From positions 28,534 through 92,533 of the IMG/VR virus record IMGVR_UViG_3300020048_000072: a stretch of DNA of 64,000 nucleotides; one strand, written 5' to 3'. The DNA is from a virus. Made by a program: the position numbers and the translations under genes. This document shows positions 1-64,000 of this stretch, one piece after another. Numbering within the stretch: position 1 is the stretch's first letter; each line of letters begins with the position of its first letter. The notes under the pieces are model-generated. The model was not told the DNA's origin. It saw only the letters and a list, made by a program, of their open reading frames with translations, and did no database searches.

Positions 1-1
1 A

Positions 2-70
2 ATTATATCTAATGAAGACATATCTGAAGGGTATGAAACATTACTTAATTTATTTAATAAGGAAGACTAG
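2..70 (+). CDS. 3' end of an upstream gene (partial, hypothetical)
   Basis: Open frame IISNEDISEGYETLLNLFNKED* ends at TAG 68-70, directly before the next ATG. Confidence 0.55.
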   Translation: MISNEDISEGYETLLNLFNKED

Positions 71-394
71 ATGCTTGATTTAGAGCTAAGCGGATTTTGC
101 AAAGTTGCAAATGATCCAAGATTAGTTGATGTCGGAAATACTGTTAAAGTTACATTTTCTGGAGTGATAGAAGAAAAAAGAGTTATTAAAAGCACTGGAG
201 AACAAACTAAAACTGCACATTTTTTTGAATTTGAATGTTGGGATAGTGCTGCTAGATTTATATTTGAAAATATTAATAGGGGAGATTTGTTATATGTTAA
301 GGCATCCCCTAGAGAAGAACTAATTGATTTTGATAATTATACAAAGAAAAGGATATTCTTTAGAATTAATCATTTCCGTGCTTTTGAAAACTAA
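71..394 (+). CDS. ssb: Single-stranded DNA-binding protein (OB fold, no acidic tail)
   Basis: SSB-like pattern: VANDPRL, TAHFFEFECWDSAA, RGDLLYVKA. Confidence 0.7.
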   Translation: MLDLELSGFCKVANDPRLVDVGNTVKVTFSGVIEEKRVIKSTGEQTKTAHFFEFECWDSAARFIFENINRGDLLYVKASPREELIDFDNYTKKRIFFRINHFRAFEN

Positions 395-402
395 GAGGAA
401 AG

Positions 403-1947
403 ATGACAAATATTGTTGTAGTCACTGAAATTACTACTTTGAATTCTGGTTTAGCTATTTACGGTAGAAATCTTATTCATCTATTAATTGAACGTGGACA
501 TAGGGTTACTGAATTTGCTATTGGGTTTACTAAAGAAATTCCAAATGTTTCTTGGGACGTAATTCTTAATCAGCCACAACCACATGAAGAAGAAGAATAT
601 AATTATAATCCTAATAATGTAAATGGTCAGTGGAAATTTGAAAAGGTTCTTTTAGAGATTAAGCCGGATCTAGTTATAGATATACGTGATGTATTTAATT
701 ATTCTTATCAAACAGCAAGTCCATATAAAGATCTATTTAACCATATAGGTATTGCTGCTGTTGATGGTATTCCTCAAAAGAAACAGTGGGTAGAAGTATT
801 TGCTGGATTAGATGGTGTTTTTACATATACAGAATGGGGAAAGAAGGTTCTTGAAAATGAAGGTATATTGGTAAATGGCGTAGCACCACCATCAGCTAGT
901 GATAGCTTTAAACCACAAGATAATACTGAACTTAAAAAGAGCGTTGGTATTGAAGACTATAGAATAGTTGGTTCTATTATGAGGAACCAACCAAGAAAAC
1001 TAATACCAGAGCTTTTTGAAGGATTTAGATTATATTTAGACAATAGTGGCGACACAAAAACCTTATTATATCTACATTCATCTTATCCTGATGTTGGGTA
1101 TAATATTCCAGAACTATTGTTGATGTTTGGATTATCTTCAAAAGTTTTATTTACCTTTTCATGTAAAAGTTGTGATGCTGTTTTTCCTTCTTTCTGGAGA
1201 GGATCTAGATCGTTTTGTCATAATTGTGGAAAGGGAAATGTTAGAACAGCAGAATTATCAGACAATATAAATGAGGAAACCTTATCTGATATAATTTCTC
1301 TGTTTGATGTATATATTCAACTTGCTGGAAGAGAGGGTTATGGAATGCCTCAGATGGAAGCTATTAAGTGTGGTAAACCAGTAGCAACTATTAATTATTC
1401 TGGTATGACTAACTTTATTGATAACTATGACGCACAAAGTATTGAACCAGACGTTTTAAAATATTCATACGATATGGATATATATGATGCTTCTATTAGT
1501 CCAACAACAGTTGCAATAGCAATAGACAATCTCTTACATGAAAAAAGAGAAAAAATAAATATTAATCAAAATTGGGAAGATTCACTGTCTCCAATATTAG
1601 ACTTTGTAGATAAGAGTAATTTTGTTGGAAAATGGGATTCAAAAAACTATGATATTAAACCATTTCCACAATATAGAGAAATTAAATGTTCTAATTATGA
1701 CTATGCTAAATATCTTATTTTAAATGTTTTACAGAAACCACAATATTTATCCTCTTTAATGTTTACTAGATTAGTTGAAGATCTAAATTATGGGTTTACT
1801 TTTGGTAGGCATTATGGAACATATTTAGTTGAGCCACAAAATGCAAAAGGTAAAACTATTCCTTTTGATAGAGAAGTTGCTTATGTTTATTTAGCTGAAG
1901 AAAGAGAAAGAATTAATTTGTGGGAACAGGAGAGAAAAAATTATTAA
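403..1947 (+). CDS. Glycosyltransferase, GT-B/GT4-like, with Zn-ribbon insertion
   Basis: RNQPRK, EGYGMPQMEAIKCGKP (EX7E motif), CKSC...CHNC. Confidence 0.85.
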   Translation: MTNIVVVTEITTLNSGLAIYGRNLIHLLIERGHRVTEFAIGFTKEIPNVSWDVILNQPQPHEEEEYNYNPNNVNGQWKFEKVLLEIKPDLVIDIRDVFNYSYQTASPYKDLFNHIGIAAVDGIPQKKQWVEVFAGLDGVFTYTEWGKKVLENEGILVNGVAPPSASDSFKPQDNTELKKSVGIEDYRIVGSIMRNQPRKLIPELFEGFRLYLDNSGDTKTLLYLHSSYPDVGYNIPELLLMFGLSSKVLFTFSCKSCDAVFPSFWRGSRSFCHNCGKGNVRTAELSDNINEETLSDIISLFDVYIQLAGREGYGMPQMEAIKCGKPVATINYSGMTNFIDNYDAQSIEPDVLKYSYDMDIYDASISPTTVAIAIDNLLHEKREKININQNWEDSLSPILDFVDKSNFVGKWDSKNYDIKPFPQYREIKCSNYDYAKYLILNVLQKPQYLSSLMFTRLVEDLNYGFTFGRHYGTYLVEPQNAKGKTIPFDREVAYVYLAEERERINLWEQERKNY

Positions 1948-3034
1948 AATACATTATATATCTCATTTATTTGAAAACTCTGGCTGGGGTCGTTCCTGTA
2001 GGGAGCTAATTCGTGCATTAAATGAATTTGGTGTTGAACTTACCTGCTCTCCGGTTATATTGAGTAAGACAAGACGAATAAACGGAAAATATTCTTTTAT
2101 TAATGAACTGGTAAACAAAGACATAGGAAAACCAGACTACGTTATTCAACATGTATTACCTCACTACATGCAGTATAATGGAAATTATAAAAAAAATGTT
2201 GGATATGCTATGTTAGAAACATCTAGTATATCATCAACAAAAATGATTAAGTATTTAGAGGTCGTTGACGAGGTTTGGACCTGTAATGATAATTATGGTC
2301 CGTTTTCATATTATAATAAAGTAGAAACAATTCCACTACCATTTGATACTTCTATTGTAAATAGTAATATTCCCAAATTAAATATTCCTGAAATTGCACA
2401 CATGTATAAGTTTTATACTATTTGTGAATACTCAAGAAGAAAAAATATATGGGCCGGTATTAGAGCTTTTTTTAAAGCATTTAACGGAAGTGATAACGTC
2501 TGTCTTATTGTAAAGGTTTTCTCAGTAGAAAAAAATAATCTAGAATTCAAGCAAAAACTACAAGAAGAATTAGAAGTATGTAAAAGAAATTGTGGTATTG
2601 TAAATCCTCCAGAAGTACATTTTATAACAGAGTTTTTTAATGAAGAACAAATTTTATCGCTGCATAAGTATTGTGACTGTTTTATTTTACCGTCTTTTGG
2701 AGAATCTTGGTCGTATCCAATGGTAGACGCTTTAGCTTTTGGAAAACCAGTAATAACATCAAGATTGTCTGGTCCACAATATATAAGCAGATTAGGATGC
2801 GAAATATCTTTTTGCCATAGCGAAACAGATTTGTATCATGGTGAATTAGATAGAATTCCTGGATATCATACTATATATGAAGATTGTCAAAATATTAATG
2901 AAAATGATATGTCTAAAAAGATGCAGTATCATTATAAAAGAAAAGAAAATAATCAGACAGTTAATCTAAAAGCTTTAAGTAAAATATCGTTTAAAAAGGT
3001 TGGGAAAAGAATATGCGAACAATTAATGGTTTGA
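1940..3034 (+). CDS. Glycosyltransferase GT4-like; probable ATT start at 1940 (ORF track starts at 2060)
   Basis: ESWSYPMVDALAFGKPVI; in-frame upstream extension IIKIHYISHLFENSGWGRSCRELIRAL, with AGGAGA 6 nt before the ATT. Confidence 0.8.
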   Translation: MIKIHYISHLFENSGWGRSCRELIRALNEFGVELTCSPVILSKTRRINGKYSFINELVNKDIGKPDYVIQHVLPHYMQYNGNYKKNVGYAMLETSSISSTKMIKYLEVVDEVWTCNDNYGPFSYYNKVETIPLPFDTSIVNSNIPKLNIPEIAHMYKFYTICEYSRRKNIWAGIRAFFKAFNGSDNVCLIVKVFSVEKNNLEFKQKLQEELEVCKRNCGIVNPPEVHFITEFFNEEQILSLHKYCDCFILPSFGESWSYPMVDALAFGKPVITSRLSGPQYISRLGCEISFCHSETDLYHGELDRIPGYHTIYEDCQNINENDMSKKMQYHYKRKENNQTVNLKALSKISFKKVGKRICEQLMV

Positions 3035-3993
3035 TAAATAAATATACAGATAGGAAATTGAATATATTATGCTGTCCTACTCATGAAAGATATCAAACAG
3101 GGTTTCAAGATATTGATGCTGTATTTCATATGGTACAATTTGATAGTTGTAAAGAATGGATTACGGAATACGCACCAGTTCCAAAAAACCATATTTTGTG
3201 GCATAAAGATTATATGCCTAAAGGAATAAGATTTGATTGTGCATTATCTCAACATAAGTTTGGTCAATTTCAATTTTTACAACAAATATCTAGTCAACTA
3301 AATATACCATTAATAAGCCTAGAACATACATTACCTAGACCAGATTGGTCTGAAGAAGATTTAAAAATGCTTAAGAATATGCGTGGAGACGTTAATGTTT
3401 TTATTTCCGAATTTTCAAAGGGTAAGTGGCTTTTCAATGATATTCCAAACAGCTTTATTGTTCATCATATGGTGGATTCTGATTTATTTAAACCAAAAAC
3501 TTATAGGGTAAATAAAGTTTTATCTGTTGTTAATGATTTTAAAAATAGAGATATTTTCTGCGGATATACTATCTATCAGAATATTGTTGAATTAGTTGAA
3601 ATAGATAATTTTACTCTTGTTGGTGATAATCCTGGTATGTCAGAAAAGGCTAGGTCAACAGAAGATCTATCTAATATTTATTCTTCCCATGAAATCTTTT
3701 TAAATACTTCTACCGTTAGTCCAATTCCAACTAGTCTTTTAGAAGCTATGTCTTCAGGCTGTGCGGTTGTTTCAACGGCAACATGTATGATTCCAGAAAT
3801 TATTAAAAATGGTGTTAATGGATTCTTATCTAATGATGAAGAAGAACTATCTGAGTATATTCAATTACTACTAAAAGACACAAAGTTAGCAAGAAGAATT
3901 GGTGACGAAGCCAGAAAAACAATTATTAAAGATTTTAGTAAAGAAAAATTTAATAAAACATGGTCTCATATTTTTAGGAGTGTTTGTAAATGA
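3013..3993 (+). CDS. Glycosyltransferase GT4-like
   Basis: FLNTSTVSPIPTSLLEAMSSGCAVVST...IIKNGVNGF. Confidence 0.88.
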   Translation: MRTINGLINKYTDRKLNILCCPTHERYQTGFQDIDAVFHMVQFDSCKEWITEYAPVPKNHILWHKDYMPKGIRFDCALSQHKFGQFQFLQQISSQLNIPLISLEHTLPRPDWSEEDLKMLKNMRGDVNVFISEFSKGKWLFNDIPNSFIVHHMVDSDLFKPKTYRVNKVLSVVNDFKNRDIFCGYTIYQNIVELVEIDNFTLVGDNPGMSEKARSTEDLSNIYSSHEIFLNTSTVSPIPTSLLEAMSSGCAVVSTATCMIPEIIKNGVNGFLSNDEEELSEYIQLLLKDTKLARRIGDEARKTIIKDFSKEKFNKTWSHIFRSVCK

Positions 3994-4406
3994 AGGTTTT
4001 TTTAACTAATAATGATATTGGACCAATAGGATATAAGATATTTAGTTTATATGATCTTAATAATATATGCGATGGCGAATGCTATGAAATATATCTTGAT
4101 GATTATTTAATTAATTCTTTCCCTATAGATACTCTAATAAATAGTTTAGAAGATGTTCTTTCTTCTATTTTAAATAAAGTAGCAATTAATGGAATTATTA
4201 TTATTACAGGCGTTGATATAGATTTATTCGCAAGAGATCTTGTGTGGGGTAATTTAAGTTATGATACTAAGCAGAGTATTATGGAAGAAGTAAAAAACGC
4301 TATTACCTGGAAAGAAGTTAAAACAATTTTACTAGATAGAGGATTTAGTATTAGTCGTGTTGAATTAAATGGTTATGAATTTATTATAGAGGCAAAACGT
4401 GATTAA
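3990..4406 (+). CDS. Hypothetical protein (possibly degenerate methyltransferase-like)
   Basis: Overlapping start/stop inside the operon; only weak Rossmann-like pattern. Confidence 0.55.
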   Translation: MKVFLTNNDIGPIGYKIFSLYDLNNICDGECYEIYLDDYLINSFPIDTLINSLEDVLSSILNKVAINGIIIITGVDIDLFARDLVWGNLSYDTKQSIMEEVKNAITWKEVKTILLDRGFSISRVELNGYEFIIEAKRD

Positions 4407-5130
4407 AACAACTTGTGAAAAATGTATTTTTAAATTAGAAAAAGACGGTGATCAATATGGTTGCTATGTAGGTAAACTAGACAAATTCTTAGAAAATAGT
4501 TCAGCAACCAAAGAAAAAAACTATTATGCTATTAGTAGGATGTGTAATAGTTGTAGAGATACCCCAAAGTCATCAGACTTAGATAGCGATGCAAAACTTG
4601 TTAATGAAGAAAATAAGACTAATTTTTATCTTTTTATTAACTGTTGCGATAACGATATTATACCACAAAAAACAATTGAATCATTAAAGTCTCTTGAGTA
4701 TACTAATCTTACCGTTCACTTCATATTTAATAGTGGTAAATTCGTTACTTTGTTTTCTGAAATTAACGATCTAATTGATGGTGATTTTAAATTTAGGGTT
4801 AGTAAAATAATTAAAGACGAAGATGTACATTATACAATAACCTCTACAATTAATCAACTTGATAAAAATTATTTCATTGGTTTTGTCGATTGTAATAACG
4901 AGATAGATAATACTATTTTTGAAGATATTGATAATAAGGTAAATAAAGAACTTAATCAACTAATATGTTATGTTGATGAAAATATGATTTTGATATATAA
5001 CAATATGTTGTCTATTTTATGCAAGCAGACTGGTAACACTTTTGATATAGATTTTTATATTAGTAGTATTTTAGCATGGGCAGAAAGTGAAAATCAAATG
5101 GAGATGGTATGGATAAAAGAGTATGCGTGA
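4399..5130 (+). CDS. Hypothetical protein, Cys-rich N terminus, possible degenerate GT-A fold
   Basis: CEKC...C...CNSC at the N terminus; TIESLKSLEYTN resembles a GT2 N-terminal segment. Confidence 0.55.
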   Translation: MIKTTCEKCIFKLEKDGDQYGCYVGKLDKFLENSSATKEKNYYAISRMCNSCRDTPKSSDLDSDAKLVNEENKTNFYLFINCCDNDIIPQKTIESLKSLEYTNLTVHFIFNSGKFVTLFSEINDLIDGDFKFRVSKIIKDEDVHYTITSTINQLDKNYFIGFVDCNNEIDNTIFEDIDNKVNKELNQLICYVDENMILIYNNMLSILCKQTGNTFDIDFYISSILAWAESENQMEMVWIKEYA

Positions 5131-5849
5131 TTTGCGCCCACAAAAATTATTTAAATTATTTACCATTTGCTGTTGAGAGTTTTGAAGATCAAACATATAA
5201 AAATTGTCATCTATGCGTGATAGATGATGGTTCGTCGGGAAATATTACCGATGTATCACAGACAATATTTAAAGAAAGTGAAATTGAATTTGTTGGATTT
5301 GTTGGAGATTATACTGTTGTTAGTGGGCCAAAGAAAACTTTAATATATTTAGACCAAAATGTAGGACCATCAAAAGCAAGAAATATCGGTATCGAATACA
5401 TGTTAGATAAATCTGACTTATTCCTTATTTTAGATGCTGACGATCAGATGCTTAGTAATAAAGTTGAGATTCTTGTAAAAGAGATTGAAAAGGATATAAA
5501 TAATATAGGCGTTGTTTATGCTGATTATTTCATAATAGACGAAGATACAAAAGTTATAAAGCAGGAATTTAAGAAACCGTATGACAAAGCAGTATTAGAT
5601 TATGAATGTATAGTACATAGCGGATCTTTAATAAATAAACTTGCTATTGAAAAATGCGGACTATACGATGAAACCTTAAGAACTTGCGAAGATTATAATT
5701 TGTGGCGACGGATTTCTAAAAAATTTATTATTAAACATGTTCCAGAGTTTCTAACAATAGTTTTAAACCATAGGAATAATTCCACATTCTCTGTTCCTGC
5801 TGAAGTATGGCAAGAAAATTTTAAAAGGGCAATTTCTGATGAAAGGTAA
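5109..5849 (+). CDS. Glycosyltransferase family 2
   Basis: VIDDGS, GPSKARNIG, ILDADD, CEDYNLW. Confidence 0.92.
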   Translation: MDKRVCVICAHKNYLNYLPFAVESFEDQTYKNCHLCVIDDGSSGNITDVSQTIFKESEIEFVGFVGDYTVVSGPKKTLIYLDQNVGPSKARNIGIEYMLDKSDLFLILDADDQMLSNKVEILVKEIEKDINNIGVVYADYFIIDEDTKVIKQEFKKPYDKAVLDYECIVHSGSLINKLAIEKCGLYDETLRTCEDYNLWRRISKKFIIKHVPEFLTIVLNHRNNSTFSVPAEVWQENFKRAISDER

Positions 5850-6507
5850 ACATATATATTCTCTTCGTGGTGATAAGCACCAAAATAGCGTTACAGTATG
5901 TATAAATGCTGCACAACCCGTCAGTAACAGAAAAAACATTGGACCACGATGTTTATTAAAATATAAAGATTCTACCGTTATCGAACATCAGATAGATCTA
6001 ATTAAAAGATCTTTTGAGTTTCCTGAGATTATAATTATAAGCGGGTTTTCTACTAAGACAATTTATCAGAATAGACCAGAAGGAACAAAAATAGTAGAAA
6101 ATCAATTATATGAAAGTACAAGAGATTGTGAGCAAATTAGATTAGTAAGTCAGGTTGCCCAAAATGATAATCTAATATTTATTCCTGATAATATGATGTT
6201 ATCAAGAGAAGATTTGCAAATGATGGTAAAACAATCTACAGTTTTAACATCTAATGATATGCTTAGTGAAAAAGTTGTTTTATTTGAGAAGGGAAAATTG
6301 GTAGATTTTGTTTATCATAAAAATGATGATTCTAACTTTTATGCTAATTGTTATTCCTTACAAGGTAAAGAATTAAAACTTGCTAATAATTTTTCATTCA
6401 ATAATCAATATTCAACATATTTAGATAGTGAGGTTTTATCACAGGTTGTTAAGCAGGGTGGCGAAATTTTTGTTAAAGAGTCTTTATCTGCGGAGTTTGT
6501 AGTTTGA
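5839..6507 (+). CDS. Nucleotidyltransferase-like protein (LicC/NTP_transferase fold, degenerate)
   Basis: INAA...GPRCLLKYKDSTVIEHQI...IIIISGF...IVENQLYEST. Confidence 0.65.
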   Translation: MKGKHIYSLRGDKHQNSVTVCINAAQPVSNRKNIGPRCLLKYKDSTVIEHQIDLIKRSFEFPEIIIISGFSTKTIYQNRPEGTKIVENQLYESTRDCEQIRLVSQVAQNDNLIFIPDNMMLSREDLQMMVKQSTVLTSNDMLSEKVVLFEKGKLVDFVYHKNDDSNFYANCYSLQGKELKLANNFSFNNQYSTYLDSEVLSQVVKQGGEIFVKESLSAEFVV

Positions 6508-7523
6508 AAATTTTAATTGAAAATAATGATACTAATGCTCACTACTATATTAATAAAGGTTTAGCAAACGCATTTAATTATGTAGGTCATGAGGTATATT
6601 TGTGGAACACTTGGGAAAATTGTGCATTTGATGTTTTTAATTCGTTTGAGCCACATATTTTTATTGGTAATGTTCACACTCTAAAGGTAGATATACATAA
6701 GTGTATTGAACGTAGACCACACCTAAAAGTAATTATGAAAGGTCCGGATTTTGGTCCTTTATCAGAAATTGTTGCAAAAGAATATCCAATTCTATATATG
6801 AATGATGAATATTTATCCTCCTTAAAACTATTGAAAGAAAAGACCGGAAAGCCAGATTATGTCTTTGTTCATTATCCTGAAAAATATTTGAGTCAGACTC
6901 ATGGTTATTATGATAGATTAGATATAAAATATATGAGCTTATTAAATGCTGCAGATTTGATAGAGTACTCAAACGGCAAATTTGATGATCGACTAGCTTG
7001 TGATATTGGGTATATTGGTGGTTGGTGGAACTACAAAGCTAATAATTTAGACCCATACATAACTTCTTTATGTTCAGATTTTTCTAAAAATATTAAAATA
7101 TTCGGGAATAGTCCTTGGCCATGCCCACAATATTGTGGATTTTTACCAACAGAAAAAGCTAAAGATCTATTTGTATCTGCCAAGATTAATTTAAATGTTC
7201 ACGAACCTCATTCACAAAAGTACGGTTTTGATGTTGTAGAAAGGCCTTTCAAAGTTTGTATGTCTGGCGGGTTTTTGATTTCCGATTATGTTGAAGGATT
7301 AAAAGATATTTTTCCTGCTATACCTATGGGTACAACAGTGGACGATTTTCATAATTTGATTGATTATTATATAACAAGACCAAAAGACAGAAAAGACATT
7401 TCTATTGAGTGCCAAAAAATAGCACTAAAAAATCATACTTATTTTAACAGAGGAAAACTTATATTAAATAATTTAGGATTTCGATCTCCTGAATTTGATA
7501 ATATTATAGAGAGACTAAGATGA
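6504..7523 (+). CDS. CgeB-like glycosyltransferase (Glyco_trans_1_2)
   Basis: SAKINLNVH...ERPFKVCMSGGFLISD...HTYFNR. Confidence 0.82.
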   Translation: MKILIENNDTNAHYYINKGLANAFNYVGHEVYLWNTWENCAFDVFNSFEPHIFIGNVHTLKVDIHKCIERRPHLKVIMKGPDFGPLSEIVAKEYPILYMNDEYLSSLKLLKEKTGKPDYVFVHYPEKYLSQTHGYYDRLDIKYMSLLNAADLIEYSNGKFDDRLACDIGYIGGWWNYKANNLDPYITSLCSDFSKNIKIFGNSPWPCPQYCGFLPTEKAKDLFVSAKINLNVHEPHSQKYGFDVVERPFKVCMSGGFLISDYVEGLKDIFPAIPMGTTVDDFHNLIDYYITRPKDRKDISIECQKIALKNHTYFNRGKLILNNLGFRSPEFDNIIERLR

Positions 7524-8179
7524 AAAAATTAACACACTTTGTAAAACCATCTAATATTACTCCAACAAAATATAGATCTCAATTTATTAAGAATCATCAA
7601 GAAAAGATACTTCAGTCTGGTGATGTTTATTGTTTTGGGGTTTTTTCTGGATGGTCAATGGTAGATGAAGTAAACGGACTTTTATCAGTAGGAAAAAATA
7701 TTGGAAACGTTTGGGGTTTTGATAGTTTTTGTGGACTACCAAAAGAAGAAGCAGAATCATTATATTGTGAAGAATGGGGAGAGGGCGAATTTAGTTCTTG
7801 TGCTTATCTAGATACTGATGATCCCAATATAGCCGCACAAGCTATTAATAAGTTTGTGATAGATAAAACAGGTCATAAAAATATAGAAATGATAGTTGGG
7901 TTTTATAAAGATAGTTTATTTCCTTATAACAAATATAATCCAGCAATTTTAATTGATATTGATACAGATATTTATTCTTCTGCTTTAGAAGCTCTTAATT
8001 TCATGTTTTCACAAAAGCTAGTTGTTGAAGGCACAGCAATTATTTATGATGATTGGAAAGGAACTTCTTTAGGAGAGGGTAGAGCACATATTGAAATAGA
8101 AAAAGGTTATGGCGTTGAGTTTGAACATATTTGTGGAGACGGTGAAAGAATGTATATTGTAAGAGGAATTAATGTCTAA
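7520..8179 (+). CDS. TylF/MycF-type sugar O-methyltransferase
   Basis: FGVFSGWS, WGFDSFCGLP, IDTDIYSS, IIYDDW. Confidence 0.85.
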   Translation: MKKLTHFVKPSNITPTKYRSQFIKNHQEKILQSGDVYCFGVFSGWSMVDEVNGLLSVGKNIGNVWGFDSFCGLPKEEAESLYCEEWGEGEFSSCAYLDTDDPNIAAQAINKFVIDKTGHKNIEMIVGFYKDSLFPYNKYNPAILIDIDTDIYSSALEALNFMFSQKLVVEGTAIIYDDWKGTSLGEGRAHIEIEKGYGVEFEHICGDGERMYIVRGINV

Positions 8180-9056
8180 AAGAATTTTACTAACTGGTTG
8201 TACTGGTGGAATAGGTCGTCACACATATCATTATTTAAAAAATGAAGGTTATGATATTACTGGTTGTTGTCGCAATCTTGACAAAGCAAAAGAATTAGAA
8301 ATTGATAAAGTATTAGAGGTTGATTTAACATCTAGGCTTTCAGTTAAAAAAATGATTAGCAAGGTAAATCCTGATATAGTTATTCACTTAGCGGCAATAT
8401 CTTCTCCTGGATCAGTAAGAACAAGTAAAGAGTTTCTTAATAACAACGTTAATGCAACACAATATATACTTGAAAACATAGAAGATAAAAAGATTATTTA
8501 TTCTAGTTCTGTGGTTGTATATGGAGATCAATTTGATTGTAACGAAGATTATAATTCAAAACCAACTACTCTATACGGTGCCACAAAAATGATGTCAGAG
8601 TCATTAATTCATGCTGCATATAAAACGTATAATATAAAACATTGTATTCTAAGATTGTGTGCTACTGTTGGTAGTGGAATGACTCATGGACTTATTCCAG
8701 ATCTACAAAGAAAACTTAAATTACCGGAAGCAACGTTATTTGGTAGAAAACCAGGAAGTGCAAAACCTTATATTCATATTGATGATGTTGTAAGAATTAT
8801 AGAAATGAGTTTAGCGAATAAATTTTCTAGAACAACAATGAATGTATGCACCAAAGGAATCCTAACTGTAGATCAAATTAGGTCTATGTTTGATCCAAGT
8901 AATCAATGTAATATAACATGGGATGCAACAAAAGTATTTAAAGGAGATAATAAAACTATCGACTGTAGAAATAATAAACTTTGCTCTCATTATAATATGA
9001 AATATCCAACATCAAAAGAAGTAATAGAAGCAATAGTGAGGCAATCAAATGCATAA
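8172..9056 (+). CDS. NAD-dependent epimerase/dehydratase (extended SDR)
   Basis: TGCTGGIG, HLAA, SSSVVVYG, YGATK. Confidence 0.9.
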   Translation: MSKRILLTGCTGGIGRHTYHYLKNEGYDITGCCRNLDKAKELEIDKVLEVDLTSRLSVKKMISKVNPDIVIHLAAISSPGSVRTSKEFLNNNVNATQYILENIEDKKIIYSSSVVVYGDQFDCNEDYNSKPTTLYGATKMMSESLIHAAYKTYNIKHCILRLCATVGSGMTHGLIPDLQRKLKLPEATLFGRKPGSAKPYIHIDDVVRIIEMSLANKFSRTTMNVCTKGILTVDQIRSMFDPSNQCNITWDATKVFKGDNKTIDCRNNKLCSHYNMKYPTSKEVIEAIVRQSNA

Positions 9057-9741
9057 GCAATGGGAACTTTTCTCAAGAAATATTGATAGTTATTTAGACA
9101 CAAACGGTTTTGATGAATTCTGGAAATGCCCAGCTATTGGTCAAACAATGTATTTTTCGTCTATGGATTATTGTAAAGACAGATTAGATTTTTGTGAAGA
9201 CGTTTTTGGTGCAGCAGAACTAAAAAAGGTATTTAACTACGATAAATCTGAACGCAAAAAATTGTTTGGGTATAATACAAACACAAACACAATTCATCAA
9301 TTGTACCACTTAGCTAAATATGTTGATTGGAATAATTTATTTGGAGATGTTATTCTAGAGGTTGGAGCAGGATATGGTGAATTATGCAGATTGATACATG
9401 CTCTTGGATGGAAAGGAAAATATATTATTCATGACCTACCAAGTCAAGAACGTTTGCAAAGATGGTATTTGGATGGAATTAAAGATATTTCATGGAATAA
9501 AAATGTTGATGATTGCGATCTATTTATTGCTATGTGGTCTATTTCAGAATTTCCAGAAGAAGAAAGAAGGAAGTATTTGAATATTGAAAATGATGGATTT
9601 ATGATGGCTTACGGAGATTCATTCTTTGATGTTGATAATAGAATTTTCTTTAATCTATTTACTGATGATAAAGAGGATTATGAATTTATTCATCTTAATC
9701 ATCCGTTTTTAGAAAATCAATACTATTTATTTGGGAGATAA
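9049..9741 (+). CDS. Putative sugar O-methyltransferase
   Basis: ILEVGAGYGELCR, HDLP, DLFIAMWSISE. Confidence 0.78.
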   Translation: MHKQWELFSRNIDSYLDTNGFDEFWKCPAIGQTMYFSSMDYCKDRLDFCEDVFGAAELKKVFNYDKSERKKLFGYNTNTNTIHQLYHLAKYVDWNNLFGDVILEVGAGYGELCRLIHALGWKGKYIIHDLPSQERLQRWYLDGIKDISWNKNVDDCDLFIAMWSISEFPEEERRKYLNIENDGFMMAYGDSFFDVDNRIFFNLFTDDKEDYEFIHLNHPFLENQYYLFGR

Positions 9742-9742
9742 T

Positions 9743-10705
9743 ATGAAGGTTGTAGTTTTTGGTGGTGCTGGATTTATTGGTTGTACTCTTGTTGAAAAAC
9801 TATTAGATCAATTTTTTGAAGTTTATGTTATTGATAACTTTAGAAAAGGAATTGAGTCTGTTGCGTCTTTTATGCCTCGTAATAGACTAGATATTAGATA
9901 TGGTGATATTAGAAATATTCATCAAATCAAAAAACAAATTATAGAAATTGATCCTGATGTTATTGTTCTCGCGTCTGGTATTGTTGGTTTGGATGACTGC
10001 AATAACAATCCCGAAGAAACAAAAAGAGTTAATGTTGATGGCTGGCGTAATGTAGCAGATGCTTGTGTTGGTTATCCTATTATTGGGTTATCAACAGGAA
10101 GTGTTTATGGTAAACTAGAAGAGGTTTGTACAGAAGATTCTCCATGTAATCCGGTTTCTCTTTATGGAACAACAAAATTAGAAGGGGAAAAACCTATTTT
10201 GGATGTTGGCGGTGTGATTTATAGATATGCTACTGCTGGTGGAGTTTCAAGAAATATGAGAATGAATTTAATTCCAAACATGCTTACATACGATGCTATT
10301 AAAGATAAGAAACTAGATATTTATCAACCTGGTGCAAAAAGAACTTTTATTGATATCGAAGATTTTGCTAATTCTATTATTTTTGCTATAAATAACCATC
10401 CTTTTATGCGTGGTAAAATTTATAATGTTGGGGATAATGATAATAATTGGACTAAGAAACAAATAGCAGAATATATTCAAAAGAAAACAAGATGTGAGTT
10501 AACGTATAATAGTGATAAAGAAGATCCAGATCTTCGCGATTATGCCGTGGATTTTTCACGAATCAATAAATTAGGCTTTAAATGTAAAAAATCTGTAGAG
10601 AATATGGTAGACGATCTATACGAATATTTTATAGAACAAACATATTCTAAATATGAACTTGATCCAGAATATGTTGATATGTATTTTAGTAAGGAGAATA
10701 AATAA
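9743..10705 (+). CDS. NAD-dependent epimerase/dehydratase (extended SDR)
   Basis: GGAGFIG, STGSVYG, YGTTK; ATG at 9743 follows GGAG. Confidence 0.9.
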   Translation: MKVVVFGGAGFIGCTLVEKLLDQFFEVYVIDNFRKGIESVASFMPRNRLDIRYGDIRNIHQIKKQIIEIDPDVIVLASGIVGLDDCNNNPEETKRVNVDGWRNVADACVGYPIIGLSTGSVYGKLEEVCTEDSPCNPVSLYGTTKLEGEKPILDVGGVIYRYATAGGVSRNMRMNLIPNMLTYDAIKDKKLDIYQPGAKRTFIDIEDFANSIIFAINNHPFMRGKIYNVGDNDNNWTKKQIAEYIQKKTRCELTYNSDKEDPDLRDYAVDFSRINKLGFKCKKSVENMVDDLYEYFIEQTYSKYELDPEYVDMYFSKENK

Positions 10706-11643
10706 TGAAAGTATTGGTTAGTGGTTCTAAATCTATGGTGGGTAGAGCCACAATAGAAAAGCTAAAAGAGAAAAATTATGATGTTGTTGGGGCGTCTAGA
10801 GAAGATTGTGATTTTTTACAACTAGATCAAGTCAGGGGTTTATTTACTGCTCATAAGCCAGACGTATGTATATCTTTAGTAGGTACTAATGGAGGAATTT
10901 CATATAACAGAAATTATCCTTTTGATATTTATGCTCAAACAACTCTAACTGGTATTAATAGTATTTTAGCTTGTGTTGAAAACAATGTTAAAAAGATTCT
11001 ATATATTGTTCCTTCTTGCGCTTTAAATCCATCAGAAGACGTTTCTAATGAACAAGACTTATATTATGGTCGTCCGCATCAGTCTGTTGAATGTCATGGA
11101 TTAGCAAAAAGATCAGTAGTTGATTGTATTAATTTTGCTGTCCTTCAATACGGAAATACTGGTTTATGGGCGAATATTATTATTGGCCAAAATTCTTTCG
11201 GACCATTCGATAGATTTGATGATGAAAGAGGTAAGGTAGTTTCTGGATTAATTCGTAGAATTGTACAAGCTAAAATAAATAAAGAAGATAGTGTAGTTAT
11301 ATGGGGAACGGGTAAACCATTAAGAGAGTTTCTTTATTGTAAAGATTTTGCCGCTGGTATTATATCTACTCTAGAATCAGAGAATGTAAAAAGAGATATT
11401 ATCGTTACATCTGGTTATGAGATTTCAATTAAAGAATTAGCAGAGAAAATTAAGTTATTATCTGGATATGATGGAGAATTAGTATTTGATACTAGTAAAC
11501 AAGATGGTCAAATGAGGAAAAGACTGTCTATGGAAATAATGAAGAATTGTTTAGATTTTCCTATTACAGATTTTGATTTGGCTTTAAAAGAAACAATTGA
11601 TTGGTATATATCTACTTTGGGGAATGAATGTATAAAAGTATAG
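10705..11643 (+). CDS. GDP-L-fucose synthase-like SDR with altered catalytic residues
   Basis: GGISYN, SC, WGTGKPLREFLY, FDTSKQDGQMRK; YxxxK appears as HGLAK. Confidence 0.8.
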   Translation: MKVLVSGSKSMVGRATIEKLKEKNYDVVGASREDCDFLQLDQVRGLFTAHKPDVCISLVGTNGGISYNRNYPFDIYAQTTLTGINSILACVENNVKKILYIVPSCALNPSEDVSNEQDLYYGRPHQSVECHGLAKRSVVDCINFAVLQYGNTGLWANIIIGQNSFGPFDRFDDERGKVVSGLIRRIVQAKINKEDSVVIWGTGKPLREFLYCKDFAAGIISTLESENVKRDIIVTSGYEISIKELAEKIKLLSGYDGELVFDTSKQDGQMRKRLSMEIMKNCLDFPITDFDLALKETIDWYISTLGNECIKV

Positions 11644-12077
11644 GAATAATCTTAGACAATATTTATGCTAATCAACTTGCATATGAGTCTATAACATCAT
11701 TAAATAAATTAGCAGAAAAAACAAATACTAATATTGCGGCATTTGTAAAGAATATTTCACCTTCTTATATTCCTGCTAAATTTGGTATTTTTGGATTACA
11801 TTCTATCCACAATATATCTCGCGGAACAATAGTAGCTACGGATTTAGATTCGGCAGAAGTACTAATCAATTCTCAGACAACAGCAAATAAGATTTTCTAT
11901 GTTTGGGATTTAGAGTGGTTGCATAATCCACAAAAGAAAAACTTTTTACAAAACACAAATATATATAGGAACATAGAAATAGTAACACGAAGCAAATCTT
12001 ATTCTGATGCAATTAACAATTATTGCAATATTAGACCAAAGATTTTATCTATTGAGGAAGTATTAAATGTCATTTAA
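11628..12077 (+). CDS. Hypothetical protein (possible GT-B N-terminal half-domain)
   Basis: IVATDLDSA...KIFYVWDLEW; overlaps its neighbours in the operon. Confidence 0.55.
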   Translation: MYKSIGIILDNIYANQLAYESITSLNKLAEKTNTNIAAFVKNISPSYIPAKFGIFGLHSIHNISRGTIVATDLDSAEVLINSQTTANKIFYVWDLEWLHNPQKKNFLQNTNIYRNIEIVTRSKSYSDAINNYCNIRPKILSIEEVLNVI

Positions 12078-12837
12078 CGCAGAACAACAAAAGAGTATCA
12101 TCGTTTCTTATACTGAAGATAAAGATAGTTTAGAAATGATCGCAAAGAGATATAACACGTATGTTAACAAGATTAGGAGATTCTTAATTAAGAGTAATGT
12201 TCCTATTCGTAGCTTTGCAGAAAGTCAAAAAATAGCATTGGATGTTGGAAGAAATGAGCATCCGACCAAAGGTAGAAAAAGAACAAATGAAGAGAAGAAG
12301 AAAATATCTTCATCTGTATCTAAAGCCTGGGATGAATTTTCTGATGAAAAAAGGGAATCTATTAGGGAGGGTGCTGCTGTTAGGTGGCATCAAAGAACCG
12401 ACGAAGAAAAAGAGGAAATGTCTCTTGCTGCCAAAAAAGGTATGCAAAAGGCTGCCATGATTGGTTCAAAAATGGAACATTTTATTCAAACAGATCTTGA
12501 ATCCAGATCGATTCCGGTTATATTCCACAAGAGAGATTTGGTCAAAAACACGAATCTTGAAGTAGATATTTTTGTTCCGTCGTATAATACGGCTGTAGAA
12601 ATTGATGGTCCTACACACTTTCTTCCCATTTTTGGTGAAGACAGACTTGTTAAGACAATGGAATCTGACAGAGAAAAAATTGGACTTTTAATTAGTGCTG
12701 GATATAATATTCTAAGGCTAAAGTGTTTAAGCAAGAGCGTTAGTATGGCTAAGTCTAAAAAGATTACAGATTCTATCGTTGAATTTTTGGAAAGTATCGG
12801 TTCCGCTAGTGGTCAATATAAAGAAATTGAGGTTTAA
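12067..12837 (+). CDS. Putative homing endonuclease (HTH + NUMOD3-like + Vsr/DUF559-type nuclease)
   Basis: KGRKRTNEEKKKISSS (NUMOD3-like); EVDIFVP...AVEIDGPTHF...GYNILRL. Confidence 0.72.
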   Translation: MSFNAEQQKSIIVSYTEDKDSLEMIAKRYNTYVNKIRRFLIKSNVPIRSFAESQKIALDVGRNEHPTKGRKRTNEEKKKISSSVSKAWDEFSDEKRESIREGAAVRWHQRTDEEKEEMSLAAKKGMQKAAMIGSKMEHFIQTDLESRSIPVIFHKRDLVKNTNLEVDIFVPSYNTAVEIDGPTHFLPIFGEDRLVKTMESDREKIGLLISAGYNILRLKCLSKSVSMAKSKKITDSIVEFLESIGSASGQYKEIEV

Positions 12838-12838
12838 T

Positions 12839-13681
12839 ATGGAATTAGAGAAGTTATCGGTTGCAGAGATTAAAGAGAGATTATCTTCAGAATATGGTTA
12901 TTCACAAGAAGAGATTACGAGTATTGGTGGTAAGGTTGCTCTTAGAGAAGCTCTTGATTTAGAAATTAAGAAGCATCTTGCATTCGGTGATGAGGAAGCT
13001 GTTTCTGGTTATGCTGATGAATTAGAAGAGGTAGAAATGGATAGGTCATCGCCAGGATGGTCTGATTATGTTATTTCTCTATTTAGAGAAGATGAAATGA
13101 TGGTTAAAAATGATAATAAATATCCAACATTAAAGGGTCTTCGTAGAGTATTTTATAATATCTTTGGTCCACCATCTTTTAGTGGAGTTATAGATTATTC
13201 CTCTCCTAATACAGAATCAAGTCCAGGTCGTGCTCATGCTAATTATGAATTGGTGTTTTATGACTGTGGACGAGAAATGCGATATAGGGGGGCTGCCGAT
13301 GCGTATCCCGGCAATATTGCAGGAGGTTATCAAGTATACCCATTAGCAATTGCAGAGAACAGAGCGGAAGCTAGGGCCTATAGAAAGGCATTGATGTTAA
13401 ACATCGTAACTGCTGAAGAAATGGGGAATGAAGAATCGCACTTTGTTTCTGTTTTGAGTAGTACAGGAGAATTTAATGAAGCTGAACCAATGAATGATAA
13501 TCAAATGTTGGTTGTTAAAAACAAATCTAAAGAATTGAATATTGATCCTGACAAGTTTTTAGATTTTATGAAGAAAGAACTTGGTGTGCTTACACTAAGT
13601 AAAAAAGAGGGATTGGAGTGTGTTAAGAGAATTAGTATGTATAGTAATAACCCTAGTATTATTCCAGGAGAATTGAAATGA
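12839..13681 (+). CDS. Hypothetical protein, possible single-strand annealing protein
   Basis: ATG at 12839 after GAGG; LAIAENRAEARAYRKAL...VTAEEM resembles Rad52/RecT-type motifs. Confidence 0.45.
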   Translation: MELEKLSVAEIKERLSSEYGYSQEEITSIGGKVALREALDLEIKKHLAFGDEEAVSGYADELEEVEMDRSSPGWSDYVISLFREDEMMVKNDNKYPTLKGLRRVFYNIFGPPSFSGVIDYSSPNTESSPGRAHANYELVFYDCGREMRYRGAADAYPGNIAGGYQVYPLAIAENRAEARAYRKALMLNIVTAEEMGNEESHFVSVLSSTGEFNEAEPMNDNQMLVVKNKSKELNIDPDKFLDFMKKELGVLTLSKKEGLECVKRISMYSNNPSIIPGELK

Positions 13682-14064
13682 AGTTGACTTATACAACATC
13701 AGACGGTCGTTTAACAGTTGAGCTTGAAGGTAATTCAGACAAAGAATTATTTAGGAAGTTAGCTCACTTCCAAGAAGTTTTTGAAGATGTTGCTTCATCA
13801 AATGTTGGTGGTAAATTAGTAGAAGGTGGAGATATTACATATCGTGTACGAAGATCCAAATATACTGATGATAAAGGAAAAGAAAAGGAGGCTGAGTATT
13901 TTGAAAAGGTAGTTACTAGCGGTCCTTTAGCCTGGTATAAAAAGAGCTTTGGTGTATTGGATGATGGTAGCGACAATCTCTTTCCCAAGCGTCCAGATAA
14001 AGAAGATAAGAATCTAGAGATTGGTAACAATGGTTGGGCTAAATATAAGGTTGTTCCTAAGTAA
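13678..14064 (+). CDS. Hypothetical protein
   Basis: ATGA overlap, GGAG ribosome-binding site, phage-like composition. Confidence 0.75.
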   Translation: MKLTYTTSDGRLTVELEGNSDKELFRKLAHFQEVFEDVASSNVGGKLVEGGDITYRVRRSKYTDDKGKEKEAEYFEKVVTSGPLAWYKKSFGVLDDGSDNLFPKRPDKEDKNLEIGNNGWAKYKVVPK

Positions 14065-14159
14065 TTTTTGTTACTGAGGATGCTGTGTGGACAGATAATT
14101 GTAGATTCGACTTCTACCATCTTCATTTTGTTTTTTACCACCTATTATTTGGGATCAAT

Positions 14160-14354
14160 ATGGATAAGATAGAAATTTTAGAAATTATATATGATATTCT
14201 TCGTACAGTTGATGTACGAGATATCGGGTCAGAATATGGGGTATTTGAAACAATGGATCATAGAGATCTTTTACATTCTATTGCCGCAAAAATACAACAA
14301 CTTACAAGAGAACAAAATTGGATTGATGATAATCAACCGGATATGGAACAATGA
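14160..14354 (+). CDS. Small hypothetical protein (MDKIEIL...)
   Basis: ATG at 14160; stop overlaps the next start (ATGA). Confidence 0.55.
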   Translation: MDKIEILEIIYDILRTVDVRDIGSEYGVFETMDHRDLLHSIAAKIQQLTREQNWIDDNQPDMEQ

Positions 14355-14812
14355 AAATATACGGATTAAATGGATTCCTATATCCACTCCCTCTTCCTAA
14401 AACAAGAGTTGAGCCTGTATGGGAATTTAATTGGAACGATCAAAGAGCAGAAAAGTTTGCAAAGACAATAAAAGAGGATTGTATTTTAATTGGCTTTAGT
14501 GATGGGGCAACGGCAGCATTGACTGTTGCTCAATGTTCAAAATTTGTAAAAGCAGTTTATTGTCATTCTTGTATGTATTCGTCTTATAAATTAATAAGAT
14601 ATTTTGATGTTAATTTCTTTAGTACAATTGGAGATAAAACACCAACATATGAAGGAACAGAAAAAACATTTCACAAATATATATTAGGTGGTTATAATTG
14701 CAATATATTAGATTTGCAACCAGAACCAATTAAATCATTTAATCCTGTTCATATGATTATGAATAAGAAGAATCACCACTTTACAAACTGCATTAAATAT
14801 TTGCCAATATAA
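14351..14812 (+). CDS. Small alpha/beta hydrolase (esterase-like)
   Basis: LIGFSDGA nucleophile elbow (GxSxG), GDKT and C-terminal HHF. Confidence 0.7.
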   Translation: MKIYGLNGFLYPLPLPKTRVEPVWEFNWNDQRAEKFAKTIKEDCILIGFSDGATAALTVAQCSKFVKAVYCHSCMYSSYKLIRYFDVNFFSTIGDKTPTYEGTEKTFHKYILGGYNCNILDLQPEPIKSFNPVHMIMNKKNHHFTNCIKYLPI

Positions 14813-14814
14813 TT

Positions 14815-15075
14815 ATGGAAATACAAGATATATCAAGAATAGAAAATGGCGTTCAAATAATAATATGTTTAGTTGAAGGTCGTCACGAATATGGACCAAT
14901 CAAAAATAAAGAGTGGCCTAGATTCGATGCTCTTACAAAACAACTTAAAAGAATAGTTACAGATATTGATGATCTTACATTAGTTCATGTAGACTCCCAA
15001 GAGAGTCGTTTAAATGAAAGATGGCAACCACAAACAGTGTATCAATTGAGCCTAAGAAAAGTTAAAAATATCTAG
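14815..15075 (+). CDS. Hypothetical protein
   Basis: Last + strand ORF before the strands converge. Confidence 0.6.
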   Translation: MEIQDISRIENGVQIIICLVEGRHEYGPIKNKEWPRFDALTKQLKRIVTDIDDLTLVHVDSQESRLNERWQPQTVYQLSLRKVKNI

Positions 15076-15217
15076 AGCCACCACCATACTTTTCTCTTCC
15101 ATGTAAATAGTTATGGAGTCTTTTTCTATCTTTTTTAGAAAGAGAATCTATTATTTCTTGCGGTACTCTATGTTCTCTTAAATGTCCTTCTATTGTATTA
15201 GGATGACCCCATGGCAT
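15062..15217 (-). CDS. His-rich 51-aa ORF, not in the ORF track; either a separate gene or a -1 frameshift extension of the upstream lipoprotein
   Basis: MPWGHPNTIEGHLREHRVPQEIIDSLSKKDRKRLHNYLHGREKYGGGSRYF*; the frame stays open upstream to an A9G run at 15268-15277. Confidence 0.55.
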   Translation of the reverse strand: MPWGHPNTIEGHLREHRVPQEIIDSLSKKDRKRLHNYLHGREKYGGGSRYF

Positions 15218-15246
15218 ATTAGCCCAGTCACTATTCAATATGCTGT

Positions 15247-15831
15247 CTAATCCATATTCGGGGCTGTCTTTTTTTTTACATCATTGAAGTATTTGTTGAA
15301 CTGAGAGACGCTCATAAATCCACTATGTATAACTTCTACTCCGGAGATATACATCTTAAAATTAGGAATTGGATTTTGAGAATCTATTAGGTATGTTATT
15401 TTCCATCCTTTGGATTTTAATTTTGGCTCAACCTCTAACTTCCACTTTTCGCACCAATAACAGCCAGAATTTGTATACATAATTATTTCATTTCTTACTG
15501 ATTGTCCTAATTCTTTCTTTTCTTCTTTTTGTGGTGCTGAATCTTCTGCAACAATAGCAGATAAATCTTTCTCATCAATGCGACCATCCCCATCACATTT
15601 TTCGCATTTAAATGTTACAATAGTATCTCCAACAACACCAGTACCACCGCAATCGGGGCACTGATCGCCAATCTGAGGGCCTTTTGGCACAACAAGGCTA
15701 GATGATAGGGTATTGTATTTGGCGACGAGAGACGACGATCTAGCTATGTCTAATGGCATCGCAGCCCACTGGTCTGCTGGCTGACCTGAACAACCAGCCA
15801 TAAGCAGACAAAAAATTAACAGATATCTCAT
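15247..15831 (-). CDS. Lipoprotein with DnaJ-type Zn-finger pair and thioredoxin/glutaredoxin domain
   Basis: MRYLLIFCLLMAGC lipobox; CPDCGGTG and CEKCDGDG; MYTNSGCYWC...IPNF. Confidence 0.72.
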   Translation of the reverse strand: MRYLLIFCLLMAGCSGQPADQWAAMPLDIARSSSLVAKYNTLSSSLVVPKGPQIGDQCPDCGGTGVVGDTIVTFKCEKCDGDGRIDEKDLSAIVAEDSAPQKEEKKELGQSVRNEIIMYTNSGCYWCEKWKLEVEPKLKSKGWKITYLIDSQNPIPNFKMYISGVEVIHSGFMSVSQFNKYFNDVKKKTAPNMD

Positions 15832-15863
15832 TTTTGATTCCTTTCTAATTATATGTTTCATTT

Positions 15864-16994
15864 TTATCCCCAAAGATTAAGATTCCATGTGGGTATTCTT
15901 TGCATTTCCCACCCAGCTAATCCCGCGTATACATAACAGTCTCTTGATTTAATATCGCTCCAGCGAGCAAAGAACGAACCTTTTGGAATCATAATATTTC
16001 CTGTTTGCGGATTTACTATATCTAAGGATATCCATAATGCTTTCTTATCTGCCGGAACAAATTTCGCACTATCAAAAATATCCCGAGGTCCACCATTCCA
16101 ACCTGGTCCCCAACTATTAAGAACAAGAACTAATGGGCTACCATACATTTTAATAATTTCTGGTCTATCGTCCGCACCACAATATTGCATAGCATGTGCC
16201 CATCTTCCGCTTCTATTAGAGAATCCATTCTTATCTCTGGTTTTTGAAAATCCCTCTCCACCACAAGAAGAAATAAATCTTCCCTGTCCTAAATTATCTC
16301 TAATAGCTTCAAAACTAGACGCTTGTGCTGCTGTACGAATTAGATTATTTCTTAGTTCTTTTGCAATATTTTCTGGTGGTGCCGATCTTCCATATTTACC
16401 CGCTAACGAACCAGAATATTTAGTTAGATCTATTCCTATTTCTGGATAATTTTTTCTAACAACAGCACCAGCTTTTTTAATTGCAACGTTTGCTGCCGCT
16501 CCACAATACCAACCATCCCCACCACTACCTCTAAACCAATAAGATACTTCAGTAGATAATCCACCACTTAATATTCCTGCTTGTGGAATCTCTGGAATAG
16601 TTTCTAACTTACCAGTTATCTCATCTACTTGTCCAGCAACAACTTCTCCAACCATTGTTCCTAGTATGGCGTTTTTGTTTGAGTGTGACACGCAGTCTCC
16701 TCTCTGCTGGGCACTACCAGGCCAAACATTAGGAAGTAATTCCATAACATGAACAAAAGGAATAACTAATTGGCCAGCAAAAGATCCATACCAACCATAA
16801 TGTTGAGCAGCGTCGTCCGCATTAGAATAACCACCAGTCTCAACAGCTATTTGCTTGAATCTATCTCTTTCATCTGGATCAAGATAAATACCAGAAAATC
16901 CTTCTTCATATTTCTTAATAACGTCTTGTATAGTATTTAGGTTAGCAGAAACTTCCTGTGCCCAAACCTTAGTTCCCTTTGCATAAATCTTCAT
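15864..16994 (-). CDS. Papain-like (C1/clan CA) cysteine peptidase
   Basis: QQRGDCVSH (oxyanion Gln and catalytic Cys), WAHAM (His), VLNSWG (Asn). Confidence 0.82.
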   Translation of the reverse strand: MKIYAKGTKVWAQEVSANLNTIQDVIKKYEEGFSGIYLDPDERDRFKQIAVETGGYSNADDAAQHYGWYGSFAGQLVIPFVHVMELLPNVWPGSAQQRGDCVSHSNKNAILGTMVGEVVAGQVDEITGKLETIPEIPQAGILSGGLSTEVSYWFRGSGGDGWYCGAAANVAIKKAGAVVRKNYPEIGIDLTKYSGSLAGKYGRSAPPENIAKELRNNLIRTAAQASSFEAIRDNLGQGRFISSCGGEGFSKTRDKNGFSNRSGRWAHAMQYCGADDRPEIIKMYGSPLVLVLNSWGPGWNGGPRDIFDSAKFVPADKKALWISLDIVNPQTGNIMIPKGSFFARWSDIKSRDCYVYAGLAGWEMQRIPTWNLNLWG

Positions 16995-17003
16995 TTTATT
17001 TCC

Positions 17004-17489
17004 TTACTGAGTAAAGGCCCAACCTATAGCATAGGAAAGTTGACTAACTTCTTTTATCTTTTCTGGAGTCATAGGTGTTGGATATTCGCCAATAACATCG
17101 TGAAATAATTTATCTACTTCAACACCAAAACCAGGAAATAATCCGGTTAGTTCTGGATACTGAATTCCAAAAATAGAGAGAAGTTCTTTATTGTATTCCG
17201 GCAATTTATCAGAATTAATATTCACTTTGGCTTTTGACCAAACATCGCCATTACCCAACCATAAAGCAGCGGCATATTTCTTTTGTTCTTCTGTGGCCTT
17301 ACTGTTTTGTATAATAGTCACAAGATTAGACATCTTAGCTTTCATTGCTTCTGGTATTTCTCTTTCAACAGAAACAACTGCTGGTACATTCTTACCTCTT
17401 AAAAAACTAAGATCAATGGTCTTTATCTTGTCTTCAAATATAAAATAAGATGCCACAACAATAATAAGAATGGGCATTTTATTATTCAT
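17004..17489 (-). CDS. Membrane-anchored hypothetical protein
   Basis: N-terminal hydrophobic stretch MPILIIVVASYFIF. Confidence 0.65.
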   Translation of the reverse strand: MNNKMPILIIVVASYFIFEDKIKTIDLSFLRGKNVPAVVSVEREIPEAMKAKMSNLVTIIQNSKATEEQKKYAAALWLGNGDVWSKAKVNINSDKLPEYNKELLSIFGIQYPELTGLFPGFGVEVDKLFHDVIGEYPTPMTPEKIKEVSQLSYAIGWAFTQ

Positions 17490-17784
17490 TATCTTTCACC
17501 TCATCTACTACTACCATAGATTTTTCGCTTTTTTCTTGATAGTGAACAAGATCATCTATTACAACAGTAATGTTTTTATAAACACTATCGCTAGTCTCAA
17601 ATTTAGATCTAATATCCCATAATCTTTGTAATATTTCTAATTTAGATTCTCTATCTATTGAGCTTGTTTTTGATGTTGATGGAATAAGATTTTTAATTTT
17701 ACTTAAAGCAGGAAGCTTATCTTTAAACATCATATATAAAGCATAAAGTGCAGCAACAACTGCAATTATCATTTTTGGGTCCAT
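17482..17784 (-). CDS. Membrane-anchored hypothetical protein
   Basis: N-terminal transmembrane segment IIAVVAALYALYMMF. Confidence 0.65.
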   Translation of the reverse strand: MDPKMIIAVVAALYALYMMFKDKLPALSKIKNLIPSTSKTSSIDRESKLEILQRLWDIRSKFETSDSVYKNITVVIDDLVHYQEKSEKSMVVVDEVKDNE

Positions 17785-18143
17785 TATTTCATTCCTAATA
17801 TTCTTTTTGCGGCAGACTTAACTGAGTTTAAAATTGATTTCTTTACTAATTGTCTTACAACTATATCTGGTCCAGGAAGATCTATAAAAGGTAGAACTAC
17901 ATCTAATACTTTTTCTACCAACACAACAACCTTGTTTACAACAAGAGTATCCCAACCCTCTTCTAATGTTTCTTCTGTGGCTTTATCAATAATGTCGACT
18001 ATTTTTTCTGGATCATCGTCTTTACTTAATCTAGCCCTAAGTCTTTTAAATAGATTTAATTTGAAAAGAGCTTGTTCAGAAGAATTAACAGATGAAGATG
18101 AGTACGAATAATTTTCTACTTCTGACCACGAAATATCAAGCAT
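17784..18143 (-). CDS. Hypothetical protein
   Basis: Overlaps its neighbours; IDLPGPD motif. Confidence 0.65.
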   Translation of the reverse strand: MLDISWSEVENYSYSSSSVNSSEQALFKLNLFKRLRARLSKDDDPEKIVDIIDKATEETLEEGWDTLVVNKVVVLVEKVLDVVLPFIDLPGPDIVVRQLVKKSILNSVKSAAKRILGMK

Positions 18144-18486
18144 TATATTCCTCTACTAATTTTGGGTTTTCTACTATTGTATCATAAATTGCGTTAGATA
18201 GTTTAATAGCAGAAATATTTTCAACACCCCTTTCTTTCATTTGCTTTCTAACAATAAAGTATGTATTGATTCTTGCTATAGCTTTTCTATTCTTCCACCA
18301 ATTAATTACTATTGGGGCGACCTGAATAACAAAAGAAATAATAGCGAGAACTAATACAATATCAAAACCATAATCTTCAACAGTTTCTTTATTATAAATT
18401 TTTCCTATTTTTTCCTTATCAAGCCCGGTCATCTTTTCAATGACCAAAATATCTAATTCTTTCATGATCGTTTTCTTAAAATCCAA
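18136..18486 (-). CDS. Single-pass membrane hypothetical protein
   Basis: Central segment IVLVLAIISFVIQVAPIVINWW. Confidence 0.65.
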   Translation of the reverse strand: MDFKKTIMKELDILVIEKMTGLDKEKIGKIYNKETVEDYGFDIVLVLAIISFVIQVAPIVINWWKNRKAIARINTYFIVRKQMKERGVENISAIKLSNAIYDTIVENPKLVEEYNA

Positions 18487-18782
18487 TCAATCAAACCAAC
18501 TTTATCTTCTTCAATTGTTGGATCTTCTTTTGTATTAACCACCAGTTTTTCAACATTTTCTGGTTCTACAACACTAGTATCTTTAAAATATCTTCGTAGA
18601 AAGTCAATAACAAATGTCAAACCCAAAACAATAAAGGTAGTTGCTGGTCCTTCTATATCTCTAATTTCTGGAATAACTTGTCCTGCCAATGCATTTATTG
18701 CTCCAACACCAGCACCAATAATAACAATTACTCCCCATCTTTTAATATCAGTTTTATCTATACTGTTTGATTTACTTGGCAT
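18462..18782 (-). CDS. Holin-like two-transmembrane protein
   Basis: Two hydrophobic helices and a charged C terminus; first gene of the membrane module. Confidence 0.5.
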   Translation of the reverse strand: MPSKSNSIDKTDIKRWGVIVIIGAGVGAINALAGQVIPEIRDIEGPATTFIVLGLTFVIDFLRRYFKDTSVVEPENVEKLVVNTKEDPTIEEDKVGLIDWILRKRS

Positions 18783-18793
18783 TTTATTTTCCT

Positions 18794-21700
18794 TTAATTA
18801 GTATAACTCTTTGAACAAGTGAACTTACCTCTGAATAATGTTATGATACTTCCATTATTTAATGTGGCTTGAACATCATAATCATAGGTTCCTTGTGGAA
18901 TATTTGTATCAGATGATGTTAGTTGTAATGATATTTGTTGCATACCAGTAGCAGATATAACTACACATTCCTTATTTATTGAAGTTCCATAGATACCTAT
19001 TATTACTGTAGCATCTGTTAAATCCATCCATTGATCGGTAACATCTCCTGTAAATAGTATATTCCTATTATCGACAGTAAGATAATCGTCGCCTTGTATA
19101 ACACTTAATGTTGTACCATCTGAATTAAGTGGTGAAATTATATTTATTGTGGATGAACTTAATTTACTATTCATTAGGTCTACGGCGGTAGCAAATTCAT
19201 CAATTCCCGTTAGGATATTTTGAGTGTCATCAATAACCGTATCTATCTTGGTATCTAACGTAGACAAACCGGATACATCCGCTTTGAAAGCATTAGCGCG
19301 AGTTCCGTCAGTAAAGTAAGCATAATTGGCTGCTGCGGAAGCACCGCCGGTCAACGCGTTTGAGTCAACTTGATTTGCTACGGTAAACACAAACTGATCG
19401 GTCTTGGTTTTAATCGCAGCAATATCGCTGTTGGCAGGTGCGGTGTAACTCGCCGCGAGCATCGCATTGTTGGTGCCCCGCATGTCCGTGTTCACAGTCG
19501 TGGTATCGACCAGGGAGACGCGACTGACGTGCCCTGAAGCGTTGATCCCTAGCGAGGCGAAATTACTGGGGAACGCCTGGGAGAGCGAATAGCCGGATTT
19601 GTCGTTGTTGGTCCCGACAGTTACTGGCGAGGTAACGCTGGCCACACTGCCGACTACATTGCCAAGCACACTGCCGACACTACCGCTGACGTTACCGCCG
19701 ACATTGCCGGTGACGTTACCTACAGCCCCGGTGACTGAGCCGACACTACCGGTCAGGTTGCCTGTAATGTTTGCGGTTTGATTTCCCAAACCCGTTGTCG
19801 GCGTTAAGGAATAACCTGTCTTATCGACAATGACTTGATCGGTTGTTGCATCAAACGTAGACAAACCGGATACATCAGCTTTGAAAGCATTAGCGCGAGT
19901 CCCATCGGTGAAATAAGTATAGATGGTTGCCGCATAATCTCCGCCAGTCCATGCCGCATCCCCGCGATCCCGAATCGCCTCTTGCGAGTCCGTGACGTTG
20001 TTGTAATTGTTTGCAGCGGTTGTTACGTTAACTTCGGCAAGCGTGGGAGCATCCGAAGTTTTACCCATGATAACTGCGAGCCAATTACGAATAAGCGTAA
20101 TCCCCGCGAACTTTGAAGAAAGCGTTTGAATATCCGCATTCGTGTCCGCAATCCCCGCCCCATACGATCCAGCCCGCGACTTATCCAAATCGCCCGCCAA
20201 CGCATTCCGCAGCACCTTGACCGAATAGTCCCGCCCATTCGGCGGAATCACGCACCACGGCATATCCAGCGTAATCACCTTTGTTGCCGGATCGAATCCG
20301 ACAATGAATCGCGTTTGTCGATCAACGTCGCCTTCCTCGCCAATCGTGATCGCCTGACCGAAACAAACGCTTGTCGCACCTGCATCTAGCGTTGCAGTTT
20401 GCGTTGTAGCCGTCACGATCTGGCCCTCGAACAGCACGTCGGCCATTTGGATGTCGCGGACGAATCGAGCCAGCGAACCGTTGGGAACCGTGCCGGTGAT
20501 GATGCCGCGAACGATTTCATCAGGGGTGTAATACGGCGGGACTATTACTTGGTCGGTTGCCGAGTCAAACGTAGACAAACCGGATACATCCGCTTTGAAA
20601 TCATCAGGACCGCTAACTCCAACACCATTAACTTCAGCGACATTTACACTAATTCGCTCCATGATAAGCCAAGTGTACAGATTATCCCCTATTTGTCCAA
20701 CCTCCATAGAAGTTGCCAGTCCTGTAGTATTGACGACTTGATCTGGTTGCAATGCGACACTATCAATAGTTGGATCAAAAGTAGACAAGCCAGATACATC
20801 GGCTTTCAGGTCGTTGGGTCCAGCTACTGTGGTTCCACCAACCTTCGTCACGTTGACCGCTTGATCCGCTGCAAGCCCATATCCTGTCTTGTCGTCGTTA
20901 GTTCCAACCGTGACTTTGCCACTGCTTATCGTCAAAACTGAGCCGATTCGCGAGAGTAGCGTCGTCACTCCAGAACTATCAGCAACCGTTGTTAATGTCC
21001 GAACCGCAACACTCCATACCGCATCGAATGCACCAGCAGCGAATTTGGCAGAAGTAAATGCCCCTGCGGCAATTGATGTGGCGGTAATAACACCAGCGTT
21101 GATAAAGCCAACAGTGACGGCAGATGTAACACTGTTTACACTTCCAGCGACGTTACCCAAAACGCTACCGACGCTGCCTGTTACATTGCCTCCAACGTTA
21201 CCCGTTACTGACCCTACGGCACCTGTTACTGACCCTACGGCACCCGTGACGCTTCCGACGGAACCAGAAAGATTGCCGGTGATGTTTGCGGTTTGATTTC
21301 CCAAACCCGTTATTGCTGTTAGGGAATAACCTGTCTTATCAATAAGTTCCAGAGAATCTGCTGTCCATTGATAAACGGAGCCATCAAGTACCAGCATGGT
21401 ATCAAGTTTATTCGTTACCGCTTCGACATTAGGCAATTGATTTAATTGAGTTACGATATTGGTAATTTGGTCGTTAATTCCTGTAAGCGAGCTATCAAAA
21501 GTCGAAACGTCAGCCTTAAAGTCATCTGGGCCGTCAACGACAGTTCCATTAACATTATTTAATGAAACCGTTCCAGCTATTTCTGAAGCTGTAGTAACAA
21601 CGTTAATTGATACGGGGATACATGAAGTCTTAGTGGCAATCACCACGAAACTTGTATAGTTTGTTTCTGCTTGCGTTGGCGTATAGATGACGATGCCGTT

Positions 21701-21856
21701 CGTCGAATACGCAACCGTACCGGCTCCGTTAGCTTCCGACACGCCGATAGGCTTGACACGAACTGTGACACCAGAAGTTTGTACGGTTCCGTCTGCGATT
21801 AGAAGCACAGCCCCTATTGCGATTGGCTCGGGAGATTCGGCGTTTCGTGGATACAT
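18794..21856 (-). CDS. Fibre/appendage-like virion protein with repeats and a C-terminal BppU-like domain
   Basis: G(N/S)V(T/G)GSVGSV repeats, five KADVS linkers; C-terminal IQGDDY...GTYDYDVQAT...TLFRGKF. Confidence 0.62.
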   Translation of the reverse strand: MYPRNAESPEPIAIGAVLLIADGTVQTSGVTVRVKPIGVSEANGAGTVAYSTNGIVIYTPTQAETNYTSFVVIATKTSCIPVSINVVTTASEIAGTVSLNNVNGTVVDGPDDFKADVSTFDSSLTGINDQITNIVTQLNQLPNVEAVTNKLDTMLVLDGSVYQWTADSLELIDKTGYSLTAITGLGNQTANITGNLSGSVGSVTGAVGSVTGAVGSVTGNVGGNVTGSVGSVLGNVAGSVNSVTSAVTVGFINAGVITATSIAAGAFTSAKFAAGAFDAVWSVAVRTLTTVADSSGVTTLLSRIGSVLTISSGKVTVGTNDDKTGYGLAADQAVNVTKVGGTTVAGPNDLKADVSGLSTFDPTIDSVALQPDQVVNTTGLATSMEVGQIGDNLYTWLIMERISVNVAEVNGVGVSGPDDFKADVSGLSTFDSATDQVIVPPYYTPDEIVRGIITGTVPNGSLARFVRDIQMADVLFEGQIVTATTQTATLDAGATSVCFGQAITIGEEGDVDRQTRFIVGFDPATKVITLDMPWCVIPPNGRDYSVKVLRNALAGDLDKSRAGSYGAGIADTNADIQTLSSKFAGITLIRNWLAVIMGKTSDAPTLAEVNVTTAANNYNNVTDSQEAIRDRGDAAWTGGDYAATIYTYFTDGTRANAFKADVSGLSTFDATTDQVIVDKTGYSLTPTTGLGNQTANITGNLTGSVGSVTGAVGNVTGNVGGNVSGSVGSVLGNVVGSVASVTSPVTVGTNNDKSGYSLSQAFPSNFASLGINASGHVSRVSLVDTTTVNTDMRGTNNAMLAASYTAPANSDIAAIKTKTDQFVFTVANQVDSNALTGGASAAANYAYFTDGTRANAFKADVSGLSTLDTKIDTVIDDTQNILTGIDEFATAVDLMNSKLSSSTINIISPLNSDGTTLSVIQGDDYLTVDNRNILFTGDVTDQWMDLTDATVIIGIYGTSINKECVVISATGMQQISLQLTSSDTNIPQGTYDYDVQATLNNGSIITLFRGKFTCSKSYTN

Positions 21857-21872
21857 TATTAAATTTCTCCGT

Positions 21873-22895
21873 TTAAAGTATTTGTGTTTGTGGTCGCAGC
21901 CAATAAGGTTTGAATGGTGCCGATGGAGAGCTAAAGGCTACTCCGTTCCCGTCGCCTGTAGGAAGCGTTGCGGGGTTGGCGTACTTGGTCCCAAAGCCGG
22001 ACGACCACGGGTAAACTGAGATTCTTGGTGATGCGTCATGGCCAACTGCGATGTCCTCGCCGCTTGGAGAAAATTCCACGGCGCGACCAACGCCGGTCGG
22101 GAAGGTGCCGGGGTTAGCATACTTAGTTCCAAAGCCGGACGACCACGGGTAAACCGAGATTCTTGGCGATGAGTCATGGGCAACTGCAATGTCATTGCCG
22201 CTTGGAGAAAATCCTACGGCGCGAGCCGACCCAACTGGCAGGACGCTGGGGCTGGCGTATCTAGTTCCAAAGCCGGACGACCACGGATAAACCGAGATTC
22301 TTGGCGTTGAGGTTTGACCGACTGCAATATCCGCTCCACTTGGAGAAAACCGGGTCGCAGAACCGTCAATCCCAGGAAGCACGCCTGGGTTGGCGTATTT
22401 AGTTCCAAAGCCAGACGACCAAGGGTAGACTGAAATGCATGGCGACGAGTCATGGCCAACTGCGATGTCATTGCCGCTTGGACTAAACGAGACACTCCAC
22501 ACAAATGATGGCGGAACCGTGCCTGGGTTGGCGTATTTAGTTCCAAAGCCAGACGACCACGGGTATGCCGAGATTCTTGGTGCTACCCCGTGACCGACTG
22601 CAATATCCGCTCCACTTGGGGAGAACGCAACCGCGTATCCGTTACCAGTCGGCGGCGTGCCTGGGTTAGCGTATTTAGTTCCAAAGCCAGACGACCAAGG
22701 GTAGACTGAAATGTATGGCGACGAGCCATGCGCGGCTGCAATATCCGCTCCACTTGGGGAGAACGCGACCGCGTATCCAGTAGAAGCCGGTAGGGTGCTG
22801 GGATTGGCTAATTTGGTTCCGAAGCCGCTGCCGGATGTCCACGGGTAGACCGACACGAAAGGAGACGACTCATGGGCTACTGCGATGTGGCTCAT
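21873..22895 (-). CDS. Beta-propeller (WD40-like) repeat protein, probable virion component
   Basis: About seven near-identical 43-aa repeats, VAFSPSGxDIAVxHxxSPRISVYPWSSGFGTKYANP. Confidence 0.8.
   Translation of the reverse strand: MSHIAVAHESSPFVSVYPWTSGSGFGTKLANPSTLPASTGYAVAFSPSGADIAAAHGSSPYISVYPWSSGFGTKYANPGTPPTGNGYAVAFSPSGADIAVGHGVAPRISAYPWSSGFGTKYANPGTVPPSFVWSVSFSPSGNDIAVGHDSSPCISVYPWSSGFGTKYANPGVLPGIDGSATRFSPSGADIAVGQTSTPRISVYPWSSGFGTRYASPSVLPVGSARAVGFSPSGNDIAVAHDSSPRISVYPWSSGFGTKYANPGTFPTGVGRAVEFSPSGEDIAVGHDASPRISVYPWSSGFGTKYANPATLPTGDGNGVAFSSPSAPFKPYWLRPQTQIL
21930..22880 (-). repeat. 129-bp tandem coding repeat (propeller blades)
   Basis: ttccaaagcc(g/a)gacgacca recurs about every 129 nt. 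Confidence 0.85.
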
Positions 22896-23551
22896 TATCC
22901 ACTCATCTTAGATACTTCGTATCGCGTTTGAGCGTCCAGAATATACGTTGCTGCCTCCGCATTTACCATCGCAGCTAGCTCTGTTTGTAACTGGTCCAAT
23001 GCGGCCTTAGCAATCGACATTTCTCCGCGTTCTGCGCGGACACTTACTTTGGCCCGACGACAAAGTTGATTCTGGCAGATTTCCGCAACCTCTTCTTCTG
23101 TAAGATCCGAATTTCCGTAGACGGAGTTTCGATCAGCGTTGAGGTACGGTTTCAGTTTATCGGGCAACGGGCGAGATGGTTGCTTTGCCGCAAGAATACC
23201 TTCAAACCTTTTTGCGTTGTCTTCGTACTGCGAAACTTCTTCTTGCCGTATGACAATCTGATCCGCTACAGCCATTGCCTTAGTACGAGCGGAGTCGATA
23301 TCCGCACGACGAAGTAACACTTGGCGTTCTTCCGACGTAATGATATTCGCACCTACAAGATCAACAATAACTGCTTTAACCGCTTCAAACTCAATCGGAC
23401 GATTGCGTTTAATGTTTAGAAGACGATTCCCTTTGCGGGCCGCCTTCTTTACCCCGGCAGTCCCATTAGCCATGGCCGTGTCAATCTTTTCGTGAACATC
23501 ATACAACAATGCCCAATCTTCAATTTCTTCGGGACGGAAATCGCGCTTCAT
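22895..23551 (-). CDS. Hypothetical helical protein (in GC-rich island)
   Basis: Stop/start overlap with the propeller gene; AGGA ribosome-binding site. Confidence 0.7.
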   Translation of the reverse strand: MKRDFRPEEIEDWALLYDVHEKIDTAMANGTAGVKKAARKGNRLLNIKRNRPIEFEAVKAVIVDLVGANIITSEERQVLLRRADIDSARTKAMAVADQIVIRQEEVSQYEDNAKRFEGILAAKQPSRPLPDKLKPYLNADRNSVYGNSDLTEEEVAEICQNQLCRRAKVSVRAERGEMSIAKAALDQLQTELAAMVNAEAATYILDAQTRYEVSKMSG

Positions 23552-23606
23552 ATTTTAAGTCCTAATTTTGTTATTATGTTAGAATCCAATCAATAAGTTA
23601 TCATTT

Positions 23607-23617
23607 ATAATTACACA
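23607..23617 (-). promoter_or_regulatory. Candidate late promoter (fibre and membrane module)
   Basis: TGTGTAATTAT overlapping the stop codon of the GT2 gene. Confidence 0.4.
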
Positions 23618-24318
23618 ATATCCATAAGTCTATTAGAGTCTGAATCAAAAACCGCCTTTAATTCTAAAATAGACTCTTTAGAATCACCTTTATAGTTTTC
23701 GTACCAATTTGAATCTCCTGCTATTCCTGAACAATGATTAGATCTAGAAGAACCCCATCTATAAATATATTGAGGAGAGAAGTGTTTTAATGTATCTCCT
23801 GGTTGAGAAATTTTATTTAACATCCCCATAAAAATCTGATCATATTCTATATTTTTAATTCTTGGCCACTCACAAAGATCTAACATATATTTTGTTAAAG
23901 CTAAACTACCATAAAATCTACCTCTAGCATCTTCTATAATTGGAGGATTTAAATAGGCAGAAATAATCTTTGATGGTTTTGACCACATATTTTCTTCCAT
24001 GGTTTTTGCATGTGCTTCTAAATATTTAGGAAGATAAACATCATCGTCATCAAACATAGCCACAGCATCATATTCTATATTGTTTTTATTTGCAAAATCA
24101 ACCATCTCATTATATTTATTACTGAGACTTTCTGCTCTTTTACTTGTGGCTATGATATAAACATTTTCAAGATCGCAAACACACTCATTCAAAATACCAG
24201 AATCATCATAGACAATTAGACTCTTATCCTTATGTGTTTGAGATATAAAGCAAGCAAGCATATTTTCAAGTAAATCTTTTCTTCGTCCATAAGTAGGACA
24301 TAAACATAGTATATTCAT
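23611..24318 (-). CDS. Glycosyltransferase GT-A/GT2-like
   Basis: LCPTYGR, VYDDSG, MFDDDDVY. Confidence 0.85.
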   Translation of the reverse strand: MNILCLCPTYGRRKDLLENMLACFISQTHKDKSLIVYDDSGILNECVCDLENVYIIATSKRAESLSNKYNEMVDFANKNNIEYDAVAMFDDDDVYLPKYLEAHAKTMEENMWSKPSKIISAYLNPPIIEDARGRFYGSLALTKYMLDLCEWPRIKNIEYDQIFMGMLNKISQPGDTLKHFSPQYIYRWGSSRSNHCSGIAGDSNWYENYKGDSKESILELKAVFDSDSNRLMDIV

Positions 24319-24962
24319 TAATTTGCCTTTATGATTTTGTTTTTAATATTTGACAAGCTTTTTTGGTGGTTTGAACTATTAGACTCACCAAACGAATATT
24401 TCTTATCAACATACTTCATTGTTTCTTCTCTAGTATTGGGTATAGACCCACCATATATTTTTACGTCATTAGTAGTAAAACATCTAATTCCACTATTTAT
24501 AACTCTTTGTATTATATCTGTATCTTGATATCCACAAGGAAGTAAAGATTCGTCATATCCACCAACAGCATAAAAATGTTCTTTTATTATTGCTATTCTT
24601 CCGTATGTTCCATCATGCCAATCATTTGACCAAGTATGACCTATTCTTCCTGTTTCTAATAAATCATCAATCCACGAACAAAAATCTTCTCCTATAAAAT
24701 TATCAGCATCAAGATTTACAAGAATATCTCCAGTTCCAAGTTTATGAGATATATTATACAGTTTAGAGAAGTGGATTTGATCAACAGAAATTCTATGTAT
24801 CTTTACTCTATTATCATCCGTTTTAAAAGAAGAAAATTCATCATCACTATCTACGTCAACTATAATCCATTCGCAATCATCTCTCATTCTTTCTAAATTA
24901 ATAGGAAAAACTTCTTTAAATTGGTGAAATCTATTCTTTATCCATGTGCAGAAAGATATCAT
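24318..24962 (-). CDS. Glycosyltransferase GT-A with GT7-like C-terminal motif
   Basis: NLDADN; FYAVGGYDESLLPCGYQDTD. Confidence 0.82.
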   Translation of the reverse strand: MISFCTWIKNRFHQFKEVFPINLERMRDDCEWIIVDVDSDDEFSSFKTDDNRVKIHRISVDQIHFSKLYNISHKLGTGDILVNLDADNFIGEDFCSWIDDLLETGRIGHTWSNDWHDGTYGRIAIIKEHFYAVGGYDESLLPCGYQDTDIIQRVINSGIRCFTTNDVKIYGGSIPNTREETMKYVDKKYSFGESNSSNHQKSLSNIKNKIIKAN

Positions 24963-25459
24963 AATTTAATAGCTAAAGAATCTACTGTTCTTAAAGATTT
25001 CCAAACATGATTAACTGCTATTGTAACATCTTGCAATTGTGGATATCCAGTTCCATAATCATGTATAGCAATTATTCCATCGTCTTTTATAACTCTTTCC
25101 GCAATCCTTATATCTCTTATACATGCACTTAATTTATGGTCGCCATCAATAAAAACCATATCAAACGTTTTTGGAATAAGAAATTTTTCTATCTCCTCAA
25201 TCCTTCCTAATAGTGGAATTATCGGTAAATCACAAATGTTATCTAAAAAAATAGGAAGAGTATTTATTTTGGGATGTGGCTCAGTTGTAGAACTATCATG
25301 TGGATCAATAGAAAAAATAACCTTAGCTTCAGACATTGCTACTGTAGACCTTCCACAATAACTACCTATTTCTAAAACTATTTTTCCTTTAGATAGTCTT
25401 TTAAGTTCTTCGCCCTCACATATTGAAAGCCATCCATTTATAGATTGCCAATCTATCAT
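24959..25459 (-). CDS. Class I SAM-dependent methyltransferase (Methyltransf_24-like)
   Basis: VLEIGSYCGRST, FDMVFIDGDH, IAIHDY. Confidence 0.88.
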   Translation of the reverse strand: MIDWQSINGWLSICEGEELKRLSKGKIVLEIGSYCGRSTVAMSEAKVIFSIDPHDSSTTEPHPKINTLPIFLDNICDLPIIPLLGRIEEIEKFLIPKTFDMVFIDGDHKLSACIRDIRIAERVIKDDGIIAIHDYGTGYPQLQDVTIAVNHVWKSLRTVDSLAIKL

Positions 25460-27684
25460 CTTTTACATCCTTCTTTTCCACACTTAGCACCAGGTTCACA
25501 TCCATTTTTCTTACATCTGCTCTTTTCGTTTTCTTCTGCTCTACGAATAGATTCTGTAACTAAACCTGGATAAGGATCAAGCCAATTAACATGGAAAACA
25601 ATTCCGCTCATTAATGACTTCCATCCAATACCTAATTTTTCTGTCATAGTTAATTTATGAACAGGTTCGGTTGATTCTAGAACCTTTTGTTCTGCTGCCT
25701 TAGACCAACCCCATGCGACCGCAGATTCATTGATCCATCCAACTATCTCATCAAAATGTTCTTTACAGCCTTCTACTTGCCATTCATCCATTTGAGCCAT
25801 TCTCTTATTACAAGAACAATTTGCTCCAGAATTAATTCCAACAGAAGATAAAATTGCTTTTAATTCTGTTCCAGGCCCATAACCACGCGGCCAAGGTTCT
25901 ATTTCCTTTTCTGGTCTTGGTTCTGGTTCTCTAGCTAATAGAGTCATACCATAATATTCTTGCCAGTGTTTAGCTATAAACCACTCTTTATTTGTGGCAA
26001 GGAAGTTTTTCATTGCTGGCCACAATCCAGGTTTAGTTTGATCAAATTCTGCCTTTTCACCAAAGGATTGTGTTCCCCTAATAATAATATACTTACTAAC
26101 TTTACTAGCGTGTTTGTTTAAAACATTAGTTAGATATTCAGCAGAGTTTTCCCTATCTATGACAAGAAGTTCGGTAGGACCAATATCAACCTTCATTGGA
26201 TCTACTTCAGCATCTTTATGATATGTAATATAGTTATCTATTTTTCTTGAATCTTTTGCCTTTTGTTGATCTACAGCCTTATGAGTTTCTTCAATTAGTT
26301 TAGACTCTTGAGTTTGATATACATTAAGTGTTTTTGGAAAACCTGACGCCAAAGCAACTTCCCAATCTGCTCTCTTAACGAACGCAGTTATATTATTTAC
26401 TTTTGATGCTATATTTCTTACTGTTTCACAGTGTACATTAAGGTCTTTTGATTCTCTTGCAACATCAGCAAACAAAGCATCCAAAGGTTGTGGTCCAGAT
26501 TGTTTTACTGGTCTTGAAAGATTAATAGGATAATTAACTGGATCAGCAACTAATTTATCCCAGTTTTCTTTTGAGAATAATCCACCGCCAACAAAGTGAA
26601 ACCAAATCCTTTCTAGTAATGTCTTTTCTCCATCACCATAATTAAACGACGGGTTTTCTAATTCTTTTGCCCATAAAACATAGTTACGGACCTTTGCTGA
26701 TAATGGAATTGGATATGGGGCACCACCAGCACGACCAAATCTATGATTCCACTTTAAGAAAGGTAAACAAACGGCCTTCCTTCCAGCTTGTCTATATTTT
26801 GTGTGGATGTTCATTTCTTCTCCACCGAATCCGCTACATTCTTTTGCGAATCCAAGCCAAGAGTCTTTCCTAGACGCAAATAAACCCATTCCCATTCCTG
26901 GGATTTCAAATGTTTCTTCTGAGTCTATTTTACCTAATTCAAAACATCCAAACTTAACTAATTCTCTATCGTGTCCTGCCCATTCTAATTTTGATGTTAC
27001 TACATGCCCACACGGAAAAATTACATCACCCCCTTTACTTGGTTCAAATTCTTTTAGAGTCATAATATCGAAATACTTAACAGACTTAAATTGCTTTCTT
27101 GCACCATCTTTATACTCATCATTAAATTCTTCGTTTGATGTCATAAAGATTGTTCCTTTTGGTGTTGACCAAGCAGAACCCCAAGTTCCCCACATACCTC
27201 CTCTAAATTGATCAGTGAAGTGTGTTGATACAATATCTAAACTATCATAAAGCATCGGACCATGAACTAAGTCTTTACATTCTGGATTTTTCTCAAACCA
27301 TGTTGATAGACGAAGTAATGTATTTGGTTTTAACATAACGTGACAATCCATAACTACTACAAACTCTCCGTCTGCATAATTAAAAATTACGTCTCTAGGA
27401 AGTGTTGTTCCTGCAAAACCAGCCATATCTACATATTTAATATTTTTGGTTCTACAGCCTACTTTATCAACACCGCCTTTATTCAAAAAATCCTGAACTA
27501 ATTTTCTGTGTTCACTACCAACAGGAGAAGTATCTACTATTACAATCTGAACATCTGAAGGTTGTTCCCAATCATTATGCAAAAATACAGACTGTATTGT
27601 TGCCCACAAGCCACAAAAATCATCACAGTGAGCTGCTCCTACTGTAATTTTAGGCTTATTTGTTTCAATATTTTCTTTCTTCAT
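25456..27684 (-). CDS. Multidomain glycosyltransferase: ppGalNAc-transferase-like GT-A, degenerate methyltransferase-like domain, Cys-containing C-terminal domain
   Basis: VVMDCHV (DxH); PGMGMGLFASRK...GFGGEE...HRFGR...PY; LLVIDRE...GLWPAM; GPGTEL...CSC. Confidence 0.75.
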   Translation of the reverse strand: MKKENIETNKPKITVGAAHCDDFCGLWATIQSVFLHNDWEQPSDVQIVIVDTSPVGSEHRKLVQDFLNKGGVDKVGCRTKNIKYVDMAGFAGTTLPRDVIFNYADGEFVVVMDCHVMLKPNTLLRLSTWFEKNPECKDLVHGPMLYDSLDIVSTHFTDQFRGGMWGTWGSAWSTPKGTIFMTSNEEFNDEYKDGARKQFKSVKYFDIMTLKEFEPSKGGDVIFPCGHVVTSKLEWAGHDRELVKFGCFELGKIDSEETFEIPGMGMGLFASRKDSWLGFAKECSGFGGEEMNIHTKYRQAGRKAVCLPFLKWNHRFGRAGGAPYPIPLSAKVRNYVLWAKELENPSFNYGDGEKTLLERIWFHFVGGGLFSKENWDKLVADPVNYPINLSRPVKQSGPQPLDALFADVARESKDLNVHCETVRNIASKVNNITAFVKRADWEVALASGFPKTLNVYQTQESKLIEETHKAVDQQKAKDSRKIDNYITYHKDAEVDPMKVDIGPTELLVIDRENSAEYLTNVLNKHASKVSKYIIIRGTQSFGEKAEFDQTKPGLWPAMKNFLATNKEWFIAKHWQEYYGMTLLAREPEPRPEKEIEPWPRGYGPGTELKAILSSVGINSGANCSCNKRMAQMDEWQVEGCKEHFDEIVGWINESAVAWGWSKAAEQKVLESTEPVHKLTMTEKLGIGWKSLMSGIVFHVNWLDPYPGLVTESIRRAEENEKSRCKKNGCEPGAKCGKEGCKR

Positions 27685-27737
27685 CTTTGTCCTTTCAAAA
27701 AGAGTTATAATCTAACTATCTATATTATAGATTTAAA

Positions 27738-28328
27738 CTATGATGTAGTTGTTGGTTCTTCTTCACATGTTATACAGCTACATTCTGGAGTACATGGTTC
27801 GCCAGCCATATCTGTATATCCTGGAGTACAATTAAAATTAAATGCATTATTAAATACTACATATGCTCCTTCTTCACATCTCCAAACTACAAGCCCAGTA
27901 GGAACTGCACATGGCTCACACGATGTTGTTGTAGAGGTTGTTGTCGTGGTTGTCGTTGTAGTGGTGGTTGTCGTTGTAGTGGTTGTCGTAGTTGTGGTGG
28001 TTGTCGTAGTTGTGGTGGTTGTCGTAGTTGTGGTTGTTGTTGGAACCTCAATACAAGGAACTTGAATTATTTCACAAGTTTCTCTTCCTGAATATGCCAC
28101 ATTACTACAATAACAAGGAGATGAACAGGTAGAATAAACTATATCCCAACTAGCGCCATTCCATTTTCTCTTACATGGCTCATCACACGGTCCTGTTGTT
28201 GTTGTAACTTCAACTGTAGTTGGGCAACCATAACATTGTGGACAATCTCCAGAACAAGGTCTATTATCCGGTGTTGTGGTTGATACATCTGGAGTTGTAG
28301 TAGGAACAGAAGATGAAACGCACCCCAT
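27738..28328 (-). CDS. Cys/Thr-rich mucin-like polypeptide; probably the frameshifted C terminus of the 28399-32589 protein
   Basis: 35 consecutive Thr; same TTTP(D/E) and W...C...C repeat style as the upstream gene; frame open back to about 28412. Confidence 0.7.
   Translation of the reverse strand: MGCVSSSVPTTTPDVSTTTPDNRPCSGDCPQCYGCPTTVEVTTTTGPCDEPCKRKWNGASWDIVYSTCSSPCYCSNVAYSGRETCEIIQVPCIEVPTTTTTTTTTTTTTTTTTTTTTTTTTTTTTTTTTTTSTTTSCEPCAVPTGLVVWRCEEGAYVVFNNAFNFNCTPGYTDMAGEPCTPECSCITCEEEPTTTS
27936..28040 (-). repeat. Poly-Thr (ACN)35 tract including about three 18-bp units
   Basis: 105 nt of Thr codons; ggttgtcgtagttgtggt repeated. Confidence 0.95.
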
Positions 28329-28398
28329 AGTTAAAGTTGATCCACAGTTAGTACAAGGGGCTGTAGGAACTAATGAATAACAGTTTGGAATATTAGTA

Positions 28399-31300
28399 TT
28401 AACAAGTATTCTCTAATATCCTCCATAATAAATCTGGTCCACAAAACCATTTAGAATACCCTCCGCATGAACATGGTTCGTCTTCGTCTATTGGTGGGCA
28501 TAAACATCCAACAGCGCCAACTTCACATGAATCAATAGGAGGAAAACCAACACAAGTACATCCTTCTGGACAAGTATTACTAAGAGTAATTGTTTGTCCA
28601 TCTTCTGTGTATGTATAAGTACATGTATTAGGAGCTAGTGGATTTCCTGGATCGGCAGTACTTGTAGTAGCACAATCACAAGTCGTACTAGTAGTTGTTG
28701 TATTACTACAGTTTATTGGTTGTGTTTCTCCATTAGTACAACTTGTGTATGTACAATCGCCATTAGCATTGCCACAAAAACTTGGATAAGCACATCTACA
28801 TTCTACTGTCGTTGTAGCAGTATCTTCTGTTATAATTCTGCATCCACAAAAATCTTCTGGAGTTGTGGTCGTTGGAGCTTCTACAGTTGTTGTTGATGTG
28901 GTAGAAGTTGCACAATTATCGGTAACTAAAGTCCAATACTCATTTAATCCATCAATTGTATAAGTAAACTTACATTCATTTTGACATAAAGAGAAATCTT
29001 CTGGAGTTGTAGTAGTTGGAGCTGTAACACAACATTCGCTTATATTAACTAAACATAGTTGATTACCAGTTCCTTCTGACCATAATATTTCTACAGGACC
29101 GTTTACAGAAGAAACTAAAGATGTACTTCCAGGAACTAAAGATGCATGTCTATGTGATCTATTTACTATATTAATTTTAGCAACACATTTGCCAGAAATA
29201 CTAGCCGCCATTATCCCAGCTTTTGTATTACCTTCTAGATCATACCCGCCATTAACATCATTGGTCAAAATAGCGAAACAATCTTTTCCGTCTGTAGTTG
29301 CCCCACTTAGTATTTTATTTACAGGATTATCTGTTAAGTATTGATTTTCGTTTGTGTACTGAGTTAAAGCCTCTCCACAAATCTTTAATACTTCCCCTTT
29401 TAATCTTGGACCACAAGAATCATTTCTAATTTTGATTATATTTTCTTTAGGTACTGCCCAAACTTTTCTGTCTTCATCCCACCTAAAATCAATAGGACCA
29501 GATTTCCAATTATCATACTCGTTTAAATAATTTGTTTTAAATTCTTCCGTTTTATAATCATCATCATCTAGTTTTGCAGGACAGGGTTTTTCATCAATAT
29601 CAAAACCCCAGCCAGACATAACAACTGGACCTTTTAATCCAACTCCTCTATATAATAGGTCTTCTGGTGTTGTAGTTGTAGAAGTTGTGGTTGATCCATC
29701 AGGTGTTGTTGTAGTATCTAAATCAGAAAAAATATCATTAGATATTTGTTCTGTTGGCATTACTCCTTTGAATACAACAGATATATCATGCCCTTTCTTA
29801 AAAGGAAAAAGTGCTGTTGAATCAACGCCATATACATTAATTATACCATTTGAATTAGTTGTTGTAGTAGTATCTAATAATCTACTTTCTTCAATAATAT
29901 ATTTAGGTATTGTTACTCCATTCTCATTAACAACGAATGGTCTAAATATACCATCTAAACTGATTCCGCCTTTATTATAAAATTCTTCTGCTATAAATTG
30001 CCCAACCTGATAATAAGGCATAGCTGCTACTGAGCTAAATTTTTTATTATCATTATCTCTTGTTATAGATTGTCCTATTAACATAGCAGAAGATGAATTA
30101 GGCCTTTCCCTTCTTGGTCTATTTTTTTCTCTTTCTTTTACAGATTGTGCAACCGCTACTATATTTTGAGCATAATTACCATATAAATCTCTTATAGTTT
30201 TATTTTGATCTCTTCGTATACTATATATTTTCTTAAATCTTTCAACTTGATAATTGAGCATCTTTCCTGTTTTTACTGCCCACTTACCATATCTATAACT
30301 TGTTGTTACTCCATCACTCCCAATAGATATATTCATTCCTGTTATATATGGTCCACCACCAGGAATTTGTGCTCCTGGACCAAAGTTAGTAACCCCTGGA
30401 AGACTTAATGCACCATTTGTTCCTTCAATAGAACTTAATAAAATATCTTCCACTAATCTTGTTCCCACAAGATTCATTGCATCAAATCCGCCAAAGTTCC
30501 AGGGATTTAAATCTTGATTATATTCAACTTCTACTTTTCCTGTTACCCCAGCAGCAAACCATGGTCCATATGTTTTTAATGTATTTCTTAATGGAACTAC
30601 TGCAAGGTCTGGATAAACAGGAGTTGCTTTCATTCCATATAATACGTTATCTGAACCAACATTAGCCCAGAACACCTTTGTCACATTAATTTTTAGATCT
30701 TTCTCATTACCATTAATGTCTCTTGGCTGTCTACCTAAAACTTTGAGCCATGCGTCTCTCCACATAAACTCTCTACTCTTCATATCCTCAAATCTATATA
30801 TTGGTCCTGGAAGAGTTATAACAACCCTAGGATCTTCTCCTAAAAACCCATTACCAAAATAAATTTTATTATCAACTTGACATTTTATATAAACGTTTGT
30901 CTTAACTGATACTTCGTCATCCAAATATACATAATCGTAATCAAGAATATAATCTATACCTCTAGATAAATTGCTTAAATCTAGAGTTTGAAAATTATCA
31001 AATTTAACATATGGAATTATCTTTCCCTCTTCATTTTGAACAAAGGAAAAGTATTCTGGTAGTAATCCAGAAGAAATAGCAGCGGCCATTTCTGAATCTT
31101 CTAAATATCCAGATTCTGTTGTTATTAAAGATGTTTCTTTTAATCTAAAATCATCTAGATCCACCTTAACTAAAACATTTGGTATTGATACAGAATATCT
31201 AACACCAAAAAAATCAGTAGCATATCTACGAATAAATTCATAAACCTTATTTACATATTGTCTTGTTTCTTCATTAAAAGAATAAGTTTTATGAATTGCT

Positions 31301-32589
31301 CCTGCAACGTGTGGAGGAACTTGATTTAGTGGTCTTGTTCTAAACTTTGCTTGAAGATCATCTTTTATTTCTGCTTGTATTTGTAGTAAAGAAGCTTTGC
31401 CTTCATGTATACTACCAACATAATCATTTAAAGCTATATAACTTTCCCAAGCGTCTTGATTAATTGAGGCTGCTTTAAGTTCACCTATAGTCATAGTATA
31501 GGTAGCATATCCAATTTCTCTAGCACTAACAGTAATTACTTCATCATCAGTATCAAAACCATCCTCTAATCTTTTACCGAAGATAAGGTTTCCGTTTAAA
31601 TCTTCTCCCCAGAATCTTGCAATGGTTCCATTATCAGTCCATTCTGCCGCAGAAAGAAGTGAAACTTCTTCATTACCTTCATCATTAGTTATAGTCACAG
31701 ATGTATAAGCTCTTGAAGGAAGAGCTAAGTCTCTAAAATATGTTAAATCCATAGGTGCCCCAATCAAAAATTTGGAGCTTGGATTATATGTATATTCTAC
31801 ACCGGCAGATTTATTTATCGCACCATTTACAGAAGAAATATAATCATCTACTGCAGTTGGACTAGGAACAAAATCTCTACTTATTGTTCTGAATTTTATT
31901 ATCCAACCTAATAATCCGCCATCAATTAATTGAACTATATATTCTTTGTTTGCAATATCGCAGCAGTCTTGAATAAAATCTAATAAATTAATAACATTAC
32001 CACCCAACCTATAGTCTTCAGTTATAACTGGTATTTCTGTCAGATCTAGATAATAAGATATTCCACGAAAGACGATTGGTTTTTGTGAAATGGAATTTGG
32101 AATATCTCCAATCATGTATGTAACAAGACCGTTTAGAATCATATCTGATCTCATTCCAAGATCATTAACCAACGAAGATCCATACTCAATATTTTCATAA
32201 AGAGAGAATATATTATATACGTTTTGAACTTCTGTTACTTCTTCTGAGTATCCATTAATTATTAATTGTACACCATCAAGAAATCTTCGTGGATCTACTA
32301 TTGTGGCAGAAATTAATGTATTTCCACCTTCTCCCTGATCCTCAGATAAATTATCTAGTATACCTGCGAAATAAAACGCATTTTCTTCCTCTTCATCATA
32401 AGGATCGTCTGGATCACTTAAAAATATAAATTCTACTGGTCTTCCTACTAATGGAGGATTAAAAGAATCTCCGTTTCTTGTATCTTCTACTAAACTAACA
32501 GTTAAGCTTGTTGGTTGTTCACCCCAACCCATTTCTGCGTTTATTCCACGGATAGAAGCCCCGAGAAATCTTTGTTGTCCAAATGCCAT
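28399..32589 (-). CDS. Large tail-tip/hub-like virion protein with Cys/Thr-rich C terminus
   Basis: Second gene after the tape measure gene; GPIDFRWDEDRKVW; poly-Thr runs between Cys-rich modules. Confidence 0.65.
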   Translation of the reverse strand: MAFGQQRFLGASIRGINAEMGWGEQPTSLTVSLVEDTRNGDSFNPPLVGRPVEFIFLSDPDDPYDEEEENAFYFAGILDNLSEDQGEGGNTLISATIVDPRRFLDGVQLIINGYSEEVTEVQNVYNIFSLYENIEYGSSLVNDLGMRSDMILNGLVTYMIGDIPNSISQKPIVFRGISYYLDLTEIPVITEDYRLGGNVINLLDFIQDCCDIANKEYIVQLIDGGLLGWIIKFRTISRDFVPSPTAVDDYISSVNGAINKSAGVEYTYNPSSKFLIGAPMDLTYFRDLALPSRAYTSVTITNDEGNEEVSLLSAAEWTDNGTIARFWGEDLNGNLIFGKRLEDGFDTDDEVITVSAREIGYATYTMTIGELKAASINQDAWESYIALNDYVGSIHEGKASLLQIQAEIKDDLQAKFRTRPLNQVPPHVAGAIHKTYSFNEETRQYVNKVYEFIRRYATDFFGVRYSVSIPNVLVKVDLDDFRLKETSLITTESGYLEDSEMAAAISSGLLPEYFSFVQNEEGKIIPYVKFDNFQTLDLSNLSRGIDYILDYDYVYLDDEVSVKTNVYIKCQVDNKIYFGNGFLGEDPRVVITLPGPIYRFEDMKSREFMWRDAWLKVLGRQPRDINGNEKDLKINVTKVFWANVGSDNVLYGMKATPVYPDLAVVPLRNTLKTYGPWFAAGVTGKVEVEYNQDLNPWNFGGFDAMNLVGTRLVEDILLSSIEGTNGALSLPGVTNFGPGAQIPGGGPYITGMNISIGSDGVTTSYRYGKWAVKTGKMLNYQVERFKKIYSIRRDQNKTIRDLYGNYAQNIVAVAQSVKEREKNRPRRERPNSSSAMLIGQSITRDNDNKKFSSVAAMPYYQVGQFIAEEFYNKGGISLDGIFRPFVVNENGVTIPKYIIEESRLLDTTTTTNSNGIINVYGVDSTALFPFKKGHDISVVFKGVMPTEQISNDIFSDLDTTTTPDGSTTTSTTTTPEDLLYRGVGLKGPVVMSGWGFDIDEKPCPAKLDDDDYKTEEFKTNYLNEYDNWKSGPIDFRWDEDRKVWAVPKENIIKIRNDSCGPRLKGEVLKICGEALTQYTNENQYLTDNPVNKILSGATTDGKDCFAILTNDVNGGYDLEGNTKAGIMAASISGKCVAKINIVNRSHRHASLVPGSTSLVSSVNGPVEILWSEGTGNQLCLVNISECCVTAPTTTTPEDFSLCQNECKFTYTIDGLNEYWTLVTDNCATSTTSTTTVEAPTTTTPEDFCGCRIITEDTATTTVECRCAYPSFCGNANGDCTYTSCTNGETQPINCSNTTTTSTTCDCATTSTADPGNPLAPNTCTYTYTEDGQTITLSNTCPEGCTCVGFPPIDSCEVGAVGCLCPPIDEDEPCSCGGYSKWFCGPDLLWRILENTC

Positions 32590-32597
32590 TTATTTTC

Positions 32598-34070
32598 CTA
32601 AACTTCGTATGTCCAATTTATAGAATAAGATCCTCTTCCTGTGTAGGGATCATAATTTTCGTTTGGTTGTCCACTAAATGATTGATATGCATTATCAGCA
32701 ACCATAGGATTTAATCCAGAGACTAAATTACTTATCAAATTAAATGGAAACTTAAAATTATTACCAATATTAGTATAGTCCATTGCTGGAGTCTTTACAA
32801 ATTCAATAGTTAGATTTTTTTGTCTAGCTTCTGAAGTTTCTAAAGATTGAAGAACTGGACCAGCAGCCCTCCCTAAAACAAATACACTAGCAAACGATTG
32901 TCCTGGTTTAATATAGGAAACATTTATTACTTCTGATAAAACCCCACTAATTAGTCCACTTGGCCTATTATCATATTCAAACGAATAATTTAATGTTCCT
33001 GCTGCTGGGTTTTTACCAATACTTTCTTGAAGAGGAATAGAATGTAGTATTCCGTTTGATATTTCGTTTAAGAAGTTTTGTGATCTTATATACGGTAGGT
33101 TCCTTCCTGATAAATAACTAAACTTATCAAGAGCATTAGACATTCTATCCATACCAGAAATAGTAACGCTAGGATCTCCAACATCAAGACCCCTAATATT
33201 TCCTTGAATAGATACTGTCTTTATTCCCTGATTAATTCCTTTAGATAGGGATAATTCATAATTCTCTATTGCTCTACCACTAGACAATAACCAGTTTTCG
33301 GTGATAGAATACTCTCCACCCAACTCATCTATATTTTCTGTTTTTGCATAATCATATCCTTGATAATAACCAGGAATGTTATGTATTCCAGAATAAATTA
33401 TTGATGGATCTAATCCTCTTTTACCAAGAACCCAAGATCTTGCATTTTGCCAAGGTTCTCTTCCGCTTAATAAAAATCCACTAGTATCAAATAATCTTTT
33501 ACCATTGGCAGATAATGAGTGAGTTACTCTATAAGTTAATTGATATATTCCACTACCAGACGCATCTTCTCTTTCTTCTGTTGGTTCTATTGACCATGAT
33601 TCTGAGGCATCTTTGATAAGATCGGTATTAGCTTCATCTAGTGGAAATATTTGATTTGCTGTAAGTCCAATAGAATAATCGCAAGTATTATACCATCTAT
33701 CAGCAGGAAAATTAATAGACTGAATTTCTGGATAACATGTTAGTGGATTTGTTCCATCTCCAGAATATATTTCTAATTTCTTTCCATTATTTTCTTTACT
33801 AAATAAAGACTGAATTGCATTTTGTTTTCTTATAATAGATCCGAGCTTAGATTGATCATCAATATTTTCATCTACAGGATATCCACTAAGGCTAGTAAAA
33901 AATACACCGCTGCTATTGGGAGATCCCATAGAATCGATAAATTTCCCCTCTAGAGCGATTTCGTAGTTTTTACTTAGTATAGTTCCATCTGGACTCTTAT
34001 TATAAGAAGATGAAATATTTACTAGTGGAGCAGGGATCAACCTTTTTTCATTAAACCTTATCGAAGTCAT
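32598..34070 (-). CDS. Tail-tip/distal tail-like virion protein
   Basis: Immediately after the tape measure gene; beta-rich, ends YSINWTYEV. Confidence 0.55.
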   Translation of the reverse strand: MTSIRFNEKRLIPAPLVNISSSYNKSPDGTILSKNYEIALEGKFIDSMGSPNSSGVFFTSLSGYPVDENIDDQSKLGSIIRKQNAIQSLFSKENNGKKLEIYSGDGTNPLTCYPEIQSINFPADRWYNTCDYSIGLTANQIFPLDEANTDLIKDASESWSIEPTEEREDASGSGIYQLTYRVTHSLSANGKRLFDTSGFLLSGREPWQNARSWVLGKRGLDPSIIYSGIHNIPGYYQGYDYAKTENIDELGGEYSITENWLLSSGRAIENYELSLSKGINQGIKTVSIQGNIRGLDVGDPSVTISGMDRMSNALDKFSYLSGRNLPYIRSQNFLNEISNGILHSIPLQESIGKNPAAGTLNYSFEYDNRPSGLISGVLSEVINVSYIKPGQSFASVFVLGRAAGPVLQSLETSEARQKNLTIEFVKTPAMDYTNIGNNFKFPFNLISNLVSGLNPMVADNAYQSFSGQPNENYDPYTGRGSYSINWTYEV

Positions 34071-34074
34071 AATA

Positions 34075-37000
34075 TTATACCATTGGTCCTACTTCTGGGA
34101 ATTTTTGTTCTATGAATCTATTTAACTGTGCGTCTGTTGTAGAAACTATCATTTTTTGAATTGAAGGAACCATTTCAGCTAATACTTGACCACCATTCAA
34201 TATAACTTCTACTCTATGATTTCCTGTTAAAGTAATCGTACTAGGAATAGTTGATATGGCTTTAGCTAATGCTGTAGCTGTTGAATTAAATTGAGTAATA
34301 GACGCATTTAAGGCATTAATAGCCGTAGTATCTATTTGTTCAGGTTGTCCTATAGCCGCAGCACCACTAGGAATCATAGGACTCCTTCTTCTAGTATTTA
34401 TAGTTTGTGCTTGTTGAGCCTGTTGATTTATACTATTTCTTTGTTGGGTTGGTATTATTGACCTTTCTTTAATAAAATCATTTCTACCATTTGGCATTCT
34501 TTTTATATTAGAAGAGGTTAATTTAGTCTGCGCTTTGTTTTTAGGATTAATTTTATCTTGTATAAGTTTTGTTGTTCCTGGAAAAAATTTACTAGAACTA
34601 GAATTGTTTCTTATAATAGAATCAAATATAGTAGCAAAAGTCTCTCTTCTTCCACCATCTCCATCTTGTAATAAATATTTAAATCTATCTCTGTCTTTTT
34701 TACTAAGAGAAGAAGAATCTTTCATGTATGCAGCTCTAAATTCTTTACTATCAGATATAGTTCCTTTACCATAATCAAAAGCGTGTCCAGCCTCATGATT
34801 GAATACATTTGCTCCAGAATCATTTCTCATAAAAATTTCTTTTGATGAGCTTCTATACAAACCTTTTATATCCTCAAATTTTGTTCCGGCTTGTCCCCTT
34901 GGACTTTGAGAAGATAAAGAAGGATCAATATCAGTTACTTTATCAGCAGACTTAACAGATACTCCATAATCATTTATTGTTTTAGCTAATTCTTTTGGAA
35001 AATTAAATTTCGTTGCAGCATCTAAAAATGATAGTTGTGATTTTGCTTTACCCTCTGGAACAACGGCAGGTTTTGGAACAACGGCAGGTTTTGGAACAAC
35101 ATCCGGTTTTGGCATAGATGGAAGAATGTCTTTAATATCTGGTTTAACATCAGATCTTATTGGCGTAGGCTTAAAATCATCTTTTATTGGCTGTACTTTT
35201 GGTAATGTAGCTAATCTATCTCTTCTTTTTTGTGCTATTTGTTCTAAAGATAATCCTTTATTTTCATTTGCAACCTTTTCTCTTATAGCGGCTAATTTAT
35301 CAGCATTTGCGGCCCTAAATTCTTCTGCTTTTTTATCTGCAATTTGCCTTGCTTTAAAATCAGCATCTAAATACTGCAGACTATTTAATTCAGAACCACT
35401 ATCCATTCCAAATCTTTTTGAGTCTTTATCGTTTAATTTAAACTTTGGACCATTTAATAGACCCTCTCTTTGAATAGCCTCTCTTTCTCTAAAAGAAGAA
35501 ATTAGTTTTTGTCTTGCCTCTGCAATTGCAGTATTTTTATCTTTTCTATTTGTTCTTAAATTACCTCTTTGCGCACCTCCAGACTCTAATGGATTTCCAC
35601 CATCTAATAGTCTTTGATATTCTTTATTAGCTTCTATAAAAGGTTTAGCTCTTTCCGTTTCTAATGGATCTTTACTAAAACCTTCTGCATCTCTATTTCT
35701 ATTTTTTAGAATATCATCATCACTATATTTCCAGAACTCATAATTTTCTGAGTTTTTAATAAAATCTTCTAATCCATCAAAAGAACGCTTTTCAGGTATT
35801 CTTGGAAGCCATGACGAGTTTCCTTTTTTGTCTACAGGAAATAGATTTTGTCCTTTTATTCCGGTTAGTGATTCAATAGTATTGAAATTATTAAGATCTT
35901 TTATATTTTTAGGAAAATCTTCAGTATAAGTTTCTTGTAATGTTTTAAATATAGATCCAAGAAAACCACCACCTTCATTGTTAAATGGTGCTCTATAAGA
36001 CATATCTTTATCTTGAGATAAATTAAATACATCTTCTATTTTTTTTCTTTTACCATTAAACCCACCATCTTTAAATCCTTTTAAACTTCCTTTATTTAGT
36101 TTGTCTAAAAATCCTACTCCATATTTGTTTACTGCTGATGATTGTACAACATATTCACCATCAGCCAACATTGCTGGTATAGTATCCTTTTTACTAGATC
36201 CATATCCAACACGACCACCAGTACTTCTACCAATAGGGGTGGGAGGAGGAGGGTTATTTGCAGGATTAATTGAATCTAATTTAAGTATTAATACGCGTAT
36301 TGATTCATCCAACTTACCAAATTCTACGTTTTGTGGAAGTCCTTTAATTATTGGTTCTAGTAAAGATAAATTACTAATAATATTAGCTAAATTATCATCA
36401 CCCCCAACTGAGGATGCTAAATTTGATCTATCTATTTCAGTTAATCCAAGATTATCCCGAAGATTCTTTATTATGGTTGGTATTAATTTACTAAAATCAT
36501 TACTAGTTGTAGAAGCAACAATGTCAGAAATTTGTTTATTAAACTGTTCTTTTGATAATTGTGCTCCAGACCTACCTATACTAGTATATCCCTCGCTTAT
36601 AGCATTTTCTATATCTTTAATTATAGAAGCAAATCCTCCGCCTCTTAATTCTGATCCCAAAAAATCTTTTGTTTCTTTATTAACATTAAGATTAGATATT
36701 ATTCCAGATAATATTTCTGAGCCACTTTTTCCAGATACTCCATCTCCTATTACCTTATCAATAGAACCTCTTAATTCTTTTTGTAAAGAACCTAGTCCAG
36801 ATAATTGATTATTAATTTTATTTTGTTCTGTTACAAGATTTTTAATACTATCAAATGAATTAAATACTGTTTGTGGATCAACGCCACTTAAGAAAGATAT
36901 TTTTTCACCAGCTTGCTTCTGTGTATTAAGAGCATTTATATCACCTTTAACAGACAGAGACCTTGTTTCTCTTTCTCTAGTAAATATTTCAGATATTTGT

Positions 37001-40000
37001 ATATTTAATCCTTTTAAGAAAATATCAAATGATGTATCTAAATCGCTAATAAATCTATTGTTCTGCTCACCTTGTTTATTTATTAAAGCTTGTTGAATAG
37101 CATTTGCTTGAATGACACCATTTTGAATCTCTTTTAATAATCTATTTTCTTCTTCTCCAGGGGTTAAGATTCCTTCTTCTTTAATTCCAGCCACACCAAG
37201 TTGACGAGCAAGAATTTTATCTATAGCTTCGTTTCCAGATAATCCTCCTAATGCGCCTATTCTTGTATCACCAAGACTTTGTAAAAGAGATAAAACATCT
37301 TGTCTTAAATCTGGAGGTATAACATCTGCACTTTCTGCTTGAATAGCATTTCTAGCATTTTCAAGAATAAATCCTTGTTTTGCTCTTTCTTGTGGAGTTG
37401 CAAAAACAGATTGAATAGCTAAGTCTCTTTTTGTTAATCTTTCTTTTGTTGCTCCTTCTAATTGCTTTTGTGCTATAGCTGTTCTATTAGAAACATCAGC
37501 TAAAAACTCTAATCCTCTTTTAGCCTTATCTCTTGCAATTTGCTCAGAGTTAATAGAAGAAATTATTCTTTTCCTGGCTTCTAAGTCCTGAGTTTGTGAC
37601 AATTGATTTCTTAGTTCAATTTCTTTATCTTCGCTACTTCTTAAATCTTGAAGTAATCTTCCTGAAGACCTTCCTCCTGTTACAATATTTGTTCTAGTTC
37701 GTTCTAGATTTCTTTGTTCTCCAAAATTTGATTTACCAAGAACACCTGCTCTTATTCCTTGAAATAATTGTCTATTATCGACTTTGGTTAATCTTCTATC
37801 TGTTATTTCTTCAAGACTCTTTCTTGCGTTATCTAAACCTTCAGAGAAATTCTTTAATGCAGTAATAGTTGAAGACTCTAATTGAGTAAAAGTATCTTTA
37901 TTTCTACTAATTAGTCCACTTGAGATTTCATCTATAACACCAACCAAATCTTTATTTATTCTTTCTATAACAGTTTGATCTTTTCCTTCTGGGCCAATAA
38001 TATTTGTTATTTGATCTAATATAGCGTTTCTTACTTCTGTTCCTATGTTTGCATTATCTAATAGAACTGCTAATCTGTCCGTAAAGGCCCCTGTGCCGCC
38101 GCCTAACGGGTCTTGTGCCCTTATCTGTAGTAGTGCATTAGGAAGCAGTTCTATCGCCTTAGCGGCGTCTATACTCGTTTTAGCGAGGCTTCCAGCAGCA
38201 GGACCGAAATTTGATGCAAATTGGTTTAATTGCCCTTCATCTCTTCTTGATGCAACACCAGAGGATATACTATTAAATATGCCGCTTATTCCACTACCAA
38301 AACTAACAGCAGAATTAGTTACTACCTGATTTAATCCAGTAGAGAAATTTTGTAACGAATCAGCAGATGTTTGTGCAGCAGCATTTAATGCTCTTTGAGA
38401 AATAATACCAATCTCTAATTGTCTAATATTTCTTGTAGCATTTTCTAATCCAGAAGTATTTTCATTTTGTCTCTTAATAGCTTCGTCAATAGAAGTGATG
38501 TATTCTTCAAGACTCTTTCCTGTTTTATCTGCAACTAATTGTAAAGTATTAGTAGATACTACAGATCTAAAACTTTCTAAAGAAGAAGAAATAGATCTTG
38601 TCTTATTTATAAAATCAATAAGTCCACTAACTGATGATTCTAGCGTGGCATTAAGACTGTCTCTTGGATCTTTATCTGTTTCTACAACAAGTTGTCCTGT
38701 TATTTTTGCAATAGCATCATTTATTTGAGAACCTATTACTCTAGGATTAGATCCTTGTTGTAAGTCTGATAATCTGTTGCTTAAGCCAACACTAGTTTTT
38801 TCTATATCTATTAGATTTAGTTGTTTCTCAAATTCTTTTTGTGAATTTATATATCCATATATTGCTGCTCCAAGACCAGTTAATGCTGTAACTACACCCG
38901 CTGCAACTGGAGTTATTTTAGCTATTGATGATACCATATTAACAAGAGCAAAACCTCCTAATAATCCAGCACCACCAGCAGTACCAGTACCACCAGCAAC
39001 AAAAGATCTTCTTGTTGAATCAACATCAATATTTTGTCCTTCTCTTAATTTAGATAAATTATCACTAGCGGTTGCACTTAAAACCGATCCAAATGCTGTT
39101 AATATTGTTGCTGAAACAGCAAGACCTATATTTAATCTATTTATTAATTTTTCTTGAGATTCATATTTTGCTTGTAAATCTTTATTTTTTTGTATACGTT
39201 CTTCTTCTTGAGATATTGCCTCTTTTTGTTTCTTTATTAGATTATCTTCTTCAGCTATTTTTCTTTGAATAGATTTTATCTCATTCTTAATAGCATCTTT
39301 TTTATCTAATGCCTGTTGAACAGGAGCCTTTTTAGCATCTATTATAGATTTTTCTTTAATAAAATCATTATTTAGTTTTTGTAATTCTGCATTTCTAGAT
39401 GATCCAGCTGGCCTATTTGTTTTTATAAATTCTCTATCTTTTTTATATTTTTCTGTTAATTTATTTTGATCCTCATTTAATTCACTAAGTCTAATATTTG
39501 GACTTAATTTTTTTAAACTATCTTTAGCTATTTTTGTTTTTTTTGCAAGTTCTTCATTATCTTTAATAAATTTTTTGTCTAAAGATATTAAATACTTATC
39601 CCTAGTTTTTCCTTGTGGAATTGTTTGTTTTACAAGTTCTCTATCATTTTTATATTGATTTAATAAATTATTTTTAACAACACTTACTCTTTTCTTTAAT
39701 TCTTCTGAATCTTCACCACCAACGTTTGTTCTTTTTAGACCTTCATTTAATTGTATTAATCTTTCGTAACTAACGCCTTTTCTTGCAGAAAATCCTTTAT
39801 TAGAAATTTCTAATTCTTGCTTAGCTGCTGATAATCTACCTTCTCCGCTTTCTATTCTTTTCTTTGCGGACTCTATAGCGGTCCCCAATTTAGCTAATCC
39901 AGGAGATCCTGTTTTAATTATAGAACTCATTATAGCAAACTGCAAAACAGCGGCTGTTACTGTTGAAGTTAGTTTGATAGTTTCTTTATCAAGACCACCA

Positions 40001-41658
40001 AATGAGTTTTGAAGAGCACTAACACTAAGAAGTGCCATCGCACCAATAGTAGGAAGGTTTCTTGAAATAACTCCACCAACACCACCACCAACAACACCTC
40101 CGTTAGAAAATTTAGCTATTTTTCCTTCATTAAGATTTTTAAAGAATTCTGTTCCATATTTATTAACAGATTGTTTTCTTACTACGAATTCTCCTGGCAT
40201 AGCAGCAATAAGTTCAGTGTCTTTATTTCCAACACCACCAATTTCTCCCCCCTTAGCAAATGGTGCGATTGTTCTTGAACTAACTTTTGCTCTTATACCA
40301 GTAGTGAAATTACCTATACCTTTTGCTAATAGCGGAGCAAAAACTAAAGCCATTGGGGCTATCAAACCCTCTAATACTGTTCCAAGACGAATTAATTGTC
40401 TTGTTAGATCAATAATTATTTGACTAACTACTTTAAAGGTAGCACTATTTCCAAACTGTCGAAGTAAAGCTTGGAACTCTTCATTTACCTTTTTAATTTG
40501 AATAGCTAAAGATTCTTGTCTTTTATCAGCATCCTCAGTTAATGAATTAGTGCCTCTTAATGCAACACCAAGAGCATTTTCCGAAGTAGCGAATTGTTGC
40601 ACTAAAGGAATAACTTTAGAGATTTGTCGGAAACCACCAAGCTCTTCAACAATTTGTGCGAATCTAGGGTCAGCAGAATCTAATTGACCTAGAGCCTCGC
40701 TAAGTCTTTCTACTGCTTTATATGGGCCAACGAACAAACCTTCTTTACCTAGCTTCCTAGCTTCTTCACCAACATCCTTTAAATCTACTCCCAAATCTCC
40801 TAAGAAGTTTTGAGTTCTTGATCTTTGAATACGTGTGAAAATTGTTCGGAAACCAGTAGCAATAGAATCTGCACTTTCTCGGGTTGTTGCCCTAACAGAT
40901 GTGAATAGAGAAATAAGTTCTTCTAGAGTACCACCAGCGGCAGCGAAAGCACCCCCTGTTCTTTGAATAGCAGAAGTAATGTCTCCAGATTCTACAGCAA
41001 ATTTTGCCGACACAGAGTTAATAGAAGAAAGCTTTGCCTCTAGTTGATCTACATTAAGTCCGAACTGTCTTAGAATAGCAATAGAAGATTCTGCTGTTCT
41101 ATTTATATTATCGAACGTTGGAGCAAGATCAGATTTCGCTAATGCTTGTAAAGCAACCCTAACCTCTCTAGCATTAAGACCAGCCTGTGCTAGTACTTGA
41201 GATGCATCTAGAAGTTCTGTAGATGAGACTCCGAGTGTAGTTGAAAGCCTGTCTATTTCTGCTGTTAATGCTCCAAGAGAAGAAAGAGATTCGCCAGTAA
41301 CCTGTCTGATCTTTACTAGTTGATCTTGGAATTGAATAGCTTCTTTAATACCCTGATTAACAGAGCGAATAAATTTAAAGAATCCTGCTGTGGCGAGTGT
41401 ATACGCACCGAACCGGCGAATAGTAATGGCTGTTTGTCTACCGAAAGCTTCCATACTATCAGCAGCTTTAAGAGAATCAGCAGAAGTTCTTCTTAAACTC
41501 CTACCAACTTCATCTATTTTTCTACTGGCAGTAGAATTAACACCAACATTAACTTTAATATTGATATTTTCTAACTTATCACGTATCAGTCTTGATACTT
41601 GATCTAGGTTGCCTGGTTTTTGTAGATTTAGAGCCGCACTGAGAGCAAAATCAGCCAT
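34075..41658 (-). CDS. Tail tape measure protein (2527 aa) with C-terminal zincin-like domain
   Basis: TP901-type core (LAQAG...ATTRESADSIATGFRTIFTRI); two GG...DT...GEFVV motifs; HEAGH...ETFA. Confidence 0.9.
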   Translation of the reverse strand: MADFALSAALNLQKPGNLDQVSRLIRDKLENINIKVNVGVNSTASRKIDEVGRSLRRTSADSLKAADSMEAFGRQTAITIRRFGAYTLATAGFFKFIRSVNQGIKEAIQFQDQLVKIRQVTGESLSSLGALTAEIDRLSTTLGVSSTELLDASQVLAQAGLNAREVRVALQALAKSDLAPTFDNINRTAESSIAILRQFGLNVDQLEAKLSSINSVSAKFAVESGDITSAIQRTGGAFAAAGGTLEELISLFTSVRATTRESADSIATGFRTIFTRIQRSRTQNFLGDLGVDLKDVGEEARKLGKEGLFVGPYKAVERLSEALGQLDSADPRFAQIVEELGGFRQISKVIPLVQQFATSENALGVALRGTNSLTEDADKRQESLAIQIKKVNEEFQALLRQFGNSATFKVVSQIIIDLTRQLIRLGTVLEGLIAPMALVFAPLLAKGIGNFTTGIRAKVSSRTIAPFAKGGEIGGVGNKDTELIAAMPGEFVVRKQSVNKYGTEFFKNLNEGKIAKFSNGGVVGGGVGGVISRNLPTIGAMALLSVSALQNSFGGLDKETIKLTSTVTAAVLQFAIMSSIIKTGSPGLAKLGTAIESAKKRIESGEGRLSAAKQELEISNKGFSARKGVSYERLIQLNEGLKRTNVGGEDSEELKKRVSVVKNNLLNQYKNDRELVKQTIPQGKTRDKYLISLDKKFIKDNEELAKKTKIAKDSLKKLSPNIRLSELNEDQNKLTEKYKKDREFIKTNRPAGSSRNAELQKLNNDFIKEKSIIDAKKAPVQQALDKKDAIKNEIKSIQRKIAEEDNLIKKQKEAISQEEERIQKNKDLQAKYESQEKLINRLNIGLAVSATILTAFGSVLSATASDNLSKLREGQNIDVDSTRRSFVAGGTGTAGGAGLLGGFALVNMVSSIAKITPVAAGVVTALTGLGAAIYGYINSQKEFEKQLNLIDIEKTSVGLSNRLSDLQQGSNPRVIGSQINDAIAKITGQLVVETDKDPRDSLNATLESSVSGLIDFINKTRSISSSLESFRSVVSTNTLQLVADKTGKSLEEYITSIDEAIKRQNENTSGLENATRNIRQLEIGIISQRALNAAAQTSADSLQNFSTGLNQVVTNSAVSFGSGISGIFNSISSGVASRRDEGQLNQFASNFGPAAGSLAKTSIDAAKAIELLPNALLQIRAQDPLGGGTGAFTDRLAVLLDNANIGTEVRNAILDQITNIIGPEGKDQTVIERINKDLVGVIDEISSGLISRNKDTFTQLESSTITALKNFSEGLDNARKSLEEITDRRLTKVDNRQLFQGIRAGVLGKSNFGEQRNLERTRTNIVTGGRSSGRLLQDLRSSEDKEIELRNQLSQTQDLEARKRIISSINSEQIARDKAKRGLEFLADVSNRTAIAQKQLEGATKERLTKRDLAIQSVFATPQERAKQGFILENARNAIQAESADVIPPDLRQDVLSLLQSLGDTRIGALGGLSGNEAIDKILARQLGVAGIKEEGILTPGEEENRLLKEIQNGVIQANAIQQALINKQGEQNNRFISDLDTSFDIFLKGLNIQISEIFTRERETRSLSVKGDINALNTQKQAGEKISFLSGVDPQTVFNSFDSIKNLVTEQNKINNQLSGLGSLQKELRGSIDKVIGDGVSGKSGSEILSGIISNLNVNKETKDFLGSELRGGGFASIIKDIENAISEGYTSIGRSGAQLSKEQFNKQISDIVASTTSNDFSKLIPTIIKNLRDNLGLTEIDRSNLASSVGGDDNLANIISNLSLLEPIIKGLPQNVEFGKLDESIRVLILKLDSINPANNPPPPTPIGRSTGGRVGYGSSKKDTIPAMLADGEYVVQSSAVNKYGVGFLDKLNKGSLKGFKDGGFNGKRKKIEDVFNLSQDKDMSYRAPFNNEGGGFLGSIFKTLQETYTEDFPKNIKDLNNFNTIESLTGIKGQNLFPVDKKGNSSWLPRIPEKRSFDGLEDFIKNSENYEFWKYSDDDILKNRNRDAEGFSKDPLETERAKPFIEANKEYQRLLDGGNPLESGGAQRGNLRTNRKDKNTAIAEARQKLISSFREREAIQREGLLNGPKFKLNDKDSKRFGMDSGSELNSLQYLDADFKARQIADKKAEEFRAANADKLAAIREKVANENKGLSLEQIAQKRRDRLATLPKVQPIKDDFKPTPIRSDVKPDIKDILPSMPKPDVVPKPAVVPKPAVVPEGKAKSQLSFLDAATKFNFPKELAKTINDYGVSVKSADKVTDIDPSLSSQSPRGQAGTKFEDIKGLYRSSSKEIFMRNDSGANVFNHEAGHAFDYGKGTISDSKEFRAAYMKDSSSLSKKDRDRFKYLLQDGDGGRRETFATIFDSIIRNNSSSSKFFPGTTKLIQDKINPKNKAQTKLTSSNIKRMPNGRNDFIKERSIIPTQQRNSINQQAQQAQTINTRRRSPMIPSGAAAIGQPEQIDTTAINALNASITQFNSTATALAKAISTIPSTITLTGNHRVEVILNGGQVLAEMVPSIQKMIVSTTDAQLNRFIEQKFPEVGPMV
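35056..35112 (-). repeat. 18-bp tandem repeat encoding PKP(A/D)VV x3
   Basis: ggaacaacggcaggtttt repeated. Confidence 0.9.
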
Positions 41659-41687
41659 TACTATTCCTTAATCATCTGAGTCGATAA

Positions 41688-42365
41688 TCACTCAGTCTTA
41701 TTTACTGGTTCACCGTTCTTAAGGAAAGGTTTAAATTCAACAACCTCTTCCTCTTCTACGACCTCTTCTTCAATTAACTGAAGTTCATCATCAATAAACC
41801 CATACTCTAAAAGGAAAGAGTTTTCTGGCAATGTTTTTTCAAAGTTCTTAAATTCGTAAATAATATCAGCAAGAGCAGATGCACACTGATATGAATAATC
41901 TTCTGATTTCTTACCGAGATAATCTTGGTAAGAAGAATAGACCTTATTTCCCTCTTCGTCGAAAACACATTCGGAAACCAATGCATCAAAATAAGCATTG
42001 TCAGATTGTGCCTCTACAGTAAGTTCGTCGAACTCTCTTTCTTTTGCAGTTAAAAGTAGAAGTTTATATCGTAGAAGCTTAAGGGTTAACGCAACCTCTT
42101 TAGCTTCTTGAAGTTCAATTCCACCTTTCTTAAGAATAACTTCCTTTTCTTCTATTTGTTTCCTAAGATCATTAAGTTCATTCTCTTTCTCATCATTCCA
42201 AAAACCTCTGTTACGAAGAATATTATAAAGTTCCTCTCTTAAAAAAAATTCATCAGAAGAGATAGATCTTTTAAAAACTTTGTTAGATTCAAGCTTGGCC
42301 CGAGATAGTTCTTTTTGTCCTGGCTTTTTAACAACATATACTTTTTCGTCAACTGTTACCTTCAT
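41688..42365 (-). CDS. Probable tail assembly chaperone
   Basis: Acidic helical protein directly upstream of the tape measure gene (position only). Confidence 0.45.
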   Translation of the reverse strand: MKVTVDEKVYVVKKPGQKELSRAKLESNKVFKRSISSDEFFLREELYNILRNRGFWNDEKENELNDLRKQIEEKEVILKKGGIELQEAKEVALTLKLLRYKLLLLTAKEREFDELTVEAQSDNAYFDALVSECVFDEEGNKVYSSYQDYLGKKSEDYSYQCASALADIIYEFKNFEKTLPENSFLLEYGFIDDELQLIEEEVVEEEEVVEFKPFLKNGEPVNKTE

Positions 42366-42408
42366 TTTTTTCCTCTTACTAAATACGAATCTGTGTCATT
42401 AACTAATA

Positions 42409-42419
42409 ATTTTTACACG
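42409..42419 (-). promoter_or_regulatory. Candidate late promoter (chaperone/tape measure)
   Basis: CGTGTAAAAAT. Confidence 0.45.
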
Positions 42420-42420
42420 C

Positions 42421-42732
42421 TTACTTTCTTTTTACTAGGTTTTTAGGAACGTACGATTTACTCTCTATATTATAGTTGTTTATATCATCTTTAATTTTAA
42501 GAATTTGTTCATTTCCAAGGTCTAATATTCTCTTTCTAGCATCCCTGAACTTCTCTAAAAAATCCATCCTAGTTTCCTCATCTGAAAAATAGGTAGAAAA
42601 ACACTTCTCTATAGCATCAAGAGAACCTATCATTGTTGTCTTAATCTTTTTAGATATGTCGTCTAATAAAATCTTTTTAGATATCTCCTCATTATCTTTT
42701 TTCCGTTTGATATCATCATTAATATTCATCAA
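42421..42732 (-). CDS. Hypothetical protein
   Basis: Overlapping ORF in the tail module. Confidence 0.7.
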   Translation of the reverse strand: MMNINDDIKRKKDNEEISKKILLDDISKKIKTTMIGSLDAIEKCFSTYFSDEETRMDFLEKFRDARKRILDLGNEQILKIKDDINNYNIESKSYVPKNLVKRK

Positions 42733-43721
42733 CCTTTCCTTTCTAAAGACAATCTGTTTGCCTCTATCATTAATCTTTTTTTAACATCTGGTAATTCACT
42801 CTCGTTTAATTCACCTTTTTCTGCTAAAGCTTTTTGTCTTTGTTCTTTTATTCTCTTGACGTCAGGACTATTTCTATTTTCTATTTCTTTAGCCTCGTCA
42901 ATATTATTAGCAATTATATATTGTTCTTGTGCTCTTGATATTTTACTGTTGATTTTTTCACCTTCATCTTTAGATGACTGAAGAAGTAACCAACCATCGA
43001 GCATATCATCATCATCTATTACAAAGCTCTCAGGTGGCTCAGATGACTCTTGAATAGAATCATACATCCTAGACCACATTAACAACAATTGTTGCTGTGT
43101 GGTCATCTGACAGCCTTGTGGAAAGACAACACCATTAACCTTGTATGCAGACCACATATTCGTCCACGGTTGACTTCTAGAAAGTGAACGAATTGTAGAA
43201 GGTAGGATAGTATTATTAATATAGTGCGATATTGCTTTGTCTATATTAACTTTTTTAAAAGAGCATTTTTTACCACTGCAGAAAGTTATTTCTCTAACCA
43301 GAGCACTTACTTTACAGTAATTAGCATAACCTTCGACAGTGTAAGAATTATTTTTCTGAATAATATTAAGTATGTTAGCTTGTCTCTTTCTGTTCAAAGC
43401 TATATACTTTCTTATCTTCTTTACGTCGTCTTCTCTTTTTCTACTAATATACAGTTCTTTCTGGAAGCTTTCCACTTCTTTTTGACAAAATTCTAAAAAA
43501 AGAATATCGTCATCCTTAATAAAGCCCTTTTCTAAACAAAAATCCGTCAACTCATCTTGTAAAAGTAAACCTTTACTGAGAGCTTCGTCGTAACTTTTTT
43601 TGAAAATATAATTAACTTTATGTTGAATTGACAAATTTGGTGGGTATAAAATGTATTTATCCCATATGATCTCACCCGAGAGTATCTGACTAATCAAATA
43701 CTCTCGGTCAAAAAAATCCAT
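42729..43721 (-). CDS. Hypothetical protein (possible tail assembly chaperone)
   Basis: Between the tail tube and tape measure genes; WSRMYD...DDDDMLDGW. Confidence 0.6.
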   Translation of the reverse strand: MDFFDREYLISQILSGEIIWDKYILYPPNLSIQHKVNYIFKKSYDEALSKGLLLQDELTDFCLEKGFIKDDDILFLEFCQKEVESFQKELYISRKREDDVKKIRKYIALNRKRQANILNIIQKNNSYTVEGYANYCKVSALVREITFCSGKKCSFKKVNIDKAISHYINNTILPSTIRSLSRSQPWTNMWSAYKVNGVVFPQGCQMTTQQQLLLMWSRMYDSIQESSEPPESFVIDDDDMLDGWLLLQSSKDEGEKINSKISRAQEQYIIANNIDEAKEIENRNSPDVKRIKEQRQKALAEKGELNESELPDVKKRLMIEANRLSLERKG

Positions 43722-43724
43722 TGT

Positions 43725-44759
43725 TTAGAAACCTGCTGGGTCGTTTGGTTGAGTAATTGTTAATTGACTCGATCCGTTACGGAAAGAATAAGTAACTGTC
43801 TCATTACCACCACCAGTATCTCCACCACCTTGAGTAACGCCAACTAACTTGTTGCGACTACCAAGATCAAAAATAGTACCATCATCAAGAACAATCTTAA
43901 TTACTTGTTCTGTGGTGTTATTACCTTTTCCATCAAGACCGGCTTCGGTTGCATCAACAAGGTCACCGTCTGTGGTTGTAACCACGAAATCAGTATTCAC
44001 TTGAATAGGTAGAGTTGGGAACTTAAAGTAAGGGTTCTTACGACCAAGTTCAAGAATATCTTCTCTTCCTAAGTCAGCATTGATGGTAATTTCAGAAACG
44101 TGAGCACGGAATTCTCCGGCAACAATTTCTGGATTAAATCCACTAACACCAACACCAGGAATACCAGCGGTGCCCCAAGGAATTCTAGACGCTGTTGCAG
44201 CAGTTCCAAATTTAACTTGTTGTCGTCTTTGTAAACCAGAGATTGGAGAATCTGTGTTATTAAACAATGAACCGGAGAAGGTAAATCCGCTCAATAGCCA
44301 TTTCTTATGGTTACCAACTAAGGTTACAGATTCTGTAATATTCCCTTCTGACGGTAAAGAATAAGATAATGAGTTAACGAATAATCCGGAACAAGTAACT
44401 TGACTATTTGGAGTACCAGAAGCAGAGTCTTGAGTATCACCGAAAATACTCATTACGAATGCTGCCTTTTCTTTCGATCTACCAATTAGTGTTGGTGATG
44501 TAGCGGTTGGTGTTGCTAAGTGATACATCAACGGATAACCGTCTAAAACCTTTTCTAGAGTAACTTCAACATCTGGTAAATCTTCTGGCTGCGCGTATGT
44601 CGCAGCTTGTCCAATCTCAAACACATCTTCAATATTAAAAGTTGTGTTAATACCTATTGTTTGTAATCCGTGAGCTACTGTAACAGTGGATGATCCGTTT
44701 GGAGCAAATCCACCAGCTTTAACAGCAAAATAAATTCTTTTATTACTGAATTGTGCCAT
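43725..44759 (-). CDS. Major tail tube protein
   Basis: Position after the neck genes; Gly/Thr-rich beta protein, VFEIGQ, LGREDILELG, VTYSF; own promoter-like motif. Confidence 0.72.
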   Translation of the reverse strand: MAQFSNKRIYFAVKAGGFAPNGSSTVTVAHGLQTIGINTTFNIEDVFEIGQAATYAQPEDLPDVEVTLEKVLDGYPLMYHLATPTATSPTLIGRSKEKAAFVMSIFGDTQDSASGTPNSQVTCSGLFVNSLSYSLPSEGNITESVTLVGNHKKWLLSGFTFSGSLFNNTDSPISGLQRRQQVKFGTAATASRIPWGTAGIPGVGVSGFNPEIVAGEFRAHVSEITINADLGREDILELGRKNPYFKFPTLPIQVNTDFVVTTTDGDLVDATEAGLDGKGNNTTEQVIKIVLDDGTIFDLGSRNKLVGVTQGGGDTGGGNETVTYSFRNGSSQLTITQPNDPAGF

Positions 44760-44814
44760 TCTATTCTTCCTTTTATACTATTTAGTAAAAATGTTGTTTT
44801 ATACTTATCTATAA

Positions 44815-44825
44815 ACTAATACACC
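44815..44825 (-). promoter_or_regulatory. Candidate late promoter (tail tube)
   Basis: GGTGTATTAGT. Confidence 0.5.
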
Positions 44826-44840
44826 TATAAATATAAAACG

Positions 44841-45728
44841 TTAAAAAACGCATTCTAATTCCATTCTAGCTGTTAAATGAAATAAATCACCGTTGATCTT
44901 ATTTAACTTTTCTAATCTTAAATCTGACACATATACTTTTTTGGCGAAGACTTTTGAATAGGGAAAATTCTCTGATAAATATATATATGTTCCAGATGAA
45001 TTGTTTAAAGACCCATCGTAATTTATTGGATAAAATCCAGAACTTGCGGCCTGATCTCTATCAAACAGAACAAAGACTTTATCCTTTTGATAAGATAGAT
45101 AATCTCCTATCCTTTTAGCTACTCTATTATCTGTACATAATACATTACATAAAACCCGCGTCTTCATATTCTGACTTAGATTACCAAGTTCAAATGGTTT
45201 AGAATTTCTATCTGTTAATACTTCTAATCCTATTGCTGGTAGTTGTATTCTTCTATCCGGCAAAACATATCCAGAACCGTTAATAAATAAATTGTCTGTA
45301 ACATCGAAAGATTCTTTGTCACCATCAAATATTCTATTTTCATCAGCATCGAAAACATGAATATATTTATAACTATGATTAACTTCTACTGTTGAACCGG
45401 TTGATATTGCTGTGTCAAATAATACAGAACCATCTCTATAAGACACTGTATATCCGCTGGTCATTAATGTATTATTAACCCACACACCACTTATTGGAAT
45501 TCCTATTCCATTTTCCCAAACCCAGTTTTTTCTTCTAGAAGCCCATAATTTACCTGTAGATTCTCTTGGATCTTTTACATGGTATAGTTTTGCATTTATT
45601 GAAGGTCTTTGAATATTTATATATCCTCCCTTCTCAACAAAACCATAGTCTAAATAGTATAAAAGATTATCTGTTAATACTTCAGATAAACCAGACTCAT
45701 CAAAACTTTGAAATCCACGTAAGCTCAT
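44841..45728 (-). CDS. Neck/tail terminator-like protein
   Basis: Precedes the tail tube gene; IQLPAIGLE...PFELG. Confidence 0.55.
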   Translation of the reverse strand: MSLRGFQSFDESGLSEVLTDNLLYYLDYGFVEKGGYINIQRPSINAKLYHVKDPRESTGKLWASRRKNWVWENGIGIPISGVWVNNTLMTSGYTVSYRDGSVLFDTAISTGSTVEVNHSYKYIHVFDADENRIFDGDKESFDVTDNLFINGSGYVLPDRRIQLPAIGLEVLTDRNSKPFELGNLSQNMKTRVLCNVLCTDNRVAKRIGDYLSYQKDKVFVLFDRDQAASSGFYPINYDGSLNNSSGTYIYLSENFPYSKVFAKKVYVSDLRLEKLNKINGDLFHLTARMELECVF

Positions 45729-46381
45729 TATAGGTTCCTAATTATTTCGCTTTTGATAATAACTGAGTATTTTTGAGATATCTCTTCTAATGACTCATTT
45801 AATGATCTTGTTAACCAGTTATTTCCAGAAACACCTTGATGAGAAGTAGGAACTCTAAAACCACCAGATTTAGCTTTTATCATAATACCGTCGCCGCTTC
45901 TACTATATTCTGGTGATCCAGGCTTAAACTTAAATCCAGTGATAACAAACTTATTTCCTTCTAAAAGTAGCCATCTTGCCCAATCTATAGAATCTCCTTT
46001 CTCTGTTATAAAATAAGCACTGTTTGAATCTAGTGCTTCATCTAAAGATTCTTTAAGAACGAAAATTTGTATACCGCCACCAAGTATTCTTTTTATACCT
46101 GGCTTGAATTGAGAAAACTCTACGCGAACATTTTTAGAAGCTTCTTCTAGAAAACCGTCCACCAGATTTATAGCATCCTCAGGATAAAAACCAAATTGGT
46201 GAAATAGATCACTACCTGGACTAATCAAAGATTGATAGGTTGGTGTTTGTTTCCATATATCTAAACTTTCTCTTCCTATTCTTAATTCTATATCATGTAT
46301 AGCTCTTTCTGTGGCCTTATTAAGAACTCTTGTGGCAGCACCAACTATACCATCTTTTACTCTTTTAAAGAAACCCGCCAT
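45728..46381 (-). CDS. Neck/tail completion protein (putative)
   Basis: Position in the head-tail joining module. Confidence 0.45.
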   Translation of the reverse strand: MAGFFKRVKDGIVGAATRVLNKATERAIHDIELRIGRESLDIWKQTPTYQSLISPGSDLFHQFGFYPEDAINLVDGFLEEASKNVRVEFSQFKPGIKRILGGGIQIFVLKESLDEALDSNSAYFITEKGDSIDWARWLLLEGNKFVITGFKFKPGSPEYSRSGDGIMIKAKSGGFRVPTSHQGVSGNNWLTRSLNESLEEISQKYSVIIKSEIIRNL

Positions 46382-46866
46382 TACTTTCTAGCCCCATAAC
46401 ACATAAATTGTGAAGATCCAAAACCAAATGGAACAGGAGAAGAAATTAACTCATACCTAAAATCAGCAAATTCGGTATCAGAAAATATACAAAAATAATC
46501 TGCCTTTATAATCTTTTGTAACTGATTCATAGGTCCGATTATTTGTATTTCTCCATTAGGGAAATTTACATTTCCTAGGTTAATAGAATCTTTTTTTCTA
46601 AGAGAAGAATTATAAACCCTTAGTCTTATCTCTTCACTCGTTTCTTCTTGTATATAGTTTTTACCATTACAAGTTGGACACGGACCAAATGTAAACGGGG
46701 TGTCACCAGTGCTATTATATTTATTTGGGTGGCCAGGAATACAGTTTGGACAATTCTGTTTAGATAGATAAACTAATCTTACCTTTTCAGATATATGCTC
46801 GTTTGTATATAACTCGTTTACGATAGTATAATAATCGTCGAAAATTCCTTCTGGTATAAATGTCAT
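46381..46866 (-). CDS. Head closure (stopper)-like protein with Zn ribbon
   Basis: CPNC...CPTCNG; C-terminal YELISSPVPFGFG; position. Confidence 0.5.
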   Translation of the reverse strand: MTFIPEGIFDDYYTIVNELYTNEHISEKVRLVYLSKQNCPNCIPGHPNKYNSTGDTPFTFGPCPTCNGKNYIQEETSEEIRLRVYNSSLRKKDSINLGNVNFPNGEIQIIGPMNQLQKIIKADYFCIFSDTEFADFRYELISSPVPFGFGSSQFMCYGARK

Positions 46867-46941
46867 TTTAGTTTAATTCTATTCAGTTTGGAGACTAGCC
46901 ACATAAAGATACGATATATTATACAAACCTTATTCTTCTTT

Positions 46942-47451
46942 TTATAATTCTTGTTGAAAGTTTACGTTTACCTCTGAACCAAGAAACATAGTATAGCCTC
47001 CAAGCATAAGAGCTAATAGACTGTCACTTGGTAGTTCTTCTCCAAATGAGTTTCCTGGAACAATCTTATCTCCATCTGATGCAGTCATATGTTCGTGTGC
47101 GGCATCTTTCCATTCTGACCATTTTCGCACAATATTCGTGCCAGTCTCATCAAAATAAGATCTGTTAGAAATACCTTGTGGAACCTGTCCTGCATATCTT
47201 GCTGGACTCATCTTAATATATATAGGAGCACCTTCTACTTTAAATCCTTCTGATAGTGCTAGAAGAATTGGAGTCATAGACATATTTTCATGGTCTAATT
47301 CTACAGAACTAATCCCATGTACAGTTCTTGAAATAACAGTAGTGTGACCTTTAGCGAAATCAAACCAAGATTTAAGTGGAATTGAAGGAGTTCCACCTAA
47401 AATTGCGTCTGTTACTTTTTTTGTATCGCCTGATATTGTTACGCGTGCCAT
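46942..47451 (-). CDS. Hypothetical protein downstream of the LamG fibre gene
   Basis: Intact ORF with GGAG ribosome-binding site. Confidence 0.65.
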   Translation of the reverse strand: MARVTISGDTKKVTDAILGGTPSIPLKSWFDFAKGHTTVISRTVHGISSVELDHENMSMTPILLALSEGFKVEGAPIYIKMSPARYAGQVPQGISNRSYFDETGTNIVRKWSEWKDAAHEHMTASDGDKIVPGNSFGEELPSDSLLALMLGGYTMFLGSEVNVNFQQEL

Positions 47452-47460
47452 AAAATTCTC

Positions 47461-50400
47461 CTATGATGTATATTCGATTAGATTGGTTAAGTCTTCACTA
47501 GTTGCTGCACTTCGAAGAATAACAAATCGGTCATCCCCATCTGTATCAGTGCGGCGGAACTTGGTGTTGATTGGCTTGATAGCCCTGAAAGCGTTGTCCG
47601 TAGACGGCATTCTCGCATCCGTGGTATTTGCCCAAATGCTTGTGAGAGTGCCTTTTACCGCAGTGCTGAGTGTGCTTTCCACGCCATCAGTGTAGAGGGT
47701 AAGGTCAGCACCAGAGCCAGCCGTAAGAGGTATTTCTTTCGTTACTCCGCCTGTGGTGACTGTGAGGTAGGCAACGCGTCCGTTGTTGTATCTATCTGCT
47801 CCAAGCCCCGCCACCAAGCGAAGCAACCAGCTATTAACTTGGAGGATTGTTTTGTTCGCTATTGTCTGAGTACCAGTTACAACATTTCCTCCGAGAGTTG
47901 CGCATGTAGCAGTAAATACATTACCAACACGAGTTAGTGTAATTTTATGCCATGAACCAGCCGTTAATGATGCAGTAAGTATAATGGCTAATTGAGTATC
48001 CCCATCACAATATACTCTCATTGATCCCGCTACAGCACCTGCAACACCAAAATTTGCTTCAATAGAGAATCTTTGTCCGCCAGGACCATATTGTGAGAAA
48101 ATAGATCGAAGTGTAGTATCATTAGTTACATGGTAGTACCAAATATTCAGCTCAAAATCAGCCGTTCCAGGCACTAGTGGAGAGCCTAAATCTACGTAGT
48201 TATCTGAGCCATTACCCGTCAAACAAGGCAACGCCTCATAGGAAGGGATAGCTAGTGGGTTGTATTCTGCCGCATCATATGGGTCGTGATTGAGGCGGGA
48301 GTAAGGGTTGCTGTACTTTCCAGCCGTGCCAACTAAGCTTAGAGTGTCTACGCAATAGCTGCCTAATGGAGAGCCGGGGACGTAGCTACGGGAGGTCTGA
48401 GCTACGGTATAGGTTCTTGCGTACGGTAACTCTTCATTAGAAGCCGAGAACTGCGCACCCCATGCGTAAATGGTTTGTGCTGGTGTGGCTGTTTGCGTAG
48501 CATCACGCCTGTCTGTACCAAACATAATGTAGGGGAAGGCTTGAGCAGTAAAGGTGAAGCTATATCTAACCCATTCAGTCGTTAGTGTGCATTTCTGACT
48601 TAGATAAGTTACACCAGATACCGACATCAACCAGACTTCTTCACCACCAACCGCACCTTTGAGCCATATCGACAAAGTGTATTGCACGCCAGTTGTATAG
48701 CCTGAAACGTCAGCGTAGCTAATATATCTGACAGCGTAGCTAGCACCACCAGACACCGCAGGGTATGCAAGCGTACAGCCACGACTAGAGCCATCAGGGG
48801 CAGTGGTTGAGTTAGCAGTGACCGTAATCGAGCCTACGCTGCTGCTGGTGAGCCAAGGAGTGGTGTGCAGTGCTTCACTGCCGAGTACACGATTCTCACC
48901 CGCCCAGCGTCCACCGTAGAGCATAGCCACGTCTTGAGTCTTACCACCGTTGAGAGTGCCCCAAAATGTGCTTTCAGTGATGCCTGTCCAATTCAAGTGA
49001 TTGCCGTTTCCAGAAATATCATAAGATACTAATCCACCACCTTCCTGCATTGGCCACCAGCAGAGCAAGCTGGTTAAGTCAGGATTTCCGTTAGCTATCG
49101 CACGTACTTCTGCCGCTGATTTGGCTACGCTGTATATCCGCATGTCAGCAAGTTGACCGCTGAATAAGTACCCACCAGTTGTAAACCGCCCTACGTTAAC
49201 TAATGTGTTATTGTCGGCTGGCATGGCTAAAACCGTACCGGAGGATACCGAAACACCATCAACGTATAATGTTCCTGTTGTTCCGCTAACTGTGGCGAAA
49301 ATGTGATGGAAGCCAGCAGACAATCTAGTGTGCGAAAAGGTTACGTCAGGACTAGAGCCAATTCGTAGGTAAATCGCACCTCCAACAAGAAATAGCCCCC
49401 ATTGGTTGTTTGTGCCTTTTGTGATTATCATGTGGCTTGGGATTCCTGCCCAGTTGCTTATTTTAACCCACCCGCCAAAACTCATGTTGCTTGCAATGAT
49501 ATTCGTTGCTGTCGGCGCACCAAAGTCATTCGAGCCGTCTAACGTAGCGCAAGGCGATTCAATCGTAGCAGGATAGGGAGCTTGCCCGGTAAACTGTAGC
49601 AGTGAGCCGTTAATTGCCTTGGTGGTGTCTGACTCATCCTGAGGGATAGAGATAACAGCCGTACCGTTAGTTAAGGTTAGGTTATTGCGGTTGCCTGATA
49701 CGTCATCATTACCGTAGTATTGAGCGACTAAACCAGTGGTGTCTGCTGCACCCGTGGCGATAATGGCGATCTCAGCGTCAGACTTAGCTACGTTATATAT
49801 CCTAACATCACTTAATGAGCCGTTGTAGTAATATACATTCACTCCTCCGAGCCGACCAAGAGTAAACACAGAGGAAGCGTCATTGTTAGGGTTATGTGCT
49901 GTCGTGGCGGTGGAATCCAGCACACCATTGATATAAATCTTAAATGTCCAGTTTCCTGTAGAGCCTGAGCGAGTCGCGGCAACATGCGTCCAAGCATTAG
50001 CCGTTACTGAACCTGTACTTGTGAGTGCTACTGATGCTGAGTTTGGAAGTATTGTAATTTTTCCAGATGTTCTACCCACCTCAAGCGTATAATCTAGCAG
50101 ATAACCAATACCAGCATTGGAAACAATAGCTTGGTGCACATTCACAACTGCTGGTCTTATCCACGCCGAAATCGTGTAAGCACCCAGTGCAGCGATGTTA
50201 GAGCCTAAAGTCGCATAATCATCCGTTCCATCAAAGAACATGCCGCGGGTGTAGCCCACGTTATTCGCAGGGTTATAATTCACTCCTTGGTCTACTGCGT
50301 GGAATGTCGCAGGGGTGATATTCGCCAGCGTCAGGTGGTTGTCATTACCAGAGGAGTCAAAGCCAGTCGTTCCAGCTTCCTCATTGCACCAGTAATGGGC

Positions 50401-51141
50401 GAGTAAGCCTGTGGTGTCTATGGTGTAAGGGGTGGAGGCTTGGTTGTAGATTGCAAGGATTTCCGCCGCTGATTTGGCTACACTGTAGACACGAGCGTCC
50501 CACATTTTACCTCTGTAGAAGAATCCAGAATCATTACTACGCGCGCCAAACCGCATTGCCCTTGTTGAGTTGATATTATGTGCGGCTAGCGAAGCAGCGA
50601 CCTGGATGCCATTGATGTAAAGTCTTAACGTTGTGCCGTCAGCAGTACCGGCAACGTGTATTATCTGCCCACGCCTGTCAGTGGTATCTATAATACCAGC
50701 GTTGTCTGATGTCCTGACGAATTCAATCTTTCCTGATGTGGCGGAATATCTTAGTTCTGGTACGGCATCTCCGAGAACATTCATATATGATGCTAACATA
50801 TTATAGTTATTGTTAGCAATATCGCCCTGTATCCACATACAGAACGTTATTGCAGCACGACTTGTAACAATAGGAGATGCTGTCACTGCAAAATCATTCA
50901 CCCCATCAAACAGCCATGCACGCCCCTTTAGTGGGAAGCGATACGAATCATAATCCTCTAGGCTAGACAGCACAGAAATACCATTCAATGTACTACCAGT
51001 ATACGGAGTTTCTGAATCTAGAGTATATTGTAAAACACTAGATATAGAAGAAGGAGAAAAAATACCTATACTAGCCGCGTACTTAACTATAGACCTAGAT
51101 ATGCTTCTATAAATAGAGCTAACTATATTTCTACTAATCAT
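47461..51141 (-). CDS. Multi-LamG (concanavalin A-like) virion appendage with CBM-like domain
   Basis: Repeated FDGxxD...WxHVAxT...LYINGV...DVRIY units (about 4); YTLSIWLKG...TTEWVRYSFTFTA...WGAQF. Confidence 0.82.
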   Translation of the reverse strand: MISRNIVSSIYRSISRSIVKYAASIGIFSPSSISSVLQYTLDSETPYTGSTLNGISVLSSLEDYDSYRFPLKGRAWLFDGVNDFAVTASPIVTSRAAITFCMWIQGDIANNNYNMLASYMNVLGDAVPELRYSATSGKIEFVRTSDNAGIIDTTDRRGQIIHVAGTADGTTLRLYINGIQVAASLAAHNINSTRAMRFGARSNDSGFFYRGKMWDARVYSVAKSAAEILAIYNQASTPYTIDTTGLLAHYWCNEEAGTTGFDSSGNDNHLTLANITPATFHAVDQGVNYNPANNVGYTRGMFFDGTDDYATLGSNIAALGAYTISAWIRPAVVNVHQAIVSNAGIGYLLDYTLEVGRTSGKITILPNSASVALTSTGSVTANAWTHVAATRSGSTGNWTFKIYINGVLDSTATTAHNPNNDASSVFTLGRLGGVNVYYYNGSLSDVRIYNVAKSDAEIAIIATGAADTTGLVAQYYGNDDVSGNRNNLTLTNGTAVISIPQDESDTTKAINGSLLQFTGQAPYPATIESPCATLDGSNDFGAPTATNIIASNMSFGGWVKISNWAGIPSHMIITKGTNNQWGLFLVGGAIYLRIGSSPDVTFSHTRLSAGFHHIFATVSGTTGTLYVDGVSVSSGTVLAMPADNNTLVNVGRFTTGGYLFSGQLADMRIYSVAKSAAEVRAIANGNPDLTSLLCWWPMQEGGGLVSYDISGNGNHLNWTGITESTFWGTLNGGKTQDVAMLYGGRWAGENRVLGSEALHTTPWLTSSSVGSITVTANSTTAPDGSSRGCTLAYPAVSGGASYAVRYISYADVSGYTTGVQYTLSIWLKGAVGGEEVWLMSVSGVTYLSQKCTLTTEWVRYSFTFTAQAFPYIMFGTDRRDATQTATPAQTIYAWGAQFSASNEELPYARTYTVAQTSRSYVPGSPLGSYCVDTLSLVGTAGKYSNPYSRLNHDPYDAAEYNPLAIPSYEALPCLTGNGSDNYVDLGSPLVPGTADFELNIWYYHVTNDTTLRSIFSQYGPGGQRFSIEANFGVAGAVAGSMRVYCDGDTQLAIILTASLTAGSWHKITLTRVGNVFTATCATLGGNVVTGTQTIANKTILQVNSWLLRLVAGLGADRYNNGRVAYLTVTTGGVTKEIPLTAGSGADLTLYTDGVESTLSTAVKGTLTSIWANTTDARMPSTDNAFRAIKPINTKFRRTDTDGDDRFVILRSAATSEDLTNLIEYTS

Positions 51142-51548
51142 TAAATCTTCCTAGCAAAAACCTTGAGTTCAGAAGCTCCATAACTTGTTACTGTTGCAAA
51201 AATTAATCTTTTACCGGCAACAACAAAAGATCCGCTAGACGTAAGAGCAGACTCAACATTATATTTATTTGCTGGATCAGTTAAATCTGAAGCTTTAATT
51301 TGTACAGAAGCTCCACTAAATGTTCCGGTAACAGAAATACTATATTCACCATCTTCCAATTCAATTGGACCAAAAGTAGAAGAAGAATTAAGTGTTAGTT
51401 CAATAGCATTACTTAAACCTTCCATTCCATCATAACTTTTATCACTTCCATAATCTGGAGTTCTTACAGAGCCGTTTCCTGGTGATCCATTATAAACATA
51501 ACTTCCACCATTATTATTAGCTTGTGTAAGAGGGTTAAAAATACTCAT
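51141..51548 (-). CDS. Small virion protein (hypothetical, beta-rich)
   Basis: Stop/start overlap with the LamG gene; GTFSGASVQI. Confidence 0.6.
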   Translation of the reverse strand: MSIFNPLTQANNNGGSYVYNGSPGNGSVRTPDYGSDKSYDGMEGLSNAIELTLNSSSTFGPIELEDGEYSISVTGTFSGASVQIKASDLTDPANKYNVESALTSSGSFVVAGKRLIFATVTSYGASELKVFARKI

Positions 51549-52003
51549 CTTAAATCCTCATGTAAATATATTTCTACTGTTGTTGGGGTCATAATTGCTT
51601 GTCTACTATTTTCATCACTATGTAAACCATGATTAATTTTAGCAAACGCATACTGATCGTACATACTTTTTAATAAAGACTCTGTATTTTTATATACGTT
51701 TGTTAATTCTATCTTTGATGGTCCATCTGTGACAGAAATAGATTTTCTTGCCATATCTCTTAGTTCAGATTCTAAAAGAATAATTGCGGCCTTTAATGAA
51801 ACTAAGTTAATAAATTCATTATCAGTAGGCAAAGGTGTTATTGTTGGTATATTAACTGTTATTGTGTATAGACTGGCAAAATCAACTTCTTTAATTACAA
51901 AGTTGGCCGATACAGCTAATAGTCTTTTTAGATCTAGATCAGAATATTTGGTTGATGTAACGTCACCAATTAATACTCTTAATGTCATTACGATTTCATC
52001 CAT
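51545..52003 (-). CDS. Head-tail adaptor (putative)
   Basis: First gene after the major capsid gene; LRVLIGD...YSD..L...SVTDGPS. Confidence 0.6.
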   Translation of the reverse strand: MDEIVMTLRVLIGDVTSTKYSDLDLKRLLAVSANFVIKEVDFASLYTITVNIPTITPLPTDNEFINLVSLKAAIILLESELRDMARKSISVTDGPSKIELTNVYKNTESLLKSMYDQYAFAKINHGLHSDENSRQAIMTPTTVEIYLHEDLR

Positions 52004-52018
52004 ATATTTCTCCTACTA

Positions 52019-52029
52019 ATTAATACACG
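52019..52029 (-). promoter_or_regulatory. Candidate late promoter just after the capsid terminator
   Basis: CGTGTATTAAT, then AGGAG and ATG. Confidence 0.55.
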
Positions 52030-52039
52030 GTATAAATAC

Positions 52040-52066
52040 AAAAAGCCCACCAGTAATGGAGGGCTT
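52040..52066 (-). terminator. Rho-independent terminator after the major capsid gene
   Basis: Minus strand AAGCCCTCCA-TTAC-TGGTGGGCTT-TTT, an imperfect hairpin with a U-tract. Confidence 0.72.
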
Positions 52067-52094
52067 CTCGATTATCTAAATTAATAGAAGAAAA

Positions 52095-53078
52095 TTACAT
52101 TGAGCCTAGAATAACGTCTCGGTTATCTAGAACACCGAAACCGTTTTCCATCCAACCATAATAACCTTGCTTTTGTGAGCGATGGAGATTAGGATCTGCG
52201 TGAACGCTTAGTTCTTCGCGGATTGGCATTAGGAACGATGGGTTTTGGTTATCAATACCAACAACGATTTCCGTATCGCCAGCAGGTAGAGTTCCACCAA
52301 GAACGTCTTCGAAGAATAATTGATACTCTTGATCAACACCAAGCTCATATAGTTCGTGTAGATTAACACCGAAGATACGGCTAACTTGACCATCTTGCAT
52401 TGAGTAAATTTCTCTACGAGTAACTTCATCAACTTGATCAGCATTCCAGTTACGAATATCTTCGTGACCTTCAACGCTCATATAAAGATCTGTCAACCGT
52501 CCCTTTCGCAATGACGCCGAATTACCACCGGCATTACGAGCCATAACACTACGCATTAGTGAAACTAAACGCTTGGTAAACTGGCTACCGTTTGCATCAG
52601 CATCATAAACAACAATGTTACGATCAGCGGCGGCAGCAATCAAAGTTGCCCAACCGTCGTTGTTTAACTTACGAACGAAACCGTCACGCATAACTTGTAG
52701 CGCACGACCAACAACATCATAACCAGCATCGCGAGCATACCGGAGCAAGAAGTCGATTGAACTTGTGATACCATAAGTTGGGATGGTTAAATAATCGCCT
52801 TCAACGGTCTTTTCTGGAATCCGACCGTGACCTGGGTTAGTATAGGCGACGAAATCATCTTCTTGACCTGGGTTTAGCAAGTCAATAGGATACTCAATCA
52901 CACGTTCGGTTTGAACGATTGACTGATATGGTTGTAGCAAATCGCCAACAAGAATGGCTTGCCGTAGTGGCATTTCCATAGCTTTAGCAATTTGGTCTTG
53001 AGCTTCTAGAGCCTTAGCCCCACCAGAAGCAGAAGCCTTTAAAAGCTGAATAAATTCAGGTGATGGTTTCTCGAACAT
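52095..53078 (-). CDS. Major capsid protein (HK97 fold inferred)
   Basis: 327 aa, follows protease/scaffold and decoration genes; IFGVNL, GYYGWMENGFGVLD; followed by a terminator. Confidence 0.82.
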   Translation of the reverse strand: MFEKPSPEFIQLLKASASGGAKALEAQDQIAKAMEMPLRQAILVGDLLQPYQSIVQTERVIEYPIDLLNPGQEDDFVAYTNPGHGRIPEKTVEGDYLTIPTYGITSSIDFLLRYARDAGYDVVGRALQVMRDGFVRKLNNDGWATLIAAAADRNIVVYDADANGSQFTKRLVSLMRSVMARNAGGNSASLRKGRLTDLYMSVEGHEDIRNWNADQVDEVTRREIYSMQDGQVSRIFGVNLHELYELGVDQEYQLFFEDVLGGTLPAGDTEIVVGIDNQNPSFLMPIREELSVHADPNLHRSQKQGYYGWMENGFGVLDNRDVILGSM

Positions 53079-53096
53079 TTAACTATTCTCCTATTA

Positions 53097-53555
53097 TTAT
53101 GGTAGATTGATTGATACTTTAGCGAAGCCGTTTTCGTCTTTGCTGGTATCAAACCTACCAGCCACGACCGAACCAGCATAATTCGTGCTAGTGAAATAAC
53201 CGCTTGCACCAACATAAGCAACCGCACCTGCTGTTGGAGAAACGCCAGGATAAATCATATTGGTCGTAACTTGACCTTTCTTCAAAATGGTGACTTTGCC
53301 ACCCTTCTGAACTTCATCCTTGTGATGATTTAAGTGATACTTACTTAGGTCAACATCTACCATATCATTTAAAAGAACACCAAGAGCAACCTTACCTGAT
53401 GGTGAGGCCGCAGCGATAGCTAGATGAGCGACATTATCATTTGAAACGCCTGACCCACCAGTGCTTAGGACTAGAACCTTACCTCTTTCCTGAACTTCGT
53501 CAAGAAAGTAGTCAATGCTGTAGTCAAGACAAACTCGATCTGGTTTTAAAGCCAT
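53097..53555 (-). CDS. Capsid decoration/cement protein
   Basis: Small Gly/Ala-rich protein between scaffold and capsid genes; ends AKVSINLP. Confidence 0.65.
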   Translation of the reverse strand: MALKPDRVCLDYSIDYFLDEVQERGKVLVLSTGGSGVSNDNVAHLAIAAASPSGKVALGVLLNDMVDVDLSKYHLNHHKDEVQKGGKVTILKKGQVTTNMIYPGVSPTAGAVAYVGASGYFTSTNYAGSVVAGRFDTSKDENGFAKVSINLP

Positions 53556-53579
53556 TATACTATACTCCTATTAAAAAAA

Positions 53580-54953
53580 TTATTCTTTGATTCCGAGGGT
53601 TTTTGACATCCACTGACTAGCAGAGGTAAATAATAGTTCGTCATCCTTTGTTGGGGCAACAAAACCAGCCTTTGCATCTTCTTCTTTCTTATCTAAAGAA
53701 GCCTTAGCTTTCTTGGCCTTTTCTTCTTCTTCTTTTTCCATTGCTGTCTCTTTTTCTTCATCAGTTTTAGATTCGTCTTTCTTAGCTACTGAATGTAGAG
53801 CAACAACTTCTTTAAACATTTCGTCGCTTGCTTGAGCAAACTTTTCAGCAACTTCTGAAGCCTTGACTGATTCAACACCAGCGCCCAAAAGGGCAGCAAC
53901 GCGATCTCGCTTTAAAAGTTCGGCTTTCATTTTCTTTTCGTCTTCGTCTTTCTTCTTCATATCTTCGCCATACTTAGCGACAGATGTTTCTAAAGCCTGA
54001 ATCTTTTCTGACTTCTGACCTGAAAGAGCTTTTTCGTTTACTAACTCGGCTTCGACGGTTTGTTTATCCGCCTTAACCTTATCTAGATCAGCCTTAACCT
54101 TTTCTAATTCTGCTTTCGCGTTATCTAAAATGGCCTTAGTTGCGTCTAGTTCTGCTTTTGAAACAGTATTTTCCATTGCTTGACTCCTAAAATCTTCTTG
54201 TAAAGATGCTTTTGTTCCGTTGAAACTATACGATGTAATATGTGAACGCTTATTTGCTGGATTGTCTACCAGCCCCTTACCAGAGAAAGTAATGTCTCTC
54301 AACAATCTACCAACTCTATAACCTTCATAAGAACCATTTCCGCCATAAGCCCGTAAGTGTTTTGTTATAAATGATGTTTTTTCATTTCTAGCAATAACTA
54401 ACATACTATTGTCTTCTGCTATAGCGGCGTAATCAAAACCTTTAAAGCGAGCTTCCATAGAAACAAACTTTTTACCGGCTTGAATTTCTGCTATAATCTG
54501 GTTCATTCTTGACTGTAATTCAGGATCACTCCATTTCTTATAAATTACAGATCCAACAACAATATCGAAAAAATCAGGAGCTTCTGCTAAACTTAAAGAC
54601 ATATCAATTTCATTACCATCTACACCAACAATGTGAGCAGATGTCATATGTCCAATGATATCTTTTTCATTGTGCATATAGTTGAATTGTTTGTCTATAG
54701 CAGTTGATCTTGCTGGCCAAACATCATCTTTAGAAAAAACATCATCATTACCATTCCAGTTAGTAGAAACCAAAATAGACTCAATATAAAATAAGTCTGC
54801 TTGATTTGGGTTACCAGAAAGTTTAGCTAATGCTTTATCTATATCAAAATTAAACTTTGGCTCTAAATTTATATCACAAGTGAAAGCAACAGAAGTATCT
54901 TTTTCAATACTTTCTTTTAAACCTGCTTTTACTTCGTGTTCATAAATTTTCAT
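53580..54953 (-). CDS. Prohead protease-scaffold fusion
   Basis: NGNDDVF, NYMH...IIGH, VSME, FSGKGLVDNPAN; coiled-coil charged C-terminal half. Confidence 0.78.
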   Translation of the reverse strand: MKIYEHEVKAGLKESIEKDTSVAFTCDINLEPKFNFDIDKALAKLSGNPNQADLFYIESILVSTNWNGNDDVFSKDDVWPARSTAIDKQFNYMHNEKDIIGHMTSAHIVGVDGNEIDMSLSLAEAPDFFDIVVGSVIYKKWSDPELQSRMNQIIAEIQAGKKFVSMEARFKGFDYAAIAEDNSMLVIARNEKTSFITKHLRAYGGNGSYEGYRVGRLLRDITFSGKGLVDNPANKRSHITSYSFNGTKASLQEDFRSQAMENTVSKAELDATKAILDNAKAELEKVKADLDKVKADKQTVEAELVNEKALSGQKSEKIQALETSVAKYGEDMKKKDEDEKKMKAELLKRDRVAALLGAGVESVKASEVAEKFAQASDEMFKEVVALHSVAKKDESKTDEEKETAMEKEEEEKAKKAKASLDKKEEDAKAGFVAPTKDDELLFTSASQWMSKTLGIKE

Positions 54954-54971
54954 ATATTGTATCCTCTATTG

Positions 54972-54982
54972 TAATATACACA
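54972..54982 (-). promoter_or_regulatory. Candidate late promoter (protease/scaffold, capsid)
   Basis: TGTGTATATTA, then GAGG and ATG. Confidence 0.55.
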
Positions 54983-54988
54983 AAGTCT

Positions 54989-57001
54989 TTAAAAAACATT
55001 GTGGTTTAAGAAATATAACATAGCCAATGAGTGGCGTTTTTGTTCTACATTAACATCATTATCCAGTATTTGATCTATATCATCTTTAAAAGTATCATTA
55101 TACCTTTCTTTAAAAGCAACATAAATCGTATCATTATTTAATTCACTAAAAGGAGAAATATTAAATAAACAATTGGCCTTTAGCTTTTCTAGACTTTCTT
55201 TTTGTGGACCAGTTAGACTTCTAACATTTTTAGTGTCAGTAGATTCTAATACAGCTTTAGTAATAAATTCAGAAACTTTTGATTGTGCTTCTGCACACCA
55301 TACAAGAAGTTGTTTTGACTTAGCTATCCTTGCCTCATCACCAGTCTTAGATTCTCTCTTTTTTGTTTCTGTAATATTTTTTGGTCTACCGTTAGGTTTA
55401 ACTTCATCCTTTCTACCAAAATCCTTGGCTACCATCTGAGCATCCATTTTACTAACCTCCCCAGGTTTCTTTTCTTCCAACTCAATGCCCATTTCAGACG
55501 GAGTAATTGTTCCGCCAGAAAGAAGAATCTTTTTATATTCATGAATCTTTTCAGGATTATGGAACGGACTTGCTTTCTCTGGCATACTATTTCCCCTCTT
55601 TTTAACTTCTCTTTTGATTCTAGACTTTTCAATTTCTGGATTAATTCCAAACTTCTCACGAAGAGTATCGTGGCAAATAATATCTCTATCAGCTAAATTA
55701 ATTAATAGTTGTTTTTCAGCAGCTTCATCCGTTAGAATCATATTATCAAATTCTACAATTGCTGGTTGATTAAAACCCATAGCCTTTTGAACTATTTTAA
55801 TTTCATTATTCCAAAACTCAACTATGTGATTTCTTCCATAGTTTAGTCTTTCTATTAGAGTTTTAAGAGATATAAAATTAGTTCCACCAGAACGGTCAGC
55901 GTCACCACGCAAAACAACAGGAATACCAAGTCCATCATAAATAGCATCAAGAGTTGGTTTATATTTCTCTTGCCCTAAAAAATTATGTATTTGAGTGTTG
56001 CTTTCTTTAAAATCTAATTCTGGACCCCAAACTAAATCTAAAGTACCACCACCAATATTATTATCTAGAATATTTCTTAGTTTTGCAATCATACCTTTGG
56101 TTGGTAGAATTGTGGTTTGAGGAGAATCAGTTAGTCTACCAATAGTCCACAATCTAACATTAGAAATAGCTCCATCAAGAGCAGAAATATCAGCAAGCTT
56201 TAACTTCTCTAAACCTACTAAATCATCAAAAATAGGATAAGTTACTGGTTTACCCCAAGTTTGCCAGTCATCTTTTTTATAATGGAAGACCTGTAGCCGG
56301 GATTGATCAAGAATAATATTTCTCTTTCTTGTCCTTATAGCTTCTCGAATATCAGGAGGAAGATCTTGTGTTATTTGCTTAAATATCTTTTCTCTTTCAA
56401 TACCGGTAAAACCGTCGATATACTCTGTGAAATAAGTAGGAAGAGTTAGAACATATATATTCTTTGTGGTAAAAGAAGAAATATTTTCACCAATCACATC
56501 TAAGGTTGATGGATTAATAAAAGAATACCTTATAGGAATCCCTGCAGTATTATATGTTCTATAAGCGGCAAAAACACCAAGTCTATAAAGACAGTTTAAT
56601 GCACGTTCCGTTCTTTCTGTACCATGAATTAAATCCCACCAATCTTTAAAAAACTTATCAACATGAGGAATTGTATGAGATACTTTTATTCCTTTTGTGG
56701 CGAAATCTGCCATCAGGTCAATTACGTTGCGAACAATCCCAACTCTGTCATAAGCTTGTTGAGCAACATTTAATATCCCTCTTCTTGTGGTTGGATTAGC
56801 TTCCTTCTCTCTAAAGTGATTATAATCTTTACGACCGTAATCACTCTTAATAGAGATATTAGTATCCCAATTTTCAAATGTTCTACCTATTGTTCCTACC
56901 GATTTATCTTTACAAAAAGAATCTTCATAAGCATTGCTTGATGCTAGGGCTTTTCCAATAGATGATTTTTCACTCAACTCAATAAATAGTTTATCGCTCA
57001 T
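54989..57001 (-). CDS. Portal protein
   Basis: Follows the terminase gene; IVRNVIDLMADF, HYKKDDWQTWGKP, GRP in a C-terminal extension. Confidence 0.8.
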   Translation of the reverse strand: MSDKLFIELSEKSSIGKALASSNAYEDSFCKDKSVGTIGRTFENWDTNISIKSDYGRKDYNHFREKEANPTTRRGILNVAQQAYDRVGIVRNVIDLMADFATKGIKVSHTIPHVDKFFKDWWDLIHGTERTERALNCLYRLGVFAAYRTYNTAGIPIRYSFINPSTLDVIGENISSFTTKNIYVLTLPTYFTEYIDGFTGIEREKIFKQITQDLPPDIREAIRTRKRNIILDQSRLQVFHYKKDDWQTWGKPVTYPIFDDLVGLEKLKLADISALDGAISNVRLWTIGRLTDSPQTTILPTKGMIAKLRNILDNNIGGGTLDLVWGPELDFKESNTQIHNFLGQEKYKPTLDAIYDGLGIPVVLRGDADRSGGTNFISLKTLIERLNYGRNHIVEFWNNEIKIVQKAMGFNQPAIVEFDNMILTDEAAEKQLLINLADRDIICHDTLREKFGINPEIEKSRIKREVKKRGNSMPEKASPFHNPEKIHEYKKILLSGGTITPSEMGIELEEKKPGEVSKMDAQMVAKDFGRKDEVKPNGRPKNITETKKRESKTGDEARIAKSKQLLVWCAEAQSKVSEFITKAVLESTDTKNVRSLTGPQKESLEKLKANCLFNISPFSELNNDTIYVAFKERYNDTFKDDIDQILDNDVNVEQKRHSLAMLYFLNHNVF

Positions 57002-57049
57002 TACTTATGTTAATCCAATTGATTTGTGTTTTAATTCGATTGATCAAAA

Positions 57050-57060
57050 ATAACTACACA
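57050..57060 (-). promoter_or_regulatory. Candidate late promoter (portal)
   Basis: TGTGTAGTTAT. Confidence 0.5.
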
Positions 57061-57071
57061 AATAGGAAAAA

Positions 57072-60000
57072 CTAAGAATATAAGTCGTTAAGTTGGTTTG
57101 TTATCCATGCTGGGCCAATAAAATCTTTACCGTGGCCAGCCTCCTGTTTATTCATTAATCCCATTACATCGTACTTAGGAATATAATTAGGACCAGACAT
57201 TTTTCTAGCAGCAGCATTTGCCATAACTAGAGCAGAATATCTATCCTTTCTCATTTTGCCCTTTTCTGTTCCACTGATTTTTATATCAGGAGTATCCCAT
57301 CTTTCTCTTCCCATAGCTGTTCTTGTAATAACAATCTGAGATAATTCTTTTTTAAGTTCTTCTATTTCTTCAATAGCGTCCTCATAACTATCATATAGTC
57401 TAACTCCATTAATAGACTCTCCAGAATCTTGTCTCATATTAATCTTATTCATAGCCGCTGCAACAGCAGAAACGGCTGGATTAAATCTTGGGAAAAGGAG
57501 AATCTTATCTTCAAAATCCTTTTTCATTGAGTGGTTGGCAAATGAGGTATATTCGGCAGATGCGAAATTAACCATCTCCACAATATGTAGACCTTCTTCT
57601 CCATCACTATCTTTATTTTTATCCTCTTCAATAACTTCCCACAAAGGATGTTCTCCTTCCTTGAGTTTTGTGGTATCATGCAAAGCTTCGTATACAGCTT
57701 TACCACCACCCTGACTATCAATAGCTAAATGTACACAAGGAAATAAGATCATAAGATCCCTAATCTTTCTCGCCGTATATCCATAGAAATCATTTTCTTC
57801 TATTATTCCAGCCTTTCTCTTTGCTTTAAACTCTTCGCTATTTGTTGTCCAAACGTGAACTATTCTTCTGTGGTCTTGATGGAGTTCTATTACTACAATA
57901 GCAAATCTATCTTGTTCTGATGCTGGGTCAATACCAATAATATACTCTCTTCCCTTTTCACCCTTAACTCTAGCTTCAAATACAACGCGACCAGAAGGAT
58001 GAGTAATATCATTTTCTTCATTTGCTGTACATTTTTCTAAGAGAGAAGCTTTAAAGAACCCATTAGAGTCTTTGGAAAATATAGCGTCGAATTCTAATTG
58101 GTATGTATCACTAGGTAAAGTGGCTTTTGATCGTGCTAATTGTGATGCATCCATAAACCCAGGAGGTAATAAATTAGCTGGTAATCTAACAACACAATAG
58201 TCTTTCCAGTTAAAACTATCATCTATTTCTTGATCACCGAAAATAGTTTGTAGTTTTTTCTTTTCACCACGACTATGAATAATCTGTTTCCACTTTTCCC
58301 AATATTGTGCAAAATGGTTAAAGTGATAGTATGCGGTTCCAGATAGGATAATTTGGTTTCCAATACCATCATACTCATCTATATCTTCTTCTAGTTCTAT
58401 ACCAAGTTGATTAGCAAAGACTTGGGATGCTTTTAATTTTACCTGACTCATTGGGTCAGCAGAAACAGCTCCGAAACCAGCAATAACCGTTTCAAAGATT
58501 TCTTTTGATTGAGAATTATGTTGAACAAATCCATTGGCTATAAAAGAATGTGTTTTAGGCATATGAAAATCATAAAGAACCTCTTTTTCTGGAAGCTTTT
58601 CTATAGACTTTATTTTTAGATATTCTGTATTATTTTCCCAAAAGATATTAAAAGCGGCGATACATTCTTCTTCTGTGTCAAACGTTCCTAAATATTTATT
58701 TTTATCGCACTGATTAGTAGAAACAACGAATCTTTTACCATTATTACTTTTGTTAATAATTGGAGATCTATCTCTGGTGGCAGTAATTTCATCAGGGTTT
58801 TTTATATCTTTCCATTTTTGAACATTTAATAAATTAAATAATTTAACTGCATTACTACCTCTAGTAACAAGTCTAAAAGATTCATTTTTACTATTTTTCA
58901 TGACTCCTCTATCGTTAGTTCCAGAAAGTATTCCAAATTTTAATAATAATAATTGAACCTGTTTCAATAATTCCTTACTAGAAGTATAATAAACAACTTG
59001 AAATTCTTTTACTGTGCCGGTAGATCTCTTAGCTTGACAATAAAATGCTGTACCATCACCCTCATAGAGTCCACTTAAAAAGGATAAAACGCATTCTTTT
59101 GTTGATCTTAATATAGAATGCGGCACCTGCTTTTCTATAGATTTAACATAATCAACACCCATATCTCTAAGCATAGTTCTATATTTAGTATTACTATATT
59201 GTATATCCCAAGAATCTTTGCAATTCCAACCTCTATCGTTAGTATGGGCGGGTTTAAACGATTCATTCCATTCAAAATTATATTTATTTTTTATTAAATC
59301 TATTAGTGATCTATCTGTGTTTTTAATACTAATAAAATTTCTGTTAGTAACTGTTCCCTCAGACACCAAAATTCCTATTAACCATGCTAGATCTTTATCT
59401 AAAATATTGCCATTTTTATCTTTATATTCTTCTTTAGGAAAATAGTCATTAAATCCTAGTTTTATATAATCGGACGTTTTTAGTTCTAGTGTTTTTCTCC
59501 ATCCTTTATATGTCATAACCTGATGAATCTCAGAACAATCAATAGTAAATCCATATTGCGTTGTTATTCTATAAACATCAACTTTTGGCGTTCTGAAAAT
59601 TGTATCAGGATACTCAAATTCATTATCTTTATTTAATAAAGAATAAGCTTCTCCATCAAGATAATCTTCAATTTTTACTATACCTAAGTCTGTTTGTAGC
59701 AAGGAGTTACGGCTCAAACAGGCAAATTCATCTGCAAGAATTTCCGAACTACGCTCTCCCCGAATTTTATCCCCCGATCCGATTGGAAGGGCCGTTACTT
59801 TACTTGTTCCTAAAGTTAGATGACATCTATCATTAGAAAAGTGAGGCTCGTCTTTAATAATACTTCTTAAAACAGGAGAATTATCATATATGGTTTTAAT
59901 ATAATTGAATACTAATTTAGACTGTCTGAACACAGAACCAACAATAACCACCTTCCTATTAGGAATTAATAAAGCTCTTAATAAAGCGTAGACCGCCAAA

Positions 60001-60311
60001 ATAAAAGTTTTACCACAACCTCTAGATCCAACTAGCATCGGGAATTTATGCGTCCACATTTGTTGCAAGATAACAACTTGAAAAGGAGCAAGGTTAATAT
60101 TGAGTAGGACTTTTGCGGCGAGTCCTAAATATTCTGGCCTGGTGAGTAGCCAAGAGTAATATAATTCTGGTCTATGAGAACAAACATCTGGAATAACTTC
60201 CATAGGGTTATATAATGTTTTCTCGTTGATGATGACGTTGAGCCAAGCATCTTGTAAGATTTGATGAACATTATATCCATCGATTTTATCCGATTTTGTT
60301 TTCTTTCTCAT
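57072..60311 (-). CDS. terL: Terminase large subunit containing an intein
   Basis: Walker A GSRGCGKT, IRGER, Walker B ILADEF; nuclease motifs IGIDPAS and KDRYSAL. Confidence 0.93.
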   Translation of the reverse strand: MRKKTKSDKIDGYNVHQILQDAWLNVIINEKTLYNPMEVIPDVCSHRPELYYSWLLTRPEYLGLAAKVLLNINLAPFQVVILQQMWTHKFPMLVGSRGCGKTFILAVYALLRALLIPNRKVVIVGSVFRQSKLVFNYIKTIYDNSPVLRSIIKDEPHFSNDRCHLTLGTSKVTALPIGSGDKIRGERSSEILADEFACLSRNSLLQTDLGIVKIEDYLDGEAYSLLNKDNEFEYPDTIFRTPKVDVYRITTQYGFTIDCSEIHQVMTYKGWRKTLELKTSDYIKLGFNDYFPKEEYKDKNGNILDKDLAWLIGILVSEGTVTNRNFISIKNTDRSLIDLIKNKYNFEWNESFKPAHTNDRGWNCKDSWDIQYSNTKYRTMLRDMGVDYVKSIEKQVPHSILRSTKECVLSFLSGLYEGDGTAFYCQAKRSTGTVKEFQVVYYTSSKELLKQVQLLLLKFGILSGTNDRGVMKNSKNESFRLVTRGSNAVKLFNLLNVQKWKDIKNPDEITATRDRSPIINKSNNGKRFVVSTNQCDKNKYLGTFDTEEECIAAFNIFWENNTEYLKIKSIEKLPEKEVLYDFHMPKTHSFIANGFVQHNSQSKEIFETVIAGFGAVSADPMSQVKLKASQVFANQLGIELEEDIDEYDGIGNQIILSGTAYYHFNHFAQYWEKWKQIIHSRGEKKKLQTIFGDQEIDDSFNWKDYCVVRLPANLLPPGFMDASQLARSKATLPSDTYQLEFDAIFSKDSNGFFKASLLEKCTANEENDITHPSGRVVFEARVKGEKGREYIIGIDPASEQDRFAIVVIELHQDHRRIVHVWTTNSEEFKAKRKAGIIEENDFYGYTARKIRDLMILFPCVHLAIDSQGGGKAVYEALHDTTKLKEGEHPLWEVIEEDKNKDSDGEEGLHIVEMVNFASAEYTSFANHSMKKDFEDKILLFPRFNPAVSAVAAAMNKINMRQDSGESINGVRLYDSYEDAIEEIEELKKELSQIVITRTAMGRERWDTPDIKISGTEKGKMRKDRYSALVMANAAARKMSGPNYIPKYDVMGLMNKQEAGHGKDFIGPAWITNQLNDLYS
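58515..59720 (-). mobile_element. Intein (402 aa) with LAGLIDADG homing endonuclease and AP2-like domain
   Basis: DEFA|CLSRNS...FVQHN|SQS splice junctions; CSEIHQV block B; LIGILVSEG and FLSGLYEGDG; YDFHM block F. Confidence 0.93.
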
Positions 60312-60750
60312 ATGACTCCAATAGAAAATTGTAAGCTTGTTGTTCTGCTTGTTCTTTAGAAGGACAAAATATAATATCTATATCGTAGGTGTCCTTGATT
60401 GAATAGAGGCGTTTTTTGAGGAATCCAGCAGACATTCTTATTTGTGACCATTTGTTTTCTGGGATTGAAGATTTCTTCGGGAAGACATCTAAATCATATT
60501 CGTCAAATTCCATTATTATTATTTTGTGGTTGAATAGACACATTCTCAATAGTTCATTAGAGAACTGTTTCCACTTAAAACCCAAGTTAATAGCTATCTC
60601 GCCAGTATTTCTCTTTCTTTCAATACACGTTTTTGTTTCTAGGCCACATAAAGAATAATCTCCGGTCTTTAATCCTTTAACTTTGGTTTCAGCATTATAG
60701 AAGGAAAAATCCCAAGGGTACTTTTCTCTTGTGTCTTGGATGATTATCAT
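60286..60750 (-). CDS. ERCC4/XPF-family nuclease
   Basis: IIQDTRE, LKTGDYS, IERKR. Confidence 0.85.
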   Translation of the reverse strand: MIIIQDTREKYPWDFSFYNAETKVKGLKTGDYSLCGLETKTCIERKRNTGEIAINLGFKWKQFSNELLRMCLFNHKIIIMEFDEYDLDVFPKKSSIPENKWSQIRMSAGFLKKRLYSIKDTYDIDIIFCPSKEQAEQQAYNFLLESYEKENKIG

Positions 60751-61028
60751 TTCTTCTTTTTACTCTGAACTATCTCACTTAATAAAGGAGCAAATCTATG
60801 TTCGTGGCCTGTAACCATTTTGTGGCATTTGTTTTTACACAGGAGAATTAGATTGTCTATATCCTCTCTACATAGAATAGAATCTGAATAACGTAGGATA
60901 TGGTGGACTTCTAGATTGCGACCTTTATATCCGCACAACTGACAAGTGTTTTTATCTCGTCTCTTTACCTTATCTTTGATCTTCTTGTAGTCATCAGATA
61001 CTGGCCTCATTCCCTTTCTTTTCTTCAT
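60747..61028 (-). CDS. HNH endonuclease
   Basis: RDKNTCQLCG...LEVHHI...NLILLC..CH. Confidence 0.9.
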   Translation of the reverse strand: MKKRKGMRPVSDDYKKIKDKVKRRDKNTCQLCGYKGRNLEVHHILRYSDSILCREDIDNLILLCKNKCHKMVTGHEHRFAPLLSEIVQSKKKK

Positions 61029-61052
61029 AGCAAATCTCCAAAAAGGAAAATA

Positions 61053-61868
61053 TTATTTAACTGTGGATGAATTTAAAATTGGAATATCCACGACACCGTC
61101 TGCATAAACGTGAAAATCAGAAAGCCTTTTATATTCTACTTCTGTGGCGATCCTATGCTTTTCCATCTCTATACCTAGCTGGCGTCTTAGACCAGAATCC
61201 TTGATAAGATCCTTGACCCAATCCACGAATGTTTCTTTTGAACTTTCAATAGATTTTAATCGTTGATCTCTTGTAGCCTTAAGAGCAGAATATATTTGTG
61301 TTTTAGCTTTGTGTATTTCGTTATATTCTTTTTGTGTTTGGCCCAGAGATCTATAGAGAGATTCTATCTGTATGGTATAGTGTTTGAGGAGTTCCAGATC
61401 GTTATCTTTCTTAAGTCTTTCTTTCTGGATACAAGAGTTTATTTCAGAGATAGCTTGATTCATATCGGCTTCTTGATTTAAGAGCCTATTCATCAATATC
61501 TCAAACTTTATCATATCGACTATCTGCATTTCTTCTGTATGCATGATATCATCGTTGAATTGCTTTGCTGTATTTAGCCAGTGATATTCAAAAACCTCTA
61601 GTTCTTTCTCAGAAAATTGTCTAACTAAGTCATCGTAGTACACGGATTTTGACAACTTAACCAGGCCACTATCTTTAGTATTACTACGAGAAGAATAATA
61701 TTTTAGTAGACCATTATCCTTCATGTACTTTTTTACAGCATCTTTGTTGCGGCCTAAATTGACAGCTATTTCTTCTGGTGGAATCTGACCAGCATTATCC
61801 ACTATGTATTTCTTGTCGTCTGCGGACCAAGGGCCACGTTTGAAAGTTTCACTCATCGTTGTTTCCAA
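61053..61868 (-). CDS. DNA-binding protein (Myb/HTH-like N terminus, coiled coil); candidate terminase small subunit
   Basis: KRGPWSADDKKYI...EIAVNLGRN; located upstream of terL. Confidence 0.45.
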   Translation of the reverse strand: METTMSETFKRGPWSADDKKYIVDNAGQIPPEEIAVNLGRNKDAVKKYMKDNGLLKYYSSRSNTKDSGLVKLSKSVYYDDLVRQFSEKELEVFEYHWLNTAKQFNDDIMHTEEMQIVDMIKFEILMNRLLNQEADMNQAISEINSCIQKERLKKDNDLELLKHYTIQIESLYRSLGQTQKEYNEIHKAKTQIYSALKATRDQRLKSIESSKETFVDWVKDLIKDSGLRRQLGIEMEKHRIATEVEYKRLSDFHVYADGVVDIPILNSSTVK

Positions 61869-62334
61869 GATATGAAGAGGGAAATAGAATATTCTTTATC
61901 ATTTCTCGAATCTTCTTTTTGCGGGTTGGAGGTATCTGGACCCCATTGATCAACATAAGATAATCTTCTCTGTATTCTGCCGGAAGATTAAGATCAATTT
62001 TCCTTTTTATTTCATCGCAATCTAGGTTGTCTTCTACGCCGTCTTCTAGAAGAAAAGAATTATTTTGTTGCGAGACGGTATCTATTGGGAGAGCATAGAT
62101 TACTGATGCGTGGCGGGCATTTGCTTTATCTCTTTTTAGGTTTTTTAGACGATTAGATAGGTGACAAAGAAGAAAGTGTTCTAGTGGAATTGAGCCATTG
62201 TATCTTGGTATGGCATTGAGACACATAATAAAGGCTTCTTGTTCTATGTCTTCCCTATCATAGTTTATGAACGCATACTTTGCTGACATCTTCTTTGATA
62301 CTTTTTGAATTATGCTTAATGTTTCCTGATCCAT
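61849..62334 (-). CDS. Phage sigma factor-like protein (sigma70 region 2, reduced C terminus)
   Basis: DREDIEQEAFIMCLNAIPRYN...LEHFL..HLSNRLKNLKR. Confidence 0.75.
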   Translation of the reverse strand: MDQETLSIIQKVSKKMSAKYAFINYDREDIEQEAFIMCLNAIPRYNGSIPLEHFLLCHLSNRLKNLKRDKANARHASVIYALPIDTVSQQNNSFLLEDGVEDNLDCDEIKRKIDLNLPAEYREDYLMLINGVQIPPTRKKKIREMIKNILFPSSYLGNNDE

Positions 62335-62443
62335 GCTGCTCCAAGATTGATGCCATTGATTTGTCTTCTTGAAGAAGTTCTTTGTTGATTTCTTCTTGTA
62401 GTTCTAAAGATGCAATGGTTTTGATTTCTGAATTTATGAACAT
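62258..62443 (-). CDS. Small hypothetical protein
   Basis: AGGA ribosome-binding site and upstream GTGTA motif; overlaps the sigma-like gene by 77 nt. Confidence 0.45.
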   Translation of the reverse strand: MFINSEIKTIASLELQEEINKELLQEDKSMASILEQHGSGNIKHNSKSIKEDVSKVCVHKL

Positions 62444-62485
62444 ATTTTTATCCTATTTATAATATAGAGTTTTGGTGCCTATGAG

Positions 62486-62497
62486 TATATTACACGA
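62486..62497 (-). promoter_or_regulatory. Candidate late promoter (GTGTA + AT-rich)
   Basis: CGTGTAATATA upstream of the first late-region gene; same motif in six other gene-upstream regions. Confidence 0.5.
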
Positions 62498-62699
62498 CTT
62501 TGTCTTGAACAAAAATTAGATTGTTGCTTTTAGGGGCTAGAGGTTTCGAGTGGTGTGATATGTATTGTTATTTTGGGCTTTACTTATTGGGGGACGCCTG
62601 CCAAAATCGGTGGGATTTATATCTTGTTTGTTTTGGGTTTACTTATTGGTAGGGTTGGGGGGAATTGGTGATAGACGCCCCCGCGCAGCGGGCGACCCC

Positions 62700-62719
62700 C
62701 ACCCCCCGTTCGGGGGGTG
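62700..62719. other. GC-rich perfect inverted repeat
   Basis: CACCCCCCG-TT-CGGGGGGTG. Confidence 0.85.
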
Positions 62720-62730
62720 ATAGAACCCCC

Positions 62731-62847
62731 CTGCCATTCTGGCAGGTCATTTTGGCAGCTGCCGTTTTGGCAGCCGCCATTTTGACAGTGTCAATTTGGC
62801 ATGTCAAACTGACAGCCTGCCGTTTTGGCAGACTGCCAGAATGACAG
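62731..62847. repeat. Array of 8 imperfect palindromes, consensus TGYCR-N3-TGRCA
   Basis: ctgccattctggcag, ggtcattttggcag, ctgccgttttggcag, ccgccattttgacag, tgtcaatttggca, tgtcaaactgaca, ctgccgttttggcag, ctgccagaatgacag. Confidence 0.88.
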
Positions 62848-62854
62848 CCGGCGA

Positions 62855-63268
62855 TTATTCGCCAGCGTCGTCGTCGCCAGCGTCGTCGTCGCCAGCGTCG
62901 TCGTCGTCGAACATGCTAAGCATGTCAAACGGCTTCGCCCCACGCCCTTGCGATTCCTTCACGCCACCAAACAACGGGATCAGCTTGTCAATCGCCGCCG
63001 CGAATTCATCCATCTTCGCACGATGATCGTCCGACAGTTTTGACGTTCGACTATCGCGAACGGGCTTGCAACCCGGTCCCAAAGTGCTGCTCCAGCCTGT
63101 TGCCGAAGCAAACCTGAAAACTTCCTTCCAATCCTTCAGAGTCTTCACTACTGACTTGTCTTGCGTCGTTTGCAGTTTGAACGTCTCGATCAATTCGTCT
63201 CGCGTCCAAACCTTACCGCGCAAAACCGCTTCGCGTGCTGCCTTCGTCGCATAACCCTTAACTGACAT
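62855..63268 (-). CDS. Small hypothetical protein with acidic (DDDAG)3 tail
   Basis: GGAG ribosome-binding site; 15-bp repeat gccagcgtcgtcgtc x3 at the C terminus. Confidence 0.7.
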   Translation of the reverse strand: MSVKGYATKAAREAVLRGKVWTRDELIETFKLQTTQDKSVVKTLKDWKEVFRFASATGWSSTLGPGCKPVRDSRTSKLSDDHRAKMDEFAAAIDKLIPLFGGVKESQGRGAKPFDMLSMFDDDDAGDDDAGDDDAGE

Positions 63269-63316
63269 AATTCAAACTCCAAAACATTGAACCAAAAAAA
63301 ATTAAAAAATTGTCAC

Positions 63317-63336
63317 CGTCAAGCCTACGCTTGACG
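63317..63336. promoter_or_regulatory. 8-bp inverted repeat (operator or hairpin) upstream of the 62855-63268 gene
   Basis: CGTCAAGC-CTAC-GCTTGACG. Confidence 0.5.
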
Positions 63337-63906
63337 CAAATTCTACCTTCGAACTAGGTCAAAGGCAGTTCAAGCGGTTCATTAACTTCCCGCAACCTTG
63401 CCAACCTTTCAACCCTTGCAATCCTATCTGATCGCTCTTCAGGGGTCAAATGGTCAATCCTTTTTTCCCGCAAGCCCTTTTTGTAGGCAAGAAGGATCTT
63501 CTGCACTTCCATAGTTCACCAATTTGAGAAACAACAGTTTGACCGACTGTGGAATTCTACCTTCCACAATCGGCACTTGCAAGGGGGTTTGAACAATCTT
63601 TTTTTGATTGTCTCATCCCCTCGCCGCTTGAATCATATACGGCACGACATTTGCAATACACTACCAAATTCAAAAAGACCAGCAAATTCGTTGATAGAAA
63701 TCTTTTGCAGAATGTTTTGGGACACTTAGTTTTTGCACAAAGACACTTTAAGAATCTTTTTTTCAAGAATTGTCAAGATTTTTTTTCATTATGCTTAATA
63801 AGGTTAAATCCTACACTAAAGACGAATAATAGGGTCACAATGGTAATCATCGCCCCATTGTCGGCATTGTAAAATCCTATGTCAAGAATTTGGCGAATAA
63901 TGCCGA

Positions 63907-64000
63907 AGGCGACCGCGACCGCTGGCAGGGTCTCAGTGCTGGCAGAGGCGACCGCGACCGCTGGCAGGGTCTCAGTGCTGGCAGAGGCGACCGCGACCGC
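63907..64000. repeat. 39-bp perfect tandem repeat (2.4 copies, cut by the window end)
   Basis: aggcgaccgcgaccgctggcagggtctcagtgctggcag at 63907, 63946 and 63985 (partial). Confidence 0.95.

What the first reader, a model, noticed from the sequence alone, without database searches (positions are those of the whole stretch)
15062..18782. Unusual candidate lysis module: membrane proteins, papain-like peptidase and thioredoxin lipoprotein, with no recognisable endolysin
Seen: the late region ends with a two-TM holin-like gene, four small proteins (three with TM segments), a cysteine peptidase with complete Q/C/H/N motifs, and a lipoprotein with CxxCxGxG fingers plus a CYWC thioredoxin domain. No amidase, muramidase or M15/M23 motif was recognised in the window. 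Known: lysis cassettes often sit at this position, and papain-type enzymes need a reduced catalytic Cys. Inference: a thiol-reducing plus proteolytic envelope-opening system, suited to a host with a disulfide-rich protein envelope. A Planctomycetota/PVC-type host is a guess.
Basis: partly seen in the sequence, partly recalled or inferred. Interest (0 to 1): 0.72.

Follow-up and report, generated by a model that had tools for sequence, protein, structure and literature searches.

The report
Phage papain-like protease lysis module
An uncultured phage ends its late operon with small membrane proteins, a papain-type cysteine protease and an exported thioredoxin-fused protein; the core genes recur in hundreds of phages with no recognisable cell-wall enzyme, so this is probably an undescribed way of opening the host envelope.

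Summary
Window 15062-18782 (minus strand) encodes a 2-TM holin-like protein, three small proteins with one TM and one without, a 376-aa peptidase, and a lipoprotein with two CxxCxGxG knuckles plus a CYWC domain.

- **Peptidase.** It has no Pfam or PHROG hit. Its AlphaFold model (pLDDT 92) matches xylellain, procathepsins and papain (Z 16-20). Q96, C101, H267 and N293 are invariant, and the first ~70 residues align with zymogen pro-regions.
- **Thioredoxin fold.** Confirmed for the C-terminal domain of the lipoprotein.
- **Conserved core.** An N-terminal-TM helical protein, the signal-less peptidase and an exported Cys-knuckle protein recur together in most of 83 related loci. These include prophages in Planctomycetota chromosomes, where the core sits just upstream of the terminase gene.
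- **No usual endolysin.** Ten canonical endolysin Pfam families are missing from eight relatives that are at least 90% complete (an eleventh, GH108, from the four checked). One is a syntenic 137-kb relative of this phage.

Best reading (about 0.55): a lysis module whose enzyme is a zymogen-like C1 protease released through membrane lesions, with a periplasmic thiol-disulfide partner.

Caveats: the contig is about 61% complete, the thioredoxin fusion is clade-specific, the 'holin' pair lies elsewhere in the relative, and the substrate and this phage's host are unknown. New variant of a known kind; worth bench tests.

The parts
18462..18782 (-). g106, 106 aa: two TM segments plus a highly charged C-terminal tail; holin-like (class II topology)
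   Evidence: Only a weak PHROG hit of unknown function. Homologue in relative G003 at 122751-123065, away from the peptidase core.
18136..18486 (-). g116, 116 aa: single central TM; candidate holin partner or antiholin
   Evidence: Weak Holin_SPP1 and cluster-10 similarity limited to the TM region. G003 homologue lies next to the g106 homologue.
17784..18143 (-). g119, 119 aa: small soluble or amphipathic protein, function unknown
   Evidence: Partial homologue at the same relative position in L006/G003.
17482..17784 (-). g100, 100 aa: N-terminal TM anchor. Positional analogue of the ~95-100-aa N-TM proteins (clusters 18 and 58) upstream of the core in other lineages
   Evidence: No sequence homology detected.
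17004..17489 (-). g161, 161 aa: N-terminal TM plus a ~110-aa helical periplasmic domain with a (F/Y)PG(F/L) motif; conserved partner family upstream of the peptidase
   Evidence: blastp to L003 and L006. hhalign to cluster 6 (prob 96.9%) and cluster 59 (92.9%). Alignment A5. No PDB or Atlas relative.
15864..16994 (-). 376-aa papain-fold (C1-like) cysteine peptidase. No signal peptide; N-terminal ~70 aa resemble a pro-region; catalytic Q96, C101, H267, N293
   Evidence: In relatives an intein sits exactly at C101.
15247..15873 (-). Lipoprotein (probable start 15831): signal plus lipobox LMAGC, short helix, two CxxCxGxG knuckles, linker, C-terminal thioredoxin-fold domain with CYWC and an invariant cis-Pro candidate
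   Evidence: Family member directly downstream of the peptidase in 48 of 83 loci; 54 loci carry a cluster-1 member within the fetched stretch.
15062..15238 (-). g58, 58-aa ORF at the convergent junction; not conserved in any related locus, possibly not a gene

Best explanation
This is the lysis (envelope-opening) region of an uncultured, large, low-GC tailed phage. Its conserved core has three genes:
1. A membrane-anchored periplasmic helical protein (g161).
2. A cytoplasmically made papain-family (C1-fold) cysteine endopeptidase with a zymogen-like N-terminal segment and no export signal.
3. An exported Cys-knuckle protein, here a lipoprotein fused to a thioredoxin domain.

Proposed mechanism (inferred, not shown):
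- The protease accumulates late in the cytoplasm as a self-inhibited pro-form.
- It reaches the envelope only when small membrane proteins (g106, g116, g100) permeabilise the inner membrane.
- In the periplasm it is activated or positioned by the two exported partners. The Cys-knuckle/thioredoxin partner handles the thiol-disulfide state of the enzyme or of its targets.
- It then cuts a peptide component that holds the envelope together: peptidoglycan stem peptides or cross-links, or wall and outer-membrane tether proteins. It thereby takes the place of, or adds to, a classical endolysin.
For: Enzyme:
- AF2 model with pLDDT 92.4.
- VIA-align Z 20.1 to xylellain and Z 16-19 to procathepsins and papain. 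Mature papain aligns to residues 72-359, while pro-forms align from about residue 20. Foldseek agrees.
- Q96, C101, H267 and N293 are invariant in 47 sequences.
- Inteins are inserted exactly at C101 in many members.
- 82 of 83 homologues have no TM or signal segment.

Context:
- The block follows the tail-fibre gene directly, at the end of the late arm.
- In 83 related loci a Cys-knuckle exported protein lies at position +1 in 48, and 54 loci carry a family member within the fetched stretch. An N-terminal-TM protein (cluster 6/59/97 or 15) lies at position -1 in 59.
- Small 1-2-TM proteins recur just upstream in independent lineages.
- In the jumbo-type lineage and in L003, a PG_binding_1 + matrixin-like peptidase sits in the same block.
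- In the Planctomycetota prophage or phage loci L084 and L087 the pair lies just upstream of TerL, and in L086 about 8 kb upstream. This is the classical lysis-cassette position.

Absence of alternatives:
- Ten canonical endolysin Pfams are absent in six-frame searches of eight relatives at least 90% complete; an eleventh, GH108, is absent from the four of them checked. These include G003 (137 kb, 92% complete), which shares 56 of 112 ORFs with this phage in synteny.
- Four of the eight also lack the M10 peptidase.

Precedent by architecture: BFVD lists phage C1-fold proteins that UniProt names 'Peptidoglycan binding-like' and 'N acetylmuramidase'.

Redox partner: the thioredoxin fold is confirmed and the knuckles resemble the DnaJ zinc finger.
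Against: - No activity, substrate or timing data exist.
- C1-family enzymes characterised so far cut proteins, not peptidoglycan.
- This contig is only about 61% complete, and unknown endolysin folds cannot be excluded anywhere.
- In G003 the g106/g116 homologues lie in the structural arm, far from the core. In L003 the core is embedded among baseplate and fibre genes. In jumbo relatives it sits next to an RNA polymerase gene. Synteny is therefore not uniformly 'lysis-like'.
- 45-60% identity across unrelated phage lineages, together with many inteins, is unusual for lysis enzymes.
- The thioredoxin domain is missing from most family members, and only about 11 of 39 distinct Cys-knuckle proteins have a lipobox.
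Confidence: 0.55

Rival explanations
1. Classical four-function cassette in disguise. g100 or g106 is the holin, g161 is an i-spanin (N-terminal TM plus helical periplasmic domain), the lipoprotein is an o-spanin whose Cys knuckles and thioredoxin domain make the intermolecular disulfides that spanins need, and the peptidase is simply the endolysin (a peptidoglycan endopeptidase). This is a sub-variant of the main reading with different roles for the partners.
For: - Topologies fit: an N-TM protein of ~160 aa, and a lipoprotein with a Pro-containing linker and several Cys.
- The gene set is holin-like, N-TM protein, enzyme, lipoprotein.
- From established knowledge of lambda Rz/Rz1, spanin function depends on disulfide-linked homodimers.
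Against: - Most Cys-knuckle family members have an ordinary signal peptide and no lipobox Cys, so they cannot be outer-membrane lipoproteins.
- The two 'spanin' genes are separated by the enzyme gene, unlike known embedded, overlapped or adjacent spanin pairs.
- A coiled-coil character for g161 was not tested.
- Some cluster-6 members carry an Ig/PKD-like insert.
Confidence: 0.15
2. Accessory third-step factor. A true but unrecognised muralytic endolysin exists elsewhere, either in the missing ~39% of the genome or as a novel fold. This protease core only removes a non-peptidoglycan layer (outer-membrane tethers, S-layer or wall proteins), by analogy with LysB or spanins.
For: - The contig is incomplete.
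- In many relatives a PG_binding_1 + M10 peptidase in the same block could be the real endolysin.
- The nearest structural relatives include the S-layer-processing protease Cwp84 (Z 16.7).
- Known C1 enzymes cut proteins.
Against: - G002, G003, G004 and G016 (92-100% complete) have neither the M10 enzyme nor any of 11 canonical endolysin families.
- The 1-60 kb part of G003 that this contig lacks encodes nucleotide and NAD metabolism genes among its 25 strongest Pfam hits.
Confidence: 0.17
3. Not lysis: an envelope-modifying or superinfection-exclusion module (receptor masking or destruction, as with T5 Llp next to its receptor-binding gene), or a cytoplasmic protease that processes phage or host proteins.
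For: - The core is adjacent to tail-fibre or baseplate genes in the window, L003 and L084.
- A lipoprotein and membrane proteins are typical of exclusion systems.
- High conservation and intein load resemble core-function genes.
- The peptidase has no export signal.
Against: - A signal-less enzyme cannot reach a surface receptor before lysis.
- Its conserved partners are exported or membrane proteins, which a cytoplasmic processing enzyme would not need.
- The head-maturation region lies ~35 kb away near portal and capsid.
- The position just upstream of terminase in prophages, and the co-located PG-binding peptidase, point to lysis.
Confidence: 0.13

Closest known systems
Papain family (MEROPS C1, clan CA), especially bacterial xylellain (PDB 3OIS) and procathepsins B, K, L and X
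   Same: Same two-domain fold (Z 16-20, rmsd 2.6-3.7 A over 195-249 residues). Gln/Cys/His/Asn residues lie in the family's motif contexts (QxRGDC..., H267, LNSWG). The N-terminal extension aligns with zymogen pro-regions.
   Different: No PF00112 hit for this protein at E<0.1. Only 9-17% identity to solved structures. The family is phage-borne, has no signal peptide, has no Cys in the pro-region, and is always accompanied by a membrane partner and an exported partner. Its substrate is unknown.
Papain-superfamily endolysin domains (CHAP, NlpC/P60, Amidase_5, LysA N-terminal peptidases, PeiW/PeiP)
   Same: These are cysteine hydrolases of the same clan used by phages to cut wall peptides (PMC10318531, section on NlpC/P60 and CHAP). 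The genomic position here is similar.
   Different: Those are small minimal-fold domains, usually fused to wall-binding domains. This is a full C1A-type enzyme with a pro-segment and no binding domain. CHAP and NlpC/P60 HMMs do not match anywhere in the contig.
Holin-endolysin-spanin cassettes of phages of Gram-negative bacteria (lambda S-R-Rz/Rz1)
   Same: Small TM proteins, a signal-less enzyme, an N-terminal-TM periplasmic protein and a lipoprotein, all at the end of the late genes or just before terminase.
   Different: The enzyme class differs. The enzyme gene lies between the two envelope proteins. The 'lipoprotein' family mostly lacks a lipobox. Cys knuckles and a thioredoxin fusion are unknown in spanins.
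Thiol-regulated lysis enzymes (P1 Lyz SAR endolysin, activated by disulfide isomerisation) and DnaJ-type zinc-finger proteins with disulfide-isomerase activity (plant LQY1, CYO1); both recalled from my own knowledge
   Same: Cysteine chemistry in an oxidising compartment is coupled to the activity of a lytic enzyme or to client folding. The CxxCxGxG x2 motif matches DnaJ zinc fingers weakly.
   Different: Here the redox module is a separate exported protein. No caging disulfide is evident in the peptidase pro-region. Zinc binding and redox activity were not tested.

Membership tests
Peptidase family C1 (papain-like, clan CA) | Papain two-domain fold | tested here: met
   AF2 pLDDT 92.4. VIA-align Z 20.1 to 3ois_A and Z 16.2 to papain 1ppn over residues 72-359. 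Foldseek E 1e-7 to 1e-4.
Peptidase family C1 (papain-like, clan CA) | Catalytic Cys-His pair with oxyanion Gln and orienting Asn, conserved | tested here: met
   Q96, C101, H267 and N293 are invariant in 47 homologues, and the order and motif contexts match the family.
Peptidase family C1 (papain-like, clan CA) | Match to the Pfam model PF00112 above its gathering score | tested here: not met
   No PF00112 hit at E<0.1 for this protein. Only 12-14% of members of two related Atlas clusters carry PF00112. It is therefore a divergent branch, recognisable by fold rather than by the current HMM.
Peptidase family C1 (papain-like, clan CA) | N-terminal inhibitory pro-peptide (zymogen) | tested here: inconclusive
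   Pro-forms align from model residue ~20-24 and mature enzymes from ~47-72. Whether the segment occupies the active-site cleft, and whether it is cleaved, was not testable.
Phage endolysin | Recognised peptidoglycan-hydrolase domain or demonstrated muralytic activity | tested here: not met
   No hit to any PG-hydrolase family. Activity is not testable with these tools. It may work like an endolysin but cannot be filed as one.
Holin (g106) | Small protein with at least one TM, a charged C-terminus, lysis-gene neighbourhood and lethal membrane permeabilisation | tested here: inconclusive
   Two TM segments and a charged tail are present. There is no holin-family hit. The G003 homologue lies away from the peptidase core. 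Function is not testable here.
Two-component spanin (g161 plus lipoprotein) | i-spanin: N-terminal TM plus coiled-coil periplasmic domain. o-spanin: outer-membrane lipoprotein. Genes adjacent, overlapping or embedded. | tested here: inconclusive
   The N-terminal TM and the lipobox are present in the window. However, most family members lack a lipobox, the genes are separated by the peptidase gene, and coiled-coil character was not tested.
Thioredoxin superfamily (C-terminal domain of the lipoprotein) | Thioredoxin fold with CxxC at the N-terminus of helix 1 and a cis-Pro loop | tested here: met
   Residues 112-190 have pLDDT 82-92. Order of elements: strand 115-120, CYWC at 127-130 at the start of helix 125-133, invariant P156 before strand 157-162. 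Foldseek hits TrxP 3hxs, SoxS 3d4t and E. coli thioredoxin. Pfam thioredoxin models do not reach E<0.1.
DnaJ-type zinc finger (CxxCxGxG repeats) | Two CxxCxGxG motifs forming one zinc centre | tested here: inconclusive
   Both motifs are present and the four Cys are invariant. The profile hits DnaJ zinc-finger chains only at E 0.014-0.023 and Pfam at E 0.042, below cut-off. Metal binding is not testable; in the periplasm the Cys may form disulfides instead.

The most novel reading that the evidence does not exclude
In this widespread phage family the self-inhibited papain-type protease is the only lytic enzyme. Host release would then be achieved by proteolysis rather than by a muralytic endolysin. 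The enzyme would be switched on in the periplasm by a phage-encoded membrane adaptor and a dedicated exported thiol-disulfide partner. That would be a lysis pathway with a new enzyme class and a new activation logic, used by phages of Planctomycetota and other Gram-negative hosts.
Probability: 0.25. Interest if true: 0.85.

Novelty: new variant of a known kind. Interest (0 to 1): 0.66.

Why it matters
Phage lysis of Gram-negative cells is thought to need a holin, a muralytic endolysin and a spanin or equivalent.

- **Scale.** This phage-specific, unannotated enzyme family is large: 187 clusters at 50% identity with E<=1e-30 and 762 with E<=1e-10.
- **Genomic setting.** It sits where lysis genes sit, and it occurs in complete genomes of 47-205 kb that lack every common endolysin family.
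- **If it is the lytic enzyme.** It would add a full papain-type protease to the known lysis enzymes and give annotation pipelines a name for a frequent 'hypothetical protein'. It would also offer a first handle on how phages leave Planctomycetota, whose envelope biology is still debated.
- **Testable idea.** The paired exported Cys-knuckle/thioredoxin protein suggests redox control of lysis.
- **Intein hot-spot.** The inteins inserted at the catalytic cysteine are of interest in their own right.

Tried and rejected
- **Direct family searches.** Pfam and PHROG scans of the eight proteins gave nothing meaningful.
- **Sequence searches.** PDB sequence searches for the peptidase found nothing. 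For g161 they also found nothing, and the ESM Atlas had no hit or model for it.
- **Cultured phages.** tblastn against 50,697 cultured-phage records found no peptidase homologue. Portal and capsid gave only remote hits, so no cultured relative or host is available.
- **Inhibitor idea.** I tested whether the g161 helical domain resembles the peptidase pro-segment (an inhibitor-like relation) or the lipoprotein. hhalign gave probability below 1%.
- **Domain fusions.** Long family members contain inteins only, one or two each.
- **Regulatory and RNA signals.** The promoter/terminator scan of 14300-19200 was no better than shuffles. No tRNA genes occur in the contig.
- **Planctomycetota sample.** In 400 sampled Planctomycetota genomes only the centre genome had a strong match, and five had distant C1 peptidases. 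The gene is prophage-borne and rare there.
- **Apparent M23 hits.** The Peptidase_M23 matches in jumbo relatives are sub-cut-off hits, partly inside the ~1,460-1,490-aa RNA polymerase ORFs. I do not count them as endolysins.
- **Weak controls.** The GH19 and GH108 searches rang in no control genome, so those two negatives are weak.
- **Truncated tables.** Whole-arm Pfam scans list only the 25 strongest of 55 families.
- **Earlier notes.** The one earlier scan note returned was unrelated.

Full report
**Setting.** The window is the right 64 kb of a single 92,533-bp linear IMG/VR virus record with an estimated completeness of 61%. The plus-strand arm (window 1-15075) carries a DnaE-type polymerase, DnaB, ribonucleotide reductase, PhoH, RecA, dUTPase and a sugar-modification cluster. 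The minus-strand arm runs from terminase (57072-60311), portal and capsid, through giant structural ORFs and repeat-rich fibre genes, to the finding at 18782-15062. That block ends at the convergent junction. No cultured phage is close.

**The observation.** All eight ORFs are present as described.
- g106 has two TM segments and a charged tail.
- g116 has one central TM.
- g100 and g161 have N-terminal TM anchors.
- g119 has no convincing TM.
- None of the eight has a meaningful Pfam or PHROG hit.

**The peptidase.**
- A word-indexed search found 294 homologues of mostly 45-60% identity, none with a name or a Pfam domain apart from inteins.
- An exhaustive profile search found 187 clusters at E<=1e-30 and 762 at E<=1e-10.
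- In 47 aligned sequences Q96, C101, H267 and N293 are invariant.
- The AlphaFold model is very confident (pLDDT 92.4, pTM 0.92).
- Foldseek and VIA-align put it firmly in the papain family: xylellain Z 20.1 (rmsd 2.9 A over 233 residues), procathepsins B, X, K and L and pro-papain Z 17-19, and mature papain Z 16.2.
- Mature enzymes align from about residue 47-72 and zymogens from about residue 20. The first ~70 residues therefore look like a pro-segment. This is an inference from alignment ranges, since I could not inspect the coordinates.
- The Atlas search agrees: the nearest clusters are viral, and 12-14% of members of two of them carry PF00112.
- In the relative L006 an intein sits exactly before the catalytic cysteine (RGD|C...N|CVSHS). 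Many family members are split at that profile position, some with two inteins.
- 82 of 83 homologues have no TM or signal segment.

**The lipoprotein.**
- The protein has a signal peptide with lipobox LMAGC, two CxxCxGxG knuckles and, after a linker, a CYWC motif.
- With 16 homologues the C-terminal domain folds confidently (pLDDT 82-92) as strand, CxxC-helix, strand, invariant Pro, two strands, helix.
- It matches periplasmic and cytoplasmic thioredoxins: TrxP, SoxS and E. coli Trx.
- The knuckles match DnaJ zinc fingers only weakly.

**Conservation of the neighbourhood.** I fetched 80 viral and 9 genomic loci encoding relatives of the peptidase and clustered all neighbouring ORFs.
- A member of the Cys-knuckle family lies directly downstream of the peptidase in 48 of 83 loci, and 54 loci carry a family member within the fetched stretch.
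- A protein with an N-terminal TM lies directly upstream in 59.
- g161 belongs to one of these upstream families (hhalign probability 96.9% to cluster 6 and 92.9% to cluster 59). The family consists of a TM anchor, a variable Pro-rich or Ig-like spacer and a ~110-aa helical domain.
- The conserved unit is therefore: TM-anchored helical protein, then signal-less C1 peptidase, then exported Cys-knuckle protein.
- The thioredoxin domain is added only in the window, its relatives L003 and L006, and the Planctomycetota loci L084-L087.
- Only about 11 of 39 distinct Cys-knuckle proteins have a lipobox. The rest have ordinary signal peptides.

**What the relatives say about function.**
- In a 40-locus lineage of 100-205-kb phages with a fused multisubunit RNA polymerase gene, the block reads: 1-2-TM protein, an unassigned ~340-aa protein (cluster 5), 2-TM protein, 1-TM protein, PG_binding_1 + matrixin-like peptidase, three N-terminal-TM proteins, C1 peptidase, Cys-knuckle protein.
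- The closest relative by peptidase, L003, has the same PG-binding M10 peptidase two genes upstream of its g161 homologue.
- In the 7.8-Mb Pirellulaceae chromosome (L084) the core lies in a prophage between an Mtd-type fibre gene and terminase, portal and capsid.
- L085, L086 and L087 also carry phage hallmark genes within 10 kb. In L087 terminase follows the pair almost directly.
- These are the positions where lysis cassettes sit.

**Is there an ordinary endolysin?**
- Six-frame searches of the whole contig found nothing over cut-off with Phage_lysozyme, Amidase_2, SLT, M23, CHAP, NlpC/P60, M15_4, Amidase_3, M10, PG_binding_1, GH19, VanY and GH108.
- Because the contig is incomplete, I repeated ten canonical families on up to 16 related records, eight of them at least 90% complete. 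None has a match over cut-off, and GH108 is also absent from the four of them checked.
- The M10 enzyme is present in the jumbo lineage and L003, but absent from G002 (64 kb, terminal repeats), G003, G004 and G016.
- G003 (137 kb, 92% complete, 32% GC) is a true relative of this phage. It shares 56 of 112 ORFs, largely in the same order. The 25 strongest Pfam hits in the ~44 kb that this contig lacks are nucleotide and NAD metabolism, repair and similar genes.
- Limits: unknown endolysin folds are not excluded, two controls were silent (GH19, GH108), and the whole-arm tables are truncated.

**A complication.** In G003 the homologues of g106 and g116 lie together at 122.4-123.1 kb in the structural arm. 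The core (g119-like, N-TM protein, g161-like, intein-bearing peptidase, small TM protein, Cys-knuckle/thioredoxin protein) forms a separate small operon at 11.9-15.9 kb. The eight genes of the finding are thus two sub-modules that happen to be joined here. Separated holin and enzyme genes are common in large phages, but this lowers the weight of mere adjacency.

**Host.**
- Six of the nine genome hits are Planctomycetota MAGs, two of them in Mb-scale contigs.
- The three others (binned as Aquaspirillum, Rubrivivax and Flavobacteriaceae) are phage-sized contigs whose binning may be wrong.
- In a quick maximum-likelihood tree the window's peptidase and L003 fall in an eight-member clade (SH-aLRT 98) with L085, L086 and L087.
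- The gene is nevertheless rare in the phylum: only the centre genome had a strong match among 401 sampled.
- The window's ~33% GC is far from the 54-60% of those loci.
- A PVC-type host is therefore plausible for the clade but unproven for this phage. The family as a whole is not restricted to such hosts.

**Interpretation.**
- Shown: a divergent, phage-specific papain-fold peptidase family with an intact catalytic set; a thioredoxin-fold, exported partner; a conserved three-gene core; lysis-like positions; and absence of the common endolysin families in near-complete relatives.
- Inferred: the enzyme is made as a self-inhibited pro-form and reaches the periplasm through holin lesions. It is activated or positioned by its two exported partners and cuts a peptide component of the envelope.
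- Substrate: I cannot decide between peptidoglycan peptides and envelope proteins.
- Clues towards peptidoglycan: UniProt's names for some phage C1-fold proteins in BFVD ('Peptidoglycan binding-like', 'N acetylmuramidase') suggest that this fold is used in wall-targeting architectures.
- Clues towards protein substrates: the Cwp84 similarity and the co-occurring matrixin-like enzyme point that way.
- Rival readings, listed with their tests: spanin-like partners, an accessory third-step role, or a non-lysis envelope or cytoplasmic function.

**Verdict.** It is best called a new variant of a phage lysis cassette built on an unannotated C1-type protease family. Function is unproven.

Noticed in passing
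window 57072-60311 (-): The large terminase ORF is 1079 aa. Terminase matches lie at residues ~63-202 and 651-1039, with helicase- and HNH-endonuclease-like PHROG matches in between. The G003 homologue is 654 aa and lacks the insert. This probably reflects an intein or homing-endonuclease insertion in TerL.
   Followed up: partly
peptidase family (L006:6645-8834; P0131, P0183, P0207 and others): The peptidase family is an intein hot-spot. Many representatives are split exactly at the catalytic Cys (profile position 97/98) and others at ~145 and ~268-306. Some carry two inteins with LAGLIDADG domains.
   Followed up: partly
window 18794-23551 and 47461-51141 (-): The fibre-like genes have 47-49% GC inside a 30-35% GC genome. 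They contain repeated 'FKADVSGLSTFD' and 'GSVGSVTGAVG'-type motifs, which suggests a mosaic or recently acquired receptor-binding module.
   Followed up: no
window 34075-41658 and 28399-32589 (-): Giant ORFs of 2527 and 1396 aa lie in the structural arm. The 1396-aa ORF has no PHROG hit, and the 2527-aa ORF was not scanned against PHROGs or Pfam. The 2527-aa protein has a 42%-identical segment in G003.
   Followed up: no
L076:11509-15936 and L076:5-985 (jumbo-type relatives, contigs up to 205 kb): These relatives encode a single ~1475-aa protein combining RNA polymerase Rpb2 (beta) and Rpb1 (beta') domains. They also encode a Volactin-family actin-like protein close to the peptidase block.
   Followed up: partly
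L076:5935-6756; L003:6207-7118: A PG_binding_1 domain is fused to a matrixin-like (Peptidase_M10) domain with no signal peptide, in the same block as the C1 peptidase. This would be an unusual endolysin candidate in its own right.
   Followed up: partly
window ~2000-12000 (+): A cluster of three NAD-dependent epimerase/dehydratase genes, several glycosyltransferases and a TylF-type methyltransferase lies in the early/middle arm. It may serve sugar modification of DNA, the virion or the host surface.
   Followed up: no
G003 (L106-L109, 1-60 kb): The near-complete relative carries IMPDH/GMP reductase, ThyX, NAPRTase/NAMPT, Thg1-like, RNA ligase, Macro and Band_7 genes in the region that is missing from this contig.
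   Followed up: no
genome contig positions 2221-2230 (L001): A run of 10 N in the assembly upstream of the window.
   Followed up: no

Follow-up and report, generated by a model that had tools for sequence, protein, structure and literature searches.

The cassette lies on the minus strand of a 64,000-nt window (the whole stretch of viral DNA that was analyzed), between the gene for a putative tail-tip protein and fiber-like genes. In 5′ to 3′ order, the genes are the tail-tip (Tal-position) ORF of 1396 aa (28399..32589); a Cys-rich poly-Thr ORF of 196 aa (27738..28328); a 742-aa, three-domain GT27-like glycosyltransferase ORF (25456-27684); a 166-aa Methyltransf_24 protein (24959..25459; Pfam E 1.6e-13); a 214-aa GT7-like glycosyltransferase (24318..24962); and an ordinary 235-aa GT2 with a DDD motif (23611..24318). 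Stop and start codons overlap along the cassette, and the original observation that the methyltransferase, GT7-like, and GT2 genes follow the 742-aa gene with overlapping stops and starts was borne out. A hydropathy scan found no membrane segment in any of the cassette's four enzymes, candidate promoters and terminators between 21500 and 34200 were no more numerous than in shuffled sequence, and INPHARED GenBank phages gave no DNA match to the cassette region. A separate 11-kb sugar cluster elsewhere in the window contains GT1, GT2, TylF, and epimerase genes.

Gene order suggests that the 1396-aa protein is the tail tip: a tape measure gene (PhageMin_Tail, E 3e-23) is followed by a 490-aa gene in the Dit position and then by the 1396-aa gene. 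The 1396-aa ORF has no Pfam or PHROG match, and its Atlas structure leads (Sipho_Gp37 and Prophage_tail clusters) are weak. Residues 1 to ~1040 make up a core common to phages without the cassette, whose core homologs span 1000-1130 aa, contain 0.5% Cys, and lack T-runs; the extension (residues ~1041-1396) has homologs in the upstream proteins at three related loci (L002, L032, and L042). The last 356 residues (28402-29469) contain 8.7% Cys, 15.4% Thr, and TTT/TTTT runs, compared with 0.5% Cys and 6.4% Thr in the other structural proteins of the window, and no further window ORF of at least 120 aa combines a run of four or more Thr with high Cys; composition thus bears out the expectation of Cys-rich modules with Thr runs at the end of the tail-tip gene. 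The longest run that had been attributed to this gene, 35 Thr codons in a row that mix ACA, ACC, ACG, and ACT and are made up of an 18-nt repeat unit, is exactly where it had been placed (27936..28040) but lies outside the 1396-aa ORF, in the separate 196-aa ORF (30.6% Thr, 10.2% Cys; no Pfam or PHROG family), which we propose is the C-terminal end of a mucin-like module and the main acceptor.

The 1396-aa and 196-aa ORFs are best understood as pieces of one ancestral gene, because they are colinear with a single 658-aa frame at locus L002 which aligns with residues 1050-1387 of the larger ORF and residues 10-195 of the smaller; the 196-aa ORF shares 49% identity with the C-terminal end of the upstream protein at that locus (E 7e-58). 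In the window, the 1396-aa ORF ends with a TAA at 28399-28401, and the 35-Thr run is in the +1 frame beyond this stop codon; the +1 frame is open from 28412, giving a 13-nt overlap at the junction (28399..28412, minus strand). The break may reflect a faulty assembly, a genuinely split gene, or a frameshift. The junction 23-mer had no exact match in IMG/VR, and a programmed +1 frameshift at TGT-TAA-T seems unlikely since slippery re-pairing is not evident. Because the acceptor ORF is split, the 35-Thr piece may be detached from the virion, or the assembly may be faulty. At two other loci (L059 and L081), the Cys/Thr protein is a separate gene by nature.

Residues 1-395 of the 742-aa protein (26500..27684) are modeled as a GT-A domain with the GT27 fold and metal-site residues that are putative Mn2+ ligands (AF2 model of the entire protein, mean pLDDT 89.5). 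The DxH motif and GT27-like block that had been noted for this gene are both there: DCH is D113-C114-H115 (27340-27348), and the ORF contains the block PGMGMGLFASRK...GFGGEE...CLPFLKWNHRFGR...PY, with E289-E290 at 26815-26820 and H314 at 26743-26745. A family-specific beta insertion of ~80 residues (residues ~155-235) carries the motif RGGMWGTWG. Fold comparison favored GT27, as originally suggested, rather than a sugar-acceptor GT2 (Z 22-23 for GT27 compared with 18 or less for other GT-A enzymes). Specifically, i) the top 29 Foldseek entries are all GT27 (E 2.7e-10); ii) VIA-align also placed 29 GT27 entries on top, with GalNAc-T2, T1, T3, T4, T10, and T12 at Z 19.3-23.4 (best 6nqt_F, Z 23.4 over 261 residues, rmsd 3.2) and K4CP as the best non-GT27 structure at Z 18.0; and iii) a Foldseek-independent search of 48,161 representative chains returned GalNAc-T1 (8v9q, Z 22.0) and TgGalNAc-T3 (Z 21.3), with K4CP at 17.6 and SunS at Z 13.1 (rank 41).

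Across 44 relatives, D113, H115, E289, E290, W312, H314, and F316 do not vary, and among genome relatives DxH is present in 76/76 and WxH in 79/79. GT27 is nonetheless marginal for the 742-aa protein at the level of sequence, and fold likeness does not fix the acceptor. A family profile matched GalNAc-T10 at E 0.002, aligning DCH with DSH, FGGEE with WGGEQ, WNH with VGH, and GGLFA as well; phmmer of the single 742-aa sequence against the PDB returned noise and no GT27 chain. PF00535 matched 42 of the 44 relatives, the window protein itself scoring below the cut-off (20.4 against 23.3 bits); PF02709 was annotated on one relative; and, for residues 1-395, PF00535 was the sole Pfam family listed at E ≤ 1, the GT60 family PF11397 matching neither this region nor, at 1e-3, any of the 44 relatives. 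Both the ricin-type lectin domain and the type II membrane anchor of GT27 are absent, and since the maximum 19-residue Kyte-Doolittle window is 1.07, the protein has no predicted membrane segment and by its sequence is soluble and cytoplasmic. The closest relatives, P0002 and P0003, are 80% and 78% identical; tblastn of INPHARED with the 742-aa protein at 1e-5 gave no match, and the three-domain enzyme was not found in any isolated phage there. A predicted complex of the 742-aa protein with the 196-aa ORF scored 0.00, the fold of the partner being uncertain.

The second domain of the enzyme, residues 396-589 (25918..26499), resembles O-methyltransferases in structure (8c9v, Z 16.3 over 163 residues; MeT1 6g7d, Z 14.3), and RMNT_CmcI (PF04989) matches 7/44 relatives. 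Judging by its motifs, this domain is probably catalytically dead: the Gly-rich SAM loop is missing family-wide, its position reading FVKRADWE or EFSKRRES, and the window clade has IDREN and RGT in place of the IDTxH and HDT of distant members. The helical C-terminal domain, residues 590-742 (25459..25917), has three conserved cysteines (C623, C625, and C640) and matches no Pfam family at E ≤ 1; Atlas structure leads point to stand-alone phage proteins of ~170 aa (TM 0.52-0.60).

Comparison of related loci reveals that the enzyme is linked to the Cys/Thr module. Specifically, i) the ORF immediately upstream of the enzyme is poly-Thr in 53/76 loci, compared with 18/1,867 other ORFs, and the poly-Thr ORFs upstream of the three-domain enzyme nearly always contain 6-13% Cys; ii) the link, on the same strand, is kept in 27/36 GT clusters at 50% identity and is repeated in Planctomycetota MAG contigs; iii) the upstream proteins belong to several unrelated families, so the link is to the Cys/Thr module and not to one tail protein; and iv) neither the GT nor a Cys-rich poly-Thr ORF occurs at any of the 80 loci anchored on tail-tip core homologs, and both occur in the window, L004, L059, and L081. 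Enzyme and acceptor have been gained and lost together, and the co-occurrence of enzyme homologs with poly-Thr genes which had been anticipated for other phages is in fact found.

GT-only relatives with the same DxH site adjoin poly-Thr ORFs that are mostly Cys-poor (0-3% Cys, like random viral poly-Thr ORFs). When the test was reversed by starting from 80 randomly sampled IMG/VR loci with at least 15 ACN codons, 68 had a poly-Thr ORF and 4/68 carried this GT, in every case close to the tract and on its strand; thus poly-Thr alone is no predictor of the enzyme, and most tracts use other enzymes or none. Thr linkers reach 111 residues. Pro at +3 after the linkers (71% compared with 39% in random Cys-poor poly-Thr ORFs) recalls the known preference of GalNAc-Ts for Pro, but we give this little weight because the sequences share ancestry and Pro often follows linkers.

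The small GT2 is the third core member of the cassette, a homolog lying directly after the large GT in 61/80 loci. The 235-aa protein (PF00535, E 5e-7; D91-D92-D93 invariant; AF2 model pLDDT 96.2) is modeled as a bacterial-type inverting GT-A enzyme: in a control comparison, its best structures were 6p61 (Z 19.9) and WrtF, SpsA, and RmlT (Z 18-19), with GalNAc-T2 at rank 33 (Z 16.0), and its profile matched heparosan synthase (E 3e-11) and SpsA. The GT7-like protein barely exceeds the cut-offs for Glyco_transf_7C (23.7 against 23 bits) and Glyco_tranf_2_2 (27.7 against 27.3 bits), matches chondroitin synthase 3 at E 1.4e-4 but beta4GalT7 at E 0.18, and was found in 0/80 related loci. The 166-aa protein is apparently an intact sugar O-methyltransferase-like enzyme (MeT1 6g7d, E 2.8e-5) with homologs in 15-18/80 loci. 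The original prediction of two extending enzymes and a capping methyltransferase therefore survives in part: an extending role is plausible for the GT2 because it is kept in 61/80 loci, whereas the GT7-like transferase and the methyltransferase are lineage-specific extras, or decorations, and "extender" and "cap" are guesses at their roles.

We favor the interpretation, with a probability of roughly 0.65, that the locus is a mobile phage-encoded protein O-glycosylation cassette in the tail operon; because the enzyme and the poly-Thr protein travel together, the phage probably sugar-coats its own tail tip. The four enzymes could instead act on a non-protein glycan (an envelope polysaccharide, or a lipid-linked or soluble glycan), in which case the Thr runs would be flexible linkers, and the enzymes would adjoin a Thr-rich gene merely because accessory genes collect at the ends of tail modules. 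Most GT-A and GT2 enzymes do use sugar or lipid-linked acceptors, as soluble glycosyltransferases can too; the window has an 11-kb sugar cluster; and most viral poly-Thr tracts occur without this enzyme. We nevertheless consider a non-protein glycan improbable, given same-strand adjacency in 27/36 diverged clusters and in MAG contigs, the joint absence of enzyme and Cys/Thr module in 80/80 core-sharing phages, and a fold that is closest to the peptide-acceptor GT27 enzymes, unlike that of the adjacent GT2.

It seems no more probable that the enzyme glycosylates protein at some place other than the Thr runs, whether the Cys of the knots (S-glycosylation as by SunS), other Ser/Thr residues, or another virion protein. 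Thr is the common feature, because GT-only relatives with the same DxH site adjoin Cys-free poly-Thr ORFs, and Thr/Cys-rich tracts are found nowhere else in the window; set against this, the poly-Thr partners of the three-domain enzyme are rich in Cys (6-13%), and S-glycosyltransferases are themselves GT2-type GT-A enzymes. We reject the S-glycosyltransferase reading in particular, since SunS reaches Z 13.1 (rank 41) compared with Z 22-23 for GT27. The cassette might also be decaying or inactive in this contig, so that nothing is glycosylated here even if glycosylation takes place in relatives, as the frame break at 28399-28412, the GT2 Pfam score below cut-off (20.4 against 23.3 bits), and the lost methyltransferase-fold motifs could suggest; we regard this as very unlikely, because the family-invariant catalytic residues are all intact in the window protein, all five downstream frames are open and translationally coupled, L059 and L081 carry the Cys/Thr protein as a separate gene, and a single-base metagenome assembly error is a simpler reading of the break than cassette decay.

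In the scheme that we infer for O-glycosylation by the cassette, including Thr as acceptor, the sugar used, the order of the enzymes, and the biological role, the acceptor would consist of small Cys-rich units with Thr linkers between them, grafted onto the tail-tip C-terminus and continuing in the 196-aa ORF. The GT-A domain of the 742-aa protein would most likely place the first sugar on Thr hydroxyls, using a UDP-sugar and Mn2+; by analogy, this linkage would be alpha, with configuration retained. The dead methyltransferase-fold and C-terminal domains would replace the animal lectin domain, and may anchor the enzyme to the Cys modules; the conserved inverting GT2 would then add a second sugar; and in this phage the GT7-like transferase and the O-methyltransferase would add further elaborations. 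As a result, the tail tip would bear a stiff, glycan-coated stalk that resists proteases. It is possible, although we think it doubtful, that the DxH family, which in phages and bacteria comprises 1,568 or more clusters at 50% identity, is the prokaryotic sister or source of GT27/GT60. With the Cys-knot/poly-Thr module and a GT2, it would then make up a portable "mucin cassette" for grafting onto various phage tail proteins; the dead methyltransferase and C-terminal domains would dock on the Cys knots, in the role of the animal lectin domain, and so permit dense processive coating of Thr linkers as long as 111 residues.

The closest GT-A fold over ~260 residues is that of GT27 (human GalNAc-T2 6nqt/2ffu, mouse GalNAc-T1 8v9q, and Toxoplasma GalNAc-T3 8ui6), with which the phage enzyme shares the DxH and a distal His, GGE(E/N), a P-x-x-GG-LF block, and Thr-rich acceptor tracts often followed by Pro. 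The differences are substantial: identity is ~15%; the 742-aa protein lacks a signal anchor, a stem, and a ricin-type lectin domain; it has instead the dead methyltransferase fold, the Cys-containing helical domain, and the ~80-residue beta insertion; and it is phage-encoded and predicted to be cytoplasmic. GT60 enzymes (Dictyostelium Gnt1 and trypanosome OGNT; PF11397) are related to GT27 and initiate O-glycosylation at Hyp or Thr, and we know of no solved GT60 structure; "Glycosyltransferase, GlcNAc" proteins of uncultured phages are among the viral structure matches of the 742-aa protein. In A064R-type proteins of the chlorovirus PBCV-1, GT-A and methyltransferase domains are joined in a single viral polypeptide, which works on a structural glycoprotein of the virus itself and does not need the secretory pathway of the host; by description, these differ from the phage enzyme in belonging to a eukaryotic virus, making N-linked capsid glycans, and having an active methyltransferase. 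To our knowledge, mucin-type O-glycosylation is regarded as a eukaryotic Golgi invention, and, among phages, only a few mycobacteriophages are known to have glycosylated virions. Two reports that cite Freeman et al. (2023) describe how phage-encoded GTs of mycobacteriophages (Che8, cluster F1) modify the phages' own structural proteins in the host cytoplasm (PMC11256854, PMC12582341), with glycans measured on the major capsid proteins (PMC11256854). As described there, the mycobacteriophages differ in having no poly-Thr/Cys-knot acceptor module, and the present phage is known from sequence alone; the Che8 GT is a weak structural match to the 742-aa protein (BFVD rank 14, TM 0.18-0.31). Full-text searches of the literature turned up no account of a GT27-like phage enzyme in partnership with poly-Thr proteins.

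If protein O-glycosylation by the cassette is confirmed, uncultured phages, Planctomycetota, and other bacteria would harbor a large unnamed enzyme family making cytoplasmic mucin-like glycoproteins; phages would carry acceptor and enzymes as one movable unit on the organelle that contacts the host; the origin of GT27/GT60 would become directly testable; glycoengineering would gain an initiating enzyme that is soluble, lacks a lectin domain, and has poly-Thr as its natural substrate; and host-range prediction from tail-tip proteins would have to take glycan coats into account. Experiments are feasible, since relatives have cultured carriers, Schlesneria sp. T3-172 and Chthoniobacter flavus Ellin428.

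Structural comparison places the N-terminal domain of the 742-aa protein (25456-27684, minus strand) closest to the eukaryotic polypeptide GalNAc-transferases (GT27), as the original prediction had proposed. A confident AlphaFold model built from a 44-sequence alignment (pLDDT 89.5) gives residues 8-386 a GT-A fold, and every one of its best matches is a polypeptide GalNAc-transferase. Specifically, i) the top 29 entries in a Foldseek search against known structures are all GT27 (E 2.7e-10); ii) VIA-align scores the domain at Z 19.3-23.4 against GT27 (best GalNAc-T2, 6nqt_F, Z 23.4 over 261 residues, rmsd 3.2) versus 18.0 for the first match outside GT27, chondroitin polymerase K4CP; and iii) a Foldseek-independent search of 48,161 representative chains returns GT27 at Z 22.0 and 21.3 versus 17.6 for the next match. 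The neighboring 235-aa GT2, folded as a control (pLDDT 96.2), best matches ordinary bacterial GT2 enzymes (6p61, Z 19.9; WrtF; SpsA), with GalNAc-T2 at rank 33 (Z 16.0); the GT27 preference is therefore specific to the 742-aa protein and not a property of any GT-A model. A Pfam search of the GT domain and its relatives gave no signal for GT60 (PF11397), the polypeptide GlcNAc-transferases.

The predicted DCH motif (D113-C114-H115, 27340-27348) and GT27-like block are both present, and alignment to GalNAc-T10 pairs DCH with DSH, the PFEIPxxGxGLF block with PFESPVMAGGLF, FGGEE with WGGEQ, and WNH with VGH; the match of the family profile to GalNAc-T10 is marginal (E 0.002). The 44-sequence alignment shows no variation at D113, H115, E289, E290, W312, H314, or F316, and among 80 relatives from bacterial genomes the DxH site reads DCH in 37, DSH in 37, and DAH in 2, with W-x-H in 79 of 79. 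Unlike GT27, the 742-aa protein lacks both a membrane anchor and a ricin-type lectin domain, its GT-A domain carries a beta insertion of ~80 residues in which an MWGTWG motif is invariant, and residues 401-589 adopt an O-methyltransferase fold (8c9v, Z 16.3); because the Gly-rich SAM loop is missing from this second domain family-wide, and the IDxxH and HD motifs are also missing in the window's clade, this domain is probably not catalytic. Residues 590-742 (25459-25917, minus strand) make up a helical domain that contains three conserved Cys and a GPGTELK...CxC...QMDxW motif and matched no family; an Atlas structure search offers, as a lead only, stand-alone phage proteins of ~170 aa corresponding to this domain. 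Relatives of the 742-aa protein number 740 in a 90%-clustered protein set, 551 in IMG/VR, and 406 among GTDB species genomes, and an exhaustive search (E <=1e-30) puts the family at at least 1,568 representatives at 50% identity. None of the database relatives bears an informative protein name, and DNA and tblastn searches found none in GenBank phage isolates.

The window is the final 64 kb of a 92.5-kb viral contig (CheckV completeness 61%), has a G+C content of ~32%, and carries a tailed-phage late operon on the minus strand. The head genes (terminase, portal, and a capsid-like protein) and a 2527-aa tape measure protein (PhageMin_Tail, E 3e-23) are accompanied by, in order after the tape measure, a 490-aa gene, a 1396-aa gene in the tail-tip position (28399-32589), a 196-aa ORF, and four enzyme genes, past which lie genes for a beta-propeller protein of seven repeats and a fibre-like protein of 1020 aa, all on the same strand; given this order of tail tip, enzymes, and fibres, the enzyme genes lie inside the tail module. 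As predicted, the Methyltransf_24, GT7C-like, and GT2 genes follow the 742-aa gene in series with overlapping stop and start codons.

The tail-tip gene had been read as ending in Cys-rich modules separated by Thr runs of up to 35. The Cys-rich end was recovered (8.7% Cys over the C-terminal 356 residues of the 1396-aa ORF, versus 0.5% in other structural proteins of the window), and 35 consecutive Thr lie exactly at 27936-28040 (minus strand), but the run sits in the separate 196-aa ORF (10.2% Cys), which is in the +1 frame relative to the 1396-aa ORF; no further ORF of the window has both T-runs and high Cys. The two ORFs are separated by a single-base (+1) frame break at 28399-28412 (minus strand), where the open frame of the 196-aa ORF, reaching back to 28412, shares 13 nt with the end of the 1396-aa ORF, its TAA included, and the Cys-module pattern runs on through the 28 codons that precede the ATG at 28328 (minus strand). 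Since a single 658-aa frame in a related IMG/VR locus (L002) is colinear with residues 1050-1387 of the 1396-aa ORF and 10-195 of the 196-aa ORF (49% identity, E 7e-58), we conclude that the two ORFs are pieces of one ancestral gene. The break may be an assembly error, a real split, or a frameshift; an exact 23-mer search of IMG/VR found no near-identical contig spanning the junction. Within the 35-Thr run 43% of Thr codons are ACC or ACG, versus 6% elsewhere in the tail-tip gene; the run is composed of an 18-nt repeat unit and is therefore probably unstable in length.

The pairing of enzyme and module extends well beyond the window. In 80 IMG/VR loci retrieved via the enzyme, with poly-Thr defined as at least 9 Thr in 12 residues, the ORF ending just before the enzyme on the same strand contains poly-Thr in 53/76 cases, versus 18/1,867 other ORFs (at least 150 aa) in those loci, confirming the anticipated co-occurrence; the 80 enzymes form 36 clusters at 50% identity, with pairing in 27, and pairing recurs in full-length relatives from bacterial assemblies, mostly Planctomycetota MAGs. 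The poly-Thr partners are 600-1300 aa long with 6-13% Cys, and 63 upstream proteins contain 468 Thr linkers (median length 8, maximum 111 residues) separating modules of ~57 residues with ~8 Cys. Because the upstream partners are not one family, splitting into several BLAST clusters after low-complexity filtering, with the window's tail-tip core in only 3-4 loci, the association is with the Cys/Thr module and not with a particular tail protein. A homolog of the 235-aa GT2 comes next after the enzyme in 61/80 loci, and is thus the third core part. Of the "two extenders and a cap" initially envisaged, this one conserved, probable extender is left; the GT7-like transferase (0/80 related loci) and the methyltransferase (homologs in 15-18 of 80) are additions of the window's lineage, and any roles for them are guesses. 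The full-length three-domain relatives on GTDB contigs (L082-L109) occur mostly in high-G+C Planctomycetota (Pirellulales, Gemmataceae, Planctomycetaceae); at 32% G+C, the phage probably has a different host. Among cultured bacteria, relatives of the enzyme are carried by Schlesneria sp. T3-172 and Chthoniobacter flavus Ellin428.

Homologs of the tail-tip core (residues 1-1000) are mostly 1000-1130 aa, with 0.5% Cys and no T-runs. Among 80 IMG/VR loci retrieved via this core (10-kb flanks, ~75 with at least 5 kb downstream), neither the enzyme nor a Cys-rich poly-Thr ORF is found in any; the enzyme is present in all four loci that have both core and module (the window, L004, L059, and L081), so that enzyme and acceptor are gained and lost together. 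Conversely, among 80 IMG/VR loci chosen solely for at least 15 consecutive ACN codons, 68 have a poly-Thr ORF and only 4 the enzyme family, each time nearby on the same strand, and the randomly sampled viral poly-Thr proteins are Cys-poor. Thus many viral proteins contain poly-Thr, for the most part independently of the enzyme family, and the three-domain enzyme pairs specifically with the Cys-rich type. GT-only relatives (L183, L203, L206, and many bacterial ones) lie mostly near Cys-poor poly-Thr ORFs, a pattern which invites the speculation that the extra domains of the 742-aa protein recognize Cys modules. In an Acidobacteriaceae MAG (L154:4075-5699, plus strand), Chthoniobacter flavus Ellin428 (L103:4777-5148, plus strand), and an Oricola MAG (L158:4098-4902, plus strand), small Cys-free poly-Thr ORFs, arranged as a tandem of three in L154, precede GT-only relatives by 0.3-2 kb; such pairs could be cellular versions of the cassette.

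We favor, with a probability of roughly 0.65, cytoplasmic O-glycosylation of the Thr linkers: the GT27-like domain, by analogy a retaining, Mn2+-dependent enzyme using a UDP-sugar, would start a glycan on the linkers, the 235-aa GT2 would extend the first sugar, and the tail tip would end up bearing a glycan-coated stalk. It is unlikely that the true acceptor is not a protein at all, given the pairing with Cys/Thr proteins set out here, and we would attach equally little weight to a protein acceptor modified at Cys or other sites. Decay of the cassette in this contig, which the frame break might suggest, seems more improbable still; a split acceptor need not be lethal, because L059 and L081 carry the Cys/Thr protein as a naturally separate gene downstream of the tail-tip core. 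Full-text literature searches found no description of a phage GT27-like enzyme paired with a poly-Thr protein; the nearest published case is that of cluster F1 mycobacteriophages, whose capsids are glycosylated (PMC11256854; PMC12582341).

A second, larger sugar cluster (403-11643, plus strand), on the strand opposite the cassette, contains four GT1-type transferases, one GT2, a TylF-like O-methyltransferase, and three NAD-dependent epimerase/dehydratase genes, and may supply or build the tail-tip glycan or act on something else. The region 18794-23551 (minus strand) has a G+C content of 47-49%, versus ~32% elsewhere, and encodes a 340-aa protein, which consists of seven near-identical repeats (SPSGxDIAVxH...ISVYPWSSGFGTKYANPG) and has weak WD40/beta-propeller matches, and the 1020-aa fibre-like protein, in which GSVGSVTGAVG and FKADVSGLSTFD recur. 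The large terminase (57072-60311, minus strand; 1079 aa) has its terminase matches split between residues 71-196 and 651-1039, and the insert between them has hits to helicase and HNH-endonuclease PHROGs, consistent with an intein or homing element.
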